This document shows, one piece after another, positions 1 to 64,000 of a stretch of 64,000 nt of DNA. The DNA is from an uncultured delta proteobacterium (GTDB lineage: Bacteria > Desulfobacterota > Desulfobacteria > Desulfobacterales > CAVQMW01), in NCBI GenBank assembly GCA_963713755.1, contig CAVQMW010000005.1, forward strand, positions 1,291,074-1,355,073, in the 5' to 3' direction. A program made the translations under genes and the position numbers. Numbering within the stretch: position 1 is the stretch's first letter; every line of letters begins with the position of its first letter. Below the pieces are notes generated by a model. It saw only the letters and a list, made by a program, of their open reading frames with translations, was not told the origin of the DNA and searched no databases.

Positions 1-2263
1 TCACCTTAGGATCGAGATCCCTGAGCTTGCTCAGGGTCTGCTTGCCCCCCATGCCGCCGGGGACGGTCAAATCGAGGATTACGGCATCAAAAGCCGTCCC
101 GTTTTCTTGGGCCTTTTGATACAGGGCCACGGCCGTCTGGCCGTCGGCCGCCAGGGCTACCTCATAGCCCAGCGTCTTGAGCATAGCCGAGGCGACTTCT
201 TGGATAAAATCCTCATCGTCCATCACCAGGATGCGGCCCTGACCGCGGATCAGACCCTCGAATTTCTTCGAGGCCGGCGCATAGGTCTTGCCGGCGGCCG
301 GTAGCAGAAGGGTAAAGGTGGTACCCCGGCCCAATCTGGAATCCACGGTCAGTTGGCCGTCGTGTTTGGCGATAATATTGTAGGCCACCGTCAGCCCCAA
401 GCCACTGCCCTTTTGTTTGGTTGTGAAGTAGGGGTCGAATACCTTTTTCAGATGTTCCGGGCGGATTCCCAGGCCCTGATCCCCCAGCGTCAGCATGATG
501 TAGTCGCCCGCTGCCAGCAGGTAGGGATTGTCCGCGCTCAAGGAAACGTTCCTGCCCTGGATGGTGATGATCCCGCCTTCGGGCATGGCTTGATCGGCGT
601 TAATAATCAGGTTCTGAACCACTTGGGCGATCTGGGCTTCATCGACATCGGCCGGCTGCAAATCCTTGTCGATGTTGAATTCGCAGCGGACATTGGATCC
701 ATGCAAGGCAAAACTTGCCGATTCATGCACCAGATCGATAATGCTGGTGGCCTGCTTCACCGGCTTGCCGCCCTTGGAGAAGGTCAGCAGCTGCTGGGTC
801 AGGCTCTTGGCCCGCAAGGCGGCTTTTTCCATCTCGCCCATCACCCGGTAAACCGGATTTTCGGGATTGATTTGCAATCGGGCTATGGACAAATTGCCCA
901 TGATTCCGGTCAAAAAGTTGTTGAAATCATGGGCGATGCCCCCGGCCAGGACGCCCAGGGATTTGAGCTTTTCCATTTTCAGCAGCTCTTTTTCGGTGCG
1001 CTGCTGGGCGGTGGTATCCCGAAAGACCAGTACCACCCCGCTGATCCGCCCTTGACGGTCCACAATGGGCGCTCCGCTGTCGGCGATGGCATGTTCCCGC
1101 CCCTCTTTGGCGATCAATAGGGTGTGGTTCCCCAAACCGACGATTTGACCGCTGCTCAGGACGTTTTCAACCGGGTTGTTGCAAGGCTGGCGGGTATGCT
1201 CATCGATAATGTTGAACACCTCCATCAGGGAAAGCCCCCGGGCCTCGAATTCGCTCCAGCCGGTGAGCGTTTCGGCGATGGGGTTCATCAGGGTGATGCG
1301 GCCCTTGCGGTCCGTGGTGATCACTGCGTCGCCGATACTGCGCAGAGTCACCAAGAGACGCTCCTTTTCAGCCGATAAATCAGCCTCCATCTGTTTGCGC
1401 TGGGTGATCAGCTCATTGAAAATAATGATCCCGCCGATTTTCCCTTCAGAACTGCGCCAGGGGACCAGTTGTCGCTTGACCCACTCCTCACGTCCATCGG
1501 AAAATTTCAAAAGCTCGGCTTCCACACGGATGGTCTCGCCGGACAACACCCGCTGGTGCTCCGCTTTCCAGTGCTCGGGAAGATCTGGAAAGATCTCATA
1601 GTGGCTCTGACCGGCCAACTCTTTATTCGGCAGCCGATAATCGGTGTACCATTGGCGGCTGCAGGCGATATAGCGCATCTCCAGGTCGAACATGGCGGTG
1701 GGTGCCGGGGTGTGGGCGATATAAGTTTGCAGCAGCCGCTCCCGTTCTTTTACTTTCAGGTGTGCCTGCTTGATTTCGGTGATGTCGCGAATGACCTCGA
1801 TGGCGCCCACCGCATTTCCCGCTTCATCATACAGGGGGCGGGCGCTGTTCCAGAAATCAGAGGGGACATCACGGAAGGGGGGATTGCGGGTCTCCGACAC
1901 CAGCACATCCCCCTTGCGCCGAACATAGACATACTCTTTTTCGGTTTTCTCATTCCAGTTCAGGGCCAGATCGATGAGTACCGGGCGCCGGATACCATAA
2001 AAGGGAAGGGCATAGGCGTAATTTCCCTGACCCAGTATCGCTTCGGCCTTTACGCCGGATAGGGCTTCCATGGCCTGGTTCCAGGCGGTCACCTTTCCAT
2101 GGATGTCGATGGCGAACATGGCATCGGGCAGAAAATTGATGATTTCCGCCAGCTGCCTTTCCGACTGCCGAAGTGTCCGTTCCCGGTGCCGCATTGTTTC
2201 AAGTTCTTCTTGGATCTCCTTATTTTTCCGCAGCAACTCTTCATAGGTCGGTTTTCCTGGCAT
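1..2263 (-). CDS. PAS-domain hybrid sensor histidine kinase with C-terminal receiver (3' end runs off the window)
   Basis: Absent from the ORF track because no stop lies in the window. My reverse-strand translation from ATG 2263 (AGGAG upstream) reads MPGKPTYEELLRKNKEIQEELE..PDAMFAIDIHGKVTAWNQAMEALSG (PAS). It continues to the H-box GIAHDFNNFLTGIMG, the HATPase block KGSGLGLTVAYNII and the receiver ILVMDDEDFIQEVA..AVILDLTVPGGMGG at the window edge. Confidence 0.85.
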   Translation of the reverse strand, partial: MPGKPTYEELLRKNKEIQEELETMRHRERTLRQSERQLAEIINFLPDAMFAIDIHGKVTAWNQAMEALSGVKAEAILGQGNYAYALPFYGIRRPVLIDLALNWNEKTEKEYVYVRRKGDVLVSETRNPPFRDVPSDFWNSARPLYDEAGNAVGAIEVIRDITEIKQAHLKVKERERLLQTYIAHTPAPTAMFDLEMRYIACSRQWYTDYRLPNKELAGQSHYEIFPDLPEHWKAEHQRVLSGETIRVEAELLKFSDGREEWVKRQLVPWRSSEGKIGGIIIFNELITQRKQMEADLSAEKERLLVTLRSIGDAVITTDRKGRITLMNPIAETLTGWSEFEARGLSLMEVFNIIDEHTRQPCNNPVENVLSSGQIVGLGNHTLLIAKEGREHAIADSGAPIVDRQGRISGVVLVFRDTTAQQRTEKELLKMEKLKSLGVLAGGIAHDFNNFLTGIMGNLSIARLQINPENPVYRVMGEMEKAALRAKSLTQQLLTFSKGGKPVKQATSIIDLVHESASFALHGSNVRCEFNIDKDLQPADVDEAQIAQVVQNLIINADQAMPEGGIITIQGRNVSLSADNPYLLAAGDYIMLTLGDQGLGIRPEHLKKVFDPYFTTKQKGSGLGLTVAYNIIAKHDGQLTVDSRLGRGTTFTLLLPAAGKTYAPASKKFEGLIRGQGRILVMDDEDFIQEVASAMLKTLGYEVALAADGQTAVALYQKAQENGTAFDAVILDLTVPGGMGGKQTLSKLRDLDPKV

Positions 2264-2424
2264 AAAATCTCCTGGCGACTGTATTTTGTGGGCCTAGTGT
2301 AGAAGATCTTTCCGTTGTGGGGATACAGCAATTGGCTGAGGGCCATGGGGTGCTGTAGCTTCCGTTGGGTATGGCGAAGGTGGGCGAATCCCTTGATTGA
2401 GCGATGATGATTTTTCAGCCAGTC

Positions 2425-3864
2425 TCAATCCTGGGCAGGGTTGCCGCTGCCATTTTGGGCCTTGGCTGCCCGGGTGATCCAGCCGCCGCCCAGGGCTTTG
2501 TAGAGGCGCACATAGGCGTTGAGGTACTGCTGCTTGAGCTCCGAGGCCTCCAGCGCAACGGAAAAGTAGGCGCGCTGACTGTCGAGGACTTCTAGATAGC
2601 TGGTCACGCCTTGGTCGTAGCGCTCCGAAGAGAGTTGATTGGCACTTTGAGCCGCCTTGAGCTTGTTTTTAACCGCGGTGAGCTGGCTGCGGTAGGTCTC
2701 AATCTCCGTTAATCCGTCTTCGACTTCCCTGAAAGCGGTCAGCACGATGTTTTCATACTGGAGCAGGGCCTGGCGCGCGCGTTCTTCCTCGATCTCCACT
2801 CGCCGGCGGTTCTTTCCAAAATCCAGCAGCGGCGCCACCAGGCCCCCGCCCAGGGACCACACCTCGCCTTCGGAGGTAATGGAGGAGAGCTCACTGCTGG
2901 CCAGGCCCAGCACACCGGTCAGAGATATGGAAGGAAATCGTAGGGCCTCGGCCACACCGATGCGGGCGGTTTGCGCTTTGAGCTGGTAGAAAGCCTGGGC
3001 GATGTCCGGGCGGCGGGTGAGCAGATCGGCGGGCAGCCCCATGGGAATGTCCGGCGGGATGGGTTGCTGCGTTAGAGCGCTGCCGGTTCGGATCCCGCCG
3101 GGCAGTCGGCCCATGAGAATGCTCAGGGCGTTTTCCACCTTGGCGATGGACCGTTGGTAAAGGGGGATCGCACCGGCGGCGATCTCCTTTTGGATTTGGG
3201 CCTGATTGAGATCGATTTCGGGCACCGTGCCCTGGTCGAAGCGCTGTTGGATGATATCGAGGCTTTCCAGCCGGGAGTCGAGGGTCTCCCGGGCGATGAC
3301 CTCGCGCTGCTGAAAGTCAAGGAGTTGGTAGTAAGCGCTGACCACCTCGGAGATCAGGGTCAGCTGGACGGTATCCAGGGCGTATTGGGAAGCCATTAAG
3401 TCCGCCCTGGCCGCTTCATTGGCCCGGCTGAATTTGCCCCAGAAGTCAATCTCCCAATTGATCGTCGGCGCGATAAATGCTGTGGAATTGGTGTCGGGGG
3501 ACCGGGAGCCTCCGGAATAGTTACCCGTCATCGCTCCGACATCGAGATCGATGCGCGGCAAGCGGTCCGCTTCGGTGAAGCCCAGCGCTGCCCGGGCTTC
3601 CACTATCCGGCTGGCGGCGACCCCCAGGTCGCGGTTGTTGGCAAGGGCCTGGGTTACGATTTGATACAGATCGGGGTCCTGAAACAGGTTCCACCATTTC
3701 AGATTGAACTCGACCCCTTCCCCTGGCAATGCCGACCGGTAGGCCGCGGGGGTCTCTACCTCTGGCGGCCTAAAATCAGGCCCCAGAGTCGCACATCCGG
3801 AAACCAGGAGCATCAATAGCGCGGTTAACAGCGGCAGCCATTTCCCCATTCGGTTGGATTTCAT
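2425..3864 (-). CDS. RND efflux outer-membrane factor lipoprotein (NodT/OprM family)
   Basis: Lipobox LLMLLVSGC and OMF-type alpha/beta repeats. Start trimmed to ATG 3864 (MKSNRMGKW, GGGAGAG upstream), 19 nt after the RND stop. Confidence 0.9.
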   Translation of the reverse strand: MKSNRMGKWLPLLTALLMLLVSGCATLGPDFRPPEVETPAAYRSALPGEGVEFNLKWWNLFQDPDLYQIVTQALANNRDLGVAASRIVEARAALGFTEADRLPRIDLDVGAMTGNYSGGSRSPDTNSTAFIAPTINWEIDFWGKFSRANEAARADLMASQYALDTVQLTLISEVVSAYYQLLDFQQREVIARETLDSRLESLDIIQQRFDQGTVPEIDLNQAQIQKEIAAGAIPLYQRSIAKVENALSILMGRLPGGIRTGSALTQQPIPPDIPMGLPADLLTRRPDIAQAFYQLKAQTARIGVAEALRFPSISLTGVLGLASSELSSITSEGEVWSLGGGLVAPLLDFGKNRRRVEIEEERARQALLQYENIVLTAFREVEDGLTEIETYRSQLTAVKNKLKAAQSANQLSSERYDQGVTSYLEVLDSQRAYFSVALEASELKQQYLNAYVRLYKALGGGWITRAAKAQNGSGNPAQD

Positions 3865-3883
3865 CAGATGCTCTCCCGTTGGC

Positions 3884-6800
3884 TCAGGTCGGGTTGTTTG
3901 AAAGATCGCGTTTCTTTTCATAACCGGCGATTATGCCGACCAACACAAAAAGCATGGGGTAGAAGAAAACCCCCAGGCCGGTGGCCAGGGTCATGCCCCC
4001 CAAAAGGGCCACGCCCATGACCACCCGGGCTTCCGCACCGGCGCCGCTGGCCACCACCAGGGGCATCACTCCCAGGATGAAGGAAAAGGCGGTCATCAGG
4101 ATGGGCCGAAAGCGCAGTTGGGCCGCCTTGACGGCCGCATCGAAGAGGGAAAGCCCGTTTTTGAATTCGATGTTGGCGAACTCGACAATCAGGATGGCGT
4201 TTTTGGCGGCCATGGCGATGAGCATCACTAGGGCGATCTGGGCAAAGACGTTGAGCTCATAGCTGGGGCTGGTCAGACGCGCCAGGTAGAGGGCCAGAAA
4301 GGCACCGAAAATGGCAAAGGGCGTGCCCAGCAGAATACTGAAGGGCAGGGACCAGCTCTCATACTGGGCCGCCAGAATCAGAAAAACGAACACCAGGGAG
4401 AAGACAAACACGATAGCCCCACTGCCCGAGGTTTTCTTCTCCTGAAAGGACATGTTGCTCCAGGCGTAGCCCATCCCCTGGGGCAGCACGGTCGCAGCCA
4501 CCGCTTCCAGGGCGTCCAGGGCCTGAACCGAGGTGTAGCCGGGCGCCGGCCCCCCGGTGAGCTCGATGGCCCGGTAAAGATTGAAGCGGGTGGTGAAGTC
4601 CGGGCCGGCGATCTCCTTGACCGTGACAAAGGCGCTCAAGGGGACCTTTTGCCCTTCATCGTTCTTCACCGAAAAGAGGTTGATCTTCTCTTCGTTGATC
4701 CGGTACTCCGGCTCGGCCTGGATGTAGGCTTTGTAGAGTCGCCCGAAACGGTTGAAATCATTGATGTAGGAACCGCCGAGAAAGGCGCCCACGGTGGCGT
4801 AGATATCATTTAAGGCCACGCCCGCCTTGAGCACCTTGTCGCGGTTGATTTCCATGTAGCGCTGGGGCACGCTGGCCCGGAAGGTGGTGAAGATGGAACC
4901 GATTTCCGGTTGCTCCAGAGCGGCCTGGATGAATGCGGCGGTCTGGTCCGCCAAATACTGGGGTGTGTTGCCGGCCTGGTCCTGAATCATCAGGGTAAAA
5001 CCCGAACCGCTGCCCAGTCCGGGGATGGGCGGCGGCCCAAAGGCAAAGACCTGGGCTTCGCTGATCCTCCCATAAAAATCGCGGTTCAGGGCGGCCACCA
5101 GGTCGTTAGCGGTCTTTTCCCGCTGATCCCACTCTTTGAGGGAGACGAAAACGAAACCGGCGTTGGGGGACATGCTGCCGGAAATCAGGCTGAATCCAGT
5201 GGCGGCGGTAACGAAATCGACCTCCTCATGGGCCGTGATCAGCTCCTCCACGGTCTTGACCACCGCATCGGAGCGCTGCAAGGAGGCGGCGTCGGGCAGT
5301 TGGACGTTGACCATCAGATAGCCCATATCCTCGCTGGGCATGAAGCCGCCGGGCAGCAGCTTGCCCAACCCCCCCAGGCCCGCGGTCAGCACGACGATAA
5401 AGACCAGGCCCACGGCAATCTTGCGGGTTATGAAACGGACCGATCCGGCGTAGCCCGCGGTGATGGTGTCGAACAGCGCGTTGAAGCCCCGGAAAAAGAG
5501 CCCCAGGGGGCCGCGCAGTGGTTTGCGCTTGCGCAGCAAAAGGCCGCAGAGGGCCGGACTGAGGGTCAGGGCGTTGATGGAAGAAAACAGCACCGAGACC
5601 GCCACGGTGATGGCAAACTGCTGGTAGAGCCGGCCGGTGATGCCTCCCATGACGGCTACCGGGATGAAGACCGCCACCATCACCAGGGTCGTGGCGACGA
5701 TCGGTGCGGTCACCTCCTGCATGGCTGCCTCGGTGGCCGCTTTGGGCGCCATTCCTTTTTCGATGTTGACCTGCACCGCTTCCACCACCACGATGGCGTC
5801 GTCCACCACGATGCCGATGGCCAGCACCAAGCCCAGCAGGGAGAGCACGTTGACCGTAAAGCCAATCAGGGGAAAGACGATGAAGGCCCCGATGAGGGAG
5901 ACCGGGATGGCGATGGTGGGGATCAGCGCCGCGCGCCAATCCTGGATAAAGATGTAGACCACCAGAATCACCAAGGCCAGGGCGATGATCAGGGTTTCGA
6001 CGATTTCGTCAATGCCCGCGGTAATGGCCGTGGTGGTGTCCAGGGAGACATCGTAGCGCATGCTGTTGGGAAACGAGCTGGAAAGGTCCGCCATGGTGCG
6101 GTGCACCTCCTCGGCCAAGGTGACGGCGTTGGAGCCGGGGGCCTGGTAGAGGGCGATCATGGCGCAGGGCTTGCCGTTGAGACGGGTAAAGGCGTTGTAG
6201 GTTTCCACGCCCAACTCCACCCGGGCCACGTGTTTGATTTTGACCTGGGCGCCTTGATCGGTGGTGCGAATGACGATTTCGCCGAACTCTTGTTCGTTCT
6301 GCAGCCGGTCGGGCAGGCGTACGGTGTAGGTGAACTCCGTGCCGGGCGGGGCCGGTTCCGCACCGAATTTACCCCCCGGCACCACCACGCTCTGGGCCCG
6401 GATGGCCTCCACGATCTCCGGCACGCTGATGCCCAGATGGGCCAGGCGGTCGGGCTTGATCCAGATGCGCATGGAGTAGTCGCTGGCCCCGATGACGTTC
6501 ACGCTGCCGATGCCCTTGATGCGCGCCAGAATATCTTTGATATTGATCAGGGCGTAGTTGCCCAGAAACTGCTGATCGAAGCGCTCTTCGTCCGCCGTCA
6601 AAGAGATCAGCATCAAAATGTTGGGTAGGGATTTTTCGGTGGTCACCCCCAGGCGCTTGACCTCCTCGGGTAGTTTGGCCGTGGCCGCGGCTACCCGGTT
6701 CTGGGTGAAGACGGTGTTCATGTCGGGGTCGGTGCCCACCTCGAAGGAGACCTGGATGGCCATGGTGCCGTCATTGGCGTTGGTGGATTTCATATAGATC

Positions 6801-7024
6801 ATGTTGTCCACCCCGTTGATCTGCTGCTCCAGAGGGGTGGCCACCGACTGCTCCACACTCACCGCATTGGCGCCGGTATAAACTGCCCGCACCTGCACAA
6901 TGGGCGGTGTGATATCGGGGTACTGCTCCGTGGGCAGGCCGCTTAAGAACACCACACCGACGATGACCATAAATATGGCGATCACCATGGCGACAACGGG
7001 CCGATGAACAAAGAAATTTCCCAT
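3884..7024 (-). CDS. RND multidrug efflux permease (AcrB/HAE1 family)
   Basis: 1046 aa with the typical N-terminus MGNFFVHRPVVAMVIAIFMVIVG, a 12-TM layout and two large periplasmic loops. Confidence 0.95.
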   Translation of the reverse strand: MGNFFVHRPVVAMVIAIFMVIVGVVFLSGLPTEQYPDITPPIVQVRAVYTGANAVSVEQSVATPLEQQINGVDNMIYMKSTNANDGTMAIQVSFEVGTDPDMNTVFTQNRVAAATAKLPEEVKRLGVTTEKSLPNILMLISLTADEERFDQQFLGNYALINIKDILARIKGIGSVNVIGASDYSMRIWIKPDRLAHLGISVPEIVEAIRAQSVVVPGGKFGAEPAPPGTEFTYTVRLPDRLQNEQEFGEIVIRTTDQGAQVKIKHVARVELGVETYNAFTRLNGKPCAMIALYQAPGSNAVTLAEEVHRTMADLSSSFPNSMRYDVSLDTTTAITAGIDEIVETLIIALALVILVVYIFIQDWRAALIPTIAIPVSLIGAFIVFPLIGFTVNVLSLLGLVLAIGIVVDDAIVVVEAVQVNIEKGMAPKAATEAAMQEVTAPIVATTLVMVAVFIPVAVMGGITGRLYQQFAITVAVSVLFSSINALTLSPALCGLLLRKRKPLRGPLGLFFRGFNALFDTITAGYAGSVRFITRKIAVGLVFIVVLTAGLGGLGKLLPGGFMPSEDMGYLMVNVQLPDAASLQRSDAVVKTVEELITAHEEVDFVTAATGFSLISGSMSPNAGFVFVSLKEWDQREKTANDLVAALNRDFYGRISEAQVFAFGPPPIPGLGSGSGFTLMIQDQAGNTPQYLADQTAAFIQAALEQPEIGSIFTTFRASVPQRYMEINRDKVLKAGVALNDIYATVGAFLGGSYINDFNRFGRLYKAYIQAEPEYRINEEKINLFSVKNDEGQKVPLSAFVTVKEIAGPDFTTRFNLYRAIELTGGPAPGYTSVQALDALEAVAATVLPQGMGYAWSNMSFQEKKTSGSGAIVFVFSLVFVFLILAAQYESWSLPFSILLGTPFAIFGAFLALYLARLTSPSYELNVFAQIALVMLIAMAAKNAILIVEFANIEFKNGLSLFDAAVKAAQLRFRPILMTAFSFILGVMPLVVASGAGAEARVVMGVALLGGMTLATGLGVFFYPMLFVLVGIIAGYEKKRDLSNNPT

Positions 7025-7030
7025 GCTGGA

Positions 7031-8173
7031 CTAAATCTCGCTAAAGGCAGGCAGTTGAATCGCTTCGCTGACCGGGGTGACCTTGCCGTCGGCGCGAATC
7101 TTTTGCAGCCCTTCGTAGACCACCTGTTCACCGGGTTTGAGTCCCTCCCGGATCAGCCGGAAATTCTCAATGGCAGGCCCCACCCGGACCGGACGCTCTT
7201 CCACGCCGCCGTCCGGGGTCACCACATAGACGCTGTATTCTCCCTGAAGCTCGGTCAGGCAGCGCTGGGGGATCAGTATGCCGTTTTCGACCACTTCGGC
7301 CACGGCGCGGATTTTGGCGAACTGGCCTGGCCGCAGGAGTCTTTCCGGGTTGGGAAAGGAGGTTTGCACTCGGATGGCCCCGGTAGCGGGATCCACCTGC
7401 CGATCAATAAAATCAAACCGGCCCGTGTGGGCAAAGCGGCTGCCGTCGGCGAGGATCAGGGTGATATCCTCCTGGGGTTTGGCCTCAGTCTCTGTGGCGT
7501 AGCGTCGGGCCAGCTGCAGATACTGCTCCTCGGTCAAGAAAAACTGGACCCGGATGCTGTCAATCTGGGAGACAGTATTGAGAACCACGGTTCCCAGACT
7601 GCGGCCCACGAAATCTCCCACCTGGGATTCGGTTTGGCCGATGATTCCGGTGATGGGGGAGTAGATTTTGGTGTAGCCCAGCTGAATTTTTGCGGCCCGC
7701 AGATTGGCCTGGGCGGCCTCCACCGAGGCGACCGCCGCCTCCTGGCTGGCAATGGCGGCATCCAGATCGCTCTGGCTGACCGCCCGGCGCTGGGCCAGGG
7801 GGCGGATGCGGTTCAAATCGTTCTGGGCTTTGACCAGCATGGTTTTGGCTTCGGCCACGCGGCTCATCATGGCCGCCACTTCCGCCTCGTAGGGCTGACT
7901 TTCCAGCACATAGAGCAGGTCTCCCTGGATCACTTCCGAGCCCTCCTGGAAATGGGTCTCTTCCAAAAATCCTTCAACCCGCGCCCGAATGGCGATATCC
8001 TTGGCCCCTAAGACCTGTCCCACAAACTCCAGATGAAGGGGGACCTTTTGGGCCGCAGTTTGAACCACTTTTACCTGTGGCGGCGGGGGGGCTGGGGCCG
8101 CGGGATCCTCTGGGCGGCAGCCGGCGGCTGCCCCGGCCATCATCCACATGAGACAGATTAGTTTGATTTTCAT
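7031..8173 (-). CDS. RND efflux periplasmic adaptor (membrane fusion protein, AcrA/HlyD family)
   Basis: Lipoprotein signal MWMMAGAAAGC and MFP coiled-coil/barrel blocks. ATG 8173 is preferred over the track TTG at 8185. The stop is TAG at 7031-7033. Confidence 0.9.
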   Translation of the reverse strand: MKIKLICLMWMMAGAAAGCRPEDPAAPAPPPPQVKVVQTAAQKVPLHLEFVGQVLGAKDIAIRARVEGFLEETHFQEGSEVIQGDLLYVLESQPYEAEVAAMMSRVAEAKTMLVKAQNDLNRIRPLAQRRAVSQSDLDAAIASQEAAVASVEAAQANLRAAKIQLGYTKIYSPITGIIGQTESQVGDFVGRSLGTVVLNTVSQIDSIRVQFFLTEEQYLQLARRYATETEAKPQEDITLILADGSRFAHTGRFDFIDRQVDPATGAIRVQTSFPNPERLLRPGQFAKIRAVAEVVENGILIPQRCLTELQGEYSVYVVTPDGGVEERPVRVGPAIENFRLIREGLKPGEQVVYEGLQKIRADGKVTPVSEAIQLPAFSEI

Positions 8174-8473
8174 GGAATTTCTCAAGTTGAGTAATGGGTA
8201 GCGCAGGTTTCAAGGCCGGCCGGGTTCCACGGGGAGACGGTGTAGCGATTTGAAGGAGGAACCACTTGCCTTTTATAAGGAACAGGGGCTTACGACGCAA
8301 TGGAAACTGTAACCATGTGCTCTACTGAAAAGGCTTGCCCGTGCATTCACTGCCGGACTTACATAGGATGTTTCGAAGCGTGATGTCAATTTTACCCTTC
8401 ACCGGCAGCGATTCTCAGGGAAGGGGCAATGGCGCCGAACAGTGGTCCTTAGGGATTTGTAAATGAGGCCGGT

Positions 8474-8502
8474 TTGACAGGCAGTTATTAATTTCATATA
8501 TT
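8474..8502 (+). promoter_or_regulatory. sigma-70 type promoter for arsR
   Basis: TTGACA, 17 nt spacer, TATATT. It ends 25 nt upstream of the arsR ATG. Confidence 0.55.
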
Positions 8503-8526
8503 CGAATTTAACGATATGGAGGCGCC

Positions 8527-8871
8527 ATGCGAGATTTCATCAAGGTCATGAAAGCCCTCTCCGACCCCAACCGGGTCAAGATGCTCAAGCTGCTTCAGCG
8601 GCGGGTGCTGTGCGTGTGCGAGATCCAGGAAGCCCTGGGGCTGGCCCAGTCCACCGTCAGCAAGCACCTGAAGATCCTGGAGGAGGCTGGTTTGATCACC
8701 TTTCTCAAGGAGGGGCCCTGGGTCAATTACCGGTTAGCCGGCGGGGAAAGAAATCCCTATGTGGCCAATCTGCTGGGCAGTTTGCGGCATTGGCTGGAGG
8801 ATGATGCGGATGTGGCGGCCCTGGCGGCCAAACTGCCGCAGATCCATCGCGAAACCATCCGCGGCGGCTAA
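8527..8871 (+). CDS. ArsR/SmtB family metalloregulator
   Basis: ALSDPNRVKMLKLLQRRVLCVCEIQEALGLAQSTVSKHLKILEEAGLI is a winged HTH with the CVC metal/metalloid site. Confidence 0.9.
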   Translation: MRDFIKVMKALSDPNRVKMLKLLQRRVLCVCEIQEALGLAQSTVSKHLKILEEAGLITFLKEGPWVNYRLAGGERNPYVANLLGSLRHWLEDDADVAALAAKLPQIHRETIRGG

Positions 8872-8966
8872 TTTTTTTGGATTAACCATATCGTTATATT
8901 GCGATATAAGAATAAGTTGGCGTCTCGCGGGTCTTTCGCCCTCGGCCGCCGACCCGCGGAGCACAA

Positions 8967-10145
8967 ATGATGAAAGAGCGCAGCAAGCTGTTGTGGATTG
9001 TGGCTGTTTTTGTGGCTGCCTACTATGTTCCCTGGGGCCATCCTCGGATCCGCCAATCCGGGCTGGAAGCGTTCATGATGCTTCAGGAGTACGCCCGGGA
9101 GCATGTTCTCACCTGTTTGATACCCGCATTTTTCATTGCCGGGGCGATTGCCGTGTTCGTGTCCCAGGCATCGGTGCTCAAATATTTCGGGGCGCAAGCC
9201 AGTAAACTATTATCCTATTCGGTGGCCTCGGTTTCCGGAACCATTCTGGCGGTCTGCTCCTGCACGGTGCTGCCGCTGTTTGCCGGCATTTATACCCGGG
9301 GCGCGGGTATCGGGCCGGCCACGGCCTTTCTCTACTCCGGTCCAGCCATCAACGTGCTGGCTATCACCCTGACCGCTAAAATCCTGGGCTGGCAACTGGG
9401 TTTGGCGCGGGCCCTGGGCGCGGTCATTTTTGCCGTGATCACCGGCCTGCTGATGGCCCTGATCTTCCGCAAGGATGATGCAGCGCGCACCGCCGGGCAG
9501 ATCTACGTGCCGGAGGCCGAAGCCAAAGAGCGTACCCTTCTGCAGGATGTGTTGTACCTGCTCACCATGGTGTTGATCCTGGTGTTCGCCGCCTTTGCCA
9601 AGCCGGGCCCTGGCGCCACCGGCGTGTGGCCATTCATTTTTTTTGTCAAATGGTACGTCACCATCGCCTTGCTGATCATCCTGGGGTTGATGCTCAAGGC
9701 CTGGTTCACCAAGGATGAATGTAAAAACTGGGTGGAATCCACCTGGGGATTCATGAAACAGATCTTTCCCTTGCTGGCCGGGGGGGTGCTGGTGGCTGGA
9801 TTTATGCTGGGCCGCCCCGGTCATGCGGCCCTGATTCCCGAGCAGTGGATTGAGTCCCTTCTGGGGGGCAACTCCCTGGGGGCCAACCTGATCGCCGCCC
9901 TGGCCGGGGCCTTGATGTATTTCGCCACCCTGACCGAAGTACCCATCCTCCAGGGGCTGCTGGGGGCCGGTATGGGACAGGGGCCGGCCCTGGCGTTGCT
10001 GCTGGCCGGCCCGGCGCTCTCGCTGCCCAATATGCTGGTGATCGGCAGCGTCATGGGCGTGAAAAAAACAGCCACCTTTTGTGGGATCATCGTGGTTCTG
10101 TCGACCCTGGCCGGAATGCTTTACGGTGCGCTGTTCGTATATTGA
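8967..10145 (+). CDS. ArsP-like / UPF0718 family permease
   Basis: Polytopic membrane protein with the vicinal-Cys motif AVCSCTVLPLF typical of this permease family. It follows arsR. Confidence 0.8.
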   Translation: MMKERSKLLWIVAVFVAAYYVPWGHPRIRQSGLEAFMMLQEYAREHVLTCLIPAFFIAGAIAVFVSQASVLKYFGAQASKLLSYSVASVSGTILAVCSCTVLPLFAGIYTRGAGIGPATAFLYSGPAINVLAITLTAKILGWQLGLARALGAVIFAVITGLLMALIFRKDDAARTAGQIYVPEAEAKERTLLQDVLYLLTMVLILVFAAFAKPGPGATGVWPFIFFVKWYVTIALLIILGLMLKAWFTKDECKNWVESTWGFMKQIFPLLAGGVLVAGFMLGRPGHAALIPEQWIESLLGGNSLGANLIAALAGALMYFATLTEVPILQGLLGAGMGQGPALALLLAGPALSLPNMLVIGSVMGVKKTATFCGIIVVLSTLAGMLYGALFVY

Positions 10146-10160
10146 GAGCCTAAAGAAACC

Positions 10161-10236
10161 GTAGGGGCGGGCCTTGTGCCTGCCCGGATCCGGGCACCCA
10201 CAAGGGGTGCCCCTACACCTGCCCGGATCCGGGCGG
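10161..10236. repeat. REP-like palindromic element (GTAGGGGC...GCCCCTAC family)
   Basis: A 56-nt near-perfect hairpin, gtaggggcgggccttgtgcctgcccggatccgggcacccacaaggggtgcccctac. It is followed by a second partial copy of cctgcccggatccgggc. Confidence 0.7.
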
Positions 10237-10279
10237 CGGCCCATCGACTCATAAAAAAACAGATCTAAGGAGATTCGCC

Positions 10280-10513
10280 ATGGAAATCAAAGTATTGGGT
10301 CCTGGCTGCACCAAATGCCAAAAGGCGGAACGAGTGGTCAAAGAAGCGGTTGCAGAGTCGGGCGTGGCCGCGGATGTGGAAAAGGTCACTGACGTGATGC
10401 AGATCGCCGGCTACGGGGTGTTCGGCACACCGGCGGTTGTTATTGATGGTGAAGTCAAATCGGTGGGTAAGATCCCCAGCAAGGAAGAGGTCAAATCCTG
10501 GCTGAAAACGTGA
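10280..10513 (+). CDS. small thioredoxin-fold protein (redox-active disulfide protein 2 type)
   Basis: 77 aa, MEIKVLGPGCTKCQ with a CxxC motif. AAGGAG Shine-Dalgarno upstream. This protein commonly partners ArsR and the ArsP-like permease. Confidence 0.8.
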   Translation: MEIKVLGPGCTKCQKAERVVKEAVAESGVAADVEKVTDVMQIAGYGVFGTPAVVIDGEVKSVGKIPSKEEVKSWLKT

Positions 10514-10572
10514 GCCCCATGAGGGCCAAAATCACGAAGCGATCTCATATCAAACCATCCCGGGTATCATTG

Positions 10573-10601
10573 TTGACAGGGGTCCTGCGACCTTGTACCC
10601 A
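10573..10601 (+). promoter_or_regulatory. possible promoter for pylT
   Basis: Perfect TTGACA, 17 nt spacer, then a weak -10 (TACCCA). It ends 12 nt before tRNA position 1. Confidence 0.3.
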
Positions 10602-10613
10602 GAAACACAGTGC

Positions 10614-10687
10614 GGGGGGTGGATCGCAATGGGATCGTGTGGGCTCTAAACCCACATAGCTCGGTGCAACACCGGGACTCCCCGCCA
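10614..10687 (+). tRNA. pylT: tRNA-Pyl (amber suppressor, anticodon CUA)
   Basis: GGGGGGT-G-GATC-GCAATGG-GATC-G-TGTGGG-CTCTAAA-CCCACA-TAG-CTCGG-TGCAACA-CCGGG-ACTCCCC-G-CCA. Features: 7-bp acceptor stem with one G-U; a single nt between acceptor and D stem; a short D arm; a 6-bp anticodon stem; CUA anticodon; a 3-nt variable loop; a T loop without the T-psi-C consensus; encoded CCA. It sits directly upstream of pylSc. Confidence 0.9.
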
Positions 10688-10722
10688 TCTTTTTGGTTTT
10701 CAACAGCAAGCTGGATCGCCCT

Positions 10723-11592
10723 ATGCCCACTCAAGCCGCCAGCAACCCGGAATCGATGTCCTGGTCCCAGGTTCAATTGCGCCGTCTCCGGGAGTTGAAT
10801 GCCGAGCCCCAGGTTTTGAAAAGGAAATTCATCCATGGCCCTCAGCGGGAGCAGGCTTTTCAGGAACTGGAAACGGCGCTGGTGAAGCAAGCCCGCCAGG
10901 GCCTGGAGGCCTTGCGCACCCAGGGGATGCGGCCCCGTCTGGTGCGTCTTGAGGGGCACCTGAGCCGCCTGCTGACGGATCTGGGTTTCGTCCAGGTGGC
11001 CACACCGATTTTAATGTCCCGGGGGCTGTTGGCCAAAATGACCATCGATGAGGCCCACCCGCTTTACGAGCAGGTGTTTTGGGTGGATGCCAAACGCTGC
11101 CTGCGGCCCATGCTGGCCCCGCATTTGTACTATATCCTCAAGGATTTGCTGCGCCTATGGCCCAAGCCGGTGAAGATTTTTGAGGTGGGTCCCTGCTTTC
11201 GCAAGGAGAGCGCCGGTTCCCAGCATGCCGAAGAATTCACCATGCTCAACCTTACCGAGTTCGGCTTGCCCGAGGACCAGCGCCATTCGCGCATTTCAGA
11301 GCTGGCCGACCGGATCGCCCATGCCGCGGGGCTTAAAGATTACCGGGTGGTTACGGAAAACTCGGCGGTGTACGGCGATACCCTGGACATCGAAGCCGGC
11401 GTCCGGCATCTGGAGGTGGGCTCGGCGGCCATGGGCCCCCATCCCCTGGATCGGCCCTGGCGGATCCGCGAGACCTGGATTGGAATCGGGTTCGGTCTGG
11501 AACGTCTGATTCTTGCGACAGAGGGCTATTCCCACCTGGCCATGGCCGGACGCAGCCTGGCCTATTTGGATGGGTTTCGCTTAAATCTATAG
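10723..11592 (+). CDS. pylSc: pyrrolysyl-tRNA synthetase, catalytic C-terminal subunit (bacterial split type)
   Basis: PylRS-specific blocks: WSQVQLRRLRELNA, LRPMLAPHLYYILKDL, KIFEVGPCFRKES, EEFTMLNL, SAVYGDTLDI, SAAMGPHPLD, WIGIGFGLERL and the C-terminus SLAYLDGFRLNL. ATG 10723 is preferred over the track TTG at 10693, which lies only 6 nt after the tRNA CCA. The stop is TAG followed immediately by TAA. Confidence 0.92.
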   Translation: MPTQAASNPESMSWSQVQLRRLRELNAEPQVLKRKFIHGPQREQAFQELETALVKQARQGLEALRTQGMRPRLVRLEGHLSRLLTDLGFVQVATPILMSRGLLAKMTIDEAHPLYEQVFWVDAKRCLRPMLAPHLYYILKDLLRLWPKPVKIFEVGPCFRKESAGSQHAEEFTMLNLTEFGLPEDQRHSRISELADRIAHAAGLKDYRVVTENSAVYGDTLDIEAGVRHLEVGSAAMGPHPLDRPWRIRETWIGIGFGLERLILATEGYSHLAMAGRSLAYLDGFRLNL

Positions 11593-11633
11593 TAAGCAAA
11601 AAAAATTCAGCCTTTAGCCCATCGATAGCGCCT

Positions 11634-12464
11634 ATGACCCGTCTTACTGTTGAAGATATCGGCACCATCGCGGCCGGCTTGAAAGATTACGACCGCGAGC
11701 TGCGAGCCAAAACCGGGCGCACCTTGCTGGGCGTGGCCTGCCATGCCGCCAGCATTCCCGCCAAAACCATCGCCCGGCGGCTGGGGAAAATCCGCTTGGC
11801 GGTGATTCCCATCAGCGCAGGAAAAGGCACCATCCCTGGTTTCAGCGAGTCGCTGGTCGCCATTGGTTCGCATCTGGGGCTCAACGCCTTTCTGGCTGGG
11901 GCCAAAGACGCCGCCGGGGTTGCCGAGGCGGTGGAGCGCAAGGCCAACTGGCTTTGGATGTCCGATGATGACCGGTTCGTGCTGGTGGATCTGATGCGCC
12001 GCCGGGTGGTGGACAACAGTGTCGCCACGGGGCGCGGGTTTGCCGCGGGACTCGACTTGATGGCCGGGGGGGTGGCCGGAAAGCCGGTGGCGGTGATCGG
12101 CTGCGGTCCCGTGGGGTTGAATGCGGCGCGCATGCTGATGGAGTTCAAGGCCCAGGTGACACTGCACGACATCCGCCGCCGGCAGGCCGCCGCCGCCGCC
12201 GCGGTCCTTGGGCAAGAGCAGGTCCAGATCGCCACGGATTTCAGCGAGGTGGTGGCGGGCCATGATTTGCTGGTGGATGCCACCAACATGGGCGCCCTGA
12301 TTCCGGCCATGGCCATCACCGCCTCCACCTTTATCGCCGCGCCGGGCATGCCCCTGGGGGTGACTTCCGAAGCTCGGGCGCGTCTCGAGGATCACCTGCT
12401 CCATGACCCCCTGCCCCTGGGCGCCGCCACCATGGTGGCCATGGCCCTGATTTCCGGCAAGTAG
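11634..12464 (+). CDS. pylD: pyrrolysine biosynthesis dehydrogenase PylD
   Basis: These blocks align with archaeal PylD as I recall it: LTVEDI, AVIPISAGKGTIPGFSESL, MSDDDRF, VAVIGCGPVG, APGMPLGVTSE, PLGAATM. TAG stop at 12462-12464. Confidence 0.85.
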   Translation: MTRLTVEDIGTIAAGLKDYDRELRAKTGRTLLGVACHAASIPAKTIARRLGKIRLAVIPISAGKGTIPGFSESLVAIGSHLGLNAFLAGAKDAAGVAEAVERKANWLWMSDDDRFVLVDLMRRRVVDNSVATGRGFAAGLDLMAGGVAGKPVAVIGCGPVGLNAARMLMEFKAQVTLHDIRRRQAAAAAAVLGQEQVQIATDFSEVVAGHDLLVDATNMGALIPAMAITASTFIAAPGMPLGVTSEARARLEDHLLHDPLPLGAATMVAMALISGK

Positions 12465-12467
12465 ACC

Positions 12468-12812
12468 ATGGCTGATACCACTCCCAAGCCCCAGCGCCAG
12501 CGCTTCTACCGTAAGCGGGTGGCGCTGCTGCTGCTCATCGACAAGATCAAGCTCTGGCCTTCCCGCCGGGGCCTGCTCCACGGCATCAAGCAGATCGAGA
12601 CCCTGGGCGAACAGGCGCGGATTACCACCCACTGCAACAAAACCTTCTTGGTCAACAACTCCCGCAACAGCCGCGCGGCCCGCTGGCTGCGCAACAAGTG
12701 GTACCAGGGGGTCTGCCCCCTCTGCCAGGTGCCGGACTGGAAGCTGGCCAAATATCAGGCCACCAAATTCAGGCGCCACTATGGGGCTTCGTTGGACAAG
12801 CCCGGGGACTGA
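12468..12812 (+). CDS. pylSn: PylRS N-terminal tRNA-binding domain protein
   Basis: 114 aa. FLVNNSRNSRAARWLRNKWYQGVCPLCQV parallels the archaeal PylRS N-terminal block [29 protein letters not shown]. The ATG lies 3 nt after the pylD TAG. Confidence 0.85.
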   Translation: MADTTPKPQRQRFYRKRVALLLLIDKIKLWPSRRGLLHGIKQIETLGEQARITTHCNKTFLVNNSRNSRAARWLRNKWYQGVCPLCQVPDWKLAKYQATKFRRHYGASLDKPGD

Positions 12813-12879
12813 TTTAGCCCTTCCGCCATTGATTTTAAATCTATCTTCGAAAATTTCACAAAAAATCCTTGACGGGGTC

Positions 12880-12946
12880 ACTCCCGCGCTGGCTGGAGCC
12901 CATAAGCGACCGGACAAATCGATTCCCGCCACCGCGGGAATGACGA
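12880..12946. repeat. REP-like hairpin element (TTCCCGC..GCGGGAATGAC family)
   Basis: Hairpin attcccgc-cacc-gcgggaat at 12922-12941. The 12-mer CGCGGGAATGAC recurs at 63931-63942. Confidence 0.5.
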
Positions 12947-12970
12947 TCTGAATCCGCTCTATAATCTTCC

Positions 12971-14524
12971 CTAGCGTGGGTAGCCGGTGATCTCCCGCAA
13001 CCGTTGGTAGAGGGGTTTCAAGCGTTTGTACATCTTGAGATAGACATCCCGATAGATGGCGTCGTAAAGCTGATGAGTGGGGTGGTGGGGTTCGAACACG
13101 CGCTGGACATGGGTCATGGCCGCCACGGCGCTGGGGATGTCGGCGTGCAGCTTTAACCCCGCGGCCGCTACCACCGCGGCTCCCAGCCCCGAGGTTTCGT
13201 AGACATGGGGACGGGCCGCCGGTTTGCCGAACAGGTCGGCGGTGAGCTGCATGGCGCCGTCGCTCTGGGAGCCCCCGCCGCACACCCGCAGGGTGGTGAC
13301 CGGGGTGCCGCTGCGCTGCTGGATCCGCTCCAGCCCCTCCCGCAGGGCATAGGCCACCCCTTCCAGAATGGCCCGGTAGAGGTGCGCCCGGGTATGCACG
13401 TCACCAAAACCGATCACCGCGCCCTTGGCTTCCGGCCCCGGATTTTTCAGCCCTGGGGTCCAATAGGGCTGGAGAATCAGCCCCATGCTGCCCGGGGGCG
13501 TGGTGGTCAGGAATTCTTCAAAGAGCGCCTCGGTGGATCCGTTCTCCTTGGCCGCCCGGAGCTGCTCCAGGTGGCCGAACTCCTCCTTGAACCAGTTCAC
13601 CATCCAATAGCCCCGGTAGACCAGCACCTCCATGGTGTGATGGTGGGCAATGGCTGCCGGATAGGCCGGCAGCAGGGGGGTCGGTTCGATGTACTTGGGG
13701 TGGGTGACGTTGATGGTGGCCGTGGTGCCGTAACCCAGGCAGGCCGTCTCGGGGCGGAAACAGCCGCAGCCCAGCACCTCGGCGGCCCGGTCCGCGGCCG
13801 CGGCCACCAGGGGCAGCCCGGCGGGTATGCCGGTATCCGTCGCGGCCTTCCGGGTGATGGTTCCCAGGGGCCGGCCCGGGGCGACCAGATGGGGCAGCTG
13901 CTCGGGTGTCAGGGGCAGCAGCCGCCACCTCCAGTCCCGGGGCGAGGCCCAGCGCAGCCGGCGATAGTTGAAGGGAATGTAGCCCACCTGGCAGCCTACG
14001 GAGTCCGCATAGCGTCCGGTGAGCCGGTAGGTGAGGTAGCCGGAGAGCAGCAGAAATTTATGGGTTTTTTTCCACACCTCCGGCTGGTAGGTGCGCACCC
14101 AGTTGGCCTCGGCCTCGGCCTGCAGGTAGGCGATGGTTCCCGAGAGGCCGCCCGCTTTGAACAGCAGGCCCCACAGCCCCCCCAGGGGTTTGGCATCGTA
14201 GGTCTTACGCTGGTCCAGCCACAAAATGGCCGGCCGCAGAGGCCGCCCCTGGCGGTCCACATTGATCACCGTGGCGCGCTGGGTGGTCAAGGCGACCCCG
14301 GCCAGACGCGGGCGGGCATCCGGGGCTTCGATCCACAGCTTGCGGCAGGCGCTCGACAGGGCTTCCCAGAAGAGGTCCGGATCCTGCTCGGCCCAGCCGG
14401 GGCGGGGGCTGACGTAGGGCTTAAAGGGGATTTGAACTTTGGCCCGCAGCTCGCCCTGGGGATCGAACAGCATGGCCTTCAGGCTCTGGGTGCCGTTATC
14501 GATGGCCAGGATCAGCTCTTTCAT
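12971..14524 (-). CDS. FGGY-family carbohydrate kinase
   Basis: [29 protein letters not shown]-terminal sugar-kinase signature. Start trimmed to ATG 14524 (AAGGA upstream). TAG stop. Confidence 0.85.
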
Positions 14525-14791
14525 TGGGATTCCTTGGAGGGCTCCGTTCAACCACTATTTTGGTTCCGGATGATCCAGGCTGGGGGAAAGGAGAGTTATC
14601 CGTGCCACCCATTCACATTAGGCTGGATGTACTGCGTTTAAAATATCTTTACAAGTTCGGCAATTTATCTTTAAAATATCGACCCTTTACGTGGCTTGAA
14701 TTTGTAAATCAGCACATGGGCGGGCAGCGGGGCGCCAAAATAGGCGGATACCCGCCCGAATCAATATTGCGCTCAGATCCAAGGAGAATCC

Positions 14792-15445
14792 ATGGGACAC
14801 ATTCCGCTGGTCATCGCCACCGGCAATGCGGGCAAGGCGGCCGAAATCCGAGAGCTGCTGGCCGGTTTCCCGGTGGCGATCAAGTTTTTAGGGGACTTCG
14901 GCCCCCTGCCGCCCATCACCGAGGATGGGGAGACCTTTGAGGCCAATGCCTACAAAAAGGCCAGCTTTACGGCGCGGGTGCTGGGGATGCCCGCTCTGGC
15001 CGATGATTCGGGGCTGGTGGTGGCGGCTTTGGATGGCCGTCCGGGGGTGCTTTCGGCGCGCTACGGTGAGCCCGACTGGAGCGATGCCCAGCGCGCCGCG
15101 CAACTACTGGCCGAGATGAAAGGTCAAACCGACCGGCGGGCGGCCTTTGAGTGCGTCATCTCCGTGGCCGTTCCCGACGGGCCGGCCCTCACCTATGAAG
15201 GATGCTGCCAAGGCGAGATCGCCGCGGCCCCGGCCGGGGAAAACGGGTTCGGCTACGATCCCATCTTTTACTATCCGCCCTTGAAAAAGACATTTGCCCA
15301 GCTGGATCGGGAAACCAAAAGCAGCGTCAGCCACCGCGGCCAGGCCCTGGAGGAGCTTCGCGATGAGTTTGACAAAGTGCTCAAGTGGATCGAGCTGCAG
15401 ATGCCGCTGGCCCAATGGAATGCTCTGAAGGGCGGCGGGGAGTAG
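14792..15445 (+). CDS. rdgB: RdgB/HAM1 non-canonical purine NTP pyrophosphatase
   Basis: IPLVIATGNAGKAAEIRELL..TEDGETFEANAYKKA..FGYDPIF..SHRGQAL. Confidence 0.9.
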   Translation: MGHIPLVIATGNAGKAAEIRELLAGFPVAIKFLGDFGPLPPITEDGETFEANAYKKASFTARVLGMPALADDSGLVVAALDGRPGVLSARYGEPDWSDAQRAAQLLAEMKGQTDRRAAFECVISVAVPDGPALTYEGCCQGEIAAAPAGENGFGYDPIFYYPPLKKTFAQLDRETKSSVSHRGQALEELRDEFDKVLKWIELQMPLAQWNALKGGGE

Positions 15446-15724
15446 TTTCCGCTATCCGCGTCCCGGTCGGCTGGGGGCTTGAGTGGAAAATGATTTTTGC
15501 AAATATAGACATAATCACCTATACAACGGGTAACCGCGAACCTAAGTGCTCCTGTTCATAAAAACAGTGGCATAATGAGGACGTCAAGGCGCCGGGCGGA
15601 CAAGGCGCGAAAGATAAGGAATATCGGGAATATTGCGTTTTCTCGCAACGCCGGCCGACCGGATGGATTGGCAGCCGAATGTCATCGTATTCGCGAATAG
15701 GACCACCAAGCACAGGGGGTAAAC

Positions 15725-17692
15725 ATGGAGCTTTTGAATCAGGGGCTGGACATCGTTGTTGAATTGGGCGGAATTCGAACATTGGCCCAAGCCCAAGCGC
15801 TGTTCGGCGATCAATTGGATGATGCCCACCTGGCCCGCATCCAAACCATCGAAACCCCTGATGTACTCATCAAAATCGCCAATGCCATTGCCATCTGCAA
15901 ACCGTCGCGGGTGTTTATCCACACGGGGTCCGACGACGATCGCGCCTTTATCCGTTCCCTGGCCATCGAGCGGGGCGAAGAGCGGCCGCTGGCCATGACG
16001 GGCCACACCATCCATTACGATCTGAAAGAGGAGCAGGGGCGCATCATCGACCGGACCTACTACCTCTATAACAAAGGCGAGACGGTCAGTCCTTTAGGGC
16101 GCAAGATCTTGCGGGCCGACGCCCTGGCCGAGGTGCGGGACAACATGGACGGCATCATGAAGGGCATGGTGATGATGGTGGGTTTTTTCGTGCGGGGACC
16201 CATCGGCGCCCAGGTCAGCAACCCCGCCCTGGAAATCACCAGTTCGGCCTATGTGACCCACAGCGCCGACCTGCTCTACCGTCATGCCTTCGAGATGTTC
16301 GACAGCGAGGTGGCCCGCTCGGGCCATTTTTACACCAACATTCACAGCCAGGGGCTCAATCGGCCCGAAGACCTGCCCGCGGCGCGGGTTTTCATGGATC
16401 GCAGCTATCGCACCACCTTCAGTTTCAACTGCACCTATGCCGGCAACACCCTGCTGTTGAAAAAGGGCAATCATCGTTTCTCCGTGGACCGTTCCATTTA
16501 TGAAAAGCCGGGTATGGAGTTGGCCGAGCACATGTTCATCACCGGCATCATCGGCCCAACTGAGCGGGTCACCTGGTGTGCCGGCGCAGCGCCCAGCGGT
16601 TGCGGAAAAACCACCACGGCCATGGCCGGCGGCCGCTTTATCGGCGATGACCTGGCCCAAATGTGGATCGCCCAGGACGGCAGCGTGCGCTCGGTCAATC
16701 CCGAGTGCGGTATTTTCGGGATCGTGGAGGATGTGAACTGGGGAGGCGATCCGCGGCTCATGGAGCTGCTGCGGCGGCCGGGGACCGAGGTGATCTGGTC
16801 CAATGTGCTCATCGACGGCAACGACGTGCCCCACTGGGCCGGCAACGGGGAGCCGGTTCCCGATAAAGGGTTCAATTTTCAGGGGCCCTGGGAAAAAGGC
16901 ATGACCGACGAGAGCGGCAAAGCGGTACCCATCTCCCATCCCAACGCCCGCTGTACCCTGATGGCCAGAGCCCTGGGCAACTATTCCGAGCAGTGTGAAT
17001 CCCCCAAGGGCGTGGAAACCCGGATCATCACTTACAGCGGGCGGGACAGCGACACCATGCCGCCGCTTAGGGTGGCGAAAAACTCGGATGAAGGCGTGGT
17101 GATCGGGGCCACCATCGTTTCGGCGGCCACGGCCACGGAGGTGGGCGCCAGCGGGGTTCGCCGCCAGCCCTGGGCCAACGCGCCCTTCATTCCCGGCTCC
17201 CTGGCCGACTACATGGCGGCCCAGTTCAACTTCTTCGGCAGCAGCCAGATCGACGACGCCAAGCGGCCCATCATCGCCGGCTTGAACTACTTTCTCACCG
17301 ACGCGGCCCGGGGCGGGTCCAGCCCCAAGCTGCTGGGGGAAAAGAGGGATGTCAAGGTGTGGCTGGGTTGGTTGGAGCGCCGCGCCCACCAGGAGGTGGC
17401 GGCCATCGACACGCCCATCGGCTACCTGCCCAAGTATGAAGACCTCAAGGGGCTGTTTACCGAAATTATCGACAAAGCTTACCCCCGGGAGCTGTATGAT
17501 AAGCAGTTTTCCCTTTATATCGACAACATTGTCACCCGCATTGACCTGCAGCTTGAGGCCTACGGCGAAAATCCGGCTACACCGGCCAGGTTGTTCTCCA
17601 TCTTGAAAGCCCAGAAAGCGGCCCTGGAGGGTCTCAAGGCCCAGTACGGTCCCGTTATCCCTCCAGGCGTGCTGGACGCCCCTGAATCATAG
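15725..17692 (+). CDS. phosphoenolpyruvate carboxykinase (GTP-type)
   Basis: 655 aa with the kinase-1a loop AAPSGCGKTTTAM and PEPCK-GTP blocks (NPECGIFGIVEDVNW, HPNARCT). Confidence 0.85.
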   Translation: MELLNQGLDIVVELGGIRTLAQAQALFGDQLDDAHLARIQTIETPDVLIKIANAIAICKPSRVFIHTGSDDDRAFIRSLAIERGEERPLAMTGHTIHYDLKEEQGRIIDRTYYLYNKGETVSPLGRKILRADALAEVRDNMDGIMKGMVMMVGFFVRGPIGAQVSNPALEITSSAYVTHSADLLYRHAFEMFDSEVARSGHFYTNIHSQGLNRPEDLPAARVFMDRSYRTTFSFNCTYAGNTLLLKKGNHRFSVDRSIYEKPGMELAEHMFITGIIGPTERVTWCAGAAPSGCGKTTTAMAGGRFIGDDLAQMWIAQDGSVRSVNPECGIFGIVEDVNWGGDPRLMELLRRPGTEVIWSNVLIDGNDVPHWAGNGEPVPDKGFNFQGPWEKGMTDESGKAVPISHPNARCTLMARALGNYSEQCESPKGVETRIITYSGRDSDTMPPLRVAKNSDEGVVIGATIVSAATATEVGASGVRRQPWANAPFIPGSLADYMAAQFNFFGSSQIDDAKRPIIAGLNYFLTDAARGGSSPKLLGEKRDVKVWLGWLERRAHQEVAAIDTPIGYLPKYEDLKGLFTEIIDKAYPRELYDKQFSLYIDNIVTRIDLQLEAYGENPATPARLFSILKAQKAALEGLKAQYGPVIPPGVLDAPES

Positions 17693-17723
17693 CACTCCAG
17701 TCAAGCGCGCCGCTTCGGCAGCG

Positions 17724-17767
17724 AATGGGCAACGGCGTTTTTCTCGCACCGTTGCCCATTTGTTTTG
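17724..17767 (+). terminator. rho-independent terminator after the PEPCK gene
   Basis: A 12-bp stem, aatgggcaacgg / ccgttgcccatt, followed by tgttttg. Confidence 0.8.
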
Positions 17768-17793
17768 CGAATAGGAGTCTAAGCCCCACTGCC

Positions 17794-19038
17794 ATGGACA
17801 CGCCAAGCGCCCACCCTTCGCTGATTCGAACCATCGCCAGCCGGCGCATGCTGGTCTCGCTTCTGATGGGTTACGCCTGCGGATTGCCCCTGCATCTGAC
17901 CCTGGGTGTGCTTCAGGCCTGGATGAAGGAGTCGGGGGTGGATCTGACGCTCATCGGGCTGATGTCCCTGGTGGGACTGCCCTACACGTTGAAGTTTCTC
18001 TGGGCACCCATCATGGATCGCTACACCCTGCCTTTCCTTGGCCGGCGTCGGGGCTGGCTGCTGGTGGCCCAGGGGGCACTGTTGATCTCCATTGTGGCCC
18101 TGGGTCGCACCGATCCGCTGCAAACCCCCTGGCTGGTTGCCCTGGCGGCGTTGCTGGTGACCCTTTCCAGCGCTTCCCAGGATATTGTGGTGGATGCCTA
18201 CCGGCGGGAAGACCTGGCCGATGCGGAGTTGGGCTTCGGCTCCTCCCTGTATGTGTTCGGCTACCGCATGGGCATGCTGCTGGCCGGCGGGGGCGGGTTG
18301 ATTTTCGCCGATTATTTGCCCTTCAGCATGGTGTATGCCATCATGGCCGCCTGTTTACTGCCGGGAATTCTCACCACCCTTCTGACCCCCGAACCGCAAA
18401 CCCCGGAAGGTACGCCCAAAACTCTGATGGATGCCGTATTCCAGCCCCTGGCGGAATATCTTCGGCGCCCGGGGGCATTGTGGATGCTGGCCTTCATCCT
18501 GTTTTATAAAATCGGCGATACCATGGCCAGTGCCATGACCATGCCCTTATACCTGGATCTGGGATTCACCAAGACCCAGATCGGGGCTATTACCAAGATC
18601 TTTGGCCTCTGGGCCGTGGTGGCCGGCGGGCTGGTGGGCGGGGTGGCCATGATGCGGCTGGGGATCAACCGCAGCCTGTGGGTTTTTGGATTCCTGCAGG
18701 CCCTTTCCACGGCGGGCTTCGCCTTGCTGGCCCAAATCGGTCCCCAGGTTGCGGCCCTGGCCGGGGTGATCGCCTTTGAAAATATCAGCAGCGGGATGGG
18801 CACCGCGGCCTTTGTCGCTTTTATGGCCAGCATCACCAACAAAAGATTTACCGCCACCCAGTATGCCCTGCTCTCCAGTCTCATGGGCATCCCCCGGGTG
18901 ATCGCCGCGGCGCCCACCGGCTTTTTGGCCAAATACTTGGGCTGGGAGGCATTTTTCATTGTCTGTGCCCTGATTGCCGTTCCGGGAATGCTGATGCTGC
19001 TGAAATTTGCGCCCTGGGGTTCTCGGAGGGCGGGCTAG
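17794..19038 (+). CDS. ampG: AmpG-family muropeptide MFS transporter
   Basis: GYACGLPLHLTLGVLQAWM..LPYTLKFLWAPIMDRY. Start moved to ATG 17794 because the track start lies inside the upstream terminator. Confidence 0.85.
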   Translation: MDTPSAHPSLIRTIASRRMLVSLLMGYACGLPLHLTLGVLQAWMKESGVDLTLIGLMSLVGLPYTLKFLWAPIMDRYTLPFLGRRRGWLLVAQGALLISIVALGRTDPLQTPWLVALAALLVTLSSASQDIVVDAYRREDLADAELGFGSSLYVFGYRMGMLLAGGGGLIFADYLPFSMVYAIMAACLLPGILTTLLTPEPQTPEGTPKTLMDAVFQPLAEYLRRPGALWMLAFILFYKIGDTMASAMTMPLYLDLGFTKTQIGAITKIFGLWAVVAGGLVGGVAMMRLGINRSLWVFGFLQALSTAGFALLAQIGPQVAALAGVIAFENISSGMGTAAFVAFMASITNKRFTATQYALLSSLMGIPRVIAAAPTGFLAKYLGWEAFFIVCALIAVPGMLMLLKFAPWGSRRAG

Positions 19039-19115
19039 GCGGGGGAGCCGCGGCCCGCGGAGATAGGCAGGGTTGGCCCCAAGGGGTTCGAATCTTATTT
19101 TATGGATAAATAGAT

Positions 19116-20867
19116 TTGGAAAGCGGGTTGAATATCATGCAACAGGCACCTGTGGATAGCGTTGCCAAGGCGCGTTCGGAAAAACTGTTGACCGAGCGCC
19201 GGAAGATTTTCGCGCTGCCTCCGGAAACGGCCCTGAAGGCGATTTTGGATCTGGAGCAGCCTTTGCCCGTGGTGCATTCCATGGCGCCCCAGGATCTTCA
19301 TCTGCTGATTCGCGATATCGGTCCCGATGATGCCCTGGCGCTGCTCAATCTGGCCTCCAACGGGCAGTGGGATTTCATCCTGGACATAGAGGCCTGGCAG
19401 CGGGACCGGCTGGAGAGCGGGAAGCTGATGCGCTGGCTGGGGCGGCTCCAGGAGGCCGATGGGCGCCGGTTGGGCGGATATCTGTTTGAAAACCAATCGG
19501 AGCTGCTCGCGCTTTATCTCTACCGCAGCATCGAGGTTTACATCCGTGAACATGACCAAGAGGCCAGCGAGATGCCGGCGGATACCTTCACTCTGGAGGG
19601 CCAATTTTATATTCGCATTCCTGAAATCGAGGAGCTCGACCCCGAAGTGGACGGCGCCCGCCAGGAGGCCATCCGCTGGCTGCTGGAGGATTATGCCGAT
19701 CGGGATTACGCCGGATACCAGAAGATTATGCTGGAAACCGTCACGGTGCTGCCCGCTGAGATGGAAGAGGAAGCCTATCGTATGCGCAATGTGCGCCTGG
19801 CGGAACGGGGTGTGCCGCCCTTTCACGAGGCCATCGGCATTTATCAGCCTTTGAGCCGAAAGCGCGTTGATAAAATCTCCCGCACGGGCCGGCGGGCCAA
19901 TTCCGATGTGTCCGCCGGCAGCTTGGCCCCCATCCTGCCCGAGGAGCTGTTGCCGCCCGATGAACTCCTGGCCCAAGCGTTGGCGCGGGTTCCCGCCGGC
20001 TCGTTCTTGGACCGTCTGCGGGGGGAACTGGCGTTTTTGGGCAATGCCGTGATCGTGGCCGACCAGGAACGGCTTACCTGTCGGGAGGAGTTGGCAGCGG
20101 TGATGGGGAAGGTGGTCAGCCGGATTGCCATGGGCCTGGAGGAGGTTGCGGGCCAGGCTGTCACCGCCGCCCAGGCCGCCCGCTGGCTGAAACGGGTCGC
20201 TTTGCCGGATCTGTTTCGCATTGGCCAGGGGGTGATCCTGGAACTTCACGGAAAAGCCAAAACCTGGGTCGCCCGGAGCTGGTTCAACCGCCAGGGCCTG
20301 CCCATCACGTTTTGGGATGAAGCCGGTATGGGGGTTGTGGGGGGGTTGCTGCTCAAGCGGCCCCGCTGCTACGACCCGAGCCAATCCGGCGAGACGTACC
20401 GTGAGTTCGAATCCCTGGGAGAATTGGCCGCGGCTGAGTCGGAGTTGACCCAATTGGCCGTTTGGGACGATCTGCTGGAGGCCTTGGAACTGCCCCTGAT
20501 CCAAACATCCAGGGAAGGTGCTCCCCTGACCTATAGGAATCTGATCCTGACCTTCTGGGTCCATCATCTGCTGGGTGGCGCGGCTGGCTCGCCCGGGCCA
20601 CTTACCCACGACCAGCTTTGCGATCTGTTGCCGCGACTGTTTGAGCGGCCCGGCAGCGGGCAGGGGGTTTCCCCAGGAGCTAAAGATCAGTTCTGGGCCT
20701 GGCTGGCGCAGCGCTCGGGGTGGTCTTCCGTCGAGCTTGACGAGCGGCTGGGCAAGACCGCGAATCTTCTGTTTGAAGAGATCGCCGAAGTTTTGGGCCA
20801 TATGGCCCCCGCCGATCTCGATCCACGCTACATCCAACTTTTCATCGTGGATCTGCCGGAAAAATAG
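19116..20867 (+). CDS. conserved hypothetical protein (no motif I can name)
   Basis: 583-aa ORF with balanced Leu/Glu/Ala-rich composition. The antisense 580-aa ORF is Gln/Gly/Pro/Arg-rich. The start is ambiguous (TTG 19116 or ATG 19137). Confidence 0.6.
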   Translation: MESGLNIMQQAPVDSVAKARSEKLLTERRKIFALPPETALKAILDLEQPLPVVHSMAPQDLHLLIRDIGPDDALALLNLASNGQWDFILDIEAWQRDRLESGKLMRWLGRLQEADGRRLGGYLFENQSELLALYLYRSIEVYIREHDQEASEMPADTFTLEGQFYIRIPEIEELDPEVDGARQEAIRWLLEDYADRDYAGYQKIMLETVTVLPAEMEEEAYRMRNVRLAERGVPPFHEAIGIYQPLSRKRVDKISRTGRRANSDVSAGSLAPILPEELLPPDELLAQALARVPAGSFLDRLRGELAFLGNAVIVADQERLTCREELAAVMGKVVSRIAMGLEEVAGQAVTAAQAARWLKRVALPDLFRIGQGVILELHGKAKTWVARSWFNRQGLPITFWDEAGMGVVGGLLLKRPRCYDPSQSGETYREFESLGELAAAESELTQLAVWDDLLEALELPLIQTSREGAPLTYRNLILTFWVHHLLGGAAGSPGPLTHDQLCDLLPRLFERPGSGQGVSPGAKDQFWAWLAQRSGWSSVELDERLGKTANLLFEEIAEVLGHMAPADLDPRYIQLFIVDLPEK

Positions 20868-21017
20868 ATAAAAATCTTGCCGCCAACGCTCTGCCTACCC
20901 ATGAAATCCGCTGTTATTATTGCCAATCGTGCGCTTCCGTGTTGACAGGCCGTCCTTTTGAGTGTAGGTTACAGACAAATTAACTGCTGTTTCTGGAGAA
21001 CAACGAAGTAATCGTAA

Positions 21018-21049
21018 GCCCCGGAATGCATCCGGGGCTTTTTGTTTTT
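21018..21049 (+). terminator. strong rho-independent terminator
   Basis: An 8-bp GC stem, gccccgga-atgca-tccggggc, followed by tttttgttttt. Confidence 0.75.
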
Positions 21050-21096
21050 AGGTTTCACGACCCTTAGGAAACGCAACCCATAAAGGAGTTCCTTTT

Positions 21097-22398
21097 TTGA
21101 AAGATTTTGACGTTATTAATTTTCACCCCAAAGTCGCCGCGGGAATCAGCGCCGCCGGCTACCGCACCCCGACCCCCATCCAGACCCAGGCCATTCCAAC
21201 CGTCCTTGAAGGGCGCGATGTCATGGGTCTGGCCCAGACCGGTACCGGCAAGACCGCGGCCTTTGTCCTGCCTATCCTCAATCGTTTGATCCAGGGCAAA
21301 CGGGGAATTTTGCGTGCCCTGATTGTGGCGCCCACCCGCGAACTGGCCGAGCAGATCCACGAGGCCATCGGCATCTTGGGGACCAAGACCGGCCTACGCA
21401 GTGCCACGGTCTACGGCGGGGTCAACATCAATCCGCAGATCACCCAGCTACGGCGGGGAATCGATATCCTGGTGGCCTGTCCCGGCCGCCTGCTGGATCA
21501 TATCGGACGGAGAACCGTCAACCTGTCCCACTTGGAGGTGCTGGTTCTGGACGAGGCCGACCATATGTTCGACATGGGCTTTTTGCCCGATATCCGGCGG
21601 ATCATCAAACAGGTGCCCCGGCAGCGCCAGACCCTTCTCTTTTCAGCCACCATGCCCCGCGAGATCCATCACCTGGCCCAGGAAACCCTCACCCGGCCGG
21701 TCACCGTCAAGGTGGGCCGTACTGCGCCGCCGGCAACGGTCAGCCACGCCCTCTATCCGGTTGCCAACCATCTTAAAACCGCCATGCTGATGAAGCTTCT
21801 GGGGGACACGGACAGCAGGTCCGTCCTGGTTTTTACCCGCACCAAGCATCGCGCCAAACGGTTGGGCGAAAAGCTGGGCAAAGCGGGCTATGCATCGGCC
21901 TCCCTGCAGGGCAACCTCTCCCAGAACCGCCGCAGGGCCGCCTTAAATGGCTTCCGGGACGGTACCTTCCAGATTCTGGTAGCCACCGATATCGCCGCCC
22001 GCGGGATCGACGTCACTCGGATTTCCCATGTGATCAATTATGACATTCCCGATACGCCCGAAGCCTATATCCACCGTATCGGCCGCACCGGCCGGGCCGC
22101 CTGCAACGGCGACGCCTTTACCTTGGCCACGGATGAGGATCGTGGGATGGTGCTCAGCATCGAACGGATTCTGGGGAACGCCCTGGAGCGCAGGCACCTG
22201 GATGATTTCGATTATCGAGCGCCGGCACCCTCCCGGCAAACGGAATTTTCCCGTCCCCAGCGGCAGCGGAAACCCGCTGACGGCCCCAAGGTCCGCGGCA
22301 CCCGGTCCAAGCGGCCGCGGTTCAATCCAACCTTCCCTGGATCGGCCCCCCGCCGGACCTACCGTGGCTCACGGCCGGCAATCCCTGCCGGCGTTTAA
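21097..22398 (+). CDS. DEAD-box ATP-dependent RNA helicase (RhlE-like)
   Basis: Q motif, AQTGTGKTAAF, DEAD (VLDEADHMFD), SAT and HRIGRTGRA, with a basic C-terminal tail. TTG start 8 nt after AAAGGAG. Confidence 0.92.
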   Translation: MKDFDVINFHPKVAAGISAAGYRTPTPIQTQAIPTVLEGRDVMGLAQTGTGKTAAFVLPILNRLIQGKRGILRALIVAPTRELAEQIHEAIGILGTKTGLRSATVYGGVNINPQITQLRRGIDILVACPGRLLDHIGRRTVNLSHLEVLVLDEADHMFDMGFLPDIRRIIKQVPRQRQTLLFSATMPREIHHLAQETLTRPVTVKVGRTAPPATVSHALYPVANHLKTAMLMKLLGDTDSRSVLVFTRTKHRAKRLGEKLGKAGYASASLQGNLSQNRRRAALNGFRDGTFQILVATDIAARGIDVTRISHVINYDIPDTPEAYIHRIGRTGRAACNGDAFTLATDEDRGMVLSIERILGNALERRHLDDFDYRAPAPSRQTEFSRPQRQRKPADGPKVRGTRSKRPRFNPTFPGSAPRRTYRGSRPAIPAGV

Positions 22399-22477
22399 TC
22401 CCATATTCAGTGCCCGAACGAAAACCCCCCTTCTATGGCGGGAGGGGCTGGGGGCGTACAGCCTTATATCATCCATC

Positions 22478-22783
22478 CCCATCCCTGCCCTCCCCCATCA
22501 AAGGGGGAGAGCCCTGTTCCGGGCCGCCCTTTTTCGGAGGGGGAAGAGCTAATCCACACCGCTCTCGCGTTTCAGAGGTAAAGCGTCCCTCTCTGGCGGC
22601 AATCGCCCAATGTAGGGGCGAAAATTTTTCACCCCTACCTAATAGGCATGGTCAGTTCTCCCTTATTTTAAAGGGGAGTTCCCCCGGAGACGCAGCCTGC
22701 TCCCCCCTTTTCCAAAGGGAGGAGAGAAGCCGACTCCGGGCCGCCTTCGCGTTTCAGAGGTAAATCGCTCCTCTCTGGCGCAA
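22478..22783. repeat. composite intergenic repeat region
   Basis: A direct repeat of about 36 nt, cgcgtttcagaggtaaa.cg.cc.tctctggcg.caa, occurs at 22566-22602 and 22748-22783. Each copy is preceded by ..caaaggg.gagag..tccgggccgcc. A GTAGGGGC..CCCCTAC hairpin sits at 22612-22638. Confidence 0.6.
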
Positions 22784-22785
22784 CC

Positions 22786-23212
22786 TTCGACTATACCACC
22801 CAGGGCCGGATCCAGAGCATCACCGATGCCGCCGGCGTGACCCGCTATACCTACGATCCCAACAGCAACCCCATCGGCCTCATCGACGCCAACGGTAATG
22901 TGACCGGCTTTGCAACGCCTGACCCGGCCCAACGCCAGCCGTAGCGATTATCAGTACGACAGCCTCAGCCGCCTGACAGAAATCGCCCACCGCACCGGCG
23001 CCGGCCAGCTGATCAGCAGCTATGGCTACACCTACGGCGCCAACGACCAGCGCGAGACCGAAACCGTCAGCGACGACGGGCTGTCCCGCAGCTTTGCCGA
23101 TCAGCTCACCACCTACGACACCAACAACCTGAACCAACTGCTGGAAAGCCGGGAGCCCGACCAGAGCTACCGGCTTGCGCTGAAAACCCACGGCATCCGT
23201 GATGGCCCCTGA
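22786..23212 (+). pseudogene. RHS/YD-repeat protein fragment, frameshifted and truncated
   Basis: One frame reads FDYTTQGRIQSITDAAGVTRYTYDPNSNPIGLIDANGNVTGF up to a stop. It continues in another frame as DYQYDSLSRLTEIAH..YGYTYGANDQR. There is no N-terminal region and no C-terminal toxin domain. Confidence 0.55.
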
Positions 23213-23288
23213 ATGACCCACAGTCTTAAGTGTGGGTAACTGTCAGCATCAAGGGAGAGGGAGAAGAGGGTTTTCGTTCAGGCACTAT

Positions 23289-23768
23289 TTAGTAAATCAT
23301 CCCCCCCACGTAAACTCCGGCGCCCACAAAGAGATCCTGATTGGGAACCCGGTAGATGTAGGTGATCTTCTTGGAGGGTGTGGTTTTGCCTGGTTTGGGC
23401 CACATGTATTCCACCCAACCGTGGCCGACCTTGCTGGCCAGGTTGACGAAATGGACAAACAGGGCGTTGTCCAAGGGATCGGTCATGAGCAGCACATGGT
23501 CGTGGGCGGTGAGCTCGGGCTGGATGGGATGGGCCAGCATCTTGCCGTCCAGATTCATCAGAAAGACATAGGAATCTTTCCATACAAACGGGCCCGTGGG
23601 ATCGCCGATGACCTTGATGGCCTCCTCGACACCCTTGGTATTAACCAGGGCCGCGGCCTCATGACATTTCACGATACATTCGTCCTTGGTCGCGGTCTGG
23701 TCGGCAATGGCATTTGCCGTAACGAGAAGAAAAACGGACAGGGCGGTAACCATCAGCACTTTTTTCAT
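23289..23768 (-). CDS. secreted single-Cache (sCache_2-like) domain protein
   Basis: Signal peptide MKKVLMVTALSVFLLVTANA. Cache blocks YVFLMNLDGKMLAHP and GWVEYMWPKPG. ATG 23768 with AAGGAG upstream. Confidence 0.75.
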   Translation of the reverse strand: MKKVLMVTALSVFLLVTANAIADQTATKDECIVKCHEAAALVNTKGVEEAIKVIGDPTGPFVWKDSYVFLMNLDGKMLAHPIQPELTAHDHVLLMTDPLDNALFVHFVNLASKVGHGWVEYMWPKPGKTTPSKKITYIYRVPNQDLFVGAGVYVGGMIY

Positions 23769-23846
23769 ATGATCTCCTTTAAGGATTGATTTCCTGGGAA
23801 TCAAGCGTTCCATTCAACGTCGGCGGCTATCGGTTTTGCGGGCCGG

Positions 23847-24467
23847 TTAGGCGGCTTTCAAAGCCACGCCTCTGTCGCTCTTTTGATCCTGGCTCCTGTC
23901 CCTGATCCAAGGTTTGCCCACCGGCAGTACATCCCGGCCGAACACCTGGGCAAAAATGACGTGGGCCATCATGTACCAGGCGGAAAGGGCGCAGAGCATC
24001 AGTTCATAGCCCGCCACCTTGGTCATGCCGGGAAACCCGAAGTGGGCCAGATCCAGCAGGATAAACCCGATCAGCAGCAGGGTGAAGGTCAGTGCCATGG
24101 CCCCATGAATTCTCATAGCCGGAATCCACATGATAAAGGTGTAGAGGGTCCAGACCACCAGGAACCAGCCCACATCCGTGGTGCTGGAGTGGTAAATTTT
24201 AAAATGGTTGAGCAGGAAGATGATCCCCAGGGCGATCCAGAACGCGCCATAGGAGACGAATGCGCTGTAGCCGAAGTTATTGCCGCATTTGAATTCCTGG
24301 AAACCGGCGATAAGCTGAGCCCCGCCGCCAAATGCCAGTGCCAGGGCCACAATGGGGCCTACCCCGCACCAGCCCACATTGTGGAATTGAAGGATCATGG
24401 TGGTCAGTCCGAAACCGGCCAGCCCGACAACCGCTGGATTTCCTTGGGGTGTTGCCTCGTTAGCCAT
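23847..24467 (-). CDS. GPR1/FUN34/YaaH (SatP-type) acetate/succinate channel
   Basis: NPAVVGLAGFGLTTMILQ..FGYSAFVSYGAFW signature. ATG 24467 with GAGGAGG upstream. Confidence 0.85.
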   Translation of the reverse strand: MANEATPQGNPAVVGLAGFGLTTMILQFHNVGWCGVGPIVALALAFGGGAQLIAGFQEFKCGNNFGYSAFVSYGAFWIALGIIFLLNHFKIYHSSTTDVGWFLVVWTLYTFIMWIPAMRIHGAMALTFTLLLIGFILLDLAHFGFPGMTKVAGYELMLCALSAWYMMAHVIFAQVFGRDVLPVGKPWIRDRSQDQKSDRGVALKAA

Positions 24468-24533
24468 AAAAAACCTCCTCAAATTATAGTGTTAACGCAT
24501 GGTATGAGTAAGATGGGACAGGGACGACTGCTC

Positions 24534-26438
24534 CTATGGACGGGACTTGGCGTAACCAATGGTGTTAAGGGCTGTCTCCATCTCGCCCAGAATGGCCGGG
24601 TCGTCGATGGTGGCCGGCATTTTCCAGGTCTGATTGTCGGCGATTTTCTGGATGGTGCCCCGCAGAATCTTGCCGGAGCGGGTTTTGGGCAGGCGTTTGA
24701 CCACCACCGCCTGTTTGAATGCCGCCACTGGCCCGATGCGCTCGCGGACCATTTTGATCACCTCGGCGATGATCTCGTCATCCCCGCGGCTCACGCCTGC
24801 ATTGAGCACTAGAAAGCCCACCGGAATCTGGCCTTTGAGCTTGTCCTCGACGCCTAAAACGGCGCATTCGGCCACCTCGGGATGGTCCGCCAAGACCTCT
24901 TCCATGGCGCCGGTGGAGAGCCGGTGGCCGGCCACATTGATGATGTCGTCGGTGCGGGCCATAACATAGACGTAGCCCTCCTGGTCGATGAACCCGGCAT
25001 CCGCGGTTTTGTAGTAGCCGGGGTACTCCTCGAGATAGGACTCCACAAAGCGCTTGTCGTTCTTCCAGAGGGTGGGCAGGGTCCCCGGCGGCAGGGGCAG
25101 CTTCACCGAAAGGGCGCCGATTTCCCCGGCCGTCACGGGATTGTTTTCGATATCCAGCACCTGAACATCCCAGCCCGGAACGGCTTTGGTGGGCGAACCG
25201 TATTTCACGGGAAAGTGCTCGATGCCCATGCAGTTGGCGGCGATGGCCCACCCGGTTTCGGTTTGCCACCAGTGGTCGATGACGGGAACCTTCAAATTGT
25301 TCTCGGACCATTGGATGGTGTCGGGATCGGAGCGTTCCCCGGCCAGAAAAAGGATTTTAAAGCCGGAGATATCGTAGTCTTTGATCAGTTTGCCTTGGGG
25401 ATCTTCGCGTTTGATGGCCCGGTAGGCCGTGGGTGCCGTGAACATGCACTTGACCTTGTGCTCGCTGATAATGCGCCAGAAGACACCGGCATCGGGGGTG
25501 CCCACGGGTTTGCCTTCAAAGAGGATGGTGGTGCAGCCTTTGAAAAGCGGTGCATAGACGATGTAGGAGTGACCCACCACCCAGCCTACGTCCGAGGCGG
25601 CCCACCACACATCGTCTTCATCAATGTCGTAGATGTTTTTCATGGTCCACTTGAGAGCCACCAGATGGCCGCCGTTATCCCGCACCACGCCCTTGGGTTC
25701 CCCCGTGGTTCCCGAGGTGTAGAGGATATAGAGCGGATCGGTGGCTTCCACGGGGACGCAATCGTAAGGTTCGGCGTCGGCCATGGCCGCGGCCCAATCG
25801 ATATCCCGGCCTTCGGTCATGGCGGCGGTTTCCATGGGGCGCTGGTAGACGATGCAGGCGGTCGGCTTGGAAACCGACAACTCGATGGCCTTATCCAGCA
25901 GGGGCTTGTAGGGAATGACCTTTTTGGTTTCAATGCCGCAGGAGGCCGAGAGGATCACCTTGGGTTTGGCATCGTTGATGCGCGTGGCCAGCTCATTGGC
26001 GGCGAATCCGCCGAACACCACGGAGTGCACCGCGCCGATGCGGGCGCAGGCCAGCATGGCCATGGCCGCTTCCGGGATCATGGGCATATAGATGATAACC
26101 CGATCGCCTTTTTCCACCCCCTGGGCCTTGAGCACACCGGCCAGCTTGGCAACCTCGTCGCGTAGTTCGCGGTAGGTGTATCTCTTGATGGTGTCGGTGA
26201 CCGGGCTGTCATAGATGATGGCCACGCAATCGCCCCGACCGCGATCAATGTGGAGATCCAGGGCGTTGTAGCAAGTGTTGGTGATGCCGCCTGCAAACCA
26301 GCGGTAAAATGGTTTGTTGCCTTCATCCAGCACCTTGTCCCATTTTTTATACCAGAAGCACTCTTCGGCGGCGGTTCCCCAAAAGCCATCGGGATCGGTG
26401 AGCGATTGGGAATAGATTTCGTCATACTTAGCAGCCAT
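24534..26438 (-). CDS. AMP-forming acyl-CoA synthetase (propionate/acetate-CoA ligase family)
   Basis: The N-terminus resembles PrpE/Acs. AMP-binding motif YTSGTTGEPKG. C-terminal LPKTRSGKILRG motif. GGAGGA upstream of ATG 26438. Confidence 0.9.
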   Translation of the reverse strand: MAAKYDEIYSQSLTDPDGFWGTAAEECFWYKKWDKVLDEGNKPFYRWFAGGITNTCYNALDLHIDRGRGDCVAIIYDSPVTDTIKRYTYRELRDEVAKLAGVLKAQGVEKGDRVIIYMPMIPEAAMAMLACARIGAVHSVVFGGFAANELATRINDAKPKVILSASCGIETKKVIPYKPLLDKAIELSVSKPTACIVYQRPMETAAMTEGRDIDWAAAMADAEPYDCVPVEATDPLYILYTSGTTGEPKGVVRDNGGHLVALKWTMKNIYDIDEDDVWWAASDVGWVVGHSYIVYAPLFKGCTTILFEGKPVGTPDAGVFWRIISEHKVKCMFTAPTAYRAIKREDPQGKLIKDYDISGFKILFLAGERSDPDTIQWSENNLKVPVIDHWWQTETGWAIAANCMGIEHFPVKYGSPTKAVPGWDVQVLDIENNPVTAGEIGALSVKLPLPPGTLPTLWKNDKRFVESYLEEYPGYYKTADAGFIDQEGYVYVMARTDDIINVAGHRLSTGAMEEVLADHPEVAECAVLGVEDKLKGQIPVGFLVLNAGVSRGDDEIIAEVIKMVRERIGPVAAFKQAVVVKRLPKTRSGKILRGTIQKIADNQTWKMPATIDDPAILGEMETALNTIGYAKSRP

Positions 26439-26558
26439 CGGCTATCCTCCATCCTTGAAATTAAAACAGTGAATTAAAACAGGGCTTTCCCGGGGCAGGG
26501 CGCTCTATCGGGTTAGCAATCCCCCGGCACGATTCCGATACGGTATCCCAAGGGGTAT

Positions 26559-26574
26559 CGCAAGGAGCATACCG
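26559..26574 (-). promoter_or_regulatory. candidate sigma-54 promoter upstream of the acyl-CoA synthetase
   Basis: The minus strand reads cGGtAtG-ctcc-TTGCg. GG and GC have canonical spacing, about 120 nt upstream of the ATG. The -24 element is degenerate. Confidence 0.3.
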
Positions 26575-26746
26575 AAGATCCAAAGTTTAGATAATCTTCT
26601 GGTATTGTGATGGAAAGATGGGTTTCCTAGAATATGGCCGGCGGGAAGAGAGTGGGGCACTCATGCCCCATTCGAAAATATTTAGACGAATTCTTTTGTA
26701 AATTTAGGAAGATGGAAATATTGGGTCAATATTGTCCCAAATCCGG

Positions 26747-28657
26747 TCAGGAGAGTCCGTGGGCTTTCATTTTGCGAAAGAGGGTCCGGCGGTCGATCCC
26801 CAAGATTTCGGCCACCCGGCCCCGTTTCCACTGGTGGGATTCAAGGCAGCGTTTCAGGTAGGTTTTTTCGGCCTGGTTTAGAAAGGCGGTCAGGGGCGGG
26901 AAATCTCCCTGGGGCCAGCCGGCTTGGGGAACGTCAACGGTTGCGGGCCGTGGGGTGGGCGCCGGGGGAAGGTCCAGGTCGATCTCTTTGAGGGTGACAT
27001 AGCGCTGAATCACGTTGGCCAGTTCCCGAACGTTTCCGGGCCAGTGGTAGCGCCCCAAGGCCGCCATCACTTGGGCCGGCAGGGTTTCTAAGGTATCGCC
27101 CCGGCTGAGCTGGGCCAGAAAATGGTGAATCAGATCGGGCAGGTCTCCGGGGCGTGCCTTGAGGGGCGGTAGGTGAATGGGGATCACCTGGATGCGGTAA
27201 TAAAAATCCGAGCGCATGGCCCCCTGGGCAACCAATTGGCCCAGATCCTGATGGGTGGCGGCGATGATCCGGAAATCGGTTGGGATCTGGGCGCTGCCTC
27301 CCACCGGAGTGTACCCGCCGCCTTCAATGGCCCGCAGCAGCTTGACTTGCAGGCTCAGGGGGATCTCGCCCACCTCATCCAAAAACAGGGTGCCGCCCCG
27401 GGCCAAATCGAGAACCCCGGGTTTGTCGCTCTGGGCGCCGCTGAAGGCGCCTTTTTTATGGCCGAAAAACTCGCTTTCGATGAGGTTTTCGGGAATGGCG
27501 CCGCAGTTGACCGGCACAAAGGGGCCCTGGGCGCGCCGGCTCAAGTCGTGGATGGTGCGGGCCACCAGCTCCTTGCCGGTGCCCGATTCCCCATACACAA
27601 TGACCCCGGCCGGGGATTGGGCGGCTTTGAGGATGGTATCGTATACCTTTTGCATGGGTGCGCTTTTCCCGATCAGGGCGCCGAAATGGCCTTTGCCCTT
27701 GAGGGAGGAGCGCAGCCGCATGTTCTCTTGCCGGACCTGGGTTTCCCGTTCCTGGAGGGCCTCTTCGGCGCGTTTGCGGTCGCTGATGTCGATGGCGATG
27801 GTTTGCAGCTTGGAAACCCGGCCCTGACCGTCGTAGATGGGGCTGGTGATGCCGTAATACCAGCGGCCGTCCCGGGGATTGCGCGCTTCCCAGCGGGCGG
27901 TCTCGCCTTTGAGCACCTGATCCTGGACGCACCAGGCACAGGGCCTGTCGCTGCCGGCCAGAACCTTGTGGCACGATTCCCCCAGGGCGTTGCGGCCGAT
28001 GTGCTTCCGCAGTTTGCGGTTCATGTACTCGATGCGCTGGTCGGCGCTGCAGGTGTAGATAAACCCTTCAAACAACTCCAGGATGGCCTTGAGGCGGGCT
28101 TGGCTGGCGGTCAGCTCGCGGGCGGTTTGCTCACGCTGGGCCATCTCCGCGCTGAGGCGGGTGTTGGCCGCTTGCAGGGCGAGGCTGCGCGCCCTTAGAT
28201 CGGCGGTGCGTTTCTCGATTTCCGATTCCAGATGCTGGCGGTAGCGCCGGTTCTCCCGGCGCAGGCGGGCCTGCTCCAGGGCGTTGGCCACGGCATGTTC
28301 CAGTACCGCCATATCCAGAATCGGCTTAGTCAAAAAATCCTGGGCACCGTGGCGCAGAGCTTCAATGGCGTCGCTGAGCACGCCGGTGCCCGAAACCACC
28401 AGGGTAGGGGTTTCCGGCGACTCGGCCTGGATTGCGGCCAGCACTTCCAGCCCGTCCACTTCCGGCATCCGCAGGTCCACCAGAACCAGGTCGGGGTGCC
28501 GGCGGCGAAAGCGGTCGAGCCCTTCCCGGCCATCGGCCGCCTGGAGCACGGTGAAGCCGCTGTCCTCCAGATAGGCAGCCATGCTCTCCCGAATGATGGC
28601 TTCATCATCGATGACCAGGATGGTTTGCGTTGCCGAATCCATATCAATTGCAATCAT
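26747..28657 (-). CDS. sigma-54-dependent response regulator (REC-PAS-AAA+-Fis HTH)
   Basis: REC (ILVIDDE..LVLVDLRMPEVDG), [24 protein letters not shown] and a C-terminal HTH. The ATG overlaps the kinase stop (ATGA). Confidence 0.9.
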   Translation of the reverse strand: MIAIDMDSATQTILVIDDEAIIRESMAAYLEDSGFTVLQAADGREGLDRFRRRHPDLVLVDLRMPEVDGLEVLAAIQAESPETPTLVVSGTGVLSDAIEALRHGAQDFLTKPILDMAVLEHAVANALEQARLRRENRRYRQHLESEIEKRTADLRARSLALQAANTRLSAEMAQREQTARELTASQARLKAILELFEGFIYTCSADQRIEYMNRKLRKHIGRNALGESCHKVLAGSDRPCAWCVQDQVLKGETARWEARNPRDGRWYYGITSPIYDGQGRVSKLQTIAIDISDRKRAEEALQERETQVRQENMRLRSSLKGKGHFGALIGKSAPMQKVYDTILKAAQSPAGVIVYGESGTGKELVARTIHDLSRRAQGPFVPVNCGAIPENLIESEFFGHKKGAFSGAQSDKPGVLDLARGGTLFLDEVGEIPLSLQVKLLRAIEGGGYTPVGGSAQIPTDFRIIAATHQDLGQLVAQGAMRSDFYYRIQVIPIHLPPLKARPGDLPDLIHHFLAQLSRGDTLETLPAQVMAALGRYHWPGNVRELANVIQRYVTLKEIDLDLPPAPTPRPATVDVPQAGWPQGDFPPLTAFLNQAEKTYLKRCLESHQWKRGRVAEILGIDRRTLFRKMKAHGLS

Positions 28658-31488
28658 GCTTGCCTGTCGGGCATGAGGGGCTGGGAGTCATGTTGGGGAT
28701 TCAAGGGCAAACGAACGGTAAATCTTGCCCCGGCGCCCGGTTCCGAGGTGACGCCCATCTCTCCCCCATGGTTGCGGGTGATGATAAAATAGGAGACCGA
28801 AAGGCCCAGGCCAGTGCCGATGCCCACATCCTTGGTGGTAAAAAAAGGTTCGAAAATGCGCTTACGGGTCTCGGCATTCATGCCGGGTCCGGTGTCGCTC
28901 ACCGCCAGACAGGCGCTTTGGCCCTCCACCTTTAGCGAAAGGGTGATGCGCGGCGGGCGCGCCGCGGGTTGGGCGGCCATGGCCTGGGCCGCATTCCGAA
29001 TCAGGTTGAGCACCACCTGCTCGATCTCCCGGGGGCTGCAGGGAACCAGGGGCAGGTTGGGTGCAATGTCCCTTTCGATGGCAATGTGGCGAAAATCGTA
29101 CTTCTTTTTGAGATCATAGTCATGGGCCGCCAAGGTGACGGTGCGCTCCAGAAGCTCCGCCAGATCCGTGGGAACCGGCTTGGATTCGCTTTTGCGGCTG
29201 AAGTTTAGCATATCGCGAACCGTGCCCGAGGCGCGCTCCCCCGAGGCGCGGATGCCCTCGATGAAGTGCACAATGCCCCGGTTTTCCATGTAGCATGAGA
29301 TGGCCGCCATATCCGTGCCGCAGACCGCGGCGGCCTGTTGGTTGGCCGGAAGATTCGGGGAAATGCGGCGCTGGATATTCTGGGCGCTCTGGACCATCCC
29401 CCCCAGGGGATTGTTGATTTCATGGGCCATGCCCGCGGCCAATCCTCCCACGGAGAGCATCTTTTCGCTTTGCACCATCATCTCTTCCATGCGTACCCGC
29501 TGGGTGACATCATCCATGCGGATCACGGCCCCGCCTAACCCCTGGCCGCGAATGGGATAAACCATCAGATCATTATAGCGGACCTCGCCGCCAGCGCGAA
29601 CCGGTACTTTTTCCAGGGTCTTGAGCTCTTTCAGCGCCACGGCCTGGTGCACAACGGCCATCTGCCGCTCCAGGCGAGGAAACAGTTTCTCAAGGGGCCG
29701 GCCCAGGGCCAGCCGCCGAGGGATGTGGCGGGCCATTTCCGCTTCACGGTTCCAGAGGGTGACCTCGAACTCGCGGTTCACGCCCACCAGCACGGATGGC
29801 ATGGAGTCGATGATGGCCGTCAGGTAGTTGCGCAGCCGGTGCATCTCCTGCTGATAGTCGTGGGCATCGGTGATATCGTTACCGATGCACAGGTATTCGA
29901 CGATGGCGCCGTGGTCGTCATGAATCGCCCTGCGGGTCCAGGAGATCCAGACCGCATCCCCGTTGCGCAGCCGGCACTCGATGCCCTGGGAACGGTAGCC
30001 TTCTTCATAGCCGCCGATCAAATCCGGAATACCCGTGGGGGGCGTCATGCCCCACTTGTTGGCCGGCAGGATGGTTTCCGCCATGCCGCGGCCCAGCACC
30101 TCATGCTCCTGGAAGCCGAAAAAGACCTGGGCGAACTCGTTGAAAAAGGTGATCAGCCCTTCGGTATCCACCCGTAAAATGATACTGTTAGCGTTTTCCA
30201 CCAGCTCCCGGTACTTGGCCTCGCTGGCACGGATAGCGGCTTCGGCCCGGGCGCGGTCGGCCATCTCCTGCTCCAGGTTCCGGCGGTACTCCTCCAGTTG
30301 CGCCATGAAGGCATTGTAGTAGCCCGCCAATTGGCCAACTTCGTCCTTTCCGGGCCAGTTCAGGCGCTGGGAAAACCGGCCTTGGGCACCCTCCGCAAAA
30401 TGGCTCATCAACTGCCGTAACGGGCGGGTGATGGAGGCGCTGAGCAGCAGGGTGATGGGTAAAAAAAGCACCAGGGTGCCCAACCCGGTGATCAGGAAAA
30501 TCGTTTTCACGGTCTCTAGGGGGGCCTGAAACTCCCCCAAGTCGCTGGTGGAGGCTACAATCCATTCCAGTTCGGGAATGTGGTTGTAAATCACCAGCTT
30601 GTCCCTTGGCCTGGTTTCTTGGCCTTCGGCCCAGGCATAGACGCCTTTGCCGTTTTTTTTGCGGCAGATCTCCGCAATATAGGGAACCCCCCGGGCATCC
30701 ATCATCCCGTAGTGGTTGGCCCCCTGGGAGGTGGGATGGACCACCAGACTGCCCTGGGTGTCCAGCACAAAGGCATAGCCATGGGGTCCGAAGCGCAGGT
30801 TCAGGATTTGATCTTCAAAATCATCCACTTTGACCAGCTGGGTAAACTCGCTGCGGTAGGAGGAGACCGAGATGATCCAGTCCCAAGGCTCGAAATAGGT
30901 CATGTAGAGCGCCTTGGGCCGTTCCAGGATTTCTCCCGGATTTTTCCAGTCATACTCCAGATAACCGGTGCGGCGGGTCATCTGTTCGCGAATGAAGTTG
31001 TATTCGGACAGATCGGCTCCGGAAAGGCCCGTTTTGGGGTGCACCACGATCACCCCGGCGGAGTTGACGCAATAGATGTATCCGGTTTCACCGATGGTCT
31101 GGTTCAGCAGCACCTCGCGAGCCCGGCTGCGGGCGGTGGGGCCATCTAACCGACCCTGGCGTAATTGGTCGTCAAAATAGGCCACGACCTCGTGGTTTTT
31201 TTCAGCCAGCGCCCGCAGATGATTCTTGATTGAGACTGCGGCAGTGGTTTGGACCATGTCGCGGATGGCCCGGGTGGCGTTTTGAAGCTCCCGGCTCAGG
31301 TTTTCCTCCAGGGTGCGGCGCACAAAGCTGTGCATCACCACTCCGCCCAGACTCACCGTGAAGATAAAGATCGCCGAGTAGATGATCAGCAGTTTGCTGC
31401 GGATGCGCAAATTGTTGAACGCGTCGAATACATCCATAAAAGCCCTGTCTGCGGCAGGGATTGACTGCCCGCCATTTGCGTGCCCCAA
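28654..31488 (-). CDS. double-Cache / HAMP / PAS sensor histidine kinase
   Basis: A TM segment, then periplasmic Cache blocks (GYIYCVNSAGVIVVHP, YDWKNPGE), HAMP, two PAS domains, the H-box AAGMAHEINNPL and HATPase. The track start is TTG; ATG 31437 (MDVFDAF) is an alternative. Confidence 0.9.
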   Translation of the reverse strand: MGHANGGQSIPAADRAFMDVFDAFNNLRIRSKLLIIYSAIFIFTVSLGGVVMHSFVRRTLEENLSRELQNATRAIRDMVQTTAAVSIKNHLRALAEKNHEVVAYFDDQLRQGRLDGPTARSRAREVLLNQTIGETGYIYCVNSAGVIVVHPKTGLSGADLSEYNFIREQMTRRTGYLEYDWKNPGEILERPKALYMTYFEPWDWIISVSSYRSEFTQLVKVDDFEDQILNLRFGPHGYAFVLDTQGSLVVHPTSQGANHYGMMDARGVPYIAEICRKKNGKGVYAWAEGQETRPRDKLVIYNHIPELEWIVASTSDLGEFQAPLETVKTIFLITGLGTLVLFLPITLLLSASITRPLRQLMSHFAEGAQGRFSQRLNWPGKDEVGQLAGYYNAFMAQLEEYRRNLEQEMADRARAEAAIRASEAKYRELVENANSIILRVDTEGLITFFNEFAQVFFGFQEHEVLGRGMAETILPANKWGMTPPTGIPDLIGGYEEGYRSQGIECRLRNGDAVWISWTRRAIHDDHGAIVEYLCIGNDITDAHDYQQEMHRLRNYLTAIIDSMPSVLVGVNREFEVTLWNREAEMARHIPRRLALGRPLEKLFPRLERQMAVVHQAVALKELKTLEKVPVRAGGEVRYNDLMVYPIRGQGLGGAVIRMDDVTQRVRMEEMMVQSEKMLSVGGLAAGMAHEINNPLGGMVQSAQNIQRRISPNLPANQQAAAVCGTDMAAISCYMENRGIVHFIEGIRASGERASGTVRDMLNFSRKSESKPVPTDLAELLERTVTLAAHDYDLKKKYDFRHIAIERDIAPNLPLVPCSPREIEQVVLNLIRNAAQAMAAQPAARPPRITLSLKVEGQSACLAVSDTGPGMNAETRKRIFEPFFTTKDVGIGTGLGLSVSYFIITRNHGGEMGVTSEPGAGARFTVRLPLNPQHDSQPLMPDRQA

Positions 31489-31809
31489 TGGCCGTTGTTT
31501 GTCAAGGCGCTTTTATTGCGATTTTCAAATTCATGGAATCACATTTTTGTACGATTTTTACGTATTGGGATAGGCCGTTCATAACCACCTGATATTTGAA
31601 ATGGCCTCCGCCTTTTCGGGGTTTTAATAGTTGGCGGAGCCCATCATCCTATCCCCTAAATTTCCAAAATCCGGAACTATTTTTCAGGCACTGTGTAAAT
31701 TAAATCCTACACCTGTCAACCAACTACCCAACAATCAGCGCCCCACCTGGAGTAGAATCATTCATGTCTATCCGATATTGTGGTATTTAATATCAATCTT
31801 CCGTCCCCC

Positions 31810-31824
31810 TGGCACGTCTTTTGC
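31810..31824 (+). promoter_or_regulatory. sigma-54 (-24/-12) promoter
   Basis: Exact consensus TGGCAC-gtctt-TTGCT, 95 nt upstream of ATG 31919. Confidence 0.75.
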
Positions 31825-31918
31825 TGTCTCTATTGTTACCTCCCCGCAAACGAGAAGGCAGCGCCAGGGGAGATCCGGCATCACATATCCAGTGAGTACA
31901 ATACAAGGGAGGTGAATT

Positions 31919-32380
31919 ATGGGTAGACTGGACAGGACCAACCGATCCATTCTGTGGGTCGGCGATGATCCGTTTATACTTGACTGCGGCGCGAGAGCCC
32001 TGGAACTATTAGGATATACCCCCCTGACCGCCGGGTTCGATGCAGAGGCGCTGGGCACCTACTCCAGCCATCAAGGCGCCATCTGTCTGGTGATCTTCGA
32101 TATGATGTCAACGCCTCCAGACAAAAACAAGATCTCCCGCAAGATCTTGGAGATGAATCCGGAGATGAAGGTGTTGATCATCACCAGCAGCCAAAATGTG
32201 GGGGGCGATCAGGATTGGACCTCCCGGGGGGCTGTTGAATTCATCCAGGGGCGCTTTACCCTGCACACGCTTTCCCACAAGATCGAGGCGATGCTCGAGG
32301 GCAACCGGCACCACAGCGCGTTGGCCTATCCTGGGTTTTCCCGTCTGAGTCACTACCCGGGTTCCACCGCTCTAAACTGA
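31919..32380 (+). CDS. stand-alone receiver-like (degenerate REC) protein
   Basis: REC layout ILWVGDD .. LVIFDMMS .. VLIITSS. The conserved Lys position reads FIQGRF. Strong Shine-Dalgarno AGGGAGGTG. Confidence 0.6.
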   Translation: MGRLDRTNRSILWVGDDPFILDCGARALELLGYTPLTAGFDAEALGTYSSHQGAICLVIFDMMSTPPDKNKISRKILEMNPEMKVLIITSSQNVGGDQDWTSRGAVEFIQGRFTLHTLSHKIEAMLEGNRHHSALAYPGFSRLSHYPGSTALN

Positions 32381-32703
32381 AACGGCATCGATCTTATCCG
32401 CGGTTGTCCCGAAGGGTTTGCCCCGTTGGCGCCATTCGGGATGAATCGTCGCCGCCGCCGTCCTCTGCACTTTTGACGGCGACTCCCGCCTGCCATCCCC
32501 CACGAAGATCTGCCGGAGTCCCGGTCCTATCTCCTACTATTAATCCCATCTCCTAGTAATCTGATCGAAGCGGCGTTTGGATATCCTGGCCGCGGCATCT
32601 TTTCACAGCCTCGGTTTCCGCGACTTGACTCCTGGCTAAAAAGGCGTCAAAACCAAAAAAGACCTGAATATCCATGTATGCTTAGCCGGAATGGGGAGGG
32701 GCG

Positions 32704-33468
32704 ATGCGCCGCGTGATTTTCAATCAAAAAGGGGGAGTTGGCAAATCGACCATTGCCTGCAACCTGGCGGCCATGAGTGCCCGCTCCGGCAGCCGGACTC
32801 TGCTCATCGATCTCGATCCCCAGGCCAATTCCACCCGCTATCTTTTAGGCCCGGCGGCGGAAAATATTGAACCCACCCTGGTGGATTTTTTCAAAGAGTG
32901 TCTCTCCTTTAAGTTCTATCCCCAAGGGCTCAGTGCCTGTGTGCACGCCACGCCCCTGGACCAACTGGACCTGCTGCCGTCCCACGAGGCCCTCGACGAA
33001 ATCATGCACCAGCTCGATTCTCGTTACAAATTCGGGAAGCTGAAGGACGGCCTGAACGAGATGGACCGTTACGATGCGGTTTACATCGATACGCCGCCGG
33101 CCTTTAATTTCTACACGCTTTCGGCCCTGGTGGCCGCCGACCGCTGTCTGATCCCTTTTGATTGCGATGAGTTTTCGCGCCGCGCGCTTTACCGGTTGAT
33201 TGAGCGGGTCCAGGAGATCCAGCAGGATCATAACCGGGAGCTGGCCGTGGAGGGCATCGTGGTCAACCACTTCCAACAGCGCGCAAAGCTCCCCCAAACC
33301 CTGGTTTCCGAGTTGATTGCCGAAGGGCTGCCGGTGCTCAACACCCGCCTTTCCCATTCGGTCAAAATTCGTGAATCCCACCAGAAGGCGGTTCCCCTGG
33401 TCACCCTGGCGCCCCGGCACAAGGTGGCCCGGGAATTTGCCGAACTGTACGAAGAATTAAATCGGTAG
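32704..33468 (+). CDS. ParA/MinD-family ATPase (orphan, no parB seen)
   Basis: Deviant Walker A, NQKGGVGKST, plus ParA blocks DLDPQANST and IDTPPA. Confidence 0.9.
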   Translation: MRRVIFNQKGGVGKSTIACNLAAMSARSGSRTLLIDLDPQANSTRYLLGPAAENIEPTLVDFFKECLSFKFYPQGLSACVHATPLDQLDLLPSHEALDEIMHQLDSRYKFGKLKDGLNEMDRYDAVYIDTPPAFNFYTLSALVAADRCLIPFDCDEFSRRALYRLIERVQEIQQDHNRELAVEGIVVNHFQQRAKLPQTLVSELIAEGLPVLNTRLSHSVKIRESHQKAVPLVTLAPRHKVAREFAELYEELNR

Positions 33469-33551
33469 CTTCGCTTACTGAAAGGAATGCCGGACAGGTG
33501 CCGCGAAGCGAAGGCAGCGGATAGGATTTTCCGCAGGAGGAATGCTGGAAT

Positions 33552-33596
33552 AAAAAAAGCGGCCGCAGCCTCAAAGAGCGCCGCTGCCGCTTTTTT
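33552..33596. terminator. bidirectional intrinsic terminator between convergent genes
   Basis: An A7 run, an imperfect GC-rich hairpin gcggccgcagc..gcgccgctgccgc, then a T6 run. Confidence 0.6.
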
Positions 33597-33628
33597 ATCG
33601 ATGCTTACCGGGCGTGGCTTGCCGCGGG

Positions 33629-33886
33629 CTAGCGGGCCAGGAAGGTCTCCAGGTACTTGTAACCGTCATCCACGTATTTTTTAAATTCGTCACGACCGGT
33701 TTTACAGGCGCCGACCCAATCTTCCACGGCCTTGCGGCCTTCCGCCGGCACCCATTTGCCCTGATCCAGCATGTTTTTGACCATCTGCTCGGATTGATCT
33801 TGAACCATGGTCACGGCATTGAAGGTGTTGTTGAACAGGGTCTGGTTGAATTCCACCATTTGCTTCAGAATCTGAGTCTGTTCCAT
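33629..33886 (-). CDS. small helical protein, paralog A (function unknown)
   Basis: 85 aa with AAGGAG upstream. It shares LDQ..W.P.EGRKA...W..AC..GR..FK with the upstream gene. Confidence 0.6.
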   Translation of the reverse strand: MEQTQILKQMVEFNQTLFNNTFNAVTMVQDQSEQMVKNMLDQGKWVPAEGRKAVEDWVGACKTGRDEFKKYVDDGYKYLETFLAR

Positions 33887-33915
33887 TTTGATCTCCTTGA
33901 ATTTTAGATTTACGT

Positions 33916-34287
33916 TTACTGGCGTTTTTTGGTTTTGATCTCTTTTTGGGGTTCGCCCACGGGTGCCTTTTTGGGGCTGCCGGGTGCCTTTTTTGCGGCC
34001 GGTTTCGCCACGGGCGCATTCTTGTTAAGATCAAAGCAGCGTTCCATGCTGGAATAACTCTCCTGCACAAGAGATTTGAATTGCTCGCGCCCCTCCTGGC
34101 AGGCATCCATCCAGCTTAAAATGGCCTTACGGCCCTCAGGGGGAAGCCAGGCTGCCTGATCCAGAGTCATGGTCACGGTGGACGCGGCTTGGTTCTGGGC
34201 CAAGGTGAGGGCATCATAAAAACCTGCAAAGGTCAATTTTTGAAAGTCCATCATCTGCTGGGCGATTTGTCTGGGATGGGTCATCAT
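33916..34287 (-). CDS. small helical protein, paralog B, with Lys/Pro/Ala-rich basic tail
   Basis: 123 aa with GGAGAG upstream. Same core as paralog A, plus the tail APVAKPAAKKAPGSPKKAPVGEPQKEIKTKKRQ. Confidence 0.6.
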   Translation of the reverse strand: MMTHPRQIAQQMMDFQKLTFAGFYDALTLAQNQAASTVTMTLDQAAWLPPEGRKAILSWMDACQEGREQFKSLVQESYSSMERCFDLNKNAPVAKPAAKKAPGSPKKAPVGEPQKEIKTKKRQ

Positions 34288-34459
34288 TTTTGGCTCTCCA
34301 ATTTAAAAATTTGGGAATGCGATATTTCCGAGTTTCATCTTTAGGCCTTATTTTAATGTAAATTTTCCAAATGTCAATGAAAAAATTGTGCAGCGCACAA
34401 AAGTATCCTTGGCCTGCCCCAAGGGTATTCAAGGACGGTTTTAAAGGGATGAATGAATC

Positions 34460-35161
34460 ATGTCCGAAGTTGTAACCAACACTATCGGAATTGAGCTGGT
34501 TCCCCTGCCGGCGGGGTCCTTTACCCTGGGGGGGGATCCGGTGGCGGAGCAGGCCGATGAAAATGAACGGCCCCGGCATCTGGTGACCTTTCACTCCAAT
34601 TTTTCGATGGGCAAATATCCCGTGACCCAAGCGCAGTGGCAAATGCTGATGGCGTCTAATCCCAGCCATTTCCAAGATGCTGATCGGCCGGTGGAGATGG
34701 TTTCCCACTCAGATGCCCTCCGCTTTATCGAACGCTTGAACCAAAAAGAGTCCACCCAGGCCTATCGCCTACCCACGGAAGCCCAGTGGGAATATGCGGC
34801 CCGTGCCGGTTCTAGGAGCACCTACTGCTTCGGACCGGAACGAATGAAACTCGGCCAATACGCCTGGTACCGTAACAACAGTGAGGCCGGTACCCATCCG
34901 GTGGGGCAATTGCTGCCCAATGGGTGGAATCTTTACGATATGCACGGCAATGTGCACGAGTGGTGTTTGGACTGGTTCGATCGGAACTACTACGCTCGTT
35001 CCCCGGAAGTTGATCCCCAGGGACCTGCCAGGGGTCTGGCCCGCTCCTTGCGGGGCGGTGACTGGGGATCCGCGGACTGGTATTGCCGATGCGCCAGCCG
35101 GAGCTTAAGCTCAGCGGATCGCCGGAGCCCGCGAGTCGGGTTTCGGGTTGTGAAAGTTTGA
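34460..35161 (+). CDS. formylglycine-generating enzyme (SUMF1/FGE-sulfatase domain) family protein
   Basis: RLPTEAQWEYAARAG..GNVHEWCLDW..RGGDW..FRVV blocks. Confidence 0.85.
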   Translation: MSEVVTNTIGIELVPLPAGSFTLGGDPVAEQADENERPRHLVTFHSNFSMGKYPVTQAQWQMLMASNPSHFQDADRPVEMVSHSDALRFIERLNQKESTQAYRLPTEAQWEYAARAGSRSTYCFGPERMKLGQYAWYRNNSEAGTHPVGQLLPNGWNLYDMHGNVHEWCLDWFDRNYYARSPEVDPQGPARGLARSLRGGDWGSADWYCRCASRSLSSADRRSPRVGFRVVKV

Positions 35162-35217
35162 ACTTTGGGCGGCTAACGATTGAACAGGATTGTTGGGAAG
35201 CGGTTCGGGCAGTGAAC

Positions 35218-35253
35218 AAAAAAGCCGATCCTCTGGTGCTGCCAAGGATCGGC
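35218..35253 (-). terminator. intrinsic terminator for the acidic secreted protein gene
   Basis: The minus strand reads GCCGATCCT-loop-AGGATCGGC followed by TTTTTT. Confidence 0.65.
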
Positions 35254-35389
35254 GCCTATGTGCGAGTTTTTTTTGAGTTTGGCGGGCTCGACTCAGTTCG
35301 CCGGTAACCTGCCTTCCATATTCGAAATATCTATTTTACTGTTCCCGGCTTAAAATCCGCCACTCCATCCCCGTGCCGTTGCTGAAACC

Positions 35390-36274
35390 TCAATCGCGGC
35401 CCTTGTGGTCTTTGTCCTTGTCGTCGTCTTCGTCTTCGTCATCATCGTCGTCGTCATCATGGGGGCCACAACCCACGAAACCCTGCCAGACCAGTTCAAG
35501 CTCCTGATCCTGAACCAGGCCGACGCCGGGGCAATAGATTTTCACATCCTCATCCCCGCAACCATCTTCTTCCGTCGGATTGGTGTCATGGATCTCGATA
35601 CAGCCCGCCCATTGATCCCACTCCTGTCCCGTTGCCACGACTTCTCCGCGATCCACGGCCGTATCCAAGGGCGCAAGCTCCTGGAAGTATTTCGCGCCCA
35701 GCAGGGGGGTTCCAGGCATGATCAGGCCCGGCAGGGCCCCATTTACCCCGGCCTCCCATGAACCTTCGTTGCTTTCATCGTCGCAACTATCATTTTCATT
35801 GAACCCATCCGGACAATCCCGGGACCATTCGCCAAAGTAATAGACCGCATTGGTCTTTTTGCAGATCGCAAAGTAGTTCCGGGAGATTTCAATGGTAACC
35901 CATTCACCCTCATCATCCCTTTCCAATGCGCGTTCTTCCACCACCCGGGTTCTGATCCTGCGCCCATCGAGCTTGATTTTTTTGGTTTCACAGAGAACGG
36001 TTTCCACGGACATTTCCTCGTCGGATTCAAGCACCACCCGATAGCCCGGTTTGAGGATAAAAAACGGGTTGGCGCCCCGGGCTTTAAACTTGCAGTCTTC
36101 CAGCCGAAAGTCGGTGGTAAATTCGCAGTTATTTTCACAGAGATTAAGATCCGGATTACCGAATACGCTGCACTCTTCTTCCGCGGCTGCCATGGGGTTG
36201 AGGATGAAGAGCGACAAAAAAAATACCCAGCCAAAAATGGAAACTGTAGATCTTGAGATGTTGAAGGGTTGCAT
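35390..36274 (-). CDS. secreted Cys-rich protein with poly-Asp/Glu C-terminal tail (function unknown)
   Basis: Signal-like N-terminus IFGWVFFLSLFILNPMAAA, 14 Cys, and the tail HDDDDDDDEDEDDDKDKDHKGRD. AAAGGAG upstream. Confidence 0.6.
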   Translation of the reverse strand: MQPFNISRSTVSIFGWVFFLSLFILNPMAAAEEECSVFGNPDLNLCENNCEFTTDFRLEDCKFKARGANPFFILKPGYRVVLESDEEMSVETVLCETKKIKLDGRRIRTRVVEERALERDDEGEWVTIEISRNYFAICKKTNAVYYFGEWSRDCPDGFNENDSCDDESNEGSWEAGVNGALPGLIMPGTPLLGAKYFQELAPLDTAVDRGEVVATGQEWDQWAGCIEIHDTNPTEEDGCGDEDVKIYCPGVGLVQDQELELVWQGFVGCGPHDDDDDDDEDEDDDKDKDHKGRD

Positions 36275-36590
36275 TGGACGCTCCTTTCATTCTGGGTTTT
36301 CGATGCGTTATGGGGATGGGGCGGATTCAGTTCGGAGTCTAAACGATGAACATTACCTGCGGATTACCCCTACATTATTTATGGGTAATGTCCGTACGGG
36401 GAATCCTGGCGTTGGGTGGGTGGGAAGGTCGCAGAGCGGCTGTAAGCCGTCCGGGTAAAAAAGTAGAGGGGAGTGAGAGTCAATACGAGGGCCAGTGCGG
36501 ATATTGTTCGCGCCGCTGCGATCCAGCACCATGTCTTAACCAGAATGGCGCCGCTGGCGAGTGATAGGGTCGACTGCGCGGGGCTGAACC

Positions 36591-36884
36591 TCATCCGCGC
36601 TGCAGCCGGTGAATCAACACGATATTACGGCTGTAGTTGCCGATGCCGATCAGCTGGCCGATGATAAAAACCGGATCGTGGCGCTGGATGGCATACACCA
36701 ACACCATTAAACCGCCGGTCAGGCTGATGAACCAAAAGGAGAGCGGCACATGACTGAGCTTCCTTTTTTCCGACGCGATCCATTGCACGATCCAGCGTGA
36801 AAAAAAGAGGGCTTGTCCCAAAAATCCCAATGTTGCCCAGGGATTGAGCATCACTTCTTGTAGTTCCAACCACCAGGTGCTCAT
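36591..36884 (-). CDS. lipid-A-disaccharide synthase N-terminal domain (LAB_N) small membrane protein
   Basis: 97 aa, 3 TM, with LGFLGQALFFSRWIVQWIASEK, which is typical of the LAB_N family. Confidence 0.7.
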   Translation of the reverse strand: MSTWWLELQEVMLNPWATLGFLGQALFFSRWIVQWIASEKRKLSHVPLSFWFISLTGGLMVLVYAIQRHDPVFIIGQLIGIGNYSRNIVLIHRLQRG

Positions 36885-36933
36885 GACGTCGGTTCCCCTG
36901 CGTCCCGGACGCGATAGTCAAGGCGCCGTTTTT

Positions 36934-38613
36934 TCATTTCGAAGCGCCTGTTTGGGGAATATGCGGCCTTACCACGGCGAGATACCAGATTCGTTCGGAT
37001 TTCTTGGGATCATAGGGAAAGGTATCCACCACCTCGATGAGGGCGTCTCTGTTGCCCAATAATGGTAAAAGGGACGTTTCCGGCGGGGTTTGGGTAAACA
37101 GGGCAAAGCTGCCCTGCTCCGGCCAGCCGCCGTCCGCTTCGGGCTGCCAGGGACGCACGATCCGCCCGACCTCCCAAATCTGCTTCGGGTTCATGGGGCC
37201 CAGGCTATATAAGGGCAAGTCTTTGATTTGGGGCAAGCTGCCACTGGCCGCCAGGCTGCGAAAATGGGGATTGCCGTGATCGTAGCGCGCGTAATAGGGC
37301 AAGGCGAAAACGGCCAGAAAACAGGAGAGCAGCCCCGGCATGACCACGCTCAGCCGCCAGTTCCGGCAGCGGATGTTGTAGAAGCTGATTCCCGCCAGAA
37401 AGATCAGCCCCGGCACCGCGATGGAAAGCCAGCTCTGATTGGAATCGAAACGATTCTGCCAATCCATCCAAAAACACTCGCCAGCGATGACCATGGCCAG
37501 CAGGCCCAAGAGCAGGTTGGTCCCCTTCACCAGCCGCAAATCCCCGGGGGTGGCACCCAATCGCCCGGCACGAAAAAGGTAGTCCTCCAGATAACCGATC
37601 AGGTAGGCCATGGGGACCATGAGCGGCAGGAGGTAGCGCTCTTTTTTTTCAGGCACCACCGAGAGCAGTACCAGCGCGGAAAGGCACCAGAAGAGCAAAA
37701 ATCGGTATTTGCCAACACCCTCCATCCGCGGGCGCATCCAGGGGACAATCAAAACCGCCACGGCAAAGGGTGCCCACAAGCCGGTATTTACAGGGAATGA
37801 AAGATAGTGCCAAACCGGCTCGATGTGGCGTCCCAGCCATGCTGAAGTCTCCTGCTGGGTGACCGTCAGGGAAAGATCGCCGGCCTGACTCAGCACGTAA
37901 AGGGGCCAGGGGGCCGCCACCAGGATTGCGGTCAGGACCATCAGCAGCACTCCCCACCCATTGGGCCTTTTCGGCCATCGTGCGGGTCGAAGGCCGTAGA
38001 CCAGGCCGCCGGCGATCAGATAGGGCAGCAGCATGCTGTAGAAGGGGACCGGCCCTTTGCTCATAAAGGCCAATCCAAACCCCACGCCGGCCAGCATAAA
38101 GTAACCCCAGGCGCGGCCGGAACTTCTGACGGCCAGGGTCAGCGCCCATATGCCGCCCAGCATGAAGCTGTGGCAGAAGATGTCCCAGCTGCCCCTGCGG
38201 CCCATGCGGATAAAGAGTTGGCAGGTGGCCAAGACAGCGGCGGCCAAAAATGCCGTACGGGGGGTTGTCAGCGTGCGTCCCAGACCGTAACAAAAAAGGA
38301 CCATCAAAGTTGCCGCCAGGGCCGCCGGCAACCGCAAGGCATTCAGATTGTCCAGCCCCCCCATGCGTGCGGAGAGGGCCGTCAACCAGGTGGGCAAGGG
38401 GGGTTTGGCAATCCGTGGTTCGCCGTTCAAGGTGGGAATCAACCAGTTGCCGCTCTCCACAACCTCCCGGGCGCTGATGAAGTTGCGCGCCTCCATGAGG
38501 GAAGGCGACAGCAGATCATTTTGGGTGAAAAGGGTCAGATAGCAAATCAGCGCCAACAGAAGGATTGCCGGCCAAACTCGGGGATAATCGTTGGGGGAGG
38601 GATTCAAGCTCAT
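36934..38613 (-). CDS. GT39-family (ArnT/PMT-like) polyprenyl-phosphate-dependent glycosyltransferase
   Basis: Polytopic, with PRIAKPPLPTWL and a C-terminal soluble domain. Start set to ATG 38613, which forms ATGA with the upstream stop. Confidence 0.8.
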   Translation of the reverse strand: MSLNPSPNDYPRVWPAILLLALICYLTLFTQNDLLSPSLMEARNFISAREVVESGNWLIPTLNGEPRIAKPPLPTWLTALSARMGGLDNLNALRLPAALAATLMVLFCYGLGRTLTTPRTAFLAAAVLATCQLFIRMGRRGSWDIFCHSFMLGGIWALTLAVRSSGRAWGYFMLAGVGFGLAFMSKGPVPFYSMLLPYLIAGGLVYGLRPARWPKRPNGWGVLLMVLTAILVAAPWPLYVLSQAGDLSLTVTQQETSAWLGRHIEPVWHYLSFPVNTGLWAPFAVAVLIVPWMRPRMEGVGKYRFLLFWCLSALVLLSVVPEKKERYLLPLMVPMAYLIGYLEDYLFRAGRLGATPGDLRLVKGTNLLLGLLAMVIAGECFWMDWQNRFDSNQSWLSIAVPGLIFLAGISFYNIRCRNWRLSVVMPGLLSCFLAVFALPYYARYDHGNPHFRSLAASGSLPQIKDLPLYSLGPMNPKQIWEVGRIVRPWQPEADGGWPEQGSFALFTQTPPETSLLPLLGNRDALIEVVDTFPYDPKKSERIWYLAVVRPHIPQTGASK

Positions 38614-40322
38614 GAACCTAAGAACTGGCTCAGGGTTTCGGCCTTCCAAAACCCGATTTGGCGCCCGCGAAAGGGTTGATGGTGCAAGGCGAGCTCTTGG
38701 GGAAAGTAGGGCTCTTCAGGGCGATGGATGAGCAGAAGGTAACCGCTGGGGTTGCCGTGAATCCACTCCATCATGGATTTCGCATCGGCCAGGGCGATGA
38801 GGGGTTGCGCCAAGCGCCCTGAAAAGTGGAACTGCTGCTGAAAGCGTTGGGGGTAAACGGCCACCGGGTATCCGTTTTTTTGGGCGACAGCGGCAAGCCG
38901 GGCACTTTGGGTAACGTCATATCCCTGATGCAGCGGCGTATGCAGGGCAAATTGCAGAGCCGTGAGCATAAGGGTCATGGCCAAAGCGTACTGCAGGGTT
39001 AAAGATTTAAAACTCTTTGCCGGCCGCAGAAGAAAATACCCGCCAATGCCCAAGGGAACCAGGATGGTCCAGGTCGGAAAATAGGCAAAGGGGGCGATAT
39101 CCGGATGGTGGGCTCCCCCAAGCCTGATTCCCAGCATGGCGGCGCCCATCAAGCCAAAGAGCATCCCATTGAGACGGCTCAGACCGATGGGGGGCTCTGC
39201 GACCATAGCGGCCAGCCTGCGTGCGGCAAGCAGGGCCAGGGGCGGAAGAATGGGGATCAGATAGTGGATCTGCTTGCCGCTGATCAGTGAGAGCCCCAAC
39301 AGGGAGAGGCCGGCCCAGATCAAGCAAAAGCGGGTGCCTGGATCACCGGCGAAGCGTTTCAGGTTGCACCATAGGGGCCACTGGCCGATCCAGGGCAGCA
39401 ACACAAGGGGCAGCAGCGGCAGATACCACCAGACCGGCTGGCGGTGGGCAAAAGAACGGGCCATGCGCCCGGCGGTTTGACCCCACAGAATGGCATCACC
39501 GTAGGCCTCTCCGCCAGCCCGGGCCGCGGGCAAGGCCCAGGCCAGGGCCAGGGCCGAAGCGCACAACAGGGCCAGAATAAGGCCGGCATACCACTTCGGC
39601 CAGCTGACGGGTGTCGTGGAGTTCAGCCACCAAGGTGCACTCAGCGCCAGCGGCACTATATAGACCAGGATCACCGGCCCCTTGGTCAGCATTCCCAAGC
39701 CCAGGGCGAGTGCGGCGAGCCCCCATCCCCGCCAAAGGCGCCGATCTTTGACCCACAGCATGCCCAGGGTTGCGCAAAGCACAAAGAAGGTCAGCGGCAT
39801 GTCGAACATGGTCAGAGTGCTGCTCACTGTCCAGAACGGCAGCGCAAGCAATACAAAGGGGACCAGCATCGATACGCCGGGCGCTTGGGGCCACAACCGG
39901 CGCGCCAGCCGGGCACTGAGAACCAGGTTGGCCAATCCGAACAGCGGGGCGACCATGCGGGCCGAGACTTCATTAACCCCGAAAAGCAGCCAAGATAGAT
40001 GGATAGACCAAAACAGCAGGGGCGGTTTATGGCTGTAGGGTACCCCGTTGCTGTGGGGAACCAGAAAATCCCCTTGCTGCCACATCTCCCAGGCGACGGA
40101 GAGATAGCGGGTCTCGTCGATGGGCATCAACGGGCGGCAATGGATGGCGCCGATCAGCATCAGGCCCCACAGCAGGAACCATCCCCGGCTCTGTAGCAGG
40201 GCCATCACCTGCTGATAGGCGCTTTGACGGCCGGGGTTCAAAGTGACGAAAATCTCTGGTGATCCCGGCTGAATCCAGGATTCCGATCTGGACACCGTCA
40301 TTTGCTGAAACACCTCTCTCAT
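38610..40322 (-). CDS. GT39-family (ArnT/PMT-like) glycosyltransferase, second copy
   Basis: DETRYLSVAWEMWQQGDFLVPHSNGVPYSHKPPLLFW is an ArnT-type motif. ATG 40205 is an alternative start. Confidence 0.85.
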   Translation of the reverse strand: MREVFQQMTVSRSESWIQPGSPEIFVTLNPGRQSAYQQVMALLQSRGWFLLWGLMLIGAIHCRPLMPIDETRYLSVAWEMWQQGDFLVPHSNGVPYSHKPPLLFWSIHLSWLLFGVNEVSARMVAPLFGLANLVLSARLARRLWPQAPGVSMLVPFVLLALPFWTVSSTLTMFDMPLTFFVLCATLGMLWVKDRRLWRGWGLAALALGLGMLTKGPVILVYIVPLALSAPWWLNSTTPVSWPKWYAGLILALLCASALALAWALPAARAGGEAYGDAILWGQTAGRMARSFAHRQPVWWYLPLLPLVLLPWIGQWPLWCNLKRFAGDPGTRFCLIWAGLSLLGLSLISGKQIHYLIPILPPLALLAARRLAAMVAEPPIGLSRLNGMLFGLMGAAMLGIRLGGAHHPDIAPFAYFPTWTILVPLGIGGYFLLRPAKSFKSLTLQYALAMTLMLTALQFALHTPLHQGYDVTQSARLAAVAQKNGYPVAVYPQRFQQQFHFSGRLAQPLIALADAKSMMEWIHGNPSGYLLLIHRPEEPYFPQELALHHQPFRGRQIGFWKAETLSQFLGS

Positions 40323-40867
40323 GCTCTGATGTCGCAGATTTTTTAGTTCCTAGAAGTGTAGGGCCACGCCCACATAGCCGCCGAAGGCGGCGTAGTCATC
40401 AATTGTCGCCTTTTGATTGGAAACCGTATCAGATCAAGGTTATCCCAACCTTATCGAAAGATTATGATTTGATAATGTTTGAAAGAAACAGTCCTGACCG
40501 GTTTGCAAATCGTCACCGACCGCCACCAATTTGCGGGGGCAGGCTCCGCCCCCCTTTGTCAGGAAAGATGACGCCGAAGCGGCGATATCGACTATTCGCT
40601 ATCCGTCAAACAGGTACGCTTCGATTGCTTTGAGGCGGGCGGATTGCATCCATGGCTCTGCCGGTGGGAGGACGCCGCGGATATTTCTTTTAATGATACT
40701 GCGAGGGGCGCTGGCTATGATATTGCTCCGGCGATTAAATACCTGAACCTACGTCATTCTGGCCAACGCCAGGCACGCAGTATAGCTTTAGCGCTATCCA
40801 GGATTTAAAACTGGGTGCCGGATCTAGTCCGGCATGACGTATGTGGCGTACAAAATTGCCGGGTTAA

Positions 40868-42277
40868 TCATGCAGGCTGGGGGAGTGCGACCGTGAAACA
40901 GCTTCCTTCTTCGATCTGGCTGGTAACGTTGATGGTGCCCTTCAAGGCATGGGCGATGGCACGGGCCAGGCTCAGCCCCAAGCCGCTTCCCGGTTTGGAG
41001 CGGCTCTGGTCGACCCGGTAGAAGCGGTCGAAAATGTGGGGTAATTCATCCGGGGGGATTCCGCAGCCGGTATCGGTCACGCTTATCAGCACGTGCTGGG
41101 GCGCGGCCTCGGCGCGTATGGTAACGGCGCCCCCTGAAGGGGTGTATTTGATGGCGTTGTCAATCAGATTGTACACCAGCCGCTGGAGCTGCGGCCGGTT
41201 GGATTGAACCACCACGCCTTCCGTCATCTGCAGGGTGATTTCAATCCCCTGTTCATGGGCCAGGGTTTCAAATAGGTCGCAGGCGCTCCGCAGTATCTGA
41301 TTGAGGTCAACTTGCTGCAAGTCGAATTTATTCACCCCGGCTTCGATTTCAGTCAAATCGAGCATGGTATTGATGATTCGGATCAAGCTGTCGCACTCTT
41401 CAATGGTATTTTCGGCTGCCTGGGCAGGGGTGACCGCCTGGGTGGTGCTGATCAGACTCATTTCGGCGATTCCGCGGATACGGGAGAGGGGGCTGCGCAG
41501 GTCGTGGGCGATATTTTCCGTCACCTCCTGCATCCGGTGGATGAGATCCTCGATTCGATCCAGCATCAGGTTAAAGGTGTCGGCAAGGTGCCGGATTTCG
41601 CGGCATTGGTTTGCGGTGGCCACTCTTTCTTGGAGGTTGCCCTGGGATATCTTTTGCGCGGTATGGGTGACCCGGGAGATGCCGGACAATGCCCGGCGCG
41701 CCATGAACAATCCGCTGACCCCGGCGGCCACAATGGAAACGCCGATGACCCACAAGAACAACTTCCGGAAAATTGCGAGATAGTGTTGGGCGGATTTCAT
41801 GGTTTGCCCATGCTGGAATATCAATCCGGGGCCGAGATGGGCCGCGATGACGCGGTCCCTGTATGGGCGTCCGGGGATATCCAAATTTTCGATAAGGGGC
41901 GGCCCGCCCGGAGTTCCGCCTGCCAAGTAGCGATCAATGGAAAAGGGGATCGGTCCCCAAGCGCCCATATCCGTGGATGCCAATAAGCGGCCCTGGGCGT
42001 CATACAGCCGATAAAAAACTTCTTTTGTATTTTCACCGAACCCTTCTTCCTTAATTTCGTTTACGACACCGGCCACGCCATCTTCATCAAAGGTATAAAC
42101 AAATTCTTTCAATTCTTCGTGAAGGGTGACATCCACGTTATCAAGGCTGATGGATGACAACTTAAAGTAGAACGCCGCAAAGGCGATAACCGAAAAAAGA
42201 AGCGCGATGGCGGCGTATCCCACGCTAAGGCGAAACAGGAGGGAATTAAGTATATTGTGATCGATCTTCAAAAACAT
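40868..42277 (-). CDS. sensor histidine kinase (TM-periplasmic-HAMP-HisKA-HATPase)
   Basis: H-box IAHDLRSPLSRI and G-boxes GSGLGLSLARAI. ATG 42277 is preferred over the track GTG at 42286. It overlaps the regulator gene's 3' end. Confidence 0.9.
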   Translation of the reverse strand: MFLKIDHNILNSLLFRLSVGYAAIALLFSVIAFAAFYFKLSSISLDNVDVTLHEELKEFVYTFDEDGVAGVVNEIKEEGFGENTKEVFYRLYDAQGRLLASTDMGAWGPIPFSIDRYLAGGTPGGPPLIENLDIPGRPYRDRVIAAHLGPGLIFQHGQTMKSAQHYLAIFRKLFLWVIGVSIVAAGVSGLFMARRALSGISRVTHTAQKISQGNLQERVATANQCREIRHLADTFNLMLDRIEDLIHRMQEVTENIAHDLRSPLSRIRGIAEMSLISTTQAVTPAQAAENTIEECDSLIRIINTMLDLTEIEAGVNKFDLQQVDLNQILRSACDLFETLAHEQGIEITLQMTEGVVVQSNRPQLQRLVYNLIDNAIKYTPSGGAVTIRAEAAPQHVLISVTDTGCGIPPDELPHIFDRFYRVDQSRSKPGSGLGLSLARAIAHALKGTINVTSQIEEGSCFTVALPQPA

Positions 42278-42932
42278 ATCCGACACCTCTGATGGTATGG
42301 ATCAATTTTGGAGTATAGTCTTTGTCGATTTTATCCCGCAGATAGGAGATCCGGGACTCAACCACATTGGTTTCCGGATTGAAATCGTACTCCCAGACAT
42401 TTTCCATGATCATGGTTTTGGAAACAATCTGGCCGCCGTTGCGCATCAAATAGACTAGCAGTTTGAATTCCAGGGGCTGCAGCTCAATGGCATTCTCTCC
42501 CCGGGTAGCTTTGCGGCGCGATAAATCAACTGTCAGGTTGGAAACCGTCAGGACAGAGGATTCAAGCCCGGGATTGGCTCTGCGCAACAAGGCTTTGAGG
42601 CGGGCCAGCAACTCGGCAAAGGAAAAAGGTTTGGTCAAATAGTCATCGGCACCGATCTCCAGGCCTTCGATGCGCTCATTCAGCGATCGCCGTGCACTGA
42701 GGATGAGTACCGGGGTTCGATCCTTCCGCGAGCGAATACTTTTAATCAAGGTCAAGCCATCCAATTTCGGCAACATGAGATCCACGATGGCGGCATCGTA
42801 TTTATAGTTCAAGGCCATATACAAGCCTGATTCACCATCGGCCAGATGATCCACCACGAATCCGGCTTCCTGCAGACCGTTTTTCACGAAAAACGCAATT
42901 TTCAGGTCATCCTCAACAAAAAGTATCTTCAT
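42246..42932 (-). CDS. OmpR-family response regulator
   Basis: MKILFVEDD..AAIVDLMLPKLDG, with the winged helix IHTIRGVGYVF. Confidence 0.92.
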   Translation of the reverse strand: MKILFVEDDLKIAFFVKNGLQEAGFVVDHLADGESGLYMALNYKYDAAIVDLMLPKLDGLTLIKSIRSRKDRTPVLILSARRSLNERIEGLEIGADDYLTKPFSFAELLARLKALLRRANPGLESSVLTVSNLTVDLSRRKATRGENAIELQPLEFKLLVYLMRNGGQIVSKTMIMENVWEYDFNPETNVVESRISYLRDKIDKDYTPKLIHTIRGVGYVFEDRSQYT

Positions 42933-43246
42933 CGGAGCCTCTGGGCTTTTTCTTTTGAGAATGGGTTCAGCATGACCGATTTTCCCGGGGTCAATCCCCT
43001 ATTCAACCCCTTTAACACCCAGAAATATTACCAACAAGTTATCATTTCATAACCTTGGGGACCGGGGGCTTTGGGAGTTACCGCGTTGACTTGGAAAGCG
43101 AGGAGCAGAGGCGACGAACATCTTGCGACAATAGGCGAAGCGGGATGGCGCGGATCGAGAAAGGCAGATAGGAAGCACCCCTGGTGGCTGATCATCGCAC
43201 GCGCTTGACACATGGAGGGTTCGGTTACATGCCGAGTTTATCGGCT

Positions 43247-44794
43247 TCAGGCGTCTTTGCTTACACTGGGAAATCGGTCGGGGTCGGTGTGGGGCAGAAA
43301 TTTGGCCGCTGAAAAGCGGTTCATGAACTCTTGGTTGACGTTGAGCTCCAGGTAGGTGATTTGATCCCGGAGGGTGTAGATATCGTCAATCCGTTGCGGG
43401 TCGAGCAGGAGTTGCGCGGCGCCTTCCAGGGAACTGTTGCCCAACACCTGAAAGCGCTCCAGGGGCAGGTCGGGAAGCATGCCGATGGTGATGGCGGCGC
43501 TGGGGTCGATCAGGGATCCGAAGGTGCCGGCCACGTAGAAGGTCTCGATATCGCCGAGTTGCAGGCCCACGGAACTCACCAGGGTTTCCAGAATGGTGTA
43601 CATGGCGGCCTTGGAGCGGATCAGGCTGTCCAGGTCGGGCTGACACAGGGTCAACTCCCGGCCGGTTGCCGATTGTTCGGCGGCCACCACTTGCAGCCCA
43701 TGGAGCCCGTTGTGGGAGAGGAACCGGGTACCGCAGGCCTCGGGCACCAGTTTGCCGCGGATGTCCAGCATGCCCGCCTTGAACAGCTCGGCGGCCAGTT
43801 CGATCACTCCCGAGCCGCAGATGCCCCGGGGAGGTTGGTCGCCGATGGTTTGAAAGCGGAACTCCCGGGTGTCGGGGTCGATGCGCACCCGCTCGATGAC
43901 GCCGGGGGCGGCAGGCATGCCGATCTTGCTCACGCCGCCCTCCAGGGCCGGACCGGCGGCTCCGGCGCAGGCGATGAGCCAGTTGCGGTTGCCCAGCACC
44001 ACTTCGGCATTGGTGCCCACGTCCACCAGCAGGGCGGTCTCCTCCCGGGTGTGCATTCCGGAAAACAGGACCCCGGCGATCAGATCCCCGCCAAAGTAGC
44101 TGCCCACATTGGGAAAGACGCGCAGCGGGGCGTCCGGCTGGATCGCCAGATTCAGCTCGGCGGCCCGAATCACCGGCGGCCGGTTCACCACGGGGATATA
44201 GGGTTCGCGAATGATTCTTTGGGGAGGGAGACCCAGAAAAAGGTGGGTCATGGCGGTGTTGCCGGCCAGGGTCATGGCCCAGACATCTTCGGGACGACCG
44301 CCGGACTCGCTGCAAAGCCGGCGGATGTTGGCGTTGAAACCTTCGATAATGAGGGTCTGCAGCTCCCTCAGACCCCCGGGCCGATCGGTGAAGTGGATGC
44401 GGGCCAGCACGTCGGGCGCCACCCGGCTCTGGGGGTTATCAAAGGCCGCCTCGCCCACCACCGTCAACTGCGCCAGGCCCACCAGGCGGATCACCACCCG
44501 GGTGGTTCCCAAGTCCACGGCCAGGCCCCACACCGGGCGCGGGTCCCTTGCCGGCAGGACCTGCAACAGGCTGGCTCCCCGGGACCTGGGCGCTACAATG
44601 CAGCGCACCTGCCATTGACTTTGGCGCAGGATCGCCGGCAAGGTTTTTAACAGTGGATAAGCGATACGCAGAGGCGCGCCAACCCCGGCCCGCTCCAGGG
44701 CCTGCCTCAGACGCTCCGCGTCGGCGGTGTTGTCTTCGAGGGAGGGCGGCGCGAGCTCTAAATCGATCACCCAGGGAGAACCGTGAGGCCTCAT
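43247..44794 (-). CDS. ASKHA-fold DUF4445 protein (RACo/RamA-like corrinoid reductive activase core, no Fe-S domain)
   Basis: GLAVDLGTTRVV, LAGNTAMTHLFLG, LLVDVGTNAEVVLG, ICGSGVIEL and AGTFGS blocks. No Cys cluster. ATG 44794 forms ATGA with the sirtuin stop. Confidence 0.8.
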   Translation of the reverse strand: MRPHGSPWVIDLELAPPSLEDNTADAERLRQALERAGVGAPLRIAYPLLKTLPAILRQSQWQVRCIVAPRSRGASLLQVLPARDPRPVWGLAVDLGTTRVVIRLVGLAQLTVVGEAAFDNPQSRVAPDVLARIHFTDRPGGLRELQTLIIEGFNANIRRLCSESGGRPEDVWAMTLAGNTAMTHLFLGLPPQRIIREPYIPVVNRPPVIRAAELNLAIQPDAPLRVFPNVGSYFGGDLIAGVLFSGMHTREETALLVDVGTNAEVVLGNRNWLIACAGAAGPALEGGVSKIGMPAAPGVIERVRIDPDTREFRFQTIGDQPPRGICGSGVIELAAELFKAGMLDIRGKLVPEACGTRFLSHNGLHGLQVVAAEQSATGRELTLCQPDLDSLIRSKAAMYTILETLVSSVGLQLGDIETFYVAGTFGSLIDPSAAITIGMLPDLPLERFQVLGNSSLEGAAQLLLDPQRIDDIYTLRDQITYLELNVNQEFMNRFSAAKFLPHTDPDRFPSVSKDA

Positions 44795-45546
44795 GGGCAC
44801 GCCCCGGCTATCCGGCTCAATATCTCCCCGGCGCCGCCTTGGATCAGGTAATGGCTGGTGCCCTGGGTCAGGGGGGTGGCCTCGGGGTTGATTTCAATGA
44901 TTGTGGCGCCCGCGGCCCGGGCCATGGCGGGCAGGCTGGCGGCGGGCTGCACTACGGCCGAAGTGCCGATGACCAGCATCAGGTCGCAGGTGGCCACGAT
45001 CTCTTGGCAGCGTGCCAGAGGGGTGAAGGGGATCAGCTCTCCGAACAGCACGCAGTCCGGCCGCCATAACCCTCCGCAGGGGCAGCGCGGGGGCAGCTCG
45101 TCCAGGACCAATTCCCGGCTGGGCAGGGTCCGACCGCAGGAATCACAGCGCTGCCAGGCGAAGTTGCCGTGAAATTCGATCACATCCGTGTTGCCGGCGG
45201 CCTGGTGCAGGCCATCCACATTCTGGGTGATGACGGTTTTCAGCCGGCCCAGTTCTTCCAGGCGCGCCAACCCGAGATGGCCGGCGCTGGGGCGGGCCTG
45301 GTCCAGAACGGTTTTCATTTCTAGAAACAGAACCTGCCATACTTTCTTAGGGTTCCGCTGAAAGGCCTGAATGGTGGCGTATTCCATGGGGTCGATGCGT
45401 TCCCAGACGCCGCCTTTGCCGCGAAAGGGCGGAATGCCGCTTTCCGAGGAAATGCCCGCCCCGGTGAGAGCCACGGCGTGGCGGGCGCGGGTCAGGTCGC
45501 GAACCGCACGTTCAATGTTGTCTGTGGGAGGTACTGAAGAACTCAT
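44791..45546 (-). CDS. cobB: NAD-dependent protein deacylase (Sir2/CobB family)
   Basis: [22 protein letters not shown], the Zn ribbon CDSCG..CPCGG and the catalytic His in EFHGN. Start trimmed to ATG 45546. Confidence 0.9.
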
Positions 45547-45598
45547 GGGGCGTTTGTGCGGAGCTGAATTTTGAAAAGGTTGCCTTGTGGGCCGGGGT

Positions 45599-46438
45599 CT
45601 ACAATTCGAACACCATGCCCGCGCCCACCACACAGCACTCCATGGCGCTGCCGGTGGAGGCGATGATCTGTTTACAGCGCGCGAGAATTTCGTCCACCTG
45701 GTCGTCGGTGCGTTCCTGGTTCATATGAAACAGCCCAAAGGTTTTGACCTGGGCCTCGAGGGCCAGGTTGAGGGCATCGGTATAAGCCGAGTGGCCCCAG
45801 AGAATCTGCTGTTCATACTCTTCGGGGGTGTACTCGGCGTCATGAAAGAGCAGATCCGCGCCGGTGGCGAATTCGAGATAGTCCGCATAGGGCCGGCCCC
45901 CGGGATGGACATAGCCCAGTTCATTGTCGGTGAGAAAGACAAACACCTTACCGTCTTCGATGAACTTATACCCGCTGCCCTGATTGGGATGGCTCAAAGG
46001 GATGGGAATCACCCGCATGGATCCGATGGAAAAGGCCGCCGGGTCGCCGGCTTCATACACCAGCTGGGCCCGCAGTTCGGTGTAGCGTACCGGAAAATTT
46101 GGGGGCGTCATCACCTTGGTGATCATGTTCTCCATGAACATTTTGGGAAACGGGCAGCGGTGCATATGGAACCGCGATTCCCGCAGATAGAGGGGCTTGA
46201 AAAAGGGGTAGCCCATGAGGTGGTCCCAGTGGGCGTGGGTGATGATGAAATGGTAGGTATGGCCTTGTTCGTGAATCAGCTTGTTGCCCAGTTGGCGGAT
46301 GCCGGTGCCGGCGTCCACGATCACGATCTCACCGCTGCGGGTGCGGATTTCCAGACAGGTGGTATCGCCGCCGTATTTTTGAAATTGAGGGCCGGATACG
46401 GGAATGGACCCCCGGGAGCCCCAGCAGGTAATCCGCAT
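45599..46438 (-). CDS. MBL-fold metallo-hydrolase
   Basis: MRITCWGSRGS..HFIITHAHWDH motif. Start trimmed to ATG 46438. Confidence 0.8.
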   Translation of the reverse strand: MRITCWGSRGSIPVSGPQFQKYGGDTTCLEIRTRSGEIVIVDAGTGIRQLGNKLIHEQGHTYHFIITHAHWDHLMGYPFFKPLYLRESRFHMHRCPFPKMFMENMITKVMTPPNFPVRYTELRAQLVYEAGDPAAFSIGSMRVIPIPLSHPNQGSGYKFIEDGKVFVFLTDNELGYVHPGGRPYADYLEFATGADLLFHDAEYTPEEYEQQILWGHSAYTDALNLALEAQVKTFGLFHMNQERTDDQVDEILARCKQIIASTGSAMECCVVGAGMVFEL

Positions 46439-46442
46439 GGCG

Positions 46443-47270
46443 TTAGATGATCTCCCCGTAAAAGGTGTGCCAAATGCCGTCCTGCTCCCAGCGCCGCAGA
46501 ATGCGGGCGCCCTGCTCGGACAGCCGGTCATGGATCTTGCGCGCCTCGCTTCGCATCAGTCCCGAGAGGATGAAGCGTTGCCCGGGGGCACGCTTCCAGG
46601 CGGCAAGGATCCGTTCCATGACCGCAAAATGAATGTTGGCCACCAGCAACTCGAAATGGCCCTGTACAAAGGTTTCCGCGCTGCCCTGAACCGCCAGGAC
46701 TTGGCGCTCCAGATGGTTGCGGCGGATATTGGCTAAGGTGGTCTGGGCCGCCAGGTAATTGTTGTCTACTGCCAGCACCCGCCGGCAACCCAGTTTGGCG
46801 GCCGCCAGGGCCAGCAGGCCGGTGCCTGTGCCCAAATCCAGCACCGTGGCCGGGGGTCGAAGAGTGCAGACCAACTCCAGGGCTCCCAGGCAATCCCGGG
46901 TGGTGGCGTGGGTTCCGGTCCCGAACACCATGCCTGGATCGAGTATCAGTGCATGCCGCGGCGCGCCCTGAGATCCGGGGGCCGCGGGCATCATCCAGGG
47001 CGGGGTGATCTGAAACGAACCTAAGCGCATGGATGCCGGCTGGGCGCCCTGCCATTGTTCGTAGCTCATCTCGTAGTAGTCCACCAACGTCGCTTGGGGA
47101 TGGTCTCGTAGCAGCCGCGCCATGGCCGGGCCGGAGGCCTGGCTAAAAAAAACGAAGGAGTCCCCCCCTTCGCGCCAGGTGCCCAGATAGGCCGGATCCG
47201 GGGAGCCCAGGGGAGCGATGTCGCCTTCCAGGTAGTATATGTGCAGATCCTGGTAGGGTGATTGCGCCAT
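46443..47270 (-). CDS. prmA: ribosomal protein L11 methyltransferase
   Basis: LDPGMVFGTGTHATT and VLDLGTGTGLLALAAAKLG. Start trimmed to ATG 47270 to avoid overlapping the upstream gene. Confidence 0.85.
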   Translation of the reverse strand: MAQSPYQDLHIYYLEGDIAPLGSPDPAYLGTWREGGDSFVFFSQASGPAMARLLRDHPQATLVDYYEMSYEQWQGAQPASMRLGSFQITPPWMMPAAPGSQGAPRHALILDPGMVFGTGTHATTRDCLGALELVCTLRPPATVLDLGTGTGLLALAAAKLGCRRVLAVDNNYLAAQTTLANIRRNHLERQVLAVQGSAETFVQGHFELLVANIHFAVMERILAAWKRAPGQRFILSGLMRSEARKIHDRLSEQGARILRRWEQDGIWHTFYGEII

Positions 47271-47323
47271 CGGCCGCAAAAGGCTTTGGGCGGGGGGTGA
47301 GGGGACTAAAGCTTGACTATTCA

Positions 47324-48016
47324 TTATTGAGGCAACTGGTCCATGTACCACTGCATGGGGTCCAAAAGGGTGAAGCCCAGCTCCACCAGCTTCTTTTTCA
47401 CCGGGCCGATATTCACGGTCAGCAGATAGAGAAAGACCGCGCGTTTGTTTTGGTCCCAGTAGCGGGCCACCAGCACGCTACCGAAAGAGACGTTCATCTC
47501 GGTCACGGCGTCCACAATCCGTTTGAGTTGGCCCACCTTCTCCTCCACCAGCACGCAAATCAACGTGCCGGGCTCGCCGATGCCCAGCACGTTGATAAAT
47601 GCGCGCAACAGATCCCGCACCGAGACAATTCCCTTGAGGTGGTTGTGGTCGTCCACCACCGGCAGCGCCCCCACCTTGCTGCGCTGGATCAGCAGCAGGG
47701 CGTCCTGTATGGTGTCCATGGGGGATATTTTGATCAGATCGGTGGACATGATCTCCGCCACGGTCATGCGGGCCACCTTTTCCCGCTGGCGGACGCTCTC
47801 CGGGTCGTGCAGCGCGCGGGTGGGATCGGCCACCAGTTGGTAGGGCATGACGCTGCGGATGTCCCGGTCGGTGATCATGCCGATGAGCTGATCATCGCTT
47901 CCGACCACCGGTATATGGCGGATGTTGTGCTGAGCCAGCAGCGCCTGGGCCTCGCCCACGGGGGCATCTTTGCCGATGGTGATAACCTTGCGGGTCATGG
48001 TGTTTTCAATGAACAT
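47324..48016 (-). CDS. CBS-pair plus ACT-like domain protein (AcuB-like)
   Basis: MTRKVITI..IRHIPVV.. and a second CBS domain with VGALPVVD. Confidence 0.8.
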   Translation of the reverse strand: MFIENTMTRKVITIGKDAPVGEAQALLAQHNIRHIPVVGSDDQLIGMITDRDIRSVMPYQLVADPTRALHDPESVRQREKVARMTVAEIMSTDLIKISPMDTIQDALLLIQRSKVGALPVVDDHNHLKGIVSVRDLLRAFINVLGIGEPGTLICVLVEEKVGQLKRIVDAVTEMNVSFGSVLVARYWDQNKRAVFLYLLTVNIGPVKKKLVELGFTLLDPMQWYMDQLPQ

Positions 48017-48032
48017 GATGAGATGCTCCTGG

Positions 48033-48983
48033 TTAGCCGGTTAACAGGATGGAAACATGGTTGTGGGCCAATTCCGGAAGGCGCGGCAGGCAGTAACCGC
48101 CCTCCAGAATCGAAACAATTCGTCCCCGGGCGAGGGCCTCGGCAGCGGTCATAATGTGTCGCATGACCATGGAGTATCCCGCCGTGGTCAGGCTGACCCC
48201 GGACATGTCGTCGTCTTCGTGGGCATCAAAGCCCGTTGAAGCCAGAATCACCTCGGGCTTGAACTTGTCGAAGGTGGGCAGAAAGTCCTCCTCCATGTGA
48301 GCCTGGTAATCGTCGTCGCTCTGGCCCGGCAAGATGGGGATATTGCGGGTAAAACCCAGGCCCGCCCCGCGCCCCTCTTCAAAGTGGCGCCCCGTACCGG
48401 GAAATGCAAAGCTGGGATGCTCGTGGATGGAGTAGTAAAACACCCGGGGGTCGTCTTCAAAAATATGCTGGGTGCCGTTGCCGTGGTGCACATCGAAATC
48501 GATGATTCCCACCCGCTTGATGTTCCATTCGCTGAGCAGATAGTTGGCGGCAATGGCGATGTTGTTGAAGTAGCAAAAGCCCATGGCCTCCGCTCTTTCG
48601 GCGTGATGGCCCGGGGGCCGCACCGCGCAAAAGGCGTTGTCCAGTTCGCCGGCCATGACCTGGCGCACCGCCTCGATCACACCCCCCGCGGCCAGCTGGG
48701 CGGCACTGAAGGTATCGAAACACATCTGGTTGTCGGGATGTAGGAAGGTGGTGCGGCCCGAGACGCAGGCGCCTTCGAAGCGGGTGATGTACTCGCGCTC
48801 GTGGATCGCCTCAATATATTTGAAATCGGCCAGGCATCCCTTGAGAGGAGCCAATTTCTCCAACAGCCCGTTTTGCGAGATGCCCTGATGAATGGCGTTT
48901 AACCGTTGCGGCATCTCCGGATGATACTTGCCGGTGTCGTGAAGCAGATACCGGTCGTCATGTAAATATCCCGTGCGATTCAT
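48033..48983 (-). CDS. Zn-dependent histone deacetylase family protein (AcuC/HDAC-like)
   Basis: RPPGHHAE, DFDVHHGNGTQ and GGY motifs. Confidence 0.9.
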   Translation of the reverse strand: MNRTGYLHDDRYLLHDTGKYHPEMPQRLNAIHQGISQNGLLEKLAPLKGCLADFKYIEAIHEREYITRFEGACVSGRTTFLHPDNQMCFDTFSAAQLAAGGVIEAVRQVMAGELDNAFCAVRPPGHHAERAEAMGFCYFNNIAIAANYLLSEWNIKRVGIIDFDVHHGNGTQHIFEDDPRVFYYSIHEHPSFAFPGTGRHFEEGRGAGLGFTRNIPILPGQSDDDYQAHMEEDFLPTFDKFKPEVILASTGFDAHEDDDMSGVSLTTAGYSMVMRHIMTAAEALARGRIVSILEGGYCLPRLPELAHNHVSILLTG

Positions 48984-49024
48984 TCGCCACCATCCTCTTG
49001 GGGTTTTGGGTCGCGGCGCGGCGG

Positions 49025-49783
49025 TCAGGGTATGATTTGCGCAAAAATATCAAAGGCGGCCTTGACCGCCGGGTTCGATTCGTCAATCTCCATTGTGGGC
49101 CGGCCCTTGAGATCATACTCGTACACGGCGGCATCTTCAGGAACGGTGCCGGCCAGGGGCAAGCCGTTTTTCCCGATCACCTCGTTGATGATGGCCGTCA
49201 TATCCTCTTTGACCTGGTTAACCACCAGGAATGTGCGTTCCACGCCGATATTGAGGCTCTTGGCCAGGGCGTCGATGCGCGTGGCGGCCTGCAAGCCGCG
49301 CCGGGAGGTGTCGGCCACGATGAGCAGCACGTCCACGTTGCTGGTGGTCAAGCGGCTGATATGCTCCATGCCGGCCTCGTTGTCCATAACGATATAGGGA
49401 TAGTTTTTTGCCAGCCGCTCCAGAAGATTGGTCAGCAAGGTATTGGCGGCGCAGTAGCAGCCCGCCCCCTCGGGTTGGCCCATCACCAGCAGGTCGTAGC
49501 CGTCGGCCTCGATGACCGCCTGCTCCATACGCATGGACATAAAGATATCCTTGGTCATGCCGTTGGGCACCTTACCCTTCTTCATGTCCTCCCGGGCGTC
49601 ACCCAGGGTATCGGTGACTTTCAGGCCCAGCACCTCGTTAAAGTTGGCGTTGCTGTCCGCATCCACGGCCAGCACCGGGGTTTTCTGGGTTTTCAGCAGG
49701 TATTTGACCAGCAAGCCGGCCATGGTGGTTTTGCCGCAGCCGCCCTTGCCGGCCAGGGCGATGGTGAATCGTGTTTGGCTCAT
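49025..49783 (-). CDS. cooC: CooC/AcsF-type Ni-insertion ATPase (CODH maturation factor)
   Basis: Walker A GKGGCGKTT and the CxC metal motif GAGCYCAAN. Overall MinD/CooC layout. Confidence 0.85.
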   Translation of the reverse strand: MSQTRFTIALAGKGGCGKTTMAGLLVKYLLKTQKTPVLAVDADSNANFNEVLGLKVTDTLGDAREDMKKGKVPNGMTKDIFMSMRMEQAVIEADGYDLLVMGQPEGAGCYCAANTLLTNLLERLAKNYPYIVMDNEAGMEHISRLTTSNVDVLLIVADTSRRGLQAATRIDALAKSLNIGVERTFLVVNQVKEDMTAIINEVIGKNGLPLAGTVPEDAAVYEYDLKGRPTMEIDESNPAVKAAFDIFAQIIP

Positions 49784-50056
49784 GTTTGAATCCTGTTCGG
49801 GTTAGATCCTGTTCATCAATCAGGAATGAACGAATTAAGTCAATGTGGGGCAACCCCCCGTGGCGTTGCGGATGGTTCTTGCGAGCACTGTCCCGCGGGC
49901 CCTAAATTGCAGGGGCATTATCCCCGATTATAGACGAAAGCCATTATTAGCATATTTTAATTGCCACTGTCACCCACCGGATTGGCGGCGGCGGGTCAAG
50001 CATTTTTAAGATAGGGCCGGTCAAAAACGGCATTGGGCGCGGTCGTTTGGAGGGAG

Positions 50057-50102
50057 AAATCCCCCTAGCCCCCTTTGGAAAAGGGGGGCCGGGGGGGGAT
50101 TT
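50057..50102. repeat. nested palindromic repeat (AAATCCCCC..GGGGGGATTT family)
   Basis: aaatccccctagccccctttggaaaaggggggccggggggggattt. Related CCCC..AAAGGGG units occur at 22490-22545 and 22700-22730. Confidence 0.5.
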
Positions 50103-50484
50103 AACCTCTCAATGCCGGCTGCAAGGAACAGATCCATGTTTAGGCTGGCTTTCCAAAGCCCCTCCTGGGTCGCATTGGCGGCCGCCGATCCGCCGACTGT
50201 TTCAGGTTACGGGCCTATCCCACTCAGGCCGGTTGCCGGGACCCGCGGCGCTCGGTTTCCCGCCGCCAAACGCCTTGCGCGGGATGGGGGCCTATGGTAG
50301 GTCATCTATGTTTTAAACCATCGAGGATCATCCATACACGCATCAGGGATAAATCCATGGGGGCCCAGCCCCAAGGCATCCCGCCGATTTCAAGACCCAG
50401 GCTCAACTTTTCGGATTTTAAAATTCAGGAGAAAAACCGGCCCATCGGCCCCCGGGGCGCAATCCGAGGGGTGAGGAACAGGAT

Positions 50485-52182
50485 ATGCCGAGTATACGCA
50501 AAATCGGGATTATCGGGCGCACTTACCGGCATTTGAACCGCTACCGGCGAATTCTGGCGGTGCTCTTCAAGTATGGCTTCGGCGATCTGGTGGAGCACCT
50601 CAAGATCGACCAGTATATCGAGGTGGGCATGCAGCTCATCACCCGCTCCCGGGGCGATCGCATCGAGCGCTTATCCCGTGGTGAGCGGCTGCGCCTGGCC
50701 CTGGAGGAGTTGGGCCCCACTTTTATCAAGCTGGGCCAGATCCTCTCCACCCGCCCCGACCTGATTCCCATGGAGTGGGTACTTGAGCTGGCCAAGCTTC
50801 AGGATAAAGTGCCCTCCTGCGAATTTTCGGATGTCCAACGCATCGTGGAAAGTGAACTGGGGTGCCCCCTGGATGAGGTTTTCGCCCGCTTTGAGACCAA
50901 GCCCCTGGCCTCGGCCTCCATCGGCCAGGTTCATCGGGCGGAACTGATGGACGGCGAGGCCGTGGCGGTCAAGGTCCAGCGGCCCGGCATCGGCAAGATC
51001 ATCGAGGTGGACCTGGAAATCATGCTCCATTTGGCCACCCTCATGGAGCACCATGTGGACGAGATGGCCCTCCATCGGCCGGTGAAAATCGTGGAGGAGT
51101 TCGCCCGCAGCCTGGAAAAGGAGATCGACTATACCACCGAGGCGGCCAGTATGGAGCGTGTGGCCGCCGAGTTTCTGGATGATGCCACCCTTTACATTCC
51201 CAAGGTGTTTAAAGAGGCCTGTTCCCGGCGGGTTTTGACCTGCGAGTATGTGGAAGGCATTAAAATATCGGAACTGGACCAGCTCTCGGCGGCCGGCCTG
51301 GATCGTCGGCGCATCATCCGCCGGGGAGCGGCCATCTATCTCAAACAGATTTTCGAGCATGGGTTTTTCCACGCCGATCCCCATCCCGGCAATATTTTCG
51401 TCCTGCCCGGGGATGTGATCTGCCTGTTTGATTTCGGCATGACCGGCTCGGTGGACCGTCGCACCCGGGAAGATTTTGTGGACCTGGTGGACAGTGTGGT
51501 CCAGCGGGACGCAGGCCGCACCACCCGGGTGCTGTTGGAATTGGCGCTCTGGGAGGATGAGCCCGACAAGCGCCGGCTGGAGCGGGACGTGGCCGATTTT
51601 ACCGGCCGGCATCTTTACAAGCCCTTAGGAGAGATCGAAATCGCCCGGGTGCTGCACGAGATGCTGGAGCTCGCCGCCCGGCACCGCATGCGCATCCCCC
51701 CGGATATCTTTCTGATGATGAAAGCCTTGAGCACCATCGAGGGTGTGGCGCGCATGCTCGATCCTGAGTTCCAGATGATCAGCTTTGCGGCTCCCTTTAT
51801 CAATCAGGTCAAGCTGGCGCGCTATGCCCCCCAGCGCATGGCCGGGGATCTGATGCAGTTCGCCGACGAGTTGCTGCGCTTCATCAACCAGTTTCCCAAG
51901 GATTTGGCGGCCATCACCCGGCAGCTCAAAGAGCAGCGCCTCAATTTGCGGGTGGAGCACCAGGGACTGCCCCGGATTCTGGCCACCCAGGACCAGACCA
52001 GCAATCGCATGGCCTTTGCGGTGGTGATCGCCGCCCTGATCATCGGCTCGGCCCTGATCGTGATTTCCGAGACGCCGCCGCTCTTTCACGGGATCTCCCT
52101 GATCGGGATCATCGGCTTTTTTGCCGCGGCGATCATGGGCATCTGGCTGCTGCTGGCCATCCTGCGGGGCGGACGATTGTAG
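50485..52182 (+). CDS. ABC1/UbiB-family atypical kinase
   Basis: LGPTFIKLGQILSTRPDLIP, ASIGQVHRA, FFHADPHPGNIF and two C-terminal TM segments. Confidence 0.9.
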   Translation: MPSIRKIGIIGRTYRHLNRYRRILAVLFKYGFGDLVEHLKIDQYIEVGMQLITRSRGDRIERLSRGERLRLALEELGPTFIKLGQILSTRPDLIPMEWVLELAKLQDKVPSCEFSDVQRIVESELGCPLDEVFARFETKPLASASIGQVHRAELMDGEAVAVKVQRPGIGKIIEVDLEIMLHLATLMEHHVDEMALHRPVKIVEEFARSLEKEIDYTTEAASMERVAAEFLDDATLYIPKVFKEACSRRVLTCEYVEGIKISELDQLSAAGLDRRRIIRRGAAIYLKQIFEHGFFHADPHPGNIFVLPGDVICLFDFGMTGSVDRRTREDFVDLVDSVVQRDAGRTTRVLLELALWEDEPDKRRLERDVADFTGRHLYKPLGEIEIARVLHEMLELAARHRMRIPPDIFLMMKALSTIEGVARMLDPEFQMISFAAPFINQVKLARYAPQRMAGDLMQFADELLRFINQFPKDLAAITRQLKEQRLNLRVEHQGLPRILATQDQTSNRMAFAVVIAALIIGSALIVISETPPLFHGISLIGIIGFFAAAIMGIWLLLAILRGGRL

Positions 52183-52223
52183 CCGGGCGACCCCAAACCT
52201 TCAGCGCGAACCTTGAATTTTCA

Positions 52224-52781
52224 ATGCCGCAACTCAGCCACATTAGTTTGATCGGTATGCCCGGGGCCGGCAAAAGCACCGTGGGCGTGCTGCTGGCCAA
52301 GCGGCTGCGGATGGCCTTCGTGGATAGCGACATCGAACTTCAGGCCCGTGAAGGGCTGAGCCTGGCCGATATGATCGCCCAGCGGGGATTGATGCAGTTT
52401 CGCGCCCTGGAAGAGGACTTTGTCGTCAGCCACCCCTTTCCGCGGGCGGTGATCGCCACCGGGGGCAGTGTGGTGTACGGCTCTAGGGCCATGGCGCGGC
52501 TCAAAGCCCTGGGGCCGGTGATCTATCTCAGCGCCCGCATGGCCACCCTAAAGCGTCGCCTGGGGGACCTTGACGCCCGGGGCGTGGTCCGGGAGGCCAA
52601 CCAGACCCTGGCCGATCTTTTGGACCAGCGCAGCCCCTTGTACCGCCGCTGGGCCGATGTAACCCTTGAAACCGACGGCCTTTCCGCCGAGGCGGTCACC
52701 CTCGCCGTGGGCGCGGTGCTGTTATCTCCGGCGGGGCCATATGGGGTTCCGACAGGACCGGATGGGGTGGGATTTGCTTAA
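52224..52781 (+). CDS. aroK: shikimate kinase
   Basis: [27 protein letters not shown]. Confidence 0.9.
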
Positions 52782-52828
52782 AAAGCTTAGAATACTCGTA
52801 TAAGCGGAAAGGGAAACACGCGTTATCC

Positions 52829-54355
<1,527 letters not shown>

Positions 54356-54614
54356 CCCCTTTGCCGGTCCTTCAGCAAACCCAATGGCCGGCCGGCCGAG
54401 CTCAAGCTCCTTTAAAACCTGCTTCCGTCGGCCGCCTTAACCGCCAGTACGGGGTATCGCACGAAACCGCCCATCGGCAGGGACACGAACCTGCTGGCTT
54501 CACATTAAAATCCAAATAGGATAAAAACGGCTTAGTCCAACGAGAATTATGTTTTGGCTTCGCAAAACATCAATTCCTTATTCGTTATGCGCCAAATAAC
54601 ACAGGATGAACAAA

Positions 54615-54872
54615 ATGCCGACTATACTGGTGATTTTAGGCTGGAGGCTGTTTTTTTATGCAAATGAAGGCAATGAACCAATTCATGTGCATTGTCGCAA
54701 AGGTGATATGGAATGCAAATATTGGTTAAATCAAGAAAACTTTGATCTTGATGAGGCTTTTGCGTATAATATGTCACCAAGGGATAAAAGGCAGATCCGA
54801 AAAATTATTTATGAACATTTTGAATATATTGAGCAACAATGGGATGAATTTCAACGGAGACGCCAGCAATGA
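54615..54872 (+). CDS. DUF4160-family small protein
   Basis: MPTILVILGWRLFFYANEGNEPIHVHCRKGDMECKYWL, in an AT-rich context. The stop overlaps the next ATG (ATGA). Confidence 0.7.
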   Translation: MPTILVILGWRLFFYANEGNEPIHVHCRKGDMECKYWLNQENFDLDEAFAYNMSPRDKRQIRKIIYEHFEYIEQQWDEFQRRRQQ

Positions 54873-55138
54873 AAAACTACCATGATATCAGCGATCTTAA
54901 ATTTGAGGATGGCTTCCTGGTCATCAACATTGATGGGGAACCGAAAAGATTTCAATTAAAGAAAATATCACCTGTACTTGAGAAAGCTTCGAAGGAAGAA
55001 AGGAATAATTTTGAAATCTCTCCTTCAGGCTATGGAATACATTGGCCTTTGTTGGATGAAGATATTTCCATAGATGGTATGCTTGGGATCGTTCATGCTC
55101 CTCAGTCTACTATTTGCTGTATTCACTGTTCGAAATGA
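54869..55138 (+). CDS. DUF2442-family small protein
   Basis: ISPSGYGIHWPLLDEDISIDGML block. Coupled to the DUF4160 gene. Confidence 0.7.
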   Translation: MKNYHDISDLKFEDGFLVINIDGEPKRFQLKKISPVLEKASKEERNNFEISPSGYGIHWPLLDEDISIDGMLGIVHAPQSTICCIHCSK

Positions 55139-55199
55139 TAAAATTAGAATCATTTCAGCACGGGACATGACAGTCCCGGAGATGGAGAGATATCAGAAC
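55116..55199 (+). pseudogene. C-terminal remnant of a BrnT-like toxin
   Basis: An alternative frame reads AVFTVRNDKIRIISARDMTVPEMERYQN. This resembles BrnT-family C-termini (..IRIISARKAT..ER..Y). The N-terminal two thirds of the protein are missing. Confidence 0.4.
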
Positions 55200-55246
55200 C
55201 ATTCGCTGTTAAAAATATTCCTTCCAGACAAGGCGTTTCAGGATAA

Positions 55247-57463
55247 TCATTTTTGAAATAGATTTTTCAACGTATTCTTCAGCGCATCCCCCACCTGCGG
55301 GTCCACCTTCTCTTTCAGTGTTTGATCAATTTTCTCCTCGATTTTTTTACCGGCTTTGGCCTTGGCCTGTTCGGTGAGTACCGCCCGGAGATCCAGGCTA
55401 TATTGCGGGTCGTCAAATGATCCGGTGACCGAGATGGGGATGGGGATGCCCTTGAGTTCCGCCAGCTCTTTTCCCCCCTGGCCTTCCAGGCTGCCCACCA
55501 GAGTGGTTTTGAGCCGGTAATCCAGGGTTTCGCTGACCAGATCGGCGGTTCCCTGGCCGGCAATGCGCAGCAAGGGCGATTTGGCGCTGAGGTCCTGGTT
55601 CTCAATCAGCCCATTGACGATCCGCAGGGTCCCTTTGAGCTCTGAAAAGTCGGTTTGCGGCATGGCACCCCCGGAGACGGCTTGACCGGAGAGCGCGGCC
55701 TGGGCTGTGCGAATGAGCTGGGCCAGGTTGATGCCTTTGACTGCGCCGTCGGCAAAGGTGAAAGCAGCCTGGCCATTGAGGCTTTGTTTGATGGCCGCGG
55801 GGGTAAGGCCCTGGGCTTTGAGCTCCGCGCTGATGGCCGTCACCCCGCTGAGCCGCTCTTTGCCGGTGAGGGCGGTCAGGAGCGGGCCGGCCTGGAGGCC
55901 TTGAATCGCGGGGCTTACCTCGATCCGGGCTTGGGGGCCGCTCACATCCAAGGCCGCCCGGGTGGTGAGCTGGCCTTCAAACAGGCTGGCCGCAAGGGGA
56001 TCCAGCGCCAGGCGGCCCTTTGCACCGCTCACGGTGAGGGCGAGGGGTTCCATGGGGATCCGGACGACCTTCAGCCTGCCGATGCGCAGTTCACCGTTCA
56101 GGGTCAGGGATCTTAACAATTCCAGGGGAAGTTCCGGCTCGGCGCTTGGGTCGGCCGGCGATAATTGCACTTCCTGGCCGGCCGGCGGCGCCGGTGCGGT
56201 GGATCCGCTACCGGCCGAAGGCTGATCCGCGGGGGCGGATTCGGATCCAGGTTCGGATTTGGGGGGCAGGTAACGGTCCAGGTCGATCTGGTCCAGATCG
56301 GCGCTGAAGCGGATTTGAGGGGCATTGAATTGACTGACCTGCAGGGTGCCGCTCAGGGTGCTCTCGTCCAGGACCAGGTTGAACTCCTCCAGCGTCAGCT
56401 GCTCAGGGCCATAATCCAGGGTGAGTTTGGCCGCGGCCGAGGTCAGAGCCGCGCTGTCGGCCATGGGCGGCAGTTTTAAGCCCAGTTTTTGGGATAGCTG
56501 CTTGAGATCAAAGGGCGCGGCCGCCAAACGGCCAGAAAATTTGGGCAGGGCGGCGATATCGCGGCCCTGAAGCTCCCCTTCCACAGTCAGTACCTGGGGC
56601 CATTGGAGGGTCAGGGCTTTGACCTCCAGGGACTGGGTCAGGCCGTTGAGCGCCACATCGGCCGTGAGGCTGGCCTCGATGCCGGGAGGGGGCAGCGCCG
56701 GTCCTTCCATCCGCACATCGATCTTCAGATCGGGAAAGCTGTAGCGCACGCGGCGGCTGTCGTGATTGAGGTTTCCCGCCAATTGAACCTGACCCTGAAG
56801 GGCGGGCTGGGAACTGGATACATGAACCCCGAGGGTCAGGGGTATGGGCCGGCCCTGCTCGATAATTCCAGTGGTGAGGTCGAGATCCTCGATGGCGTAT
56901 TTGCGTTGGGTTTGCTGGTCATCCCAGGTAATCCGGGCATCCTTGACCTCCAGCCCCCCGATGGTCACCGCGTTGATGGGGAGCGGTGGAGCCTGTTCGG
57001 TCTGGGGGGCGGGGGGCGCCGGGCCGGATGTGGACTGAGGTTTGGGGCCTGGCAGGCGGGACTTGACCAAGTCGTCCCAGTTGGTGACGCCCTTGGCGTT
57101 GCGGGCCAGATTGAGCACCAGGCCCTCCAGCAGAATACGGTCAACCTCAACGGTTTTCGATAAGAGGGGCATCACCTTGATCCGCACCTGAGCGCTGCCG
57201 ATGCGGGCAAAGGGCTCGGGTCCGAACCCCTCGGCATTGCCCAGCACACCCCCGCCGATACTTGCCCCCACCCAGGGAAACAGCGAGAGTTCGATGGGGC
57301 CTGAAAGGCTGAACTCCCGGCCCGTCTGCTGCTTAATCCGGGCAGCCAGTTGGTCTTTGTAGTCATTGGGGTCGAACATGCGCGGGATGATCACAATGGC
57401 CGCGACAATCAGAACCACAACTAAAATGAGCAGGCCCGCCATGAGTTTCAACACTGTTTTCAT
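55247..57463 (-). CDS. AsmA-family outer-membrane biogenesis protein
   Basis: N-terminal anchor MKTVLKLMAGLLILVVVLIVAAIVIIP, the AsmA N-terminal block FDPNDYKDQLAARIKQQTGRE and the C-terminal AsmA_2-like region. Confidence 0.85.
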   Translation of the reverse strand: MKTVLKLMAGLLILVVVLIVAAIVIIPRMFDPNDYKDQLAARIKQQTGREFSLSGPIELSLFPWVGASIGGGVLGNAEGFGPEPFARIGSAQVRIKVMPLLSKTVEVDRILLEGLVLNLARNAKGVTNWDDLVKSRLPGPKPQSTSGPAPPAPQTEQAPPLPINAVTIGGLEVKDARITWDDQQTQRKYAIEDLDLTTGIIEQGRPIPLTLGVHVSSSQPALQGQVQLAGNLNHDSRRVRYSFPDLKIDVRMEGPALPPPGIEASLTADVALNGLTQSLEVKALTLQWPQVLTVEGELQGRDIAALPKFSGRLAAAPFDLKQLSQKLGLKLPPMADSAALTSAAAKLTLDYGPEQLTLEEFNLVLDESTLSGTLQVSQFNAPQIRFSADLDQIDLDRYLPPKSEPGSESAPADQPSAGSGSTAPAPPAGQEVQLSPADPSAEPELPLELLRSLTLNGELRIGRLKVVRIPMEPLALTVSGAKGRLALDPLAASLFEGQLTTRAALDVSGPQARIEVSPAIQGLQAGPLLTALTGKERLSGVTAISAELKAQGLTPAAIKQSLNGQAAFTFADGAVKGINLAQLIRTAQAALSGQAVSGGAMPQTDFSELKGTLRIVNGLIENQDLSAKSPLLRIAGQGTADLVSETLDYRLKTTLVGSLEGQGGKELAELKGIPIPISVTGSFDDPQYSLDLRAVLTEQAKAKAGKKIEEKIDQTLKEKVDPQVGDALKNTLKNLFQK

Positions 57464-57539
57464 ATTGATTTCCTAATTCCTCGAATAAGTTGAGATCTAA
57501 GCCCTTTACGGTGATCCATGGCCGGGAGGATGGCCACGC

Positions 57540-58385
57540 TTATTGCTCAGCCACTTGCGCCTGGCCGCCGCTCAACACCACCTGCCCCAGTTGATTGAGA
57601 GTTTGAATGGTGTAGCGTCCCGGTGCGCGCTGCCAGCCCTGGATGGTGAGCCGATCCCCGGGAAACACCGCCCGTTTGAACCGGGCGCTGAAGGATAGGA
57701 AGCGCGCGGGATCACTGGCGCAGAGGGTGTGCAGGATGGCCCTTCCGGTAAACCCGTAGGTGCACAGGCCATGGAGAATGGGCCTTTCAAAGCCGCAGGC
57801 CCGGGCAAAACCGGGGTCGATGTGCAGTGGGTTTTTGTCACCGCTAAGGCGGTACAGGGCGGCTTGGGTGAGAGAGGTGGGGTAGCTGACTTCAAAATCG
57901 GGGGCGGTTTCGGCGGGCGGTTTGATCACCTCCGGCCGCGGCCCGCGCTCGCCTCCGAAATTACCGGCGGTGCGGTCGATCACCAATGCGCGATTTTCGT
58001 AGATGAGCTTGCCCGCCCCATCCCGGGTTTCCAAGGTGATCTGCAAAAAGGCCCCTTTATCGCCTTTGTCATAGACCGCGTCCCAACGCAGGCCGCAGTA
58101 AAGGGTGGCCTCCGGCGGAATGGGGCCATGCATGCGGATCTGCTGCTCGCCATGGATGGCGCCCAGCAGGTTGAGGTTCACCTGGGGCGCAAATTGTTCG
58201 AAAAATATGGGGAAAAAAGGGATGGTGGCAAAGGTGGGAAAGACCTTCAGCGTTTTTTCGTAGATGAAATCCAACTCATCCTCGCCGGCGCCGATGCCCA
58301 GGGCATAGAGGATCACCTGATCTTTGGTGTGGGGCGTGGCCACGGGGTCCATCTCCCGGCCCAGCATATCGAAATTTAAAGCCAT
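57540..58385 (-). CDS. MaoC-family double hot-dog (R)-hydratase/dehydratase
   Basis: YRLSGDKNPLHIDPGFA..ILHGLCTYG. Start trimmed to ATG 58385 (GGGAGG upstream). Confidence 0.85.
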   Translation of the reverse strand: MALNFDMLGREMDPVATPHTKDQVILYALGIGAGEDELDFIYEKTLKVFPTFATIPFFPIFFEQFAPQVNLNLLGAIHGEQQIRMHGPIPPEATLYCGLRWDAVYDKGDKGAFLQITLETRDGAGKLIYENRALVIDRTAGNFGGERGPRPEVIKPPAETAPDFEVSYPTSLTQAALYRLSGDKNPLHIDPGFARACGFERPILHGLCTYGFTGRAILHTLCASDPARFLSFSARFKRAVFPGDRLTIQGWQRAPGRYTIQTLNQLGQVVLSGGQAQVAEQ

Positions 58386-58795
58386 TCTGACCTCCCTCGG
58401 GGAGTTTGTCTCATGCCAACGCAACCCGGGTGTCCGCGCGCGCCGGCGTTTGAATGAGCCATACCTTGAGCGGCTGGAATTAGGCAAGCGCTTTTCATTT
58501 TGATTCCGAACCTTCCTGTCGCGATGCCAAGCGAAAACTTACCCGGGCACAATCCTTCCGATTGAGACGCAGTCATTGATTGGGGCGCCTTTGCTTGGGG
58601 CGGATCTGGAGGCGTTGACCTGGATTTTTTGAACTGAGGATCCTGAGAGAGACGGGCGGGAAGGGTGGGGCGTGAGCGCCAACGAACCTGCGGCATGGCG
58701 ATCCGCTGACGCTCCGGAACTGCGCCGTTGCGGCTCCGCCCCGGTCCGGGAGATGGGGCCGGCCGAAAGCCCAAGCGCTTTCGGCCGGTAGGGAT

Positions 58796-60208
58796 TTAGA
58801 TGTCGTAGTAGAGGAAGAATTCGTGGGGATGGGGCCGCAGTTTAACGGGGTTGACCTCGTTTGTGGTCTTGTACTGGATCCACATGTCGATGGCGTCCTG
58901 GGTAAAGACATCACCCTTTTTGAGGAATTCCTGATCCGCGGCCAGAGCGGCCAGGGCTTCCTCCAGAGAGCCGGGGGCCGATTCCACCTCGGCCAGCTCT
59001 TCCGGGGGCAGGTCGTAAATGTTCTTGTCCAGGGGGTCGCCGGGATCGATTTTGTTTTCGATGCCGTCGATCACCGCCATGAGAATGGCCGAGAAGGCCA
59101 GATAGCCGTTGCAGGAGGGATCGGGGGTGCGGAACTCGATTCGTTTGGCTTTGGGCGAGGCGCTGTACATGGGAATCCGTATCGCCGCGCTGCGGTTGCG
59201 GCTGGAGTAGGCCAGGTTCACCGGCGCTTCAAACCCGGGCACCAGCCGCTTGTAGGAGTTGGTGGTGGGGTTGGTGAAGGCGCACAGGGCCTTGCAGTGC
59301 TTCAGGATGCCGCCGATGGCGTAGAGCGCCTCCTGGGAGACCCCGGCGTATTTGTCCCCTGCAAACAGGGGCTGGCCTTCCTTCCAGATACTGACATGGG
59401 TATGCATGCCGGTGCCGTTGTCTTCGAAAATCGGCTTGGGCATGAAGGTTACCGTGTGGCCGTGTTTGTAGGCCACGTTGCGCAGCACATACTTGAACCA
59501 CATGAGCTGGTCGGCCATGATCAGCAGCGGTTTGAAGCGCATGTCGATTTCCGCCTGGCCGGCAGTAGCCACCTCGTGGTGCTGGGCTTCGATGTCGATT
59601 CCCAGGCTTTCCAGCACCAGCAGCATTTCCGTGCGCAGATCCTGGAACTTATCCGTGGGTGGGACTGGGAAATAGCCCTCTTTGTGGCGGGGCTTGTAGC
59701 CCAGGTTGGGGCACTCTTCGCGGCCGGTATTCCAGGAACCTTCGATGGAATCGATCTGATAGAAAGCGCCATTCTTGTCCGAATCGTAGCGGATGTCGTC
59801 AAAAATGAAGAATTCAGCTTCCGGGCCGATAAAGGCGGTGTCTCCCAGGCCGGACATCTTGAGATAATTTTCGGCCTTCTTGGCGATGTAGCGGGGGTCA
59901 CGGCTGTAGGGCTCGCGGGTGATGGGATCGACAATGTCGCCGATCAGCACCAGGGTCGGCTCGGCGAAAAAGGGGTCCATCTTGGCGGTGCTCGCATCGG
60001 GAATTACCAGCATGTCACTGGCGTTGATGGGCTGCCAGCCGCGAATACTGGAACCGTCAAAGCCCAGGCCGTCCTCGAAAAGGTCCTCGTTGAGTTCCGA
60101 AACTGGAATGGTGAAGTGCTGCCAGAGGCCGGGAAAATCCATAAAGCGCACATCCACGACTTTGGTCTTGTTCTCTTTGGCGAAGCTGATTACATCTTTG
60201 GGGGTCAT
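58796..60208 (-). CDS. glnA: glutamine synthetase type I
   Basis: FTIPVSEL.., [18 protein letters not shown], and the adenylylation-loop-like NIYDLPPEE. Confidence 0.95.
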
Positions 60209-60323
60209 TGGGTTTTCCTCCTGTTGACATTGAAAAAAAGGGGTTTAGAAGCATGATAATGTTCACCCCGCCGGCCTGGTTGGGGGCGGCAGAGTGGGTT
60301 GGTTGAATTGGGTTTTAGGCCCT

Positions 60324-60740
<417 letters not shown>

Positions 60741-60922
60741 TCAGCGGCGTTGTGAAAACACACAATATGCCTGATATTCTTTAGTTTTCACGCCTTGCTG
60801 AGCGGGCGCCTGAACTCTGCAAATCTGCGAAGTTATTTATTCGCAAACCCTAAGTGCCCGTTCCGGTATTCGAAAATGGTTGCCGGTGGGGTGGATCTTC
60901 CAAATTGCTAAAAGGTTCGAAT

Positions 60923-63658
60923 TTATCTTTTGGGCAAAATCTCCAAGAGAATATTGCGAATGTTTGCGGTATGCGCTTCCTCGGTAATTTTCTGGCCGTC
61001 GAAATCGCGGACGTAAAAGATATCCATGACTTGATCGACGACGGTGGTGATTTTGGAAACCCAGATGTCGAGCCCCATTTCATAGATGGTGGTGGTGACA
61101 TCGAACAACAGGCCGGGGTAGTCATCGGAGATAATCTCCAGGATGGTGAAAAAGCTGGAGCTCTGGTTGTCGATGCGCACCTCGGAAAGCGGCATATGGG
61201 GCGCGGCGGGTGCGCGGCGGGTCCGACTGCCGTTGCCCGTGCGCTTGGCTGCCACGGCGGCCTTGAGATCTAATTGGCCGTTCAGCGCTAGGTGGAGATG
61301 GTTCTGGGCCCGCTGCCAGCGTTCATCTTCGAACATCGGGTCTGGCGGCGGCGCCACGTGGAAGATGTCCAGGGCGATCCGGTTGCGCCAGGTAAACACC
61401 TGGGCGTCCAGAATGTTCACGCTGTTTAAGGTGAGCACCCCGGCGATTTTGGCGAACAAGCCCGGCCGGTCTTTGGCACAGACGGTGACGGTGCGGGTGT
61501 CGGTCTCTTTTCCGGTTTCGATCTCCCAGGCAAACTCGGTCTCGCCCATACGGCTGAAGAGTGTGATGTGGCGCTGCATTTGCGCCACGGGCATCGCCAT
61601 GAGATAGCGGGGCGCCATGGCCGGGATCACCTCCGCGGCCGTCGCCGCCAGGTCCGAGCCAGCCAAAGCGGCCGTCACCTGCTCCTTTTTGCCTTGGACC
61701 TTTCTGACGGTTTTGGGGTGGGTCAGTTCCCCGGTTTTGAGGAAGTTGTGCACCTTGATGAAAAGCTCCCGGAGCATGGCGGCATTCCACTGGTTCCAGG
61801 CTTTCGGCCCCGTGGCCATGGAGTCGGCCACGGTGAGCAGATAGAGGATCTGCAGCCGCTCCAGGGTTCCCACCCGCCCGGCGCAGGCCAAGGCCGTCTC
61901 TTCATCGTTCAAGTCCCGGCGGGTGGCGGTTTTGATCAAATCGAGGTGCTGGGCCACCATGGCGCAAATGATCTCGATATCCTTGAGCGCCAGACCCATG
62001 CGCGTCAGAATGGTATAGGCCAGTTTTGCGCCGCTGGCCGAGTGATCATCCCCGGGAACGCCCTTGCCGATGTCGTGGAGCAACCCGGCCCAAAGCAGCC
62101 GTTTGCGGCTGGGCAGCGCCTTGTAGAGATCCTGATAGAGGGGATCAAATTGAGGGTCGTCATCCTTGGCCAGTCCCAATTTCTGGATGGCCTGAACCGT
62201 TCGGATGGCGTGCCGTGCCACCGGAAAGATGTGGTACTCGTTGTACTGGATGCGGTTGAGAATGGCGGCGAACTCCGGGATGAACGCGGCCAGAAATCCG
62301 GTTTGCAACATGGCGTTGAGCACGTCGAACACCGGGGAGGGGACGCTGAGAATGCGTTCGAAAGATTTCACCACCAGCGGGTCGCCGCGAAATCTGTCAT
62401 CCACCAGATGGCTGAACTCGCGAATCAGCCGCTTGGCCTCGGTGCCCAGGGGCAGTTTGAGCCGGGCGCTCTCTTCGAAGATCAGCATCAGCAGCGCGGG
62501 ATCGGCCACAATCTGTTCCGCGGCGGCAAAGGCCAGGGTGCGCTGATCGGCCACCAGGCCTCCATAGCGGCTCTTCATGGGCGGCCGCCGGCCGGGAAGG
62601 ATGCGCTTCAGCGGACCGAATTCGTGGAGGAACATCAAGTGTTTCTCCTTGATCAGCTCCATGTTGCGATGCAGCTCACTGAGGAAGTTCTCCACCGGGC
62701 GCAGGCCCTCGCTGGGGGTATAGCCCATCTCCGCGGAGAGTTTGATCTGGTGCTCCAGATAGATCTGATCGCACTTGCGGCCGGTGAGACGGTGCAGATG
62801 ATTGCGTGTATTCCAGATAAATTCCGTGGCTCGGCACAGCTCCCCATACTCCTCATGGGAGAACAGGCCGTTAAACTCCAGGTCCCGCCGCTGGGTGAAG
62901 TTGTATTTGATTTTTCCGATCCACAAAATTGTATGGTAGTCCCGCAGGCCGCCCTGGCCCTCTTTGAGGTTGGGCTCCAGCAAATATGAACTGTCGCCGT
63001 GTTGCCGGTGGCGGGCCAAATTGCGGTCCACCAGCCAGTTGACGACTTTGGCGGCTTGCCGGGATAAGATTTTTTGGCGCAGGGCCAGCTTCAGATCGGA
63101 AAACAGGGGCGAGGCGCCGCAAATAAAGCGTGCATCCAGCAGGGAGGTCAGCACCTCGAAATCCTTACGCGCCAGAGCCAGGCATTCGCGCAAGGCACGC
63201 GTGGCGTAGCCCACCTCCAGGCCTAGGTCCCAGAGGGGATAGACCATCTCTTGAATCAACCCCTCGGCCCTCGCGGGAACCTTCTTATGGAACAGAATGA
63301 GCAGATCCACGTCAGAGTGCAGGCACTGTTCCTGGCGGCCGTAGCCCCCCAGGGCGACCATGGTGTAGGGGTTGCGGATAAAATCGATGGTGGGGCCGGT
63401 AAGACTCTCTTCGTAGCTCTCCCGCAGGTACTCATCGATAAGACCGGCGTTGGCACGGATAAAATCGGTGGCCGGCCTTTCCAGCCCCTGGTCCAGGAGC
63501 GCCCTGCGGCCCGCTTCAAGACGCTGGGCGGCGCTCAGTGCGGGACGGATGGTGGATGTCGAGAGACTCGGCATGGTTCGGCCTTTGGATTGGGGTTGCA
63601 TGGGCAATCGCCCTATCAAGAGTGGTATATCAAGAGCCGTGCCAAGCCCCTGAATCAA
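60923..63658 (-). CDS. glnD: [protein-PII] uridylyltransferase / uridylyl-removing enzyme
   Basis: Nucleotidyltransferase block GGYGRQEQCLHSDVDLL, HD domain LLHDIGKG and two C-terminal ACT domains. The start is uncertain (TTG 63658, ATG 63601 or ATG 63574). Confidence 0.92.
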   Translation of the reverse strand: MIQGLGTALDIPLLIGRLPMQPQSKGRTMPSLSTSTIRPALSAAQRLEAGRRALLDQGLERPATDFIRANAGLIDEYLRESYEESLTGPTIDFIRNPYTMVALGGYGRQEQCLHSDVDLLILFHKKVPARAEGLIQEMVYPLWDLGLEVGYATRALRECLALARKDFEVLTSLLDARFICGASPLFSDLKLALRQKILSRQAAKVVNWLVDRNLARHRQHGDSSYLLEPNLKEGQGGLRDYHTILWIGKIKYNFTQRRDLEFNGLFSHEEYGELCRATEFIWNTRNHLHRLTGRKCDQIYLEHQIKLSAEMGYTPSEGLRPVENFLSELHRNMELIKEKHLMFLHEFGPLKRILPGRRPPMKSRYGGLVADQRTLAFAAAEQIVADPALLMLIFEESARLKLPLGTEAKRLIREFSHLVDDRFRGDPLVVKSFERILSVPSPVFDVLNAMLQTGFLAAFIPEFAAILNRIQYNEYHIFPVARHAIRTVQAIQKLGLAKDDDPQFDPLYQDLYKALPSRKRLLWAGLLHDIGKGVPGDDHSASGAKLAYTILTRMGLALKDIEIICAMVAQHLDLIKTATRRDLNDEETALACAGRVGTLERLQILYLLTVADSMATGPKAWNQWNAAMLRELFIKVHNFLKTGELTHPKTVRKVQGKKEQVTAALAGSDLAATAAEVIPAMAPRYLMAMPVAQMQRHITLFSRMGETEFAWEIETGKETDTRTVTVCAKDRPGLFAKIAGVLTLNSVNILDAQVFTWRNRIALDIFHVAPPPDPMFEDERWQRAQNHLHLALNGQLDLKAAVAAKRTGNGSRTRRAPAAPHMPLSEVRIDNQSSSFFTILEIISDDYPGLLFDVTTTIYEMGLDIWVSKITTVVDQVMDIFYVRDFDGQKITEEAHTANIRNILLEILPKR

Positions 63659-63825
63659 TAAAAATTACCAATTAAATCTGATACATATTTACATATTTGA
63701 ATTGTGTCAATATTATTTTTAAAATGCAAAATTGTAATAAAAAGCCCAAATTTTTTCCATAAATGTTCTATTCAGTGCCTGACCAAATATCCCCTCCCCC
63801 TTCAAGGCCAAGCCTTTACCCCCGC

Positions 63826-63853
63826 TTGACACAGGATGTGATCATTCTATAAT
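63826..63853 (+). promoter_or_regulatory. near-consensus sigma-70 promoter facing the right window edge
   Basis: TTGACA, 16 nt spacer, TATAAT. It shares the 12-mer TAATTTCATATA with the arsR promoter region. Confidence 0.5.
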
Positions 63854-63894
63854 AATTTCATATAATTAAATATGGATGACGCTAAAGCTTCACC

Positions 63895-63990
63895 GTGTGC
63901 CCCGCCCCTGCCAACCGCGGGGACAGGTTCCGCGGGAATGACAAATCCTACCAACTGCACGTCATCTCCGCCTAAACGGAGATCCATTAG
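63895..63990. repeat. cluster of REP-like hairpins
   Basis: ccccgc..gcgggg, ttccgcgggaatgac (shared with 12931-12946) and atctccg-cctaaa-cggagat. Confidence 0.45.
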
Positions 63991-64000
63991 CAGTGCCGGG

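Follow-up and report, generated by a model that had tools for sequence, protein, structure and literature searches.

A split-type pyrrolysine cassette lacking pylB and pylC in a Desulfobacterales bacterium

In the Firmicute Desulfitobacterium hafniense, the pyrrolysine (Pyl) genes form the cluster pylT-pylSc-pylB-pylC-pylD-pylSn. PylB, a radical-SAM mutase, converts lysine to 3-methylornithine, and PylC, an ATP-grasp ligase, joins this product to a second lysine. Pyl use by Deltaproteobacteria was published in 2007 and 2021 (PMC1976440, PMC8318568). For the Delta-1 symbiont of Olavius, pylBCD and eight Pyl-containing methyltransferases have been published (PMC1976440).

We analyzed a stretch of 64 kb (the window) from a Desulfobacterales bacterium. 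Judged by its sequence, the cassette found there is a genuine and intact bacterial pyl set that would serve to read UAG as the 22nd amino acid, pyrrolysine. As in D. hafniense, the PylRS is split, pylT lies directly before pylSc and pylSn comes last. In contrast to D. hafniense, there is no pylB or pylC between pylSc and pylD, only a 41-bp spacer. The order pylT-pylSc-pylD-pylSn is the real oddity of the cassette, which is unusual only in lacking two of the three genes for pyrrolysine synthesis. The features are listed in Table 1. A preliminary description of this DNA had placed the tRNA and all three protein genes at these positions, and its gene identifications were correct. All four genes are intact members of their families, and pylSc and pylD are under purifying selection.

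Table 1. Features of the pyl cassette, in positions of the window.
Feature	Position	Strand	Evidence and remarks
Putative sigma-70-type pylT promoter	10573..10601	+	-35 TTGACA 10573-10578, 17-nt spacer, weak -10 TACCCA 10596-10601
pylT, amber-suppressor tRNA-Pyl (anticodon CUA)	10614..10687	+	ARAGORN, cloverleaf fold, covariation; CCA end encoded
pylSc, PylRS catalytic subunit, 289 aa	10723..11592	+	TIGR02367; tandem stop TAG-TAA
pylD, 3-methylornithyl-N6-lysine dehydrogenase, 276 aa	11634..12464	+	TIGR03911, PylD_N; stop TAG
pylSn, PylRS N-terminal tRNA-binding subunit, 114 aa	12468..12812	+	TIGR03912

ARAGORN called pylT as tRNA-Pyl with the anticodon cta at tRNA position 33, and it is the sole tRNA within the window. 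The tRNA has an acceptor stem of 7 bp, a single linker base (G8) between the acceptor and D stems, a D stem of 4 Watson-Crick pairs (9-12/20-23), an anticodon stem of 6 bp (25-30/38-43) with the loop CUCUAAA, a variable loop of 3 nt (UAG; U44 A45 G46), a T stem of 5 bp and the discriminator G. The T loop UGCAACA carries no UUC (T-psi-C) and is near-invariant among homologues. The D loop measures 5 nt with the G13-N19 position assigned to the stem, or 7 nt by Watson-Crick pairs only. It contains GG at 18-19, two columns that vary freely among homologues. The minimum free energy fold is the cloverleaf (-36 kcal/mol, z = -2.7). A 6-bp anticodon stem is listed among the features of tRNA-Pyl (PMC3941956).

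When 26 distinct homologous tRNAs were aligned, 99.1% of the cells paired and compensatory changes appeared in 8 of the 22 pairs. These values were matched by none of 500 shuffles, and pairing was only 36-59% in slid controls. Compensatory changes affect four of the six anticodon-stem pairs, including the extra pair 25-43 (UA n=13, CG n=10), and the variable loop and the G8 linker columns have constant length throughout the alignment. The anatomy given in the preliminary description (CUA anticodon, 6-bp stem, 3-nt loop, one-nucleotide linker, no T-psi-C) could be read in the sequence, and the cloverleaf with the 6-bp stem is backed by covariation. In an Rfam search of 10500-10800, at the gathering threshold and at E ≤ 10, neither the generic tRNA model nor a tRNA-Pyl family gave a match. 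The absent generic match suggests an atypical tRNA, for which Rfam is uninformative. In most of the related loci checked, pylT is also found upstream of pylSc.

The cassette had originally been drawn to start at 10573, which is the TTGACA box, and this box is conserved in diverged relatives. The window and two relatives (L009 and L015) share CTTGACAG and the TA.C of the -10 box without any change, with flanks that cannot be aligned. This conservation points to a putative sigma-70-type promoter for pylT. On the + strand, a consensus promoter scan gave no call; it misses the putative promoter because the -10 box is weak. A consensus terminator scan found nothing.

PylSc, PylD and PylSn all scored above the NCBIfam equivalog cut-offs, and the Pyl families scored far higher than generic class II aaRS or dehydrogenase models. 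PylSc reached 324.1 bits against TIGR02367 (cut-off 178.15), and the next non-Pyl family, HisS, gave 32 bits. Among solved structures it matches D. hafniense PylSc best (3DSQ/2ZNI, E = 5e-96), and it retains 105 of 107 highly conserved family columns. The window, P0002 and P0003 keep every pyrrolysine-pocket residue at the equivalents of M. mazei A302, L305, Y306, L309, R330, N346, Y384 and W417, and position 348 (M. mazei C348) is T, like in D. hafniense. The M. mazei PylRS sequence and pocket numbering used here were examined for internal consistency only. The pylSc ATG at 10723 starts 35 nt after the tRNA, and the 289-aa product is the protein called in the database. A TTG start at 10693 was rejected, since the exact-protein look-up was empty for it and the ATG matched.

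PylD gave 214.4 bits against TIGR03911 (cut-off 150.05), matched Pfam PF21455 (PylD_N) and had PDB PylD 4J43/4Q39 as structural matches. It keeps 51 of 56 conserved columns, and the five substitutions there are conservative. PylSn gave 127.3 bits against TIGR03912 (cut-off 51.15), matched the N-terminal domain of M. mazei PylRS (5UD5, E = 9.5e-12) and keeps 54 of 57 conserved columns. The start of pylSn lies 3 nt past the pylD stop in the same frame. This in-frame arrangement and that of MFP-RND were considered as read-through; they are not conserved in L009 and were treated as chance. No frameshifts or internal stops were found in the cassette genes.

The gene order is common to four independent assemblies of the organism (L001-L004) and is also present in two relatives, L009/L010 and L015, whose PylSc is 73-76% identical. 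It is therefore no assembly artefact. This clade forms a long, deep PylSc branch with 100% bootstrap in a neighbor-joining (NJ) tree. Among the matches listed, its PylSc is at most 62-63% identical to PylSc of GTDB species genomes, and no clade member was listed among the GTDB species representatives by the single-protein scan or by the alignment scan. Between the three lineages that share the pylSc-pylD junction, dN/dS was 0.11-0.14 for pylSc and 0.14-0.26 for pylD, at dS > 0.8 (saturated). The neighbourhood of the cassette differs in each clade member. Around the cassette we found no compositional break and no flanking repeats as signals of horizontal transfer. Many relatives have TAG-interrupted mttB/mtbB genes adjoining their pyl loci, unlike the window. 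The genomic context, earlier called notable, is only mildly so: no such gene stands alongside, and the surroundings vary from one clade member to the next.

The GTDB species-representative genomes hold at least 569 PylSc-encoding stretches, mostly from Desulfobacterota, and Desulfobacterales and Desulfosarcina MAGs predominate among the best 80. The view of Pyl systems as rare among Bacteria, and as very sparse beyond the Firmicutes, is therefore outdated; they are already known as common in sulfate-reducer-type (Desulfobacterales) genomes. We surveyed the layout of the best ~80 of these at least 569 loci. The order Sc-C-D-Sn occurred about 12 times, Sc-Sn about 10 times, Sc-B-C-Sn twice and Sc-D once; Sc-D-Sn occurred in none of these ~80. 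In the three genomes with fragmented clusters that were checked, the missing genes were on other contigs: pylB in HSG9 (L175) and Ww484 (L231), and pylBC in Aminicenantes RS_8_31 (L252). Fragmented pyl cassettes are frequent among Desulfobacterota, and a rule that relies on clusters would misjudge these genomes when Pyl capability is called automatically in MAGs.

Within the 64-kb window, neither pylB nor pylC was found by NCBIfam scans of ~45 ORFs or by tblastn with two PylB and two PylC queries (none at E < 0.5-1). The same window gave no mttB, mtbB, other methylamine methyltransferase or cognate corrinoid-protein gene (NCBIfam, ~45 ORFs; tblastn, E < 1). A scan for in-frame TAG read-through detected no Pyl-type target and no TAG-bridged methyltransferase ORF in the window. 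TAG is the stop of 13 of 45 genes (29%). With TAG so frequent a stop, efficient constitutive suppression of UAG would come at a cost, and the window gives no hint of how this is avoided. The preliminary description held that UAG can be read as Pyl. The decoding genes for this are present, but it passed over the lack of pylB and pylC in the 64 kb. Since the cassette holds one of three biosynthesis genes, the claim depends on genes outside the window.

Taken as a whole, the cassette quite probably belongs to a working bacterial split-type Pyl system, for which it would supply the decoding half and the final step of biosynthesis. The likeliest reading places pylB, pylC and the target genes with their UAG codons at other sites in the genome and has UAG decoded. 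In such a system, pylT would be transcribed from its own conserved putative promoter. PylSc and the separate tRNA-binding subunit PylSn would charge tRNA-Pyl(CUA) with pyrrolysine, which PylD would make by oxidizing 3-methylornithyl-N6-lysine. Once charged, the tRNA would compete with RF1 at UAG, and Pyl would enter methylamine methyltransferases at the in-frame UAG of their genes. To our knowledge, PylD has no role beyond finishing Pyl; it is maintained, and a supply of the PylC product is therefore implied.

Such a supply might come from outside. In a partial system, pylB and pylC would be lost, the tRNA, synthetase and PylD kept, and Pyl or the PylC product (3-methylornithyl-lysine) obtained from neighbours. 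We consider this unlikely. It would fit the lack of pylBC in the cluster and in 64 kb of flanks, a lack common to three diverged lineages, and the source communities are complex (sediment-type/metagenome) and rich in Pyl-encoding Desulfobacterales. However, imported free Pyl would make PylD dispensable, yet PylD is under purifying selection, and wherever a check was possible in other genomes with a fragmented cluster, the absent genes turned up elsewhere. We know of no uptake route or cross-feeding for Pyl or its precursor. Even more doubtful is a true loss of pylB and pylC by this small, deep Desulfobacterales clade as a whole, with a precursor from the community or a non-canonical Pyl-like residue. 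Such a loss, if true, would mean a cross-fed or altered 22nd amino acid. Absence of pylBC genome-wide would point to dependence on an external precursor or to a non-canonical route, and this would be the much more interesting case.

The deep branch of the clade, with PylSc at most 63% identical to others among the matches listed and 100% bootstrap, and its unusual gene complement could also reflect a repurposed system, with PylD and/or PylSc acting on another substrate, a route without PylB and PylC making a Pyl analogue, and UAG specifying a non-canonical residue. This has very little probability, as all pocket residues examined equal the family consensus or D. hafniense PylSc, the PylD substitutions at conserved columns are conservative, and no candidate replacement ligase or mutase adjoins the cassette. 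Equally improbable, and disfavoured by us, is a non-functional relic that decays after deletion of pylBC. The cluster is incomplete, and L009, the 76% relative, seems to carry a truncated pylSn that is joined to a piece of rpsO. Nevertheless, the reading frames are uninterrupted, dN/dS is 0.11-0.26 with saturated dS, almost all conserved columns are kept, and conservation extends to the promoter box and the tRNA. The locus adds a well-supported divergent PylRS/tRNA-Pyl pair and a new cluster layout to the bacterial Pyl catalogue. Divergent PylRS/tRNA pairs are candidate mutually orthogonal pairs for genetic code expansion.

Compared with D. hafniense, the window has the same tRNA architecture. 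D. hafniense PylSc is 52% identical to that of the window, with an identical pocket including the T at M. mazei C348. The host is different, a Desulfobacterales bacterium and not a Firmicute. The pyl clusters of Desulfobacterota MAGs and of the Olavius algarvensis Delta-1 symbiont (PMC1976440; PMC8318568) come from the same host order as the window. The window clade is sister to this Desulfobacterota/Delta-1 PylSc radiation with 71% NJ support, and the tRNAs of the two are near-identical. That group often has a fragmented pyl cluster, for example the Sc-Sn locus L156 of Delta-1. In contrast, the Sc-D-Sn order of the window is unmatched among the surveyed Desulfobacterota loci, and their PylSc is at most 63% identical among the matches listed.

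A similar layout is that of Desulfococcaceae bacterium HSG9 (L121), where pylD comes directly after pylSc, with no pylB or pylC, as in the window. It is the sole Sc-D locus among the best ~80 surveyed and, unlike the window, has no pylSn nearby. HSG9 also has a reverse-transcriptase ORF between pylT and pylSc. Its PylSc and PylD are 58% and 42% identical to those of the window, respectively, and it groups with loci of canonical order in the tree. Because of this low identity and this grouping, the Sc-D arrangement of HSG9 has an independent origin. The pylB of HSG9 is on another contig, where it adjoins a URO-D-family (MtbA-like) gene.

pylT is an intact amber-suppressor tRNA-Pyl gene. The structural oddities that the preliminary description claimed for it were borne out by ARAGORN, which called tRNA-Pyl (anticodon CTA) as the sole tRNA of the 64-kb window, by reading of the sequence, by RNAfold and by covariation. 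The acceptor stem (7 bp, G1-C70 to U7-A64) is followed by a single linker base, G8, and a D stem of 4 invariant Watson-Crick pairs. The anticodon stem has 6 bp (U25-A43 to G30-C38), the anticodon loop is CUCUAAA and the variable loop is UAG (3 nt). A 5-bp T stem carries the loop UGCAACA, without T-psi-C, and the 3' end consists of the discriminator G and an encoded CCA. These are among the defining features of tRNA-Pyl listed in PMC3941956. The predicted fold is a cloverleaf (-36 kcal/mol, z = -2.7).

From related loci, 56 distinct tRNA-Pyl sequences were gathered, and 26 distinct 74-mers were aligned and scored for the 7/4/6/5 cloverleaf pairs. Pairing was found in 99.1% of cells, with compensatory double changes in 8 of 22 pairs, including the extra sixth anticodon-stem pair. 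None of 500 shuffles reached these values, and pairing dropped to 36-59% in slid controls. pylT had no Rfam match at any threshold, in keeping with a tRNA that departs too far from the generic model. Three upstream regions of pylT, which otherwise cannot be aligned, share CTTGACAG followed by a 17-nt spacer and a -10 box of the TA.C type. This conservation suggests a putative promoter of its own, from which pylT would be transcribed.

Positions of the cassette genes and of other features in the window
Feature	Position	Strand	Remarks
pylT	10614-10687	+	ARAGORN; 74 nt
pylSc	10723-11592		TIGR02367 (NCBIfam), 324 bits, cut-off 178 bits
pylD	11634-12464		TIGR03911 (NCBIfam), 214 bits, cut-off 150 bits
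pylSn	12468-12812		TIGR03912 (NCBIfam), 127 bits, cut-off 51 bits
pylSc tandem stop	11590-11595		TAG-TAA
pylD-pylSn junction	12462-12470		TAG, ACC, ATG in the same frame
Genes ending mostly in TAG	10723-20867		eight consecutive genes
RND efflux operon	3884-8185	-	pump 3884-7024; membrane fusion protein 7031-8185, with a TAG stop and in the same frame as the pump gene; outer-membrane factor 2425-3921
27-nt inverted repeat	8493-8519 / 8886-8912		flanks arsR; may be operator sites
56-nt palindrome and exact 17-nt direct repeat	10161-10234		between ArsP-type permease and thioredoxin-like genes
Thioredoxin-like gene	10280-10513		upstream of cassette
Tandem pair of overlapping genes for ArnT-like membrane proteins (glycosyltransferase family 39-type)	36934-40322	-	adjoin the two-component system
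Heavy-metal-type two-component system	40868-42932		
RACo/AcsV-like corrinoid reductive activase	43247-44800	-	Pfam RACo_C_ter, Raco_middle, RACo_linker; under NCBIfam cut-offs of both AcsV and RamA; adjoins no methyltransferase gene

All three cassette proteins scored above the cut-offs of their Pyl families. Rival class II aaRS and dehydrogenase families reached about 30 bits or below, so generic families are not the better match. Translation of pylSc from its ATG gives a 289-aa product identical to database protein P0001. Among solved structures, PylSc is closest to that of D. hafniense (E = 5e-96), PylD to that of M. barkeri and PylSn to the N-terminal domain of M. mazei PylRS. An alignment with 117 relatives has 107 PylSc columns with conservation of at least 95%, and the window PylSc deviates at two of them, both times conservatively; 51 of 56 conserved columns are kept in PylD and 54 of 57 in PylSn. 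In the pocket, the equivalents of M. mazei A302, L305, Y306, L309, R330, N346, Y384 and W417 are kept, and T occupies position 348, the same residue as in D. hafniense; the M. mazei numbering was checked for internal consistency only. The split PylRS is intact with a canonical pyrrolysine pocket, and PylD is also intact. The Pyl decoding cassette described at the outset is therefore, by ARAGORN, HMM cut-offs and conserved columns, real and intact. Its host, judged from the window's GlnA, which is 83-86% identical to those of Desulfosarcina, Desulfobacteraceae and Desulfobacterales MAGs, is assigned to the Desulfobacterales.

UAG read-through at the end of pylD would yield a PylD-PylSn fusion. 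This in-frame arrangement is probably due to chance, since it is not kept in L009, a locus of one of the two closest relatives.

The layout pylT-pylSc-pylD-pylSn was found in four independent assemblies of the window organism (L001-L004), and pylT-pylSc is directly followed by pylD in both of the nearest relatives, P0002 (76% PylSc identity, L009/L010) and P0003 (73%, L015). It is not an assembly artefact. Comparison among the three lineages gave dS values of 0.8-2.0, with dN/dS at 0.11-0.14 in pylSc and at 0.14-0.26 in pylD. The pylSc-pylD arrangement is thus old, and both genes are under purifying selection. The gene upstream differs in all three, being thioredoxin-like in the window, a different plus-strand ORF in L009 (1-255) and a minus-strand gene in L015 (3-497), so the cassette lies in a different neighbourhood in each. 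No compositional break was seen around the window cassette. In L009 (2159-2371), pylSn stays intact over some 38 residues, after which it passes into the C-terminal part of ribosomal protein S15 (rpsO); the cause is either a genuine deletion/fusion or chimerism of the metagenome contig.

In bacteria, the genes canonically run pylT-pylSc-pylB-pylC-pylD-pylSn. In the window, pylB and pylC are missing, and 41 bp separate pylSc from pylD. Its approximately 45 coding ORFs were scanned with NCBIfam, and none was a PylB, PylC, MttB, MtbB or MtmB. With queries for PylB, PylC and MttB (two of each), MtbB (one) and a corrinoid protein (one), tblastn over the window returned only noise (E > 0.3). No Pyl-type target emerged when the window was scanned for coding ORFs that continue across an in-frame TAG. 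The RACo/AcsV-like activase points to corrinoid-dependent methyl transfer in the window organism.

PylSc, PylB, PylC, PylD, PylSn and MttB were mapped by tblastn on about 80 related loci with flanks of up to 10 kb, the best 80 of at least 569 PylSc-encoding stretches found by pattern scan in GTDB species genomes. After pylT, the majority have the canonical order. About 12 have pylSc-pylC-pylD-pylSn, about 10 only pylSc-pylSn, two pylSc-pylB-pylC-pylSn, and one, Desulfococcaceae bacterium HSG9, pylSc-pylD. Rearrangements in place also occur, for example with pylB upstream of pylSc (L130) or the pylC-pylD-pylSn block inverted (L171). Outside the window's clade, none of these loci has pylSc-pylD-pylSn.

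A PylB scan located "missing" genes on other contigs in three genomes with fragmented clusters: pylB in HSG9 (L175, adjoining a URO-D-family, MtbA-like gene) and Deltaproteobacteria Ww484 (L231), and pylB-pylC in Aminicenantes RS_8_31 (L252). The Olavius Delta-1 symbiont has pylSc-pylSn at its mapped locus, and pylBCD and eight Pyl-containing methyltransferases are reported from it (PMC1976440). There is thus good precedent for a complete but dispersed set of pyl genes. In HSG9, pylB directly follows the MtbA-like gene (L175, 2973-5068), and a reverse-transcriptase ORF (RVT_1, group II intron-like) lies between pylT and pylSc (L121, 6997-10001). Gemmatimonadota MAG JBDHHK01 has two pylSc loci (L158, L168), one pylSc-pylC-pylD-pylSn and the other pylSc-pylB on a short contig, which could be two copies or a strain mixture in the bin.

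We consider it probable that the cassette belongs to a working split Pyl system whose pylB, pylC and UAG-containing methyltransferase genes would lie elsewhere in the genome. PylSc and PylSn would charge tRNA-Pyl with Pyl, and PylD would finish Pyl synthesis from the PylC product. True loss of pylB and pylC, which are absent from the window, would leave the organism dependent on an external precursor; this is unlikely, and the selective maintenance of PylD speaks against simple Pyl import. The conserved pocket and low dN/dS make it very improbable that the system has been repurposed to a Pyl analogue, and just as improbable that it is a decaying relic.

If the system works, UAG must still act mostly as a stop signal, and Pyl insertion would have to compete with termination, since TAG ends 13 of 45 window genes (29%), pylSc and pylD among them. 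The same was noted for D. hafniense (PMC1976440). TAG ends seven of the eight consecutive genes from pylSc onwards (pylSc, pylD, FGGY kinase, RdgB, PEPCK, AmpG and DUF6178, with pylSn the only exception), compared with 6 of 37 in the rest of the window. This run was noticed post hoc and may reflect chance.

The rarity outside Firmicutes asserted in the preliminary description no longer holds. The best 80 of the at least 569 PylSc stretches are mostly from Desulfobacterota, plus some bins that carry Aminicenantes, Gemmatimonadota, Omnitrophota, Myxococcota or other labels, and Pyl use in Deltaproteobacteria has been in print since 2007 (PMC1976440), with an ecological exploration in 2021 (PMC8318568). 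In a homology search, 4,630 proteins matched PylSc at E ≤ 1e-10; among the matches listed, the top homologues are PylSc, several named Deltaproteobacteria or Desulfobacterales. Among the matches listed from GTDB species genomes, identity to the window PylSc is at most 62-63% and no member of its clade was found. In an NJ tree, the PylSc of the window, P0002 and P0003 form one clade (100% support), sister to the main Desulfobacterota-dominated radiation (71% for both together). The layout of the window cassette, previously unsurveyed, is unsurprising, and the cassette represents a divergent new example of a type of Pyl system now commonly observed.

Follow-up and report, generated by a model that had tools for sequence, protein, structure and literature searches.

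Gene content of the pyl locus

The pyl locus lies on a 64,000-nt stretch of DNA, referred to as the window, which is part of a 1.84-Mb contig of an uncultured bacterium. The GlnA encoded in the window shares up to 84% identity with that of Desulfobacterales MAGs, and DNA of the window is present in freshwater and other sediment metagenomes. The pyl genes are all located on the plus strand, in the order pylT-pylSc-pylD-pylSn. The tRNA-Pyl gene pylT (10614-10687, anticodon CUA) was identified with ARAGORN and occupies the same relative place in relatives; it was not reported by Rfam at the gathering threshold. It is followed by pylSc (10723-11592), encoding the catalytic subunit of a split pyrrolysyl-tRNA synthetase (PylRS), with a match of 324 bits to TIGR02367, above the cut-off of this model. 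The start of pylSc, ATG at 10723, is the one called in public assemblies, and its TAG stop codon is directly followed by TAA (11593-11595). The product of pylD (11634-12464), a 3-methylornithyl-N6-L-lysine dehydrogenase of 276 amino acids, scored 214 bits with TIGR03911 (cut-off 150 bits) and matched PF21455 (PylD_N). The last gene, pylSn (12468-12812, stop codon TGA), encodes the tRNA-binding small subunit of PylRS, with 114 amino acids and a score of 127 bits with TIGR03912 (cut-off 51 bits). The latter two scores bear out the gene names pylD and pylSn given in a first-pass annotation of this DNA. PylRS is split: PylSc and PylSn are separate proteins, both above the cut-offs of curated models.

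Split-PylRS clusters of bacteria, such as those of Desulfitobacterium hafniense and Deltaproteobacteria, are organized as pylT-pylSc-pylB-pylC-pylD-pylSn. The window resembles these clusters in its tRNA-Pyl(CUA) and in its PylSc, PylD and PylSn, which match curated models. The position of pylSn directly after pylD is also that of most of 80 related loci retrieved with PylSn, and the canonical order of all six genes was found in most of these loci. The window differs in that pylD follows pylSc without pylB and pylC in between, and neither gene was detected in the remainder of the 64 kb, as judged by Pfam scans and by tblastn with PylB and PylC of L001. A methylamine methyltransferase gene was not found in the 64-kb window either (Pfam scans, 41 validated genes), and pylB, pylC and a methylamine methyltransferase gene were equally absent from a 20-kb sister contig. 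The order without pylBC is otherwise confined to the clade of the window (L087, L172 and L081/L082), of which one further member, L169, has also lost pylD.

Scans for promoters and terminators gave nothing usable inside the cluster, where neither a terminator-like site nor a promoter-like site on the plus strand was seen. Elsewhere in the window, a RACo/RamA-like activase gene at 43247-44893 is the sole methyltransferase-related gene. A set of plus-strand ORFs at 305-2062, split by TAG codons, was considered as a gene containing pyrrolysine (Pyl) and rejected, these ORFs being spurious and antisense to a large PAS/kinase gene, which is encoded on the minus strand and extends beyond the window.

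The pylD-pylSn junction

The stop codon of pylD is a TAG (12462-12464), separated from the ATG of pylSn (12468-12470) by the three nucleotides ACC (12465-12467). In its context, ATT TCC GGC AAG TAG ACC ATG GCT GAT ACC, the junction (12462-12470, plus strand) can be read in a single frame. The first-pass annotation had described pylD as ending in TAG one codon before the pylSn ATG and the two ORFs as sharing a frame, and both statements hold for the sequence and the ORF coordinates: no stop codon occurs between the TAG and the TGA of pylSn at 12810, which is the next one in frame. The same annotation had predicted a PylD-Pyl-Thr-PylSn protein upon suppression of the UAG, which is formally correct from the sequence.

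The gene boundaries are consistent with those in related contigs. PylD has its C-terminus at the corresponding position in L087 and L173, and the start methionine of PylSn is homologous in L087, L169 and L173. The conserved domain of PylSn spans residues 16-104 (TIGR03912), with the first 15 residues outside the domain. The junction was found to be identical in four independent public assemblies encoding the same PylD (L083-L086) and is therefore no assembly error.

Translation start of pylSn

A Shine-Dalgarno sequence (SD) had been reported missing before pylSn, and the duplex energies agree: the best anti-SD duplex in the 17 nt before the ATG reached -1.7 kcal/mol, compared with medians of -5.3 kcal/mol for the genes of the window and -2.8 kcal/mol for random positions. 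The other protein-coding genes of the cluster are likewise without SD (pylD +0.3 kcal/mol, pylSc -3.1 kcal/mol), and a strong SD is missing in 61% of the genes of the window. Several other clades have an SD-like sequence, GAAGG or AGAGG, within the final codons of pylD; the window has none there. No stimulatory RNA structure was detected around the junction, the fold of 12440-12580 being not significant (z-score -0.67), and an Rfam search returned no PYLIS and no other family.

Termination-reinitiation is known at closely spaced or overlapping bacterial genes, of the ATGA or TAATG type. The structural features of such coupled junctions are present here, with a stop-start gap of 3 nt (1 or 3 nt within the clade) and a weak ribosome binding site, and ATGA overlaps occur at the same junction in relatives. 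There is no mechanistic difference from the classical cases; the one peculiarity is that the stop codon of the window is UAG in a carrier of tRNA-Pyl. Because stop and start lie close together in many relatives (27 of 53 junctions, see below), translation of pylSn is likely to be coupled to termination on pylD. The reinitiation put forward for pylSn in the first pass therefore agrees with the gap, the missing SD and the spacing in relatives, with coupling itself as the inferred part. Initiation of pylSn independent of both an SD and coupling is also possible, since 61% of the genes in the window have no strong SD.

Use of TAG as a stop codon

Among the 41 Pfam-validated genes of the window, 16 end in TGA, 13 in TAG and 12 in TAA, which amounts to 32% TAG. 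The genes with TAG include those for PEPCK, acetyl-CoA synthetase, PII, an FGGY kinase, Ham1 and an MFS transporter. On the sister contig L087, TAA or TGA is the stop codon of the FGGY kinase, Ham1 and PEPCK genes. The FGGY kinases of window and L087 both terminate after YPR, at equivalent positions, and the lengths of Ham1 (217 versus 221 amino acids) and PEPCK (655 versus 653 amino acids) are similar, so TAG is a true terminator in these three genes. TAG is also the stop codon of three out of 10 genes in L087.

The pyl genes themselves show the same picture. Of 281 pyl genes from about 80 related bacteria that encode Pyl, 92 (33%) were found to end in TAG, namely 18/50 for pylSc, 25/52 for pylB, 7/38 for pylC, 12/62 for pylD and 30/79 for pylSn. 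The high share in pylB was examined as a conserved Pyl site and set aside, as it is explained by the overlapping start of pylC (..GC ATG C TAG). TAG is thus an everyday stop codon in the window and is not avoided in the pyl genes of Pyl-encoding bacteria.

With TAG ending 32% of the validated genes and one frame in three being shared, the chance expectation of an in-frame TAG junction is about 0.1. A second such junction was located in the window on the minus strand (7022-7033), where the TAG of an HlyD-family membrane-fusion gene (Pfam HlyD_D23) is separated by TCC AGC from the ATG of an AcrB-family gene (Pfam ACR_tran), all in one frame; the translation across it is ...PAFSEI*SSMGNFFVHRPV. 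Two of the 13 TAG-terminated genes of the window consequently run in frame into their neighbour. As 32% of the stop codons are TAG and the operons are tightly packed, this configuration arises by chance, and the in-frame TAG junction of pylD and pylSn is no more than chance would give.

Survey of pylD-pylSn junctions in relatives

A sample of 53 non-redundant junctions with pylD immediately before pylSn was compared. The stop codon of pylD was TGA in 24, TAA in 19 and TAG in 10, and pylSn started in frame 0 in 12 junctions, in frame 1 in 15 and in frame 2 in 26. Junctions were regarded as capable of fusion when both genes share a frame with no stop codon in between. Seven qualified, three with TAA, three with TGA and one with TAG, the last being that of the window. 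Under independence, about 1.3 cases of a fusion-capable TAG junction are expected among the 53 (TAG 19%, fusion-capable 13%) and one was observed. The stop-start gap ranged from -23 to +6 nt in 27 of the 53 junctions; ten of these are ATGA overlaps, and others have gaps of 0, 1 or 2 nt. Outside the clade of the window, TAG was present in eight of 51 junctions, with gaps of -23 to +197 nt.

The first-pass annotation had suggested a comparison of this junction in other Pyl-encoding bacteria and had named a TGA, a TAA or a different frame in related genomes as evidence against its idea. This is largely what was found, with TAA or TGA in 43 of the 53 junctions and differing frames. Neither the identity of the stop codon nor the shared frame is conserved among orthologues (one of 53 junctions combines TAG with a possible fusion, and the frame differs in L087 and L173). 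The conserved property of the pylD-pylSn junction is closeness, not frame. A natural PylD-PylSn fusion was found neither among the best 120 PylD homologues (273-357 amino acids) nor among the best 120 PylSn homologues (112-164 amino acids).

The clade of the window

Among the best 120 matches in a database of 5.8 billion proteins, the PylD of the window was at most 50% identical to other PylDs, with one exception at 70%. A scan of species-representative genomes with PylD revealed no close PylD; neither the species of the window nor its clade is among the species representatives, and the clade members were taken from metagenome contigs. The relative at about 70% (L081, L087, L088 and L172) shares the order pylT-pylSc-pylD-pylSn and the downstream synteny of FGGY, Ham1, PEPCK, MFS and DUF6178. 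Its junction reads AAA TAG C ATG, with a spacer of 1 nt that places pylSn out of frame; readthrough would add 16 codons up to a TAA and would give no fusion. The junction of L173 is also TAG C ATG, and the PylDs of both the L087 type and L173 are about 70% identical to that of the window.

The closest relative in PylSn (86%) is L169, with 83% identity in PylSc. Here only the last 37 or so codons of pylD remain, starting about 40 nt after pylSc. In this remnant 16 of 66 nt differ (24%), and the changes alter the amino acid in 11 of 13 affected codons. The decayed remnant still ends in TAG CGC ATG, in frame with pylSn. The persistence of TAG plus 3 nt in L169, where a fusion partner for PylSn is missing, argues for inheritance and not for selection for a fusion.

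In an alignment of the four lineages of the clade (A1), the TAG and the CATG are invariant and are separated by a 2-nt spacer indel, the spacer being 3 nt in two lineages (the window and L169) and 1 nt in two (the L087 type and L173). An intact pylD combined with a shared frame is encountered only in the window.

Interpretation of the junction

The junction is very probably an ordinary one of a compact operon, with pylSn coupled to pylD, a shared frame that is coincidental and any fusion a by-product. The pylT-pylSc-pylD-pylSn genes would form one transcription unit of a freshwater-sediment Desulfobacterales bacterium, in which UAG would be the normal terminator of pylD, as for about one third of the genes of this organism. 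The SD-less AUG of pylSn, 3 nt downstream, would receive its ribosomes directly from termination on pylD, and the shared frame would have come about as a by-product of the 2-nt spacer indel, not through selection. Should charged tRNA-Pyl compete with release factor, a minority of the ribosomes may read through and produce a 392-residue PylD-Pyl-Thr-PylSn protein. This protein would be one among many tolerated readthrough by-products, which would include the fusion of membrane-fusion protein and AcrB in the window. It need not be inactive, since the conserved domain of PylSn begins only at residue 16 and PylRS has tolerated fusions at its N-terminus in engineering work (PMC8905625).

A second reading, which overlaps with the operon junction and does not exclude it, is that this clade has an incomplete or decaying Pyl system, that UAG is never suppressed and that the junction is without consequence. 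The missing pylB, pylC and methylamine methyltransferase genes in the 64 kb and in the 20-kb sister contig fit such a decay, as do the loss of most of pylD in L169, the very high TAG usage and the dN/dS of pylD, which at 0.25 relative to L087 is the highest of the region. Against it, pylSc, pylD and pylSn are intact and under purifying selection relative to the sister species, with dN/dS values of 0.14, 0.25 and 0.15 respectively (neighbouring genes 0.09-0.14) at a dS of about 0.8-1.2, and tRNA-Pyl is intact as well. Furthermore, pylB and pylC may be located elsewhere on the 1.84-Mb contig, and a metatranscriptome contig of 161 nt is identical to positions 12668-12827, covering the 3' part of pylSn. 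A system that no longer suppresses UAG is accordingly regarded as rather unlikely.

The UAG could also act as a switch independent of the frame. Located 1-3 nt before the SD-less AUG of pylSn, it would, when read through, block re-initiation and lower the amount of free PylSn. Readthrough would give the fusion in the window and a 16-codon run-on across the pylSn start in L087 and L173. If true, such a switch would be a sensor of charged tRNA-Pyl that exerts negative feedback on tRNA-Pyl charging by throttling PylRS. The TAG of pylD is kept in all four clade lineages at a dS of 0.8-1.2, although the spacer varies in sequence and length, and the stop codon changed in four of seven syntenic genes between the window and L087. 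The conservation could reflect shared ancestry alone or a weak constraint acting on this stop codon. A switch is in line with the missing SD and the spacing of 1 or 3 nt, and a similar idea was raised for the TAG of archaeal pylB (PMC12626013). Four related lineages, however, amount to little more than one observation, and the TAG in the neutral-looking remnant of L169 would survive by chance with a probability of about 0.44 by our own estimate. TAG is frequent in any case (13 of 41 genes in the window, three of 10 in L087), and outside the clade it was seen in only eight of 51 junctions, with gaps of up to +197 nt. We consider this switch improbable.

Least of all can the in-frame UAG be taken for a selected device by which abundant Pyl-tRNA would yield PylD-Pyl-Thr-PylSn instead of two proteins and feed back onto the Pyl machinery: the fusion is formally encoded, the 15 residues ahead of the PylSn domain could serve as a linker, engineered PylRS accepts N-terminal fusions and the three pyl genes are under purifying selection, but a fusion is possible in only one of 55 lineages examined, the frame change in the nearest relatives with an intact pylD (L087 and L173) largely refutes the idea, L169 has TAG and 3 nt after the decayed remnant of its pylD, TAA or TGA is the stop codon in the remaining six in-frame junctions, stimulatory structure is lacking and the unrelated HlyD-AcrB pair has the same configuration. 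The view of the first-pass annotation that the output of the Pyl machinery is wired back onto its own components is not supported, as frame and stop codon are not conserved and the nearest intact relatives are out of frame. A regulatory invention at this junction does not hold up, and its importance is small.

Comparison with other Pyl-encoding organisms

The first-pass annotation knew of no description of such an arrangement, and this suggestion of novelty is weakened by work on archaea. In the preprint of Kivenson et al. on Pyl archaea (2024, 10.1101/2024.09.30.615893), in-frame fusion with the next gene upon TAG readthrough is one of the categories distinguished, and for the genes of Category 3 the use of TAG as stop or sense codon is not predictable. 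A 2025 study (PMC12626013) reported that Methanosarcina acetivorans decodes UAG ambiguously and noted a TAG inside a pyl gene, that of PylB, as a possible tuning point. The class of in-frame TAG fusions is thus known in Pyl archaea. The window agrees with the archaeal cases in that readthrough of a terminal TAG would lead in frame into the following gene. It differs in that the pair is PylD-PylSn, the organism is a bacterium and TAG makes up 32% of the stop codons, compared with 1-27% in Pyl-positive archaea.

According to a review (PMC11467909), Acetohalobium arabaticum expresses pylTSBCD and reads amber codons only in the presence of trimethylamine. The bacterium of the window, with common TAG stop codons next to pyl genes, would similarly need a conditional or weak suppression. 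It differs from A. arabaticum in that neither pylBC nor a methyltransferase gene was found nearby.

The frequent TAG in pyl and housekeeping genes fits a conditional or weak decoding of Pyl in bacteria and not a genome-wide reassignment. The in-frame arrangement is a handy natural reporter in an uncultured sediment bacterium: a PylD-PylSn protein of about 43 kDa, or the junction peptide ...ALISGK-Pyl-T-MADTTPK, would measure UAG readthrough. More notable than the junction is the reduced pyl cluster of this clade, which is without pylB and pylC and in one member (L169) also without pylD, yet with both synthetase subunits.

A reduced pyl cluster and its relatives

The pyl cluster of the window (10614–12812) has the order pylT-pylSc-pylD-pylSn and is without pylB and pylC. 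The same reduced order, also lacking both genes, and the same flanking synteny were found in the sister species, whose PylD is 70% identical (contig L087, 4049–6262). In a third, metagenomic lineage (L169, 1–769), what is left of pylD between pylSc and pylSn is a decayed stretch of about 37 codons. It looks as though pyrrolysine biosynthesis was lost or relocated stepwise, with both synthetase subunits retained under purifying selection.

Directly 5′ of pylT, the window carries genes for an ArsR regulator, an ArsP-type permease and a small thioredoxin-fold protein (8527–10513), whereas an AAA_14/DUF4143 ATPase gene takes their place in the sister species. Synteny thus breaks off at the upstream edge of the pyl cluster. 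The tRNA-Pyl gene itself (10614–10687) was called by ARAGORN; a search of the whole 64 kb against Rfam returned no family at its gathering score, the general tRNA model included. In a sediment metatranscriptome (run X11), a contig of 161 nt was identical to window positions 12668–12827, a stretch that takes in the 3′ end of pylSn and continues into the sequence downstream. As evidence for transcription of the pyl cluster in situ the match is weak, because DNA carry-over is a possible source of the contig.

Genes for RACo/RamA-type reductive activases of corrinoid proteins are frequent companions of methylamine methyltransferases and pyl genes. One such gene is present on the minus strand of the window (43247–44893), where it sits beside a Sir2-family gene and a two-component system; neither a methyltransferase nor a corrinoid protein is encoded near it.

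TAG stop codons in and around the cluster

The pylSc gene ends in a tandem stop, with an in-frame TAA directly following the TAG (11590–11595). At the pylSc stop position, TAA is found in the sister species and TAG in L169. Seven of the eight consecutive genes at 10723–20867 stop at TAG (pylSc, pylD, FGGY, Ham1, PEPCK, MFS and DUF6178), pylSn being the sole exception, compared with six of the 33 genes in the rest of the window (P ~0.012 for the run, in a post hoc permutation test). Of these genes, just pylD and MFS have a TAG stop on the sister contig.

For pylB, the stop was TAG in 25 of 52 related clusters (from loci L001–L080, gathered via PylSn). Most of these TAG-ended genes are overlapped over 4 nt by the start of pylC, in the arrangement GC ATG C TAG (e.g. 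3942–3948 in L002), so that in most cases the pylB TAG is set by the first codons of pylC.

At the start of the window, TAG-separated ORFs on the plus strand (305–2062) were considered as a pyrrolysine-containing gene and rejected, since they are antisense shadows of a minus-strand PAS/kinase/receiver gene (1–2300) that spans 764 codons or more and runs past the window start.

A second junction with an in-frame TAG lies on the minus strand at 7022–7033, where the TAG stop of an HlyD-family membrane-fusion gene is followed by two codons and then by the ATG of an AcrB-family gene, all in one shared frame. If this UAG were read through, both efflux components would be joined in one protein of about 1430 residues.
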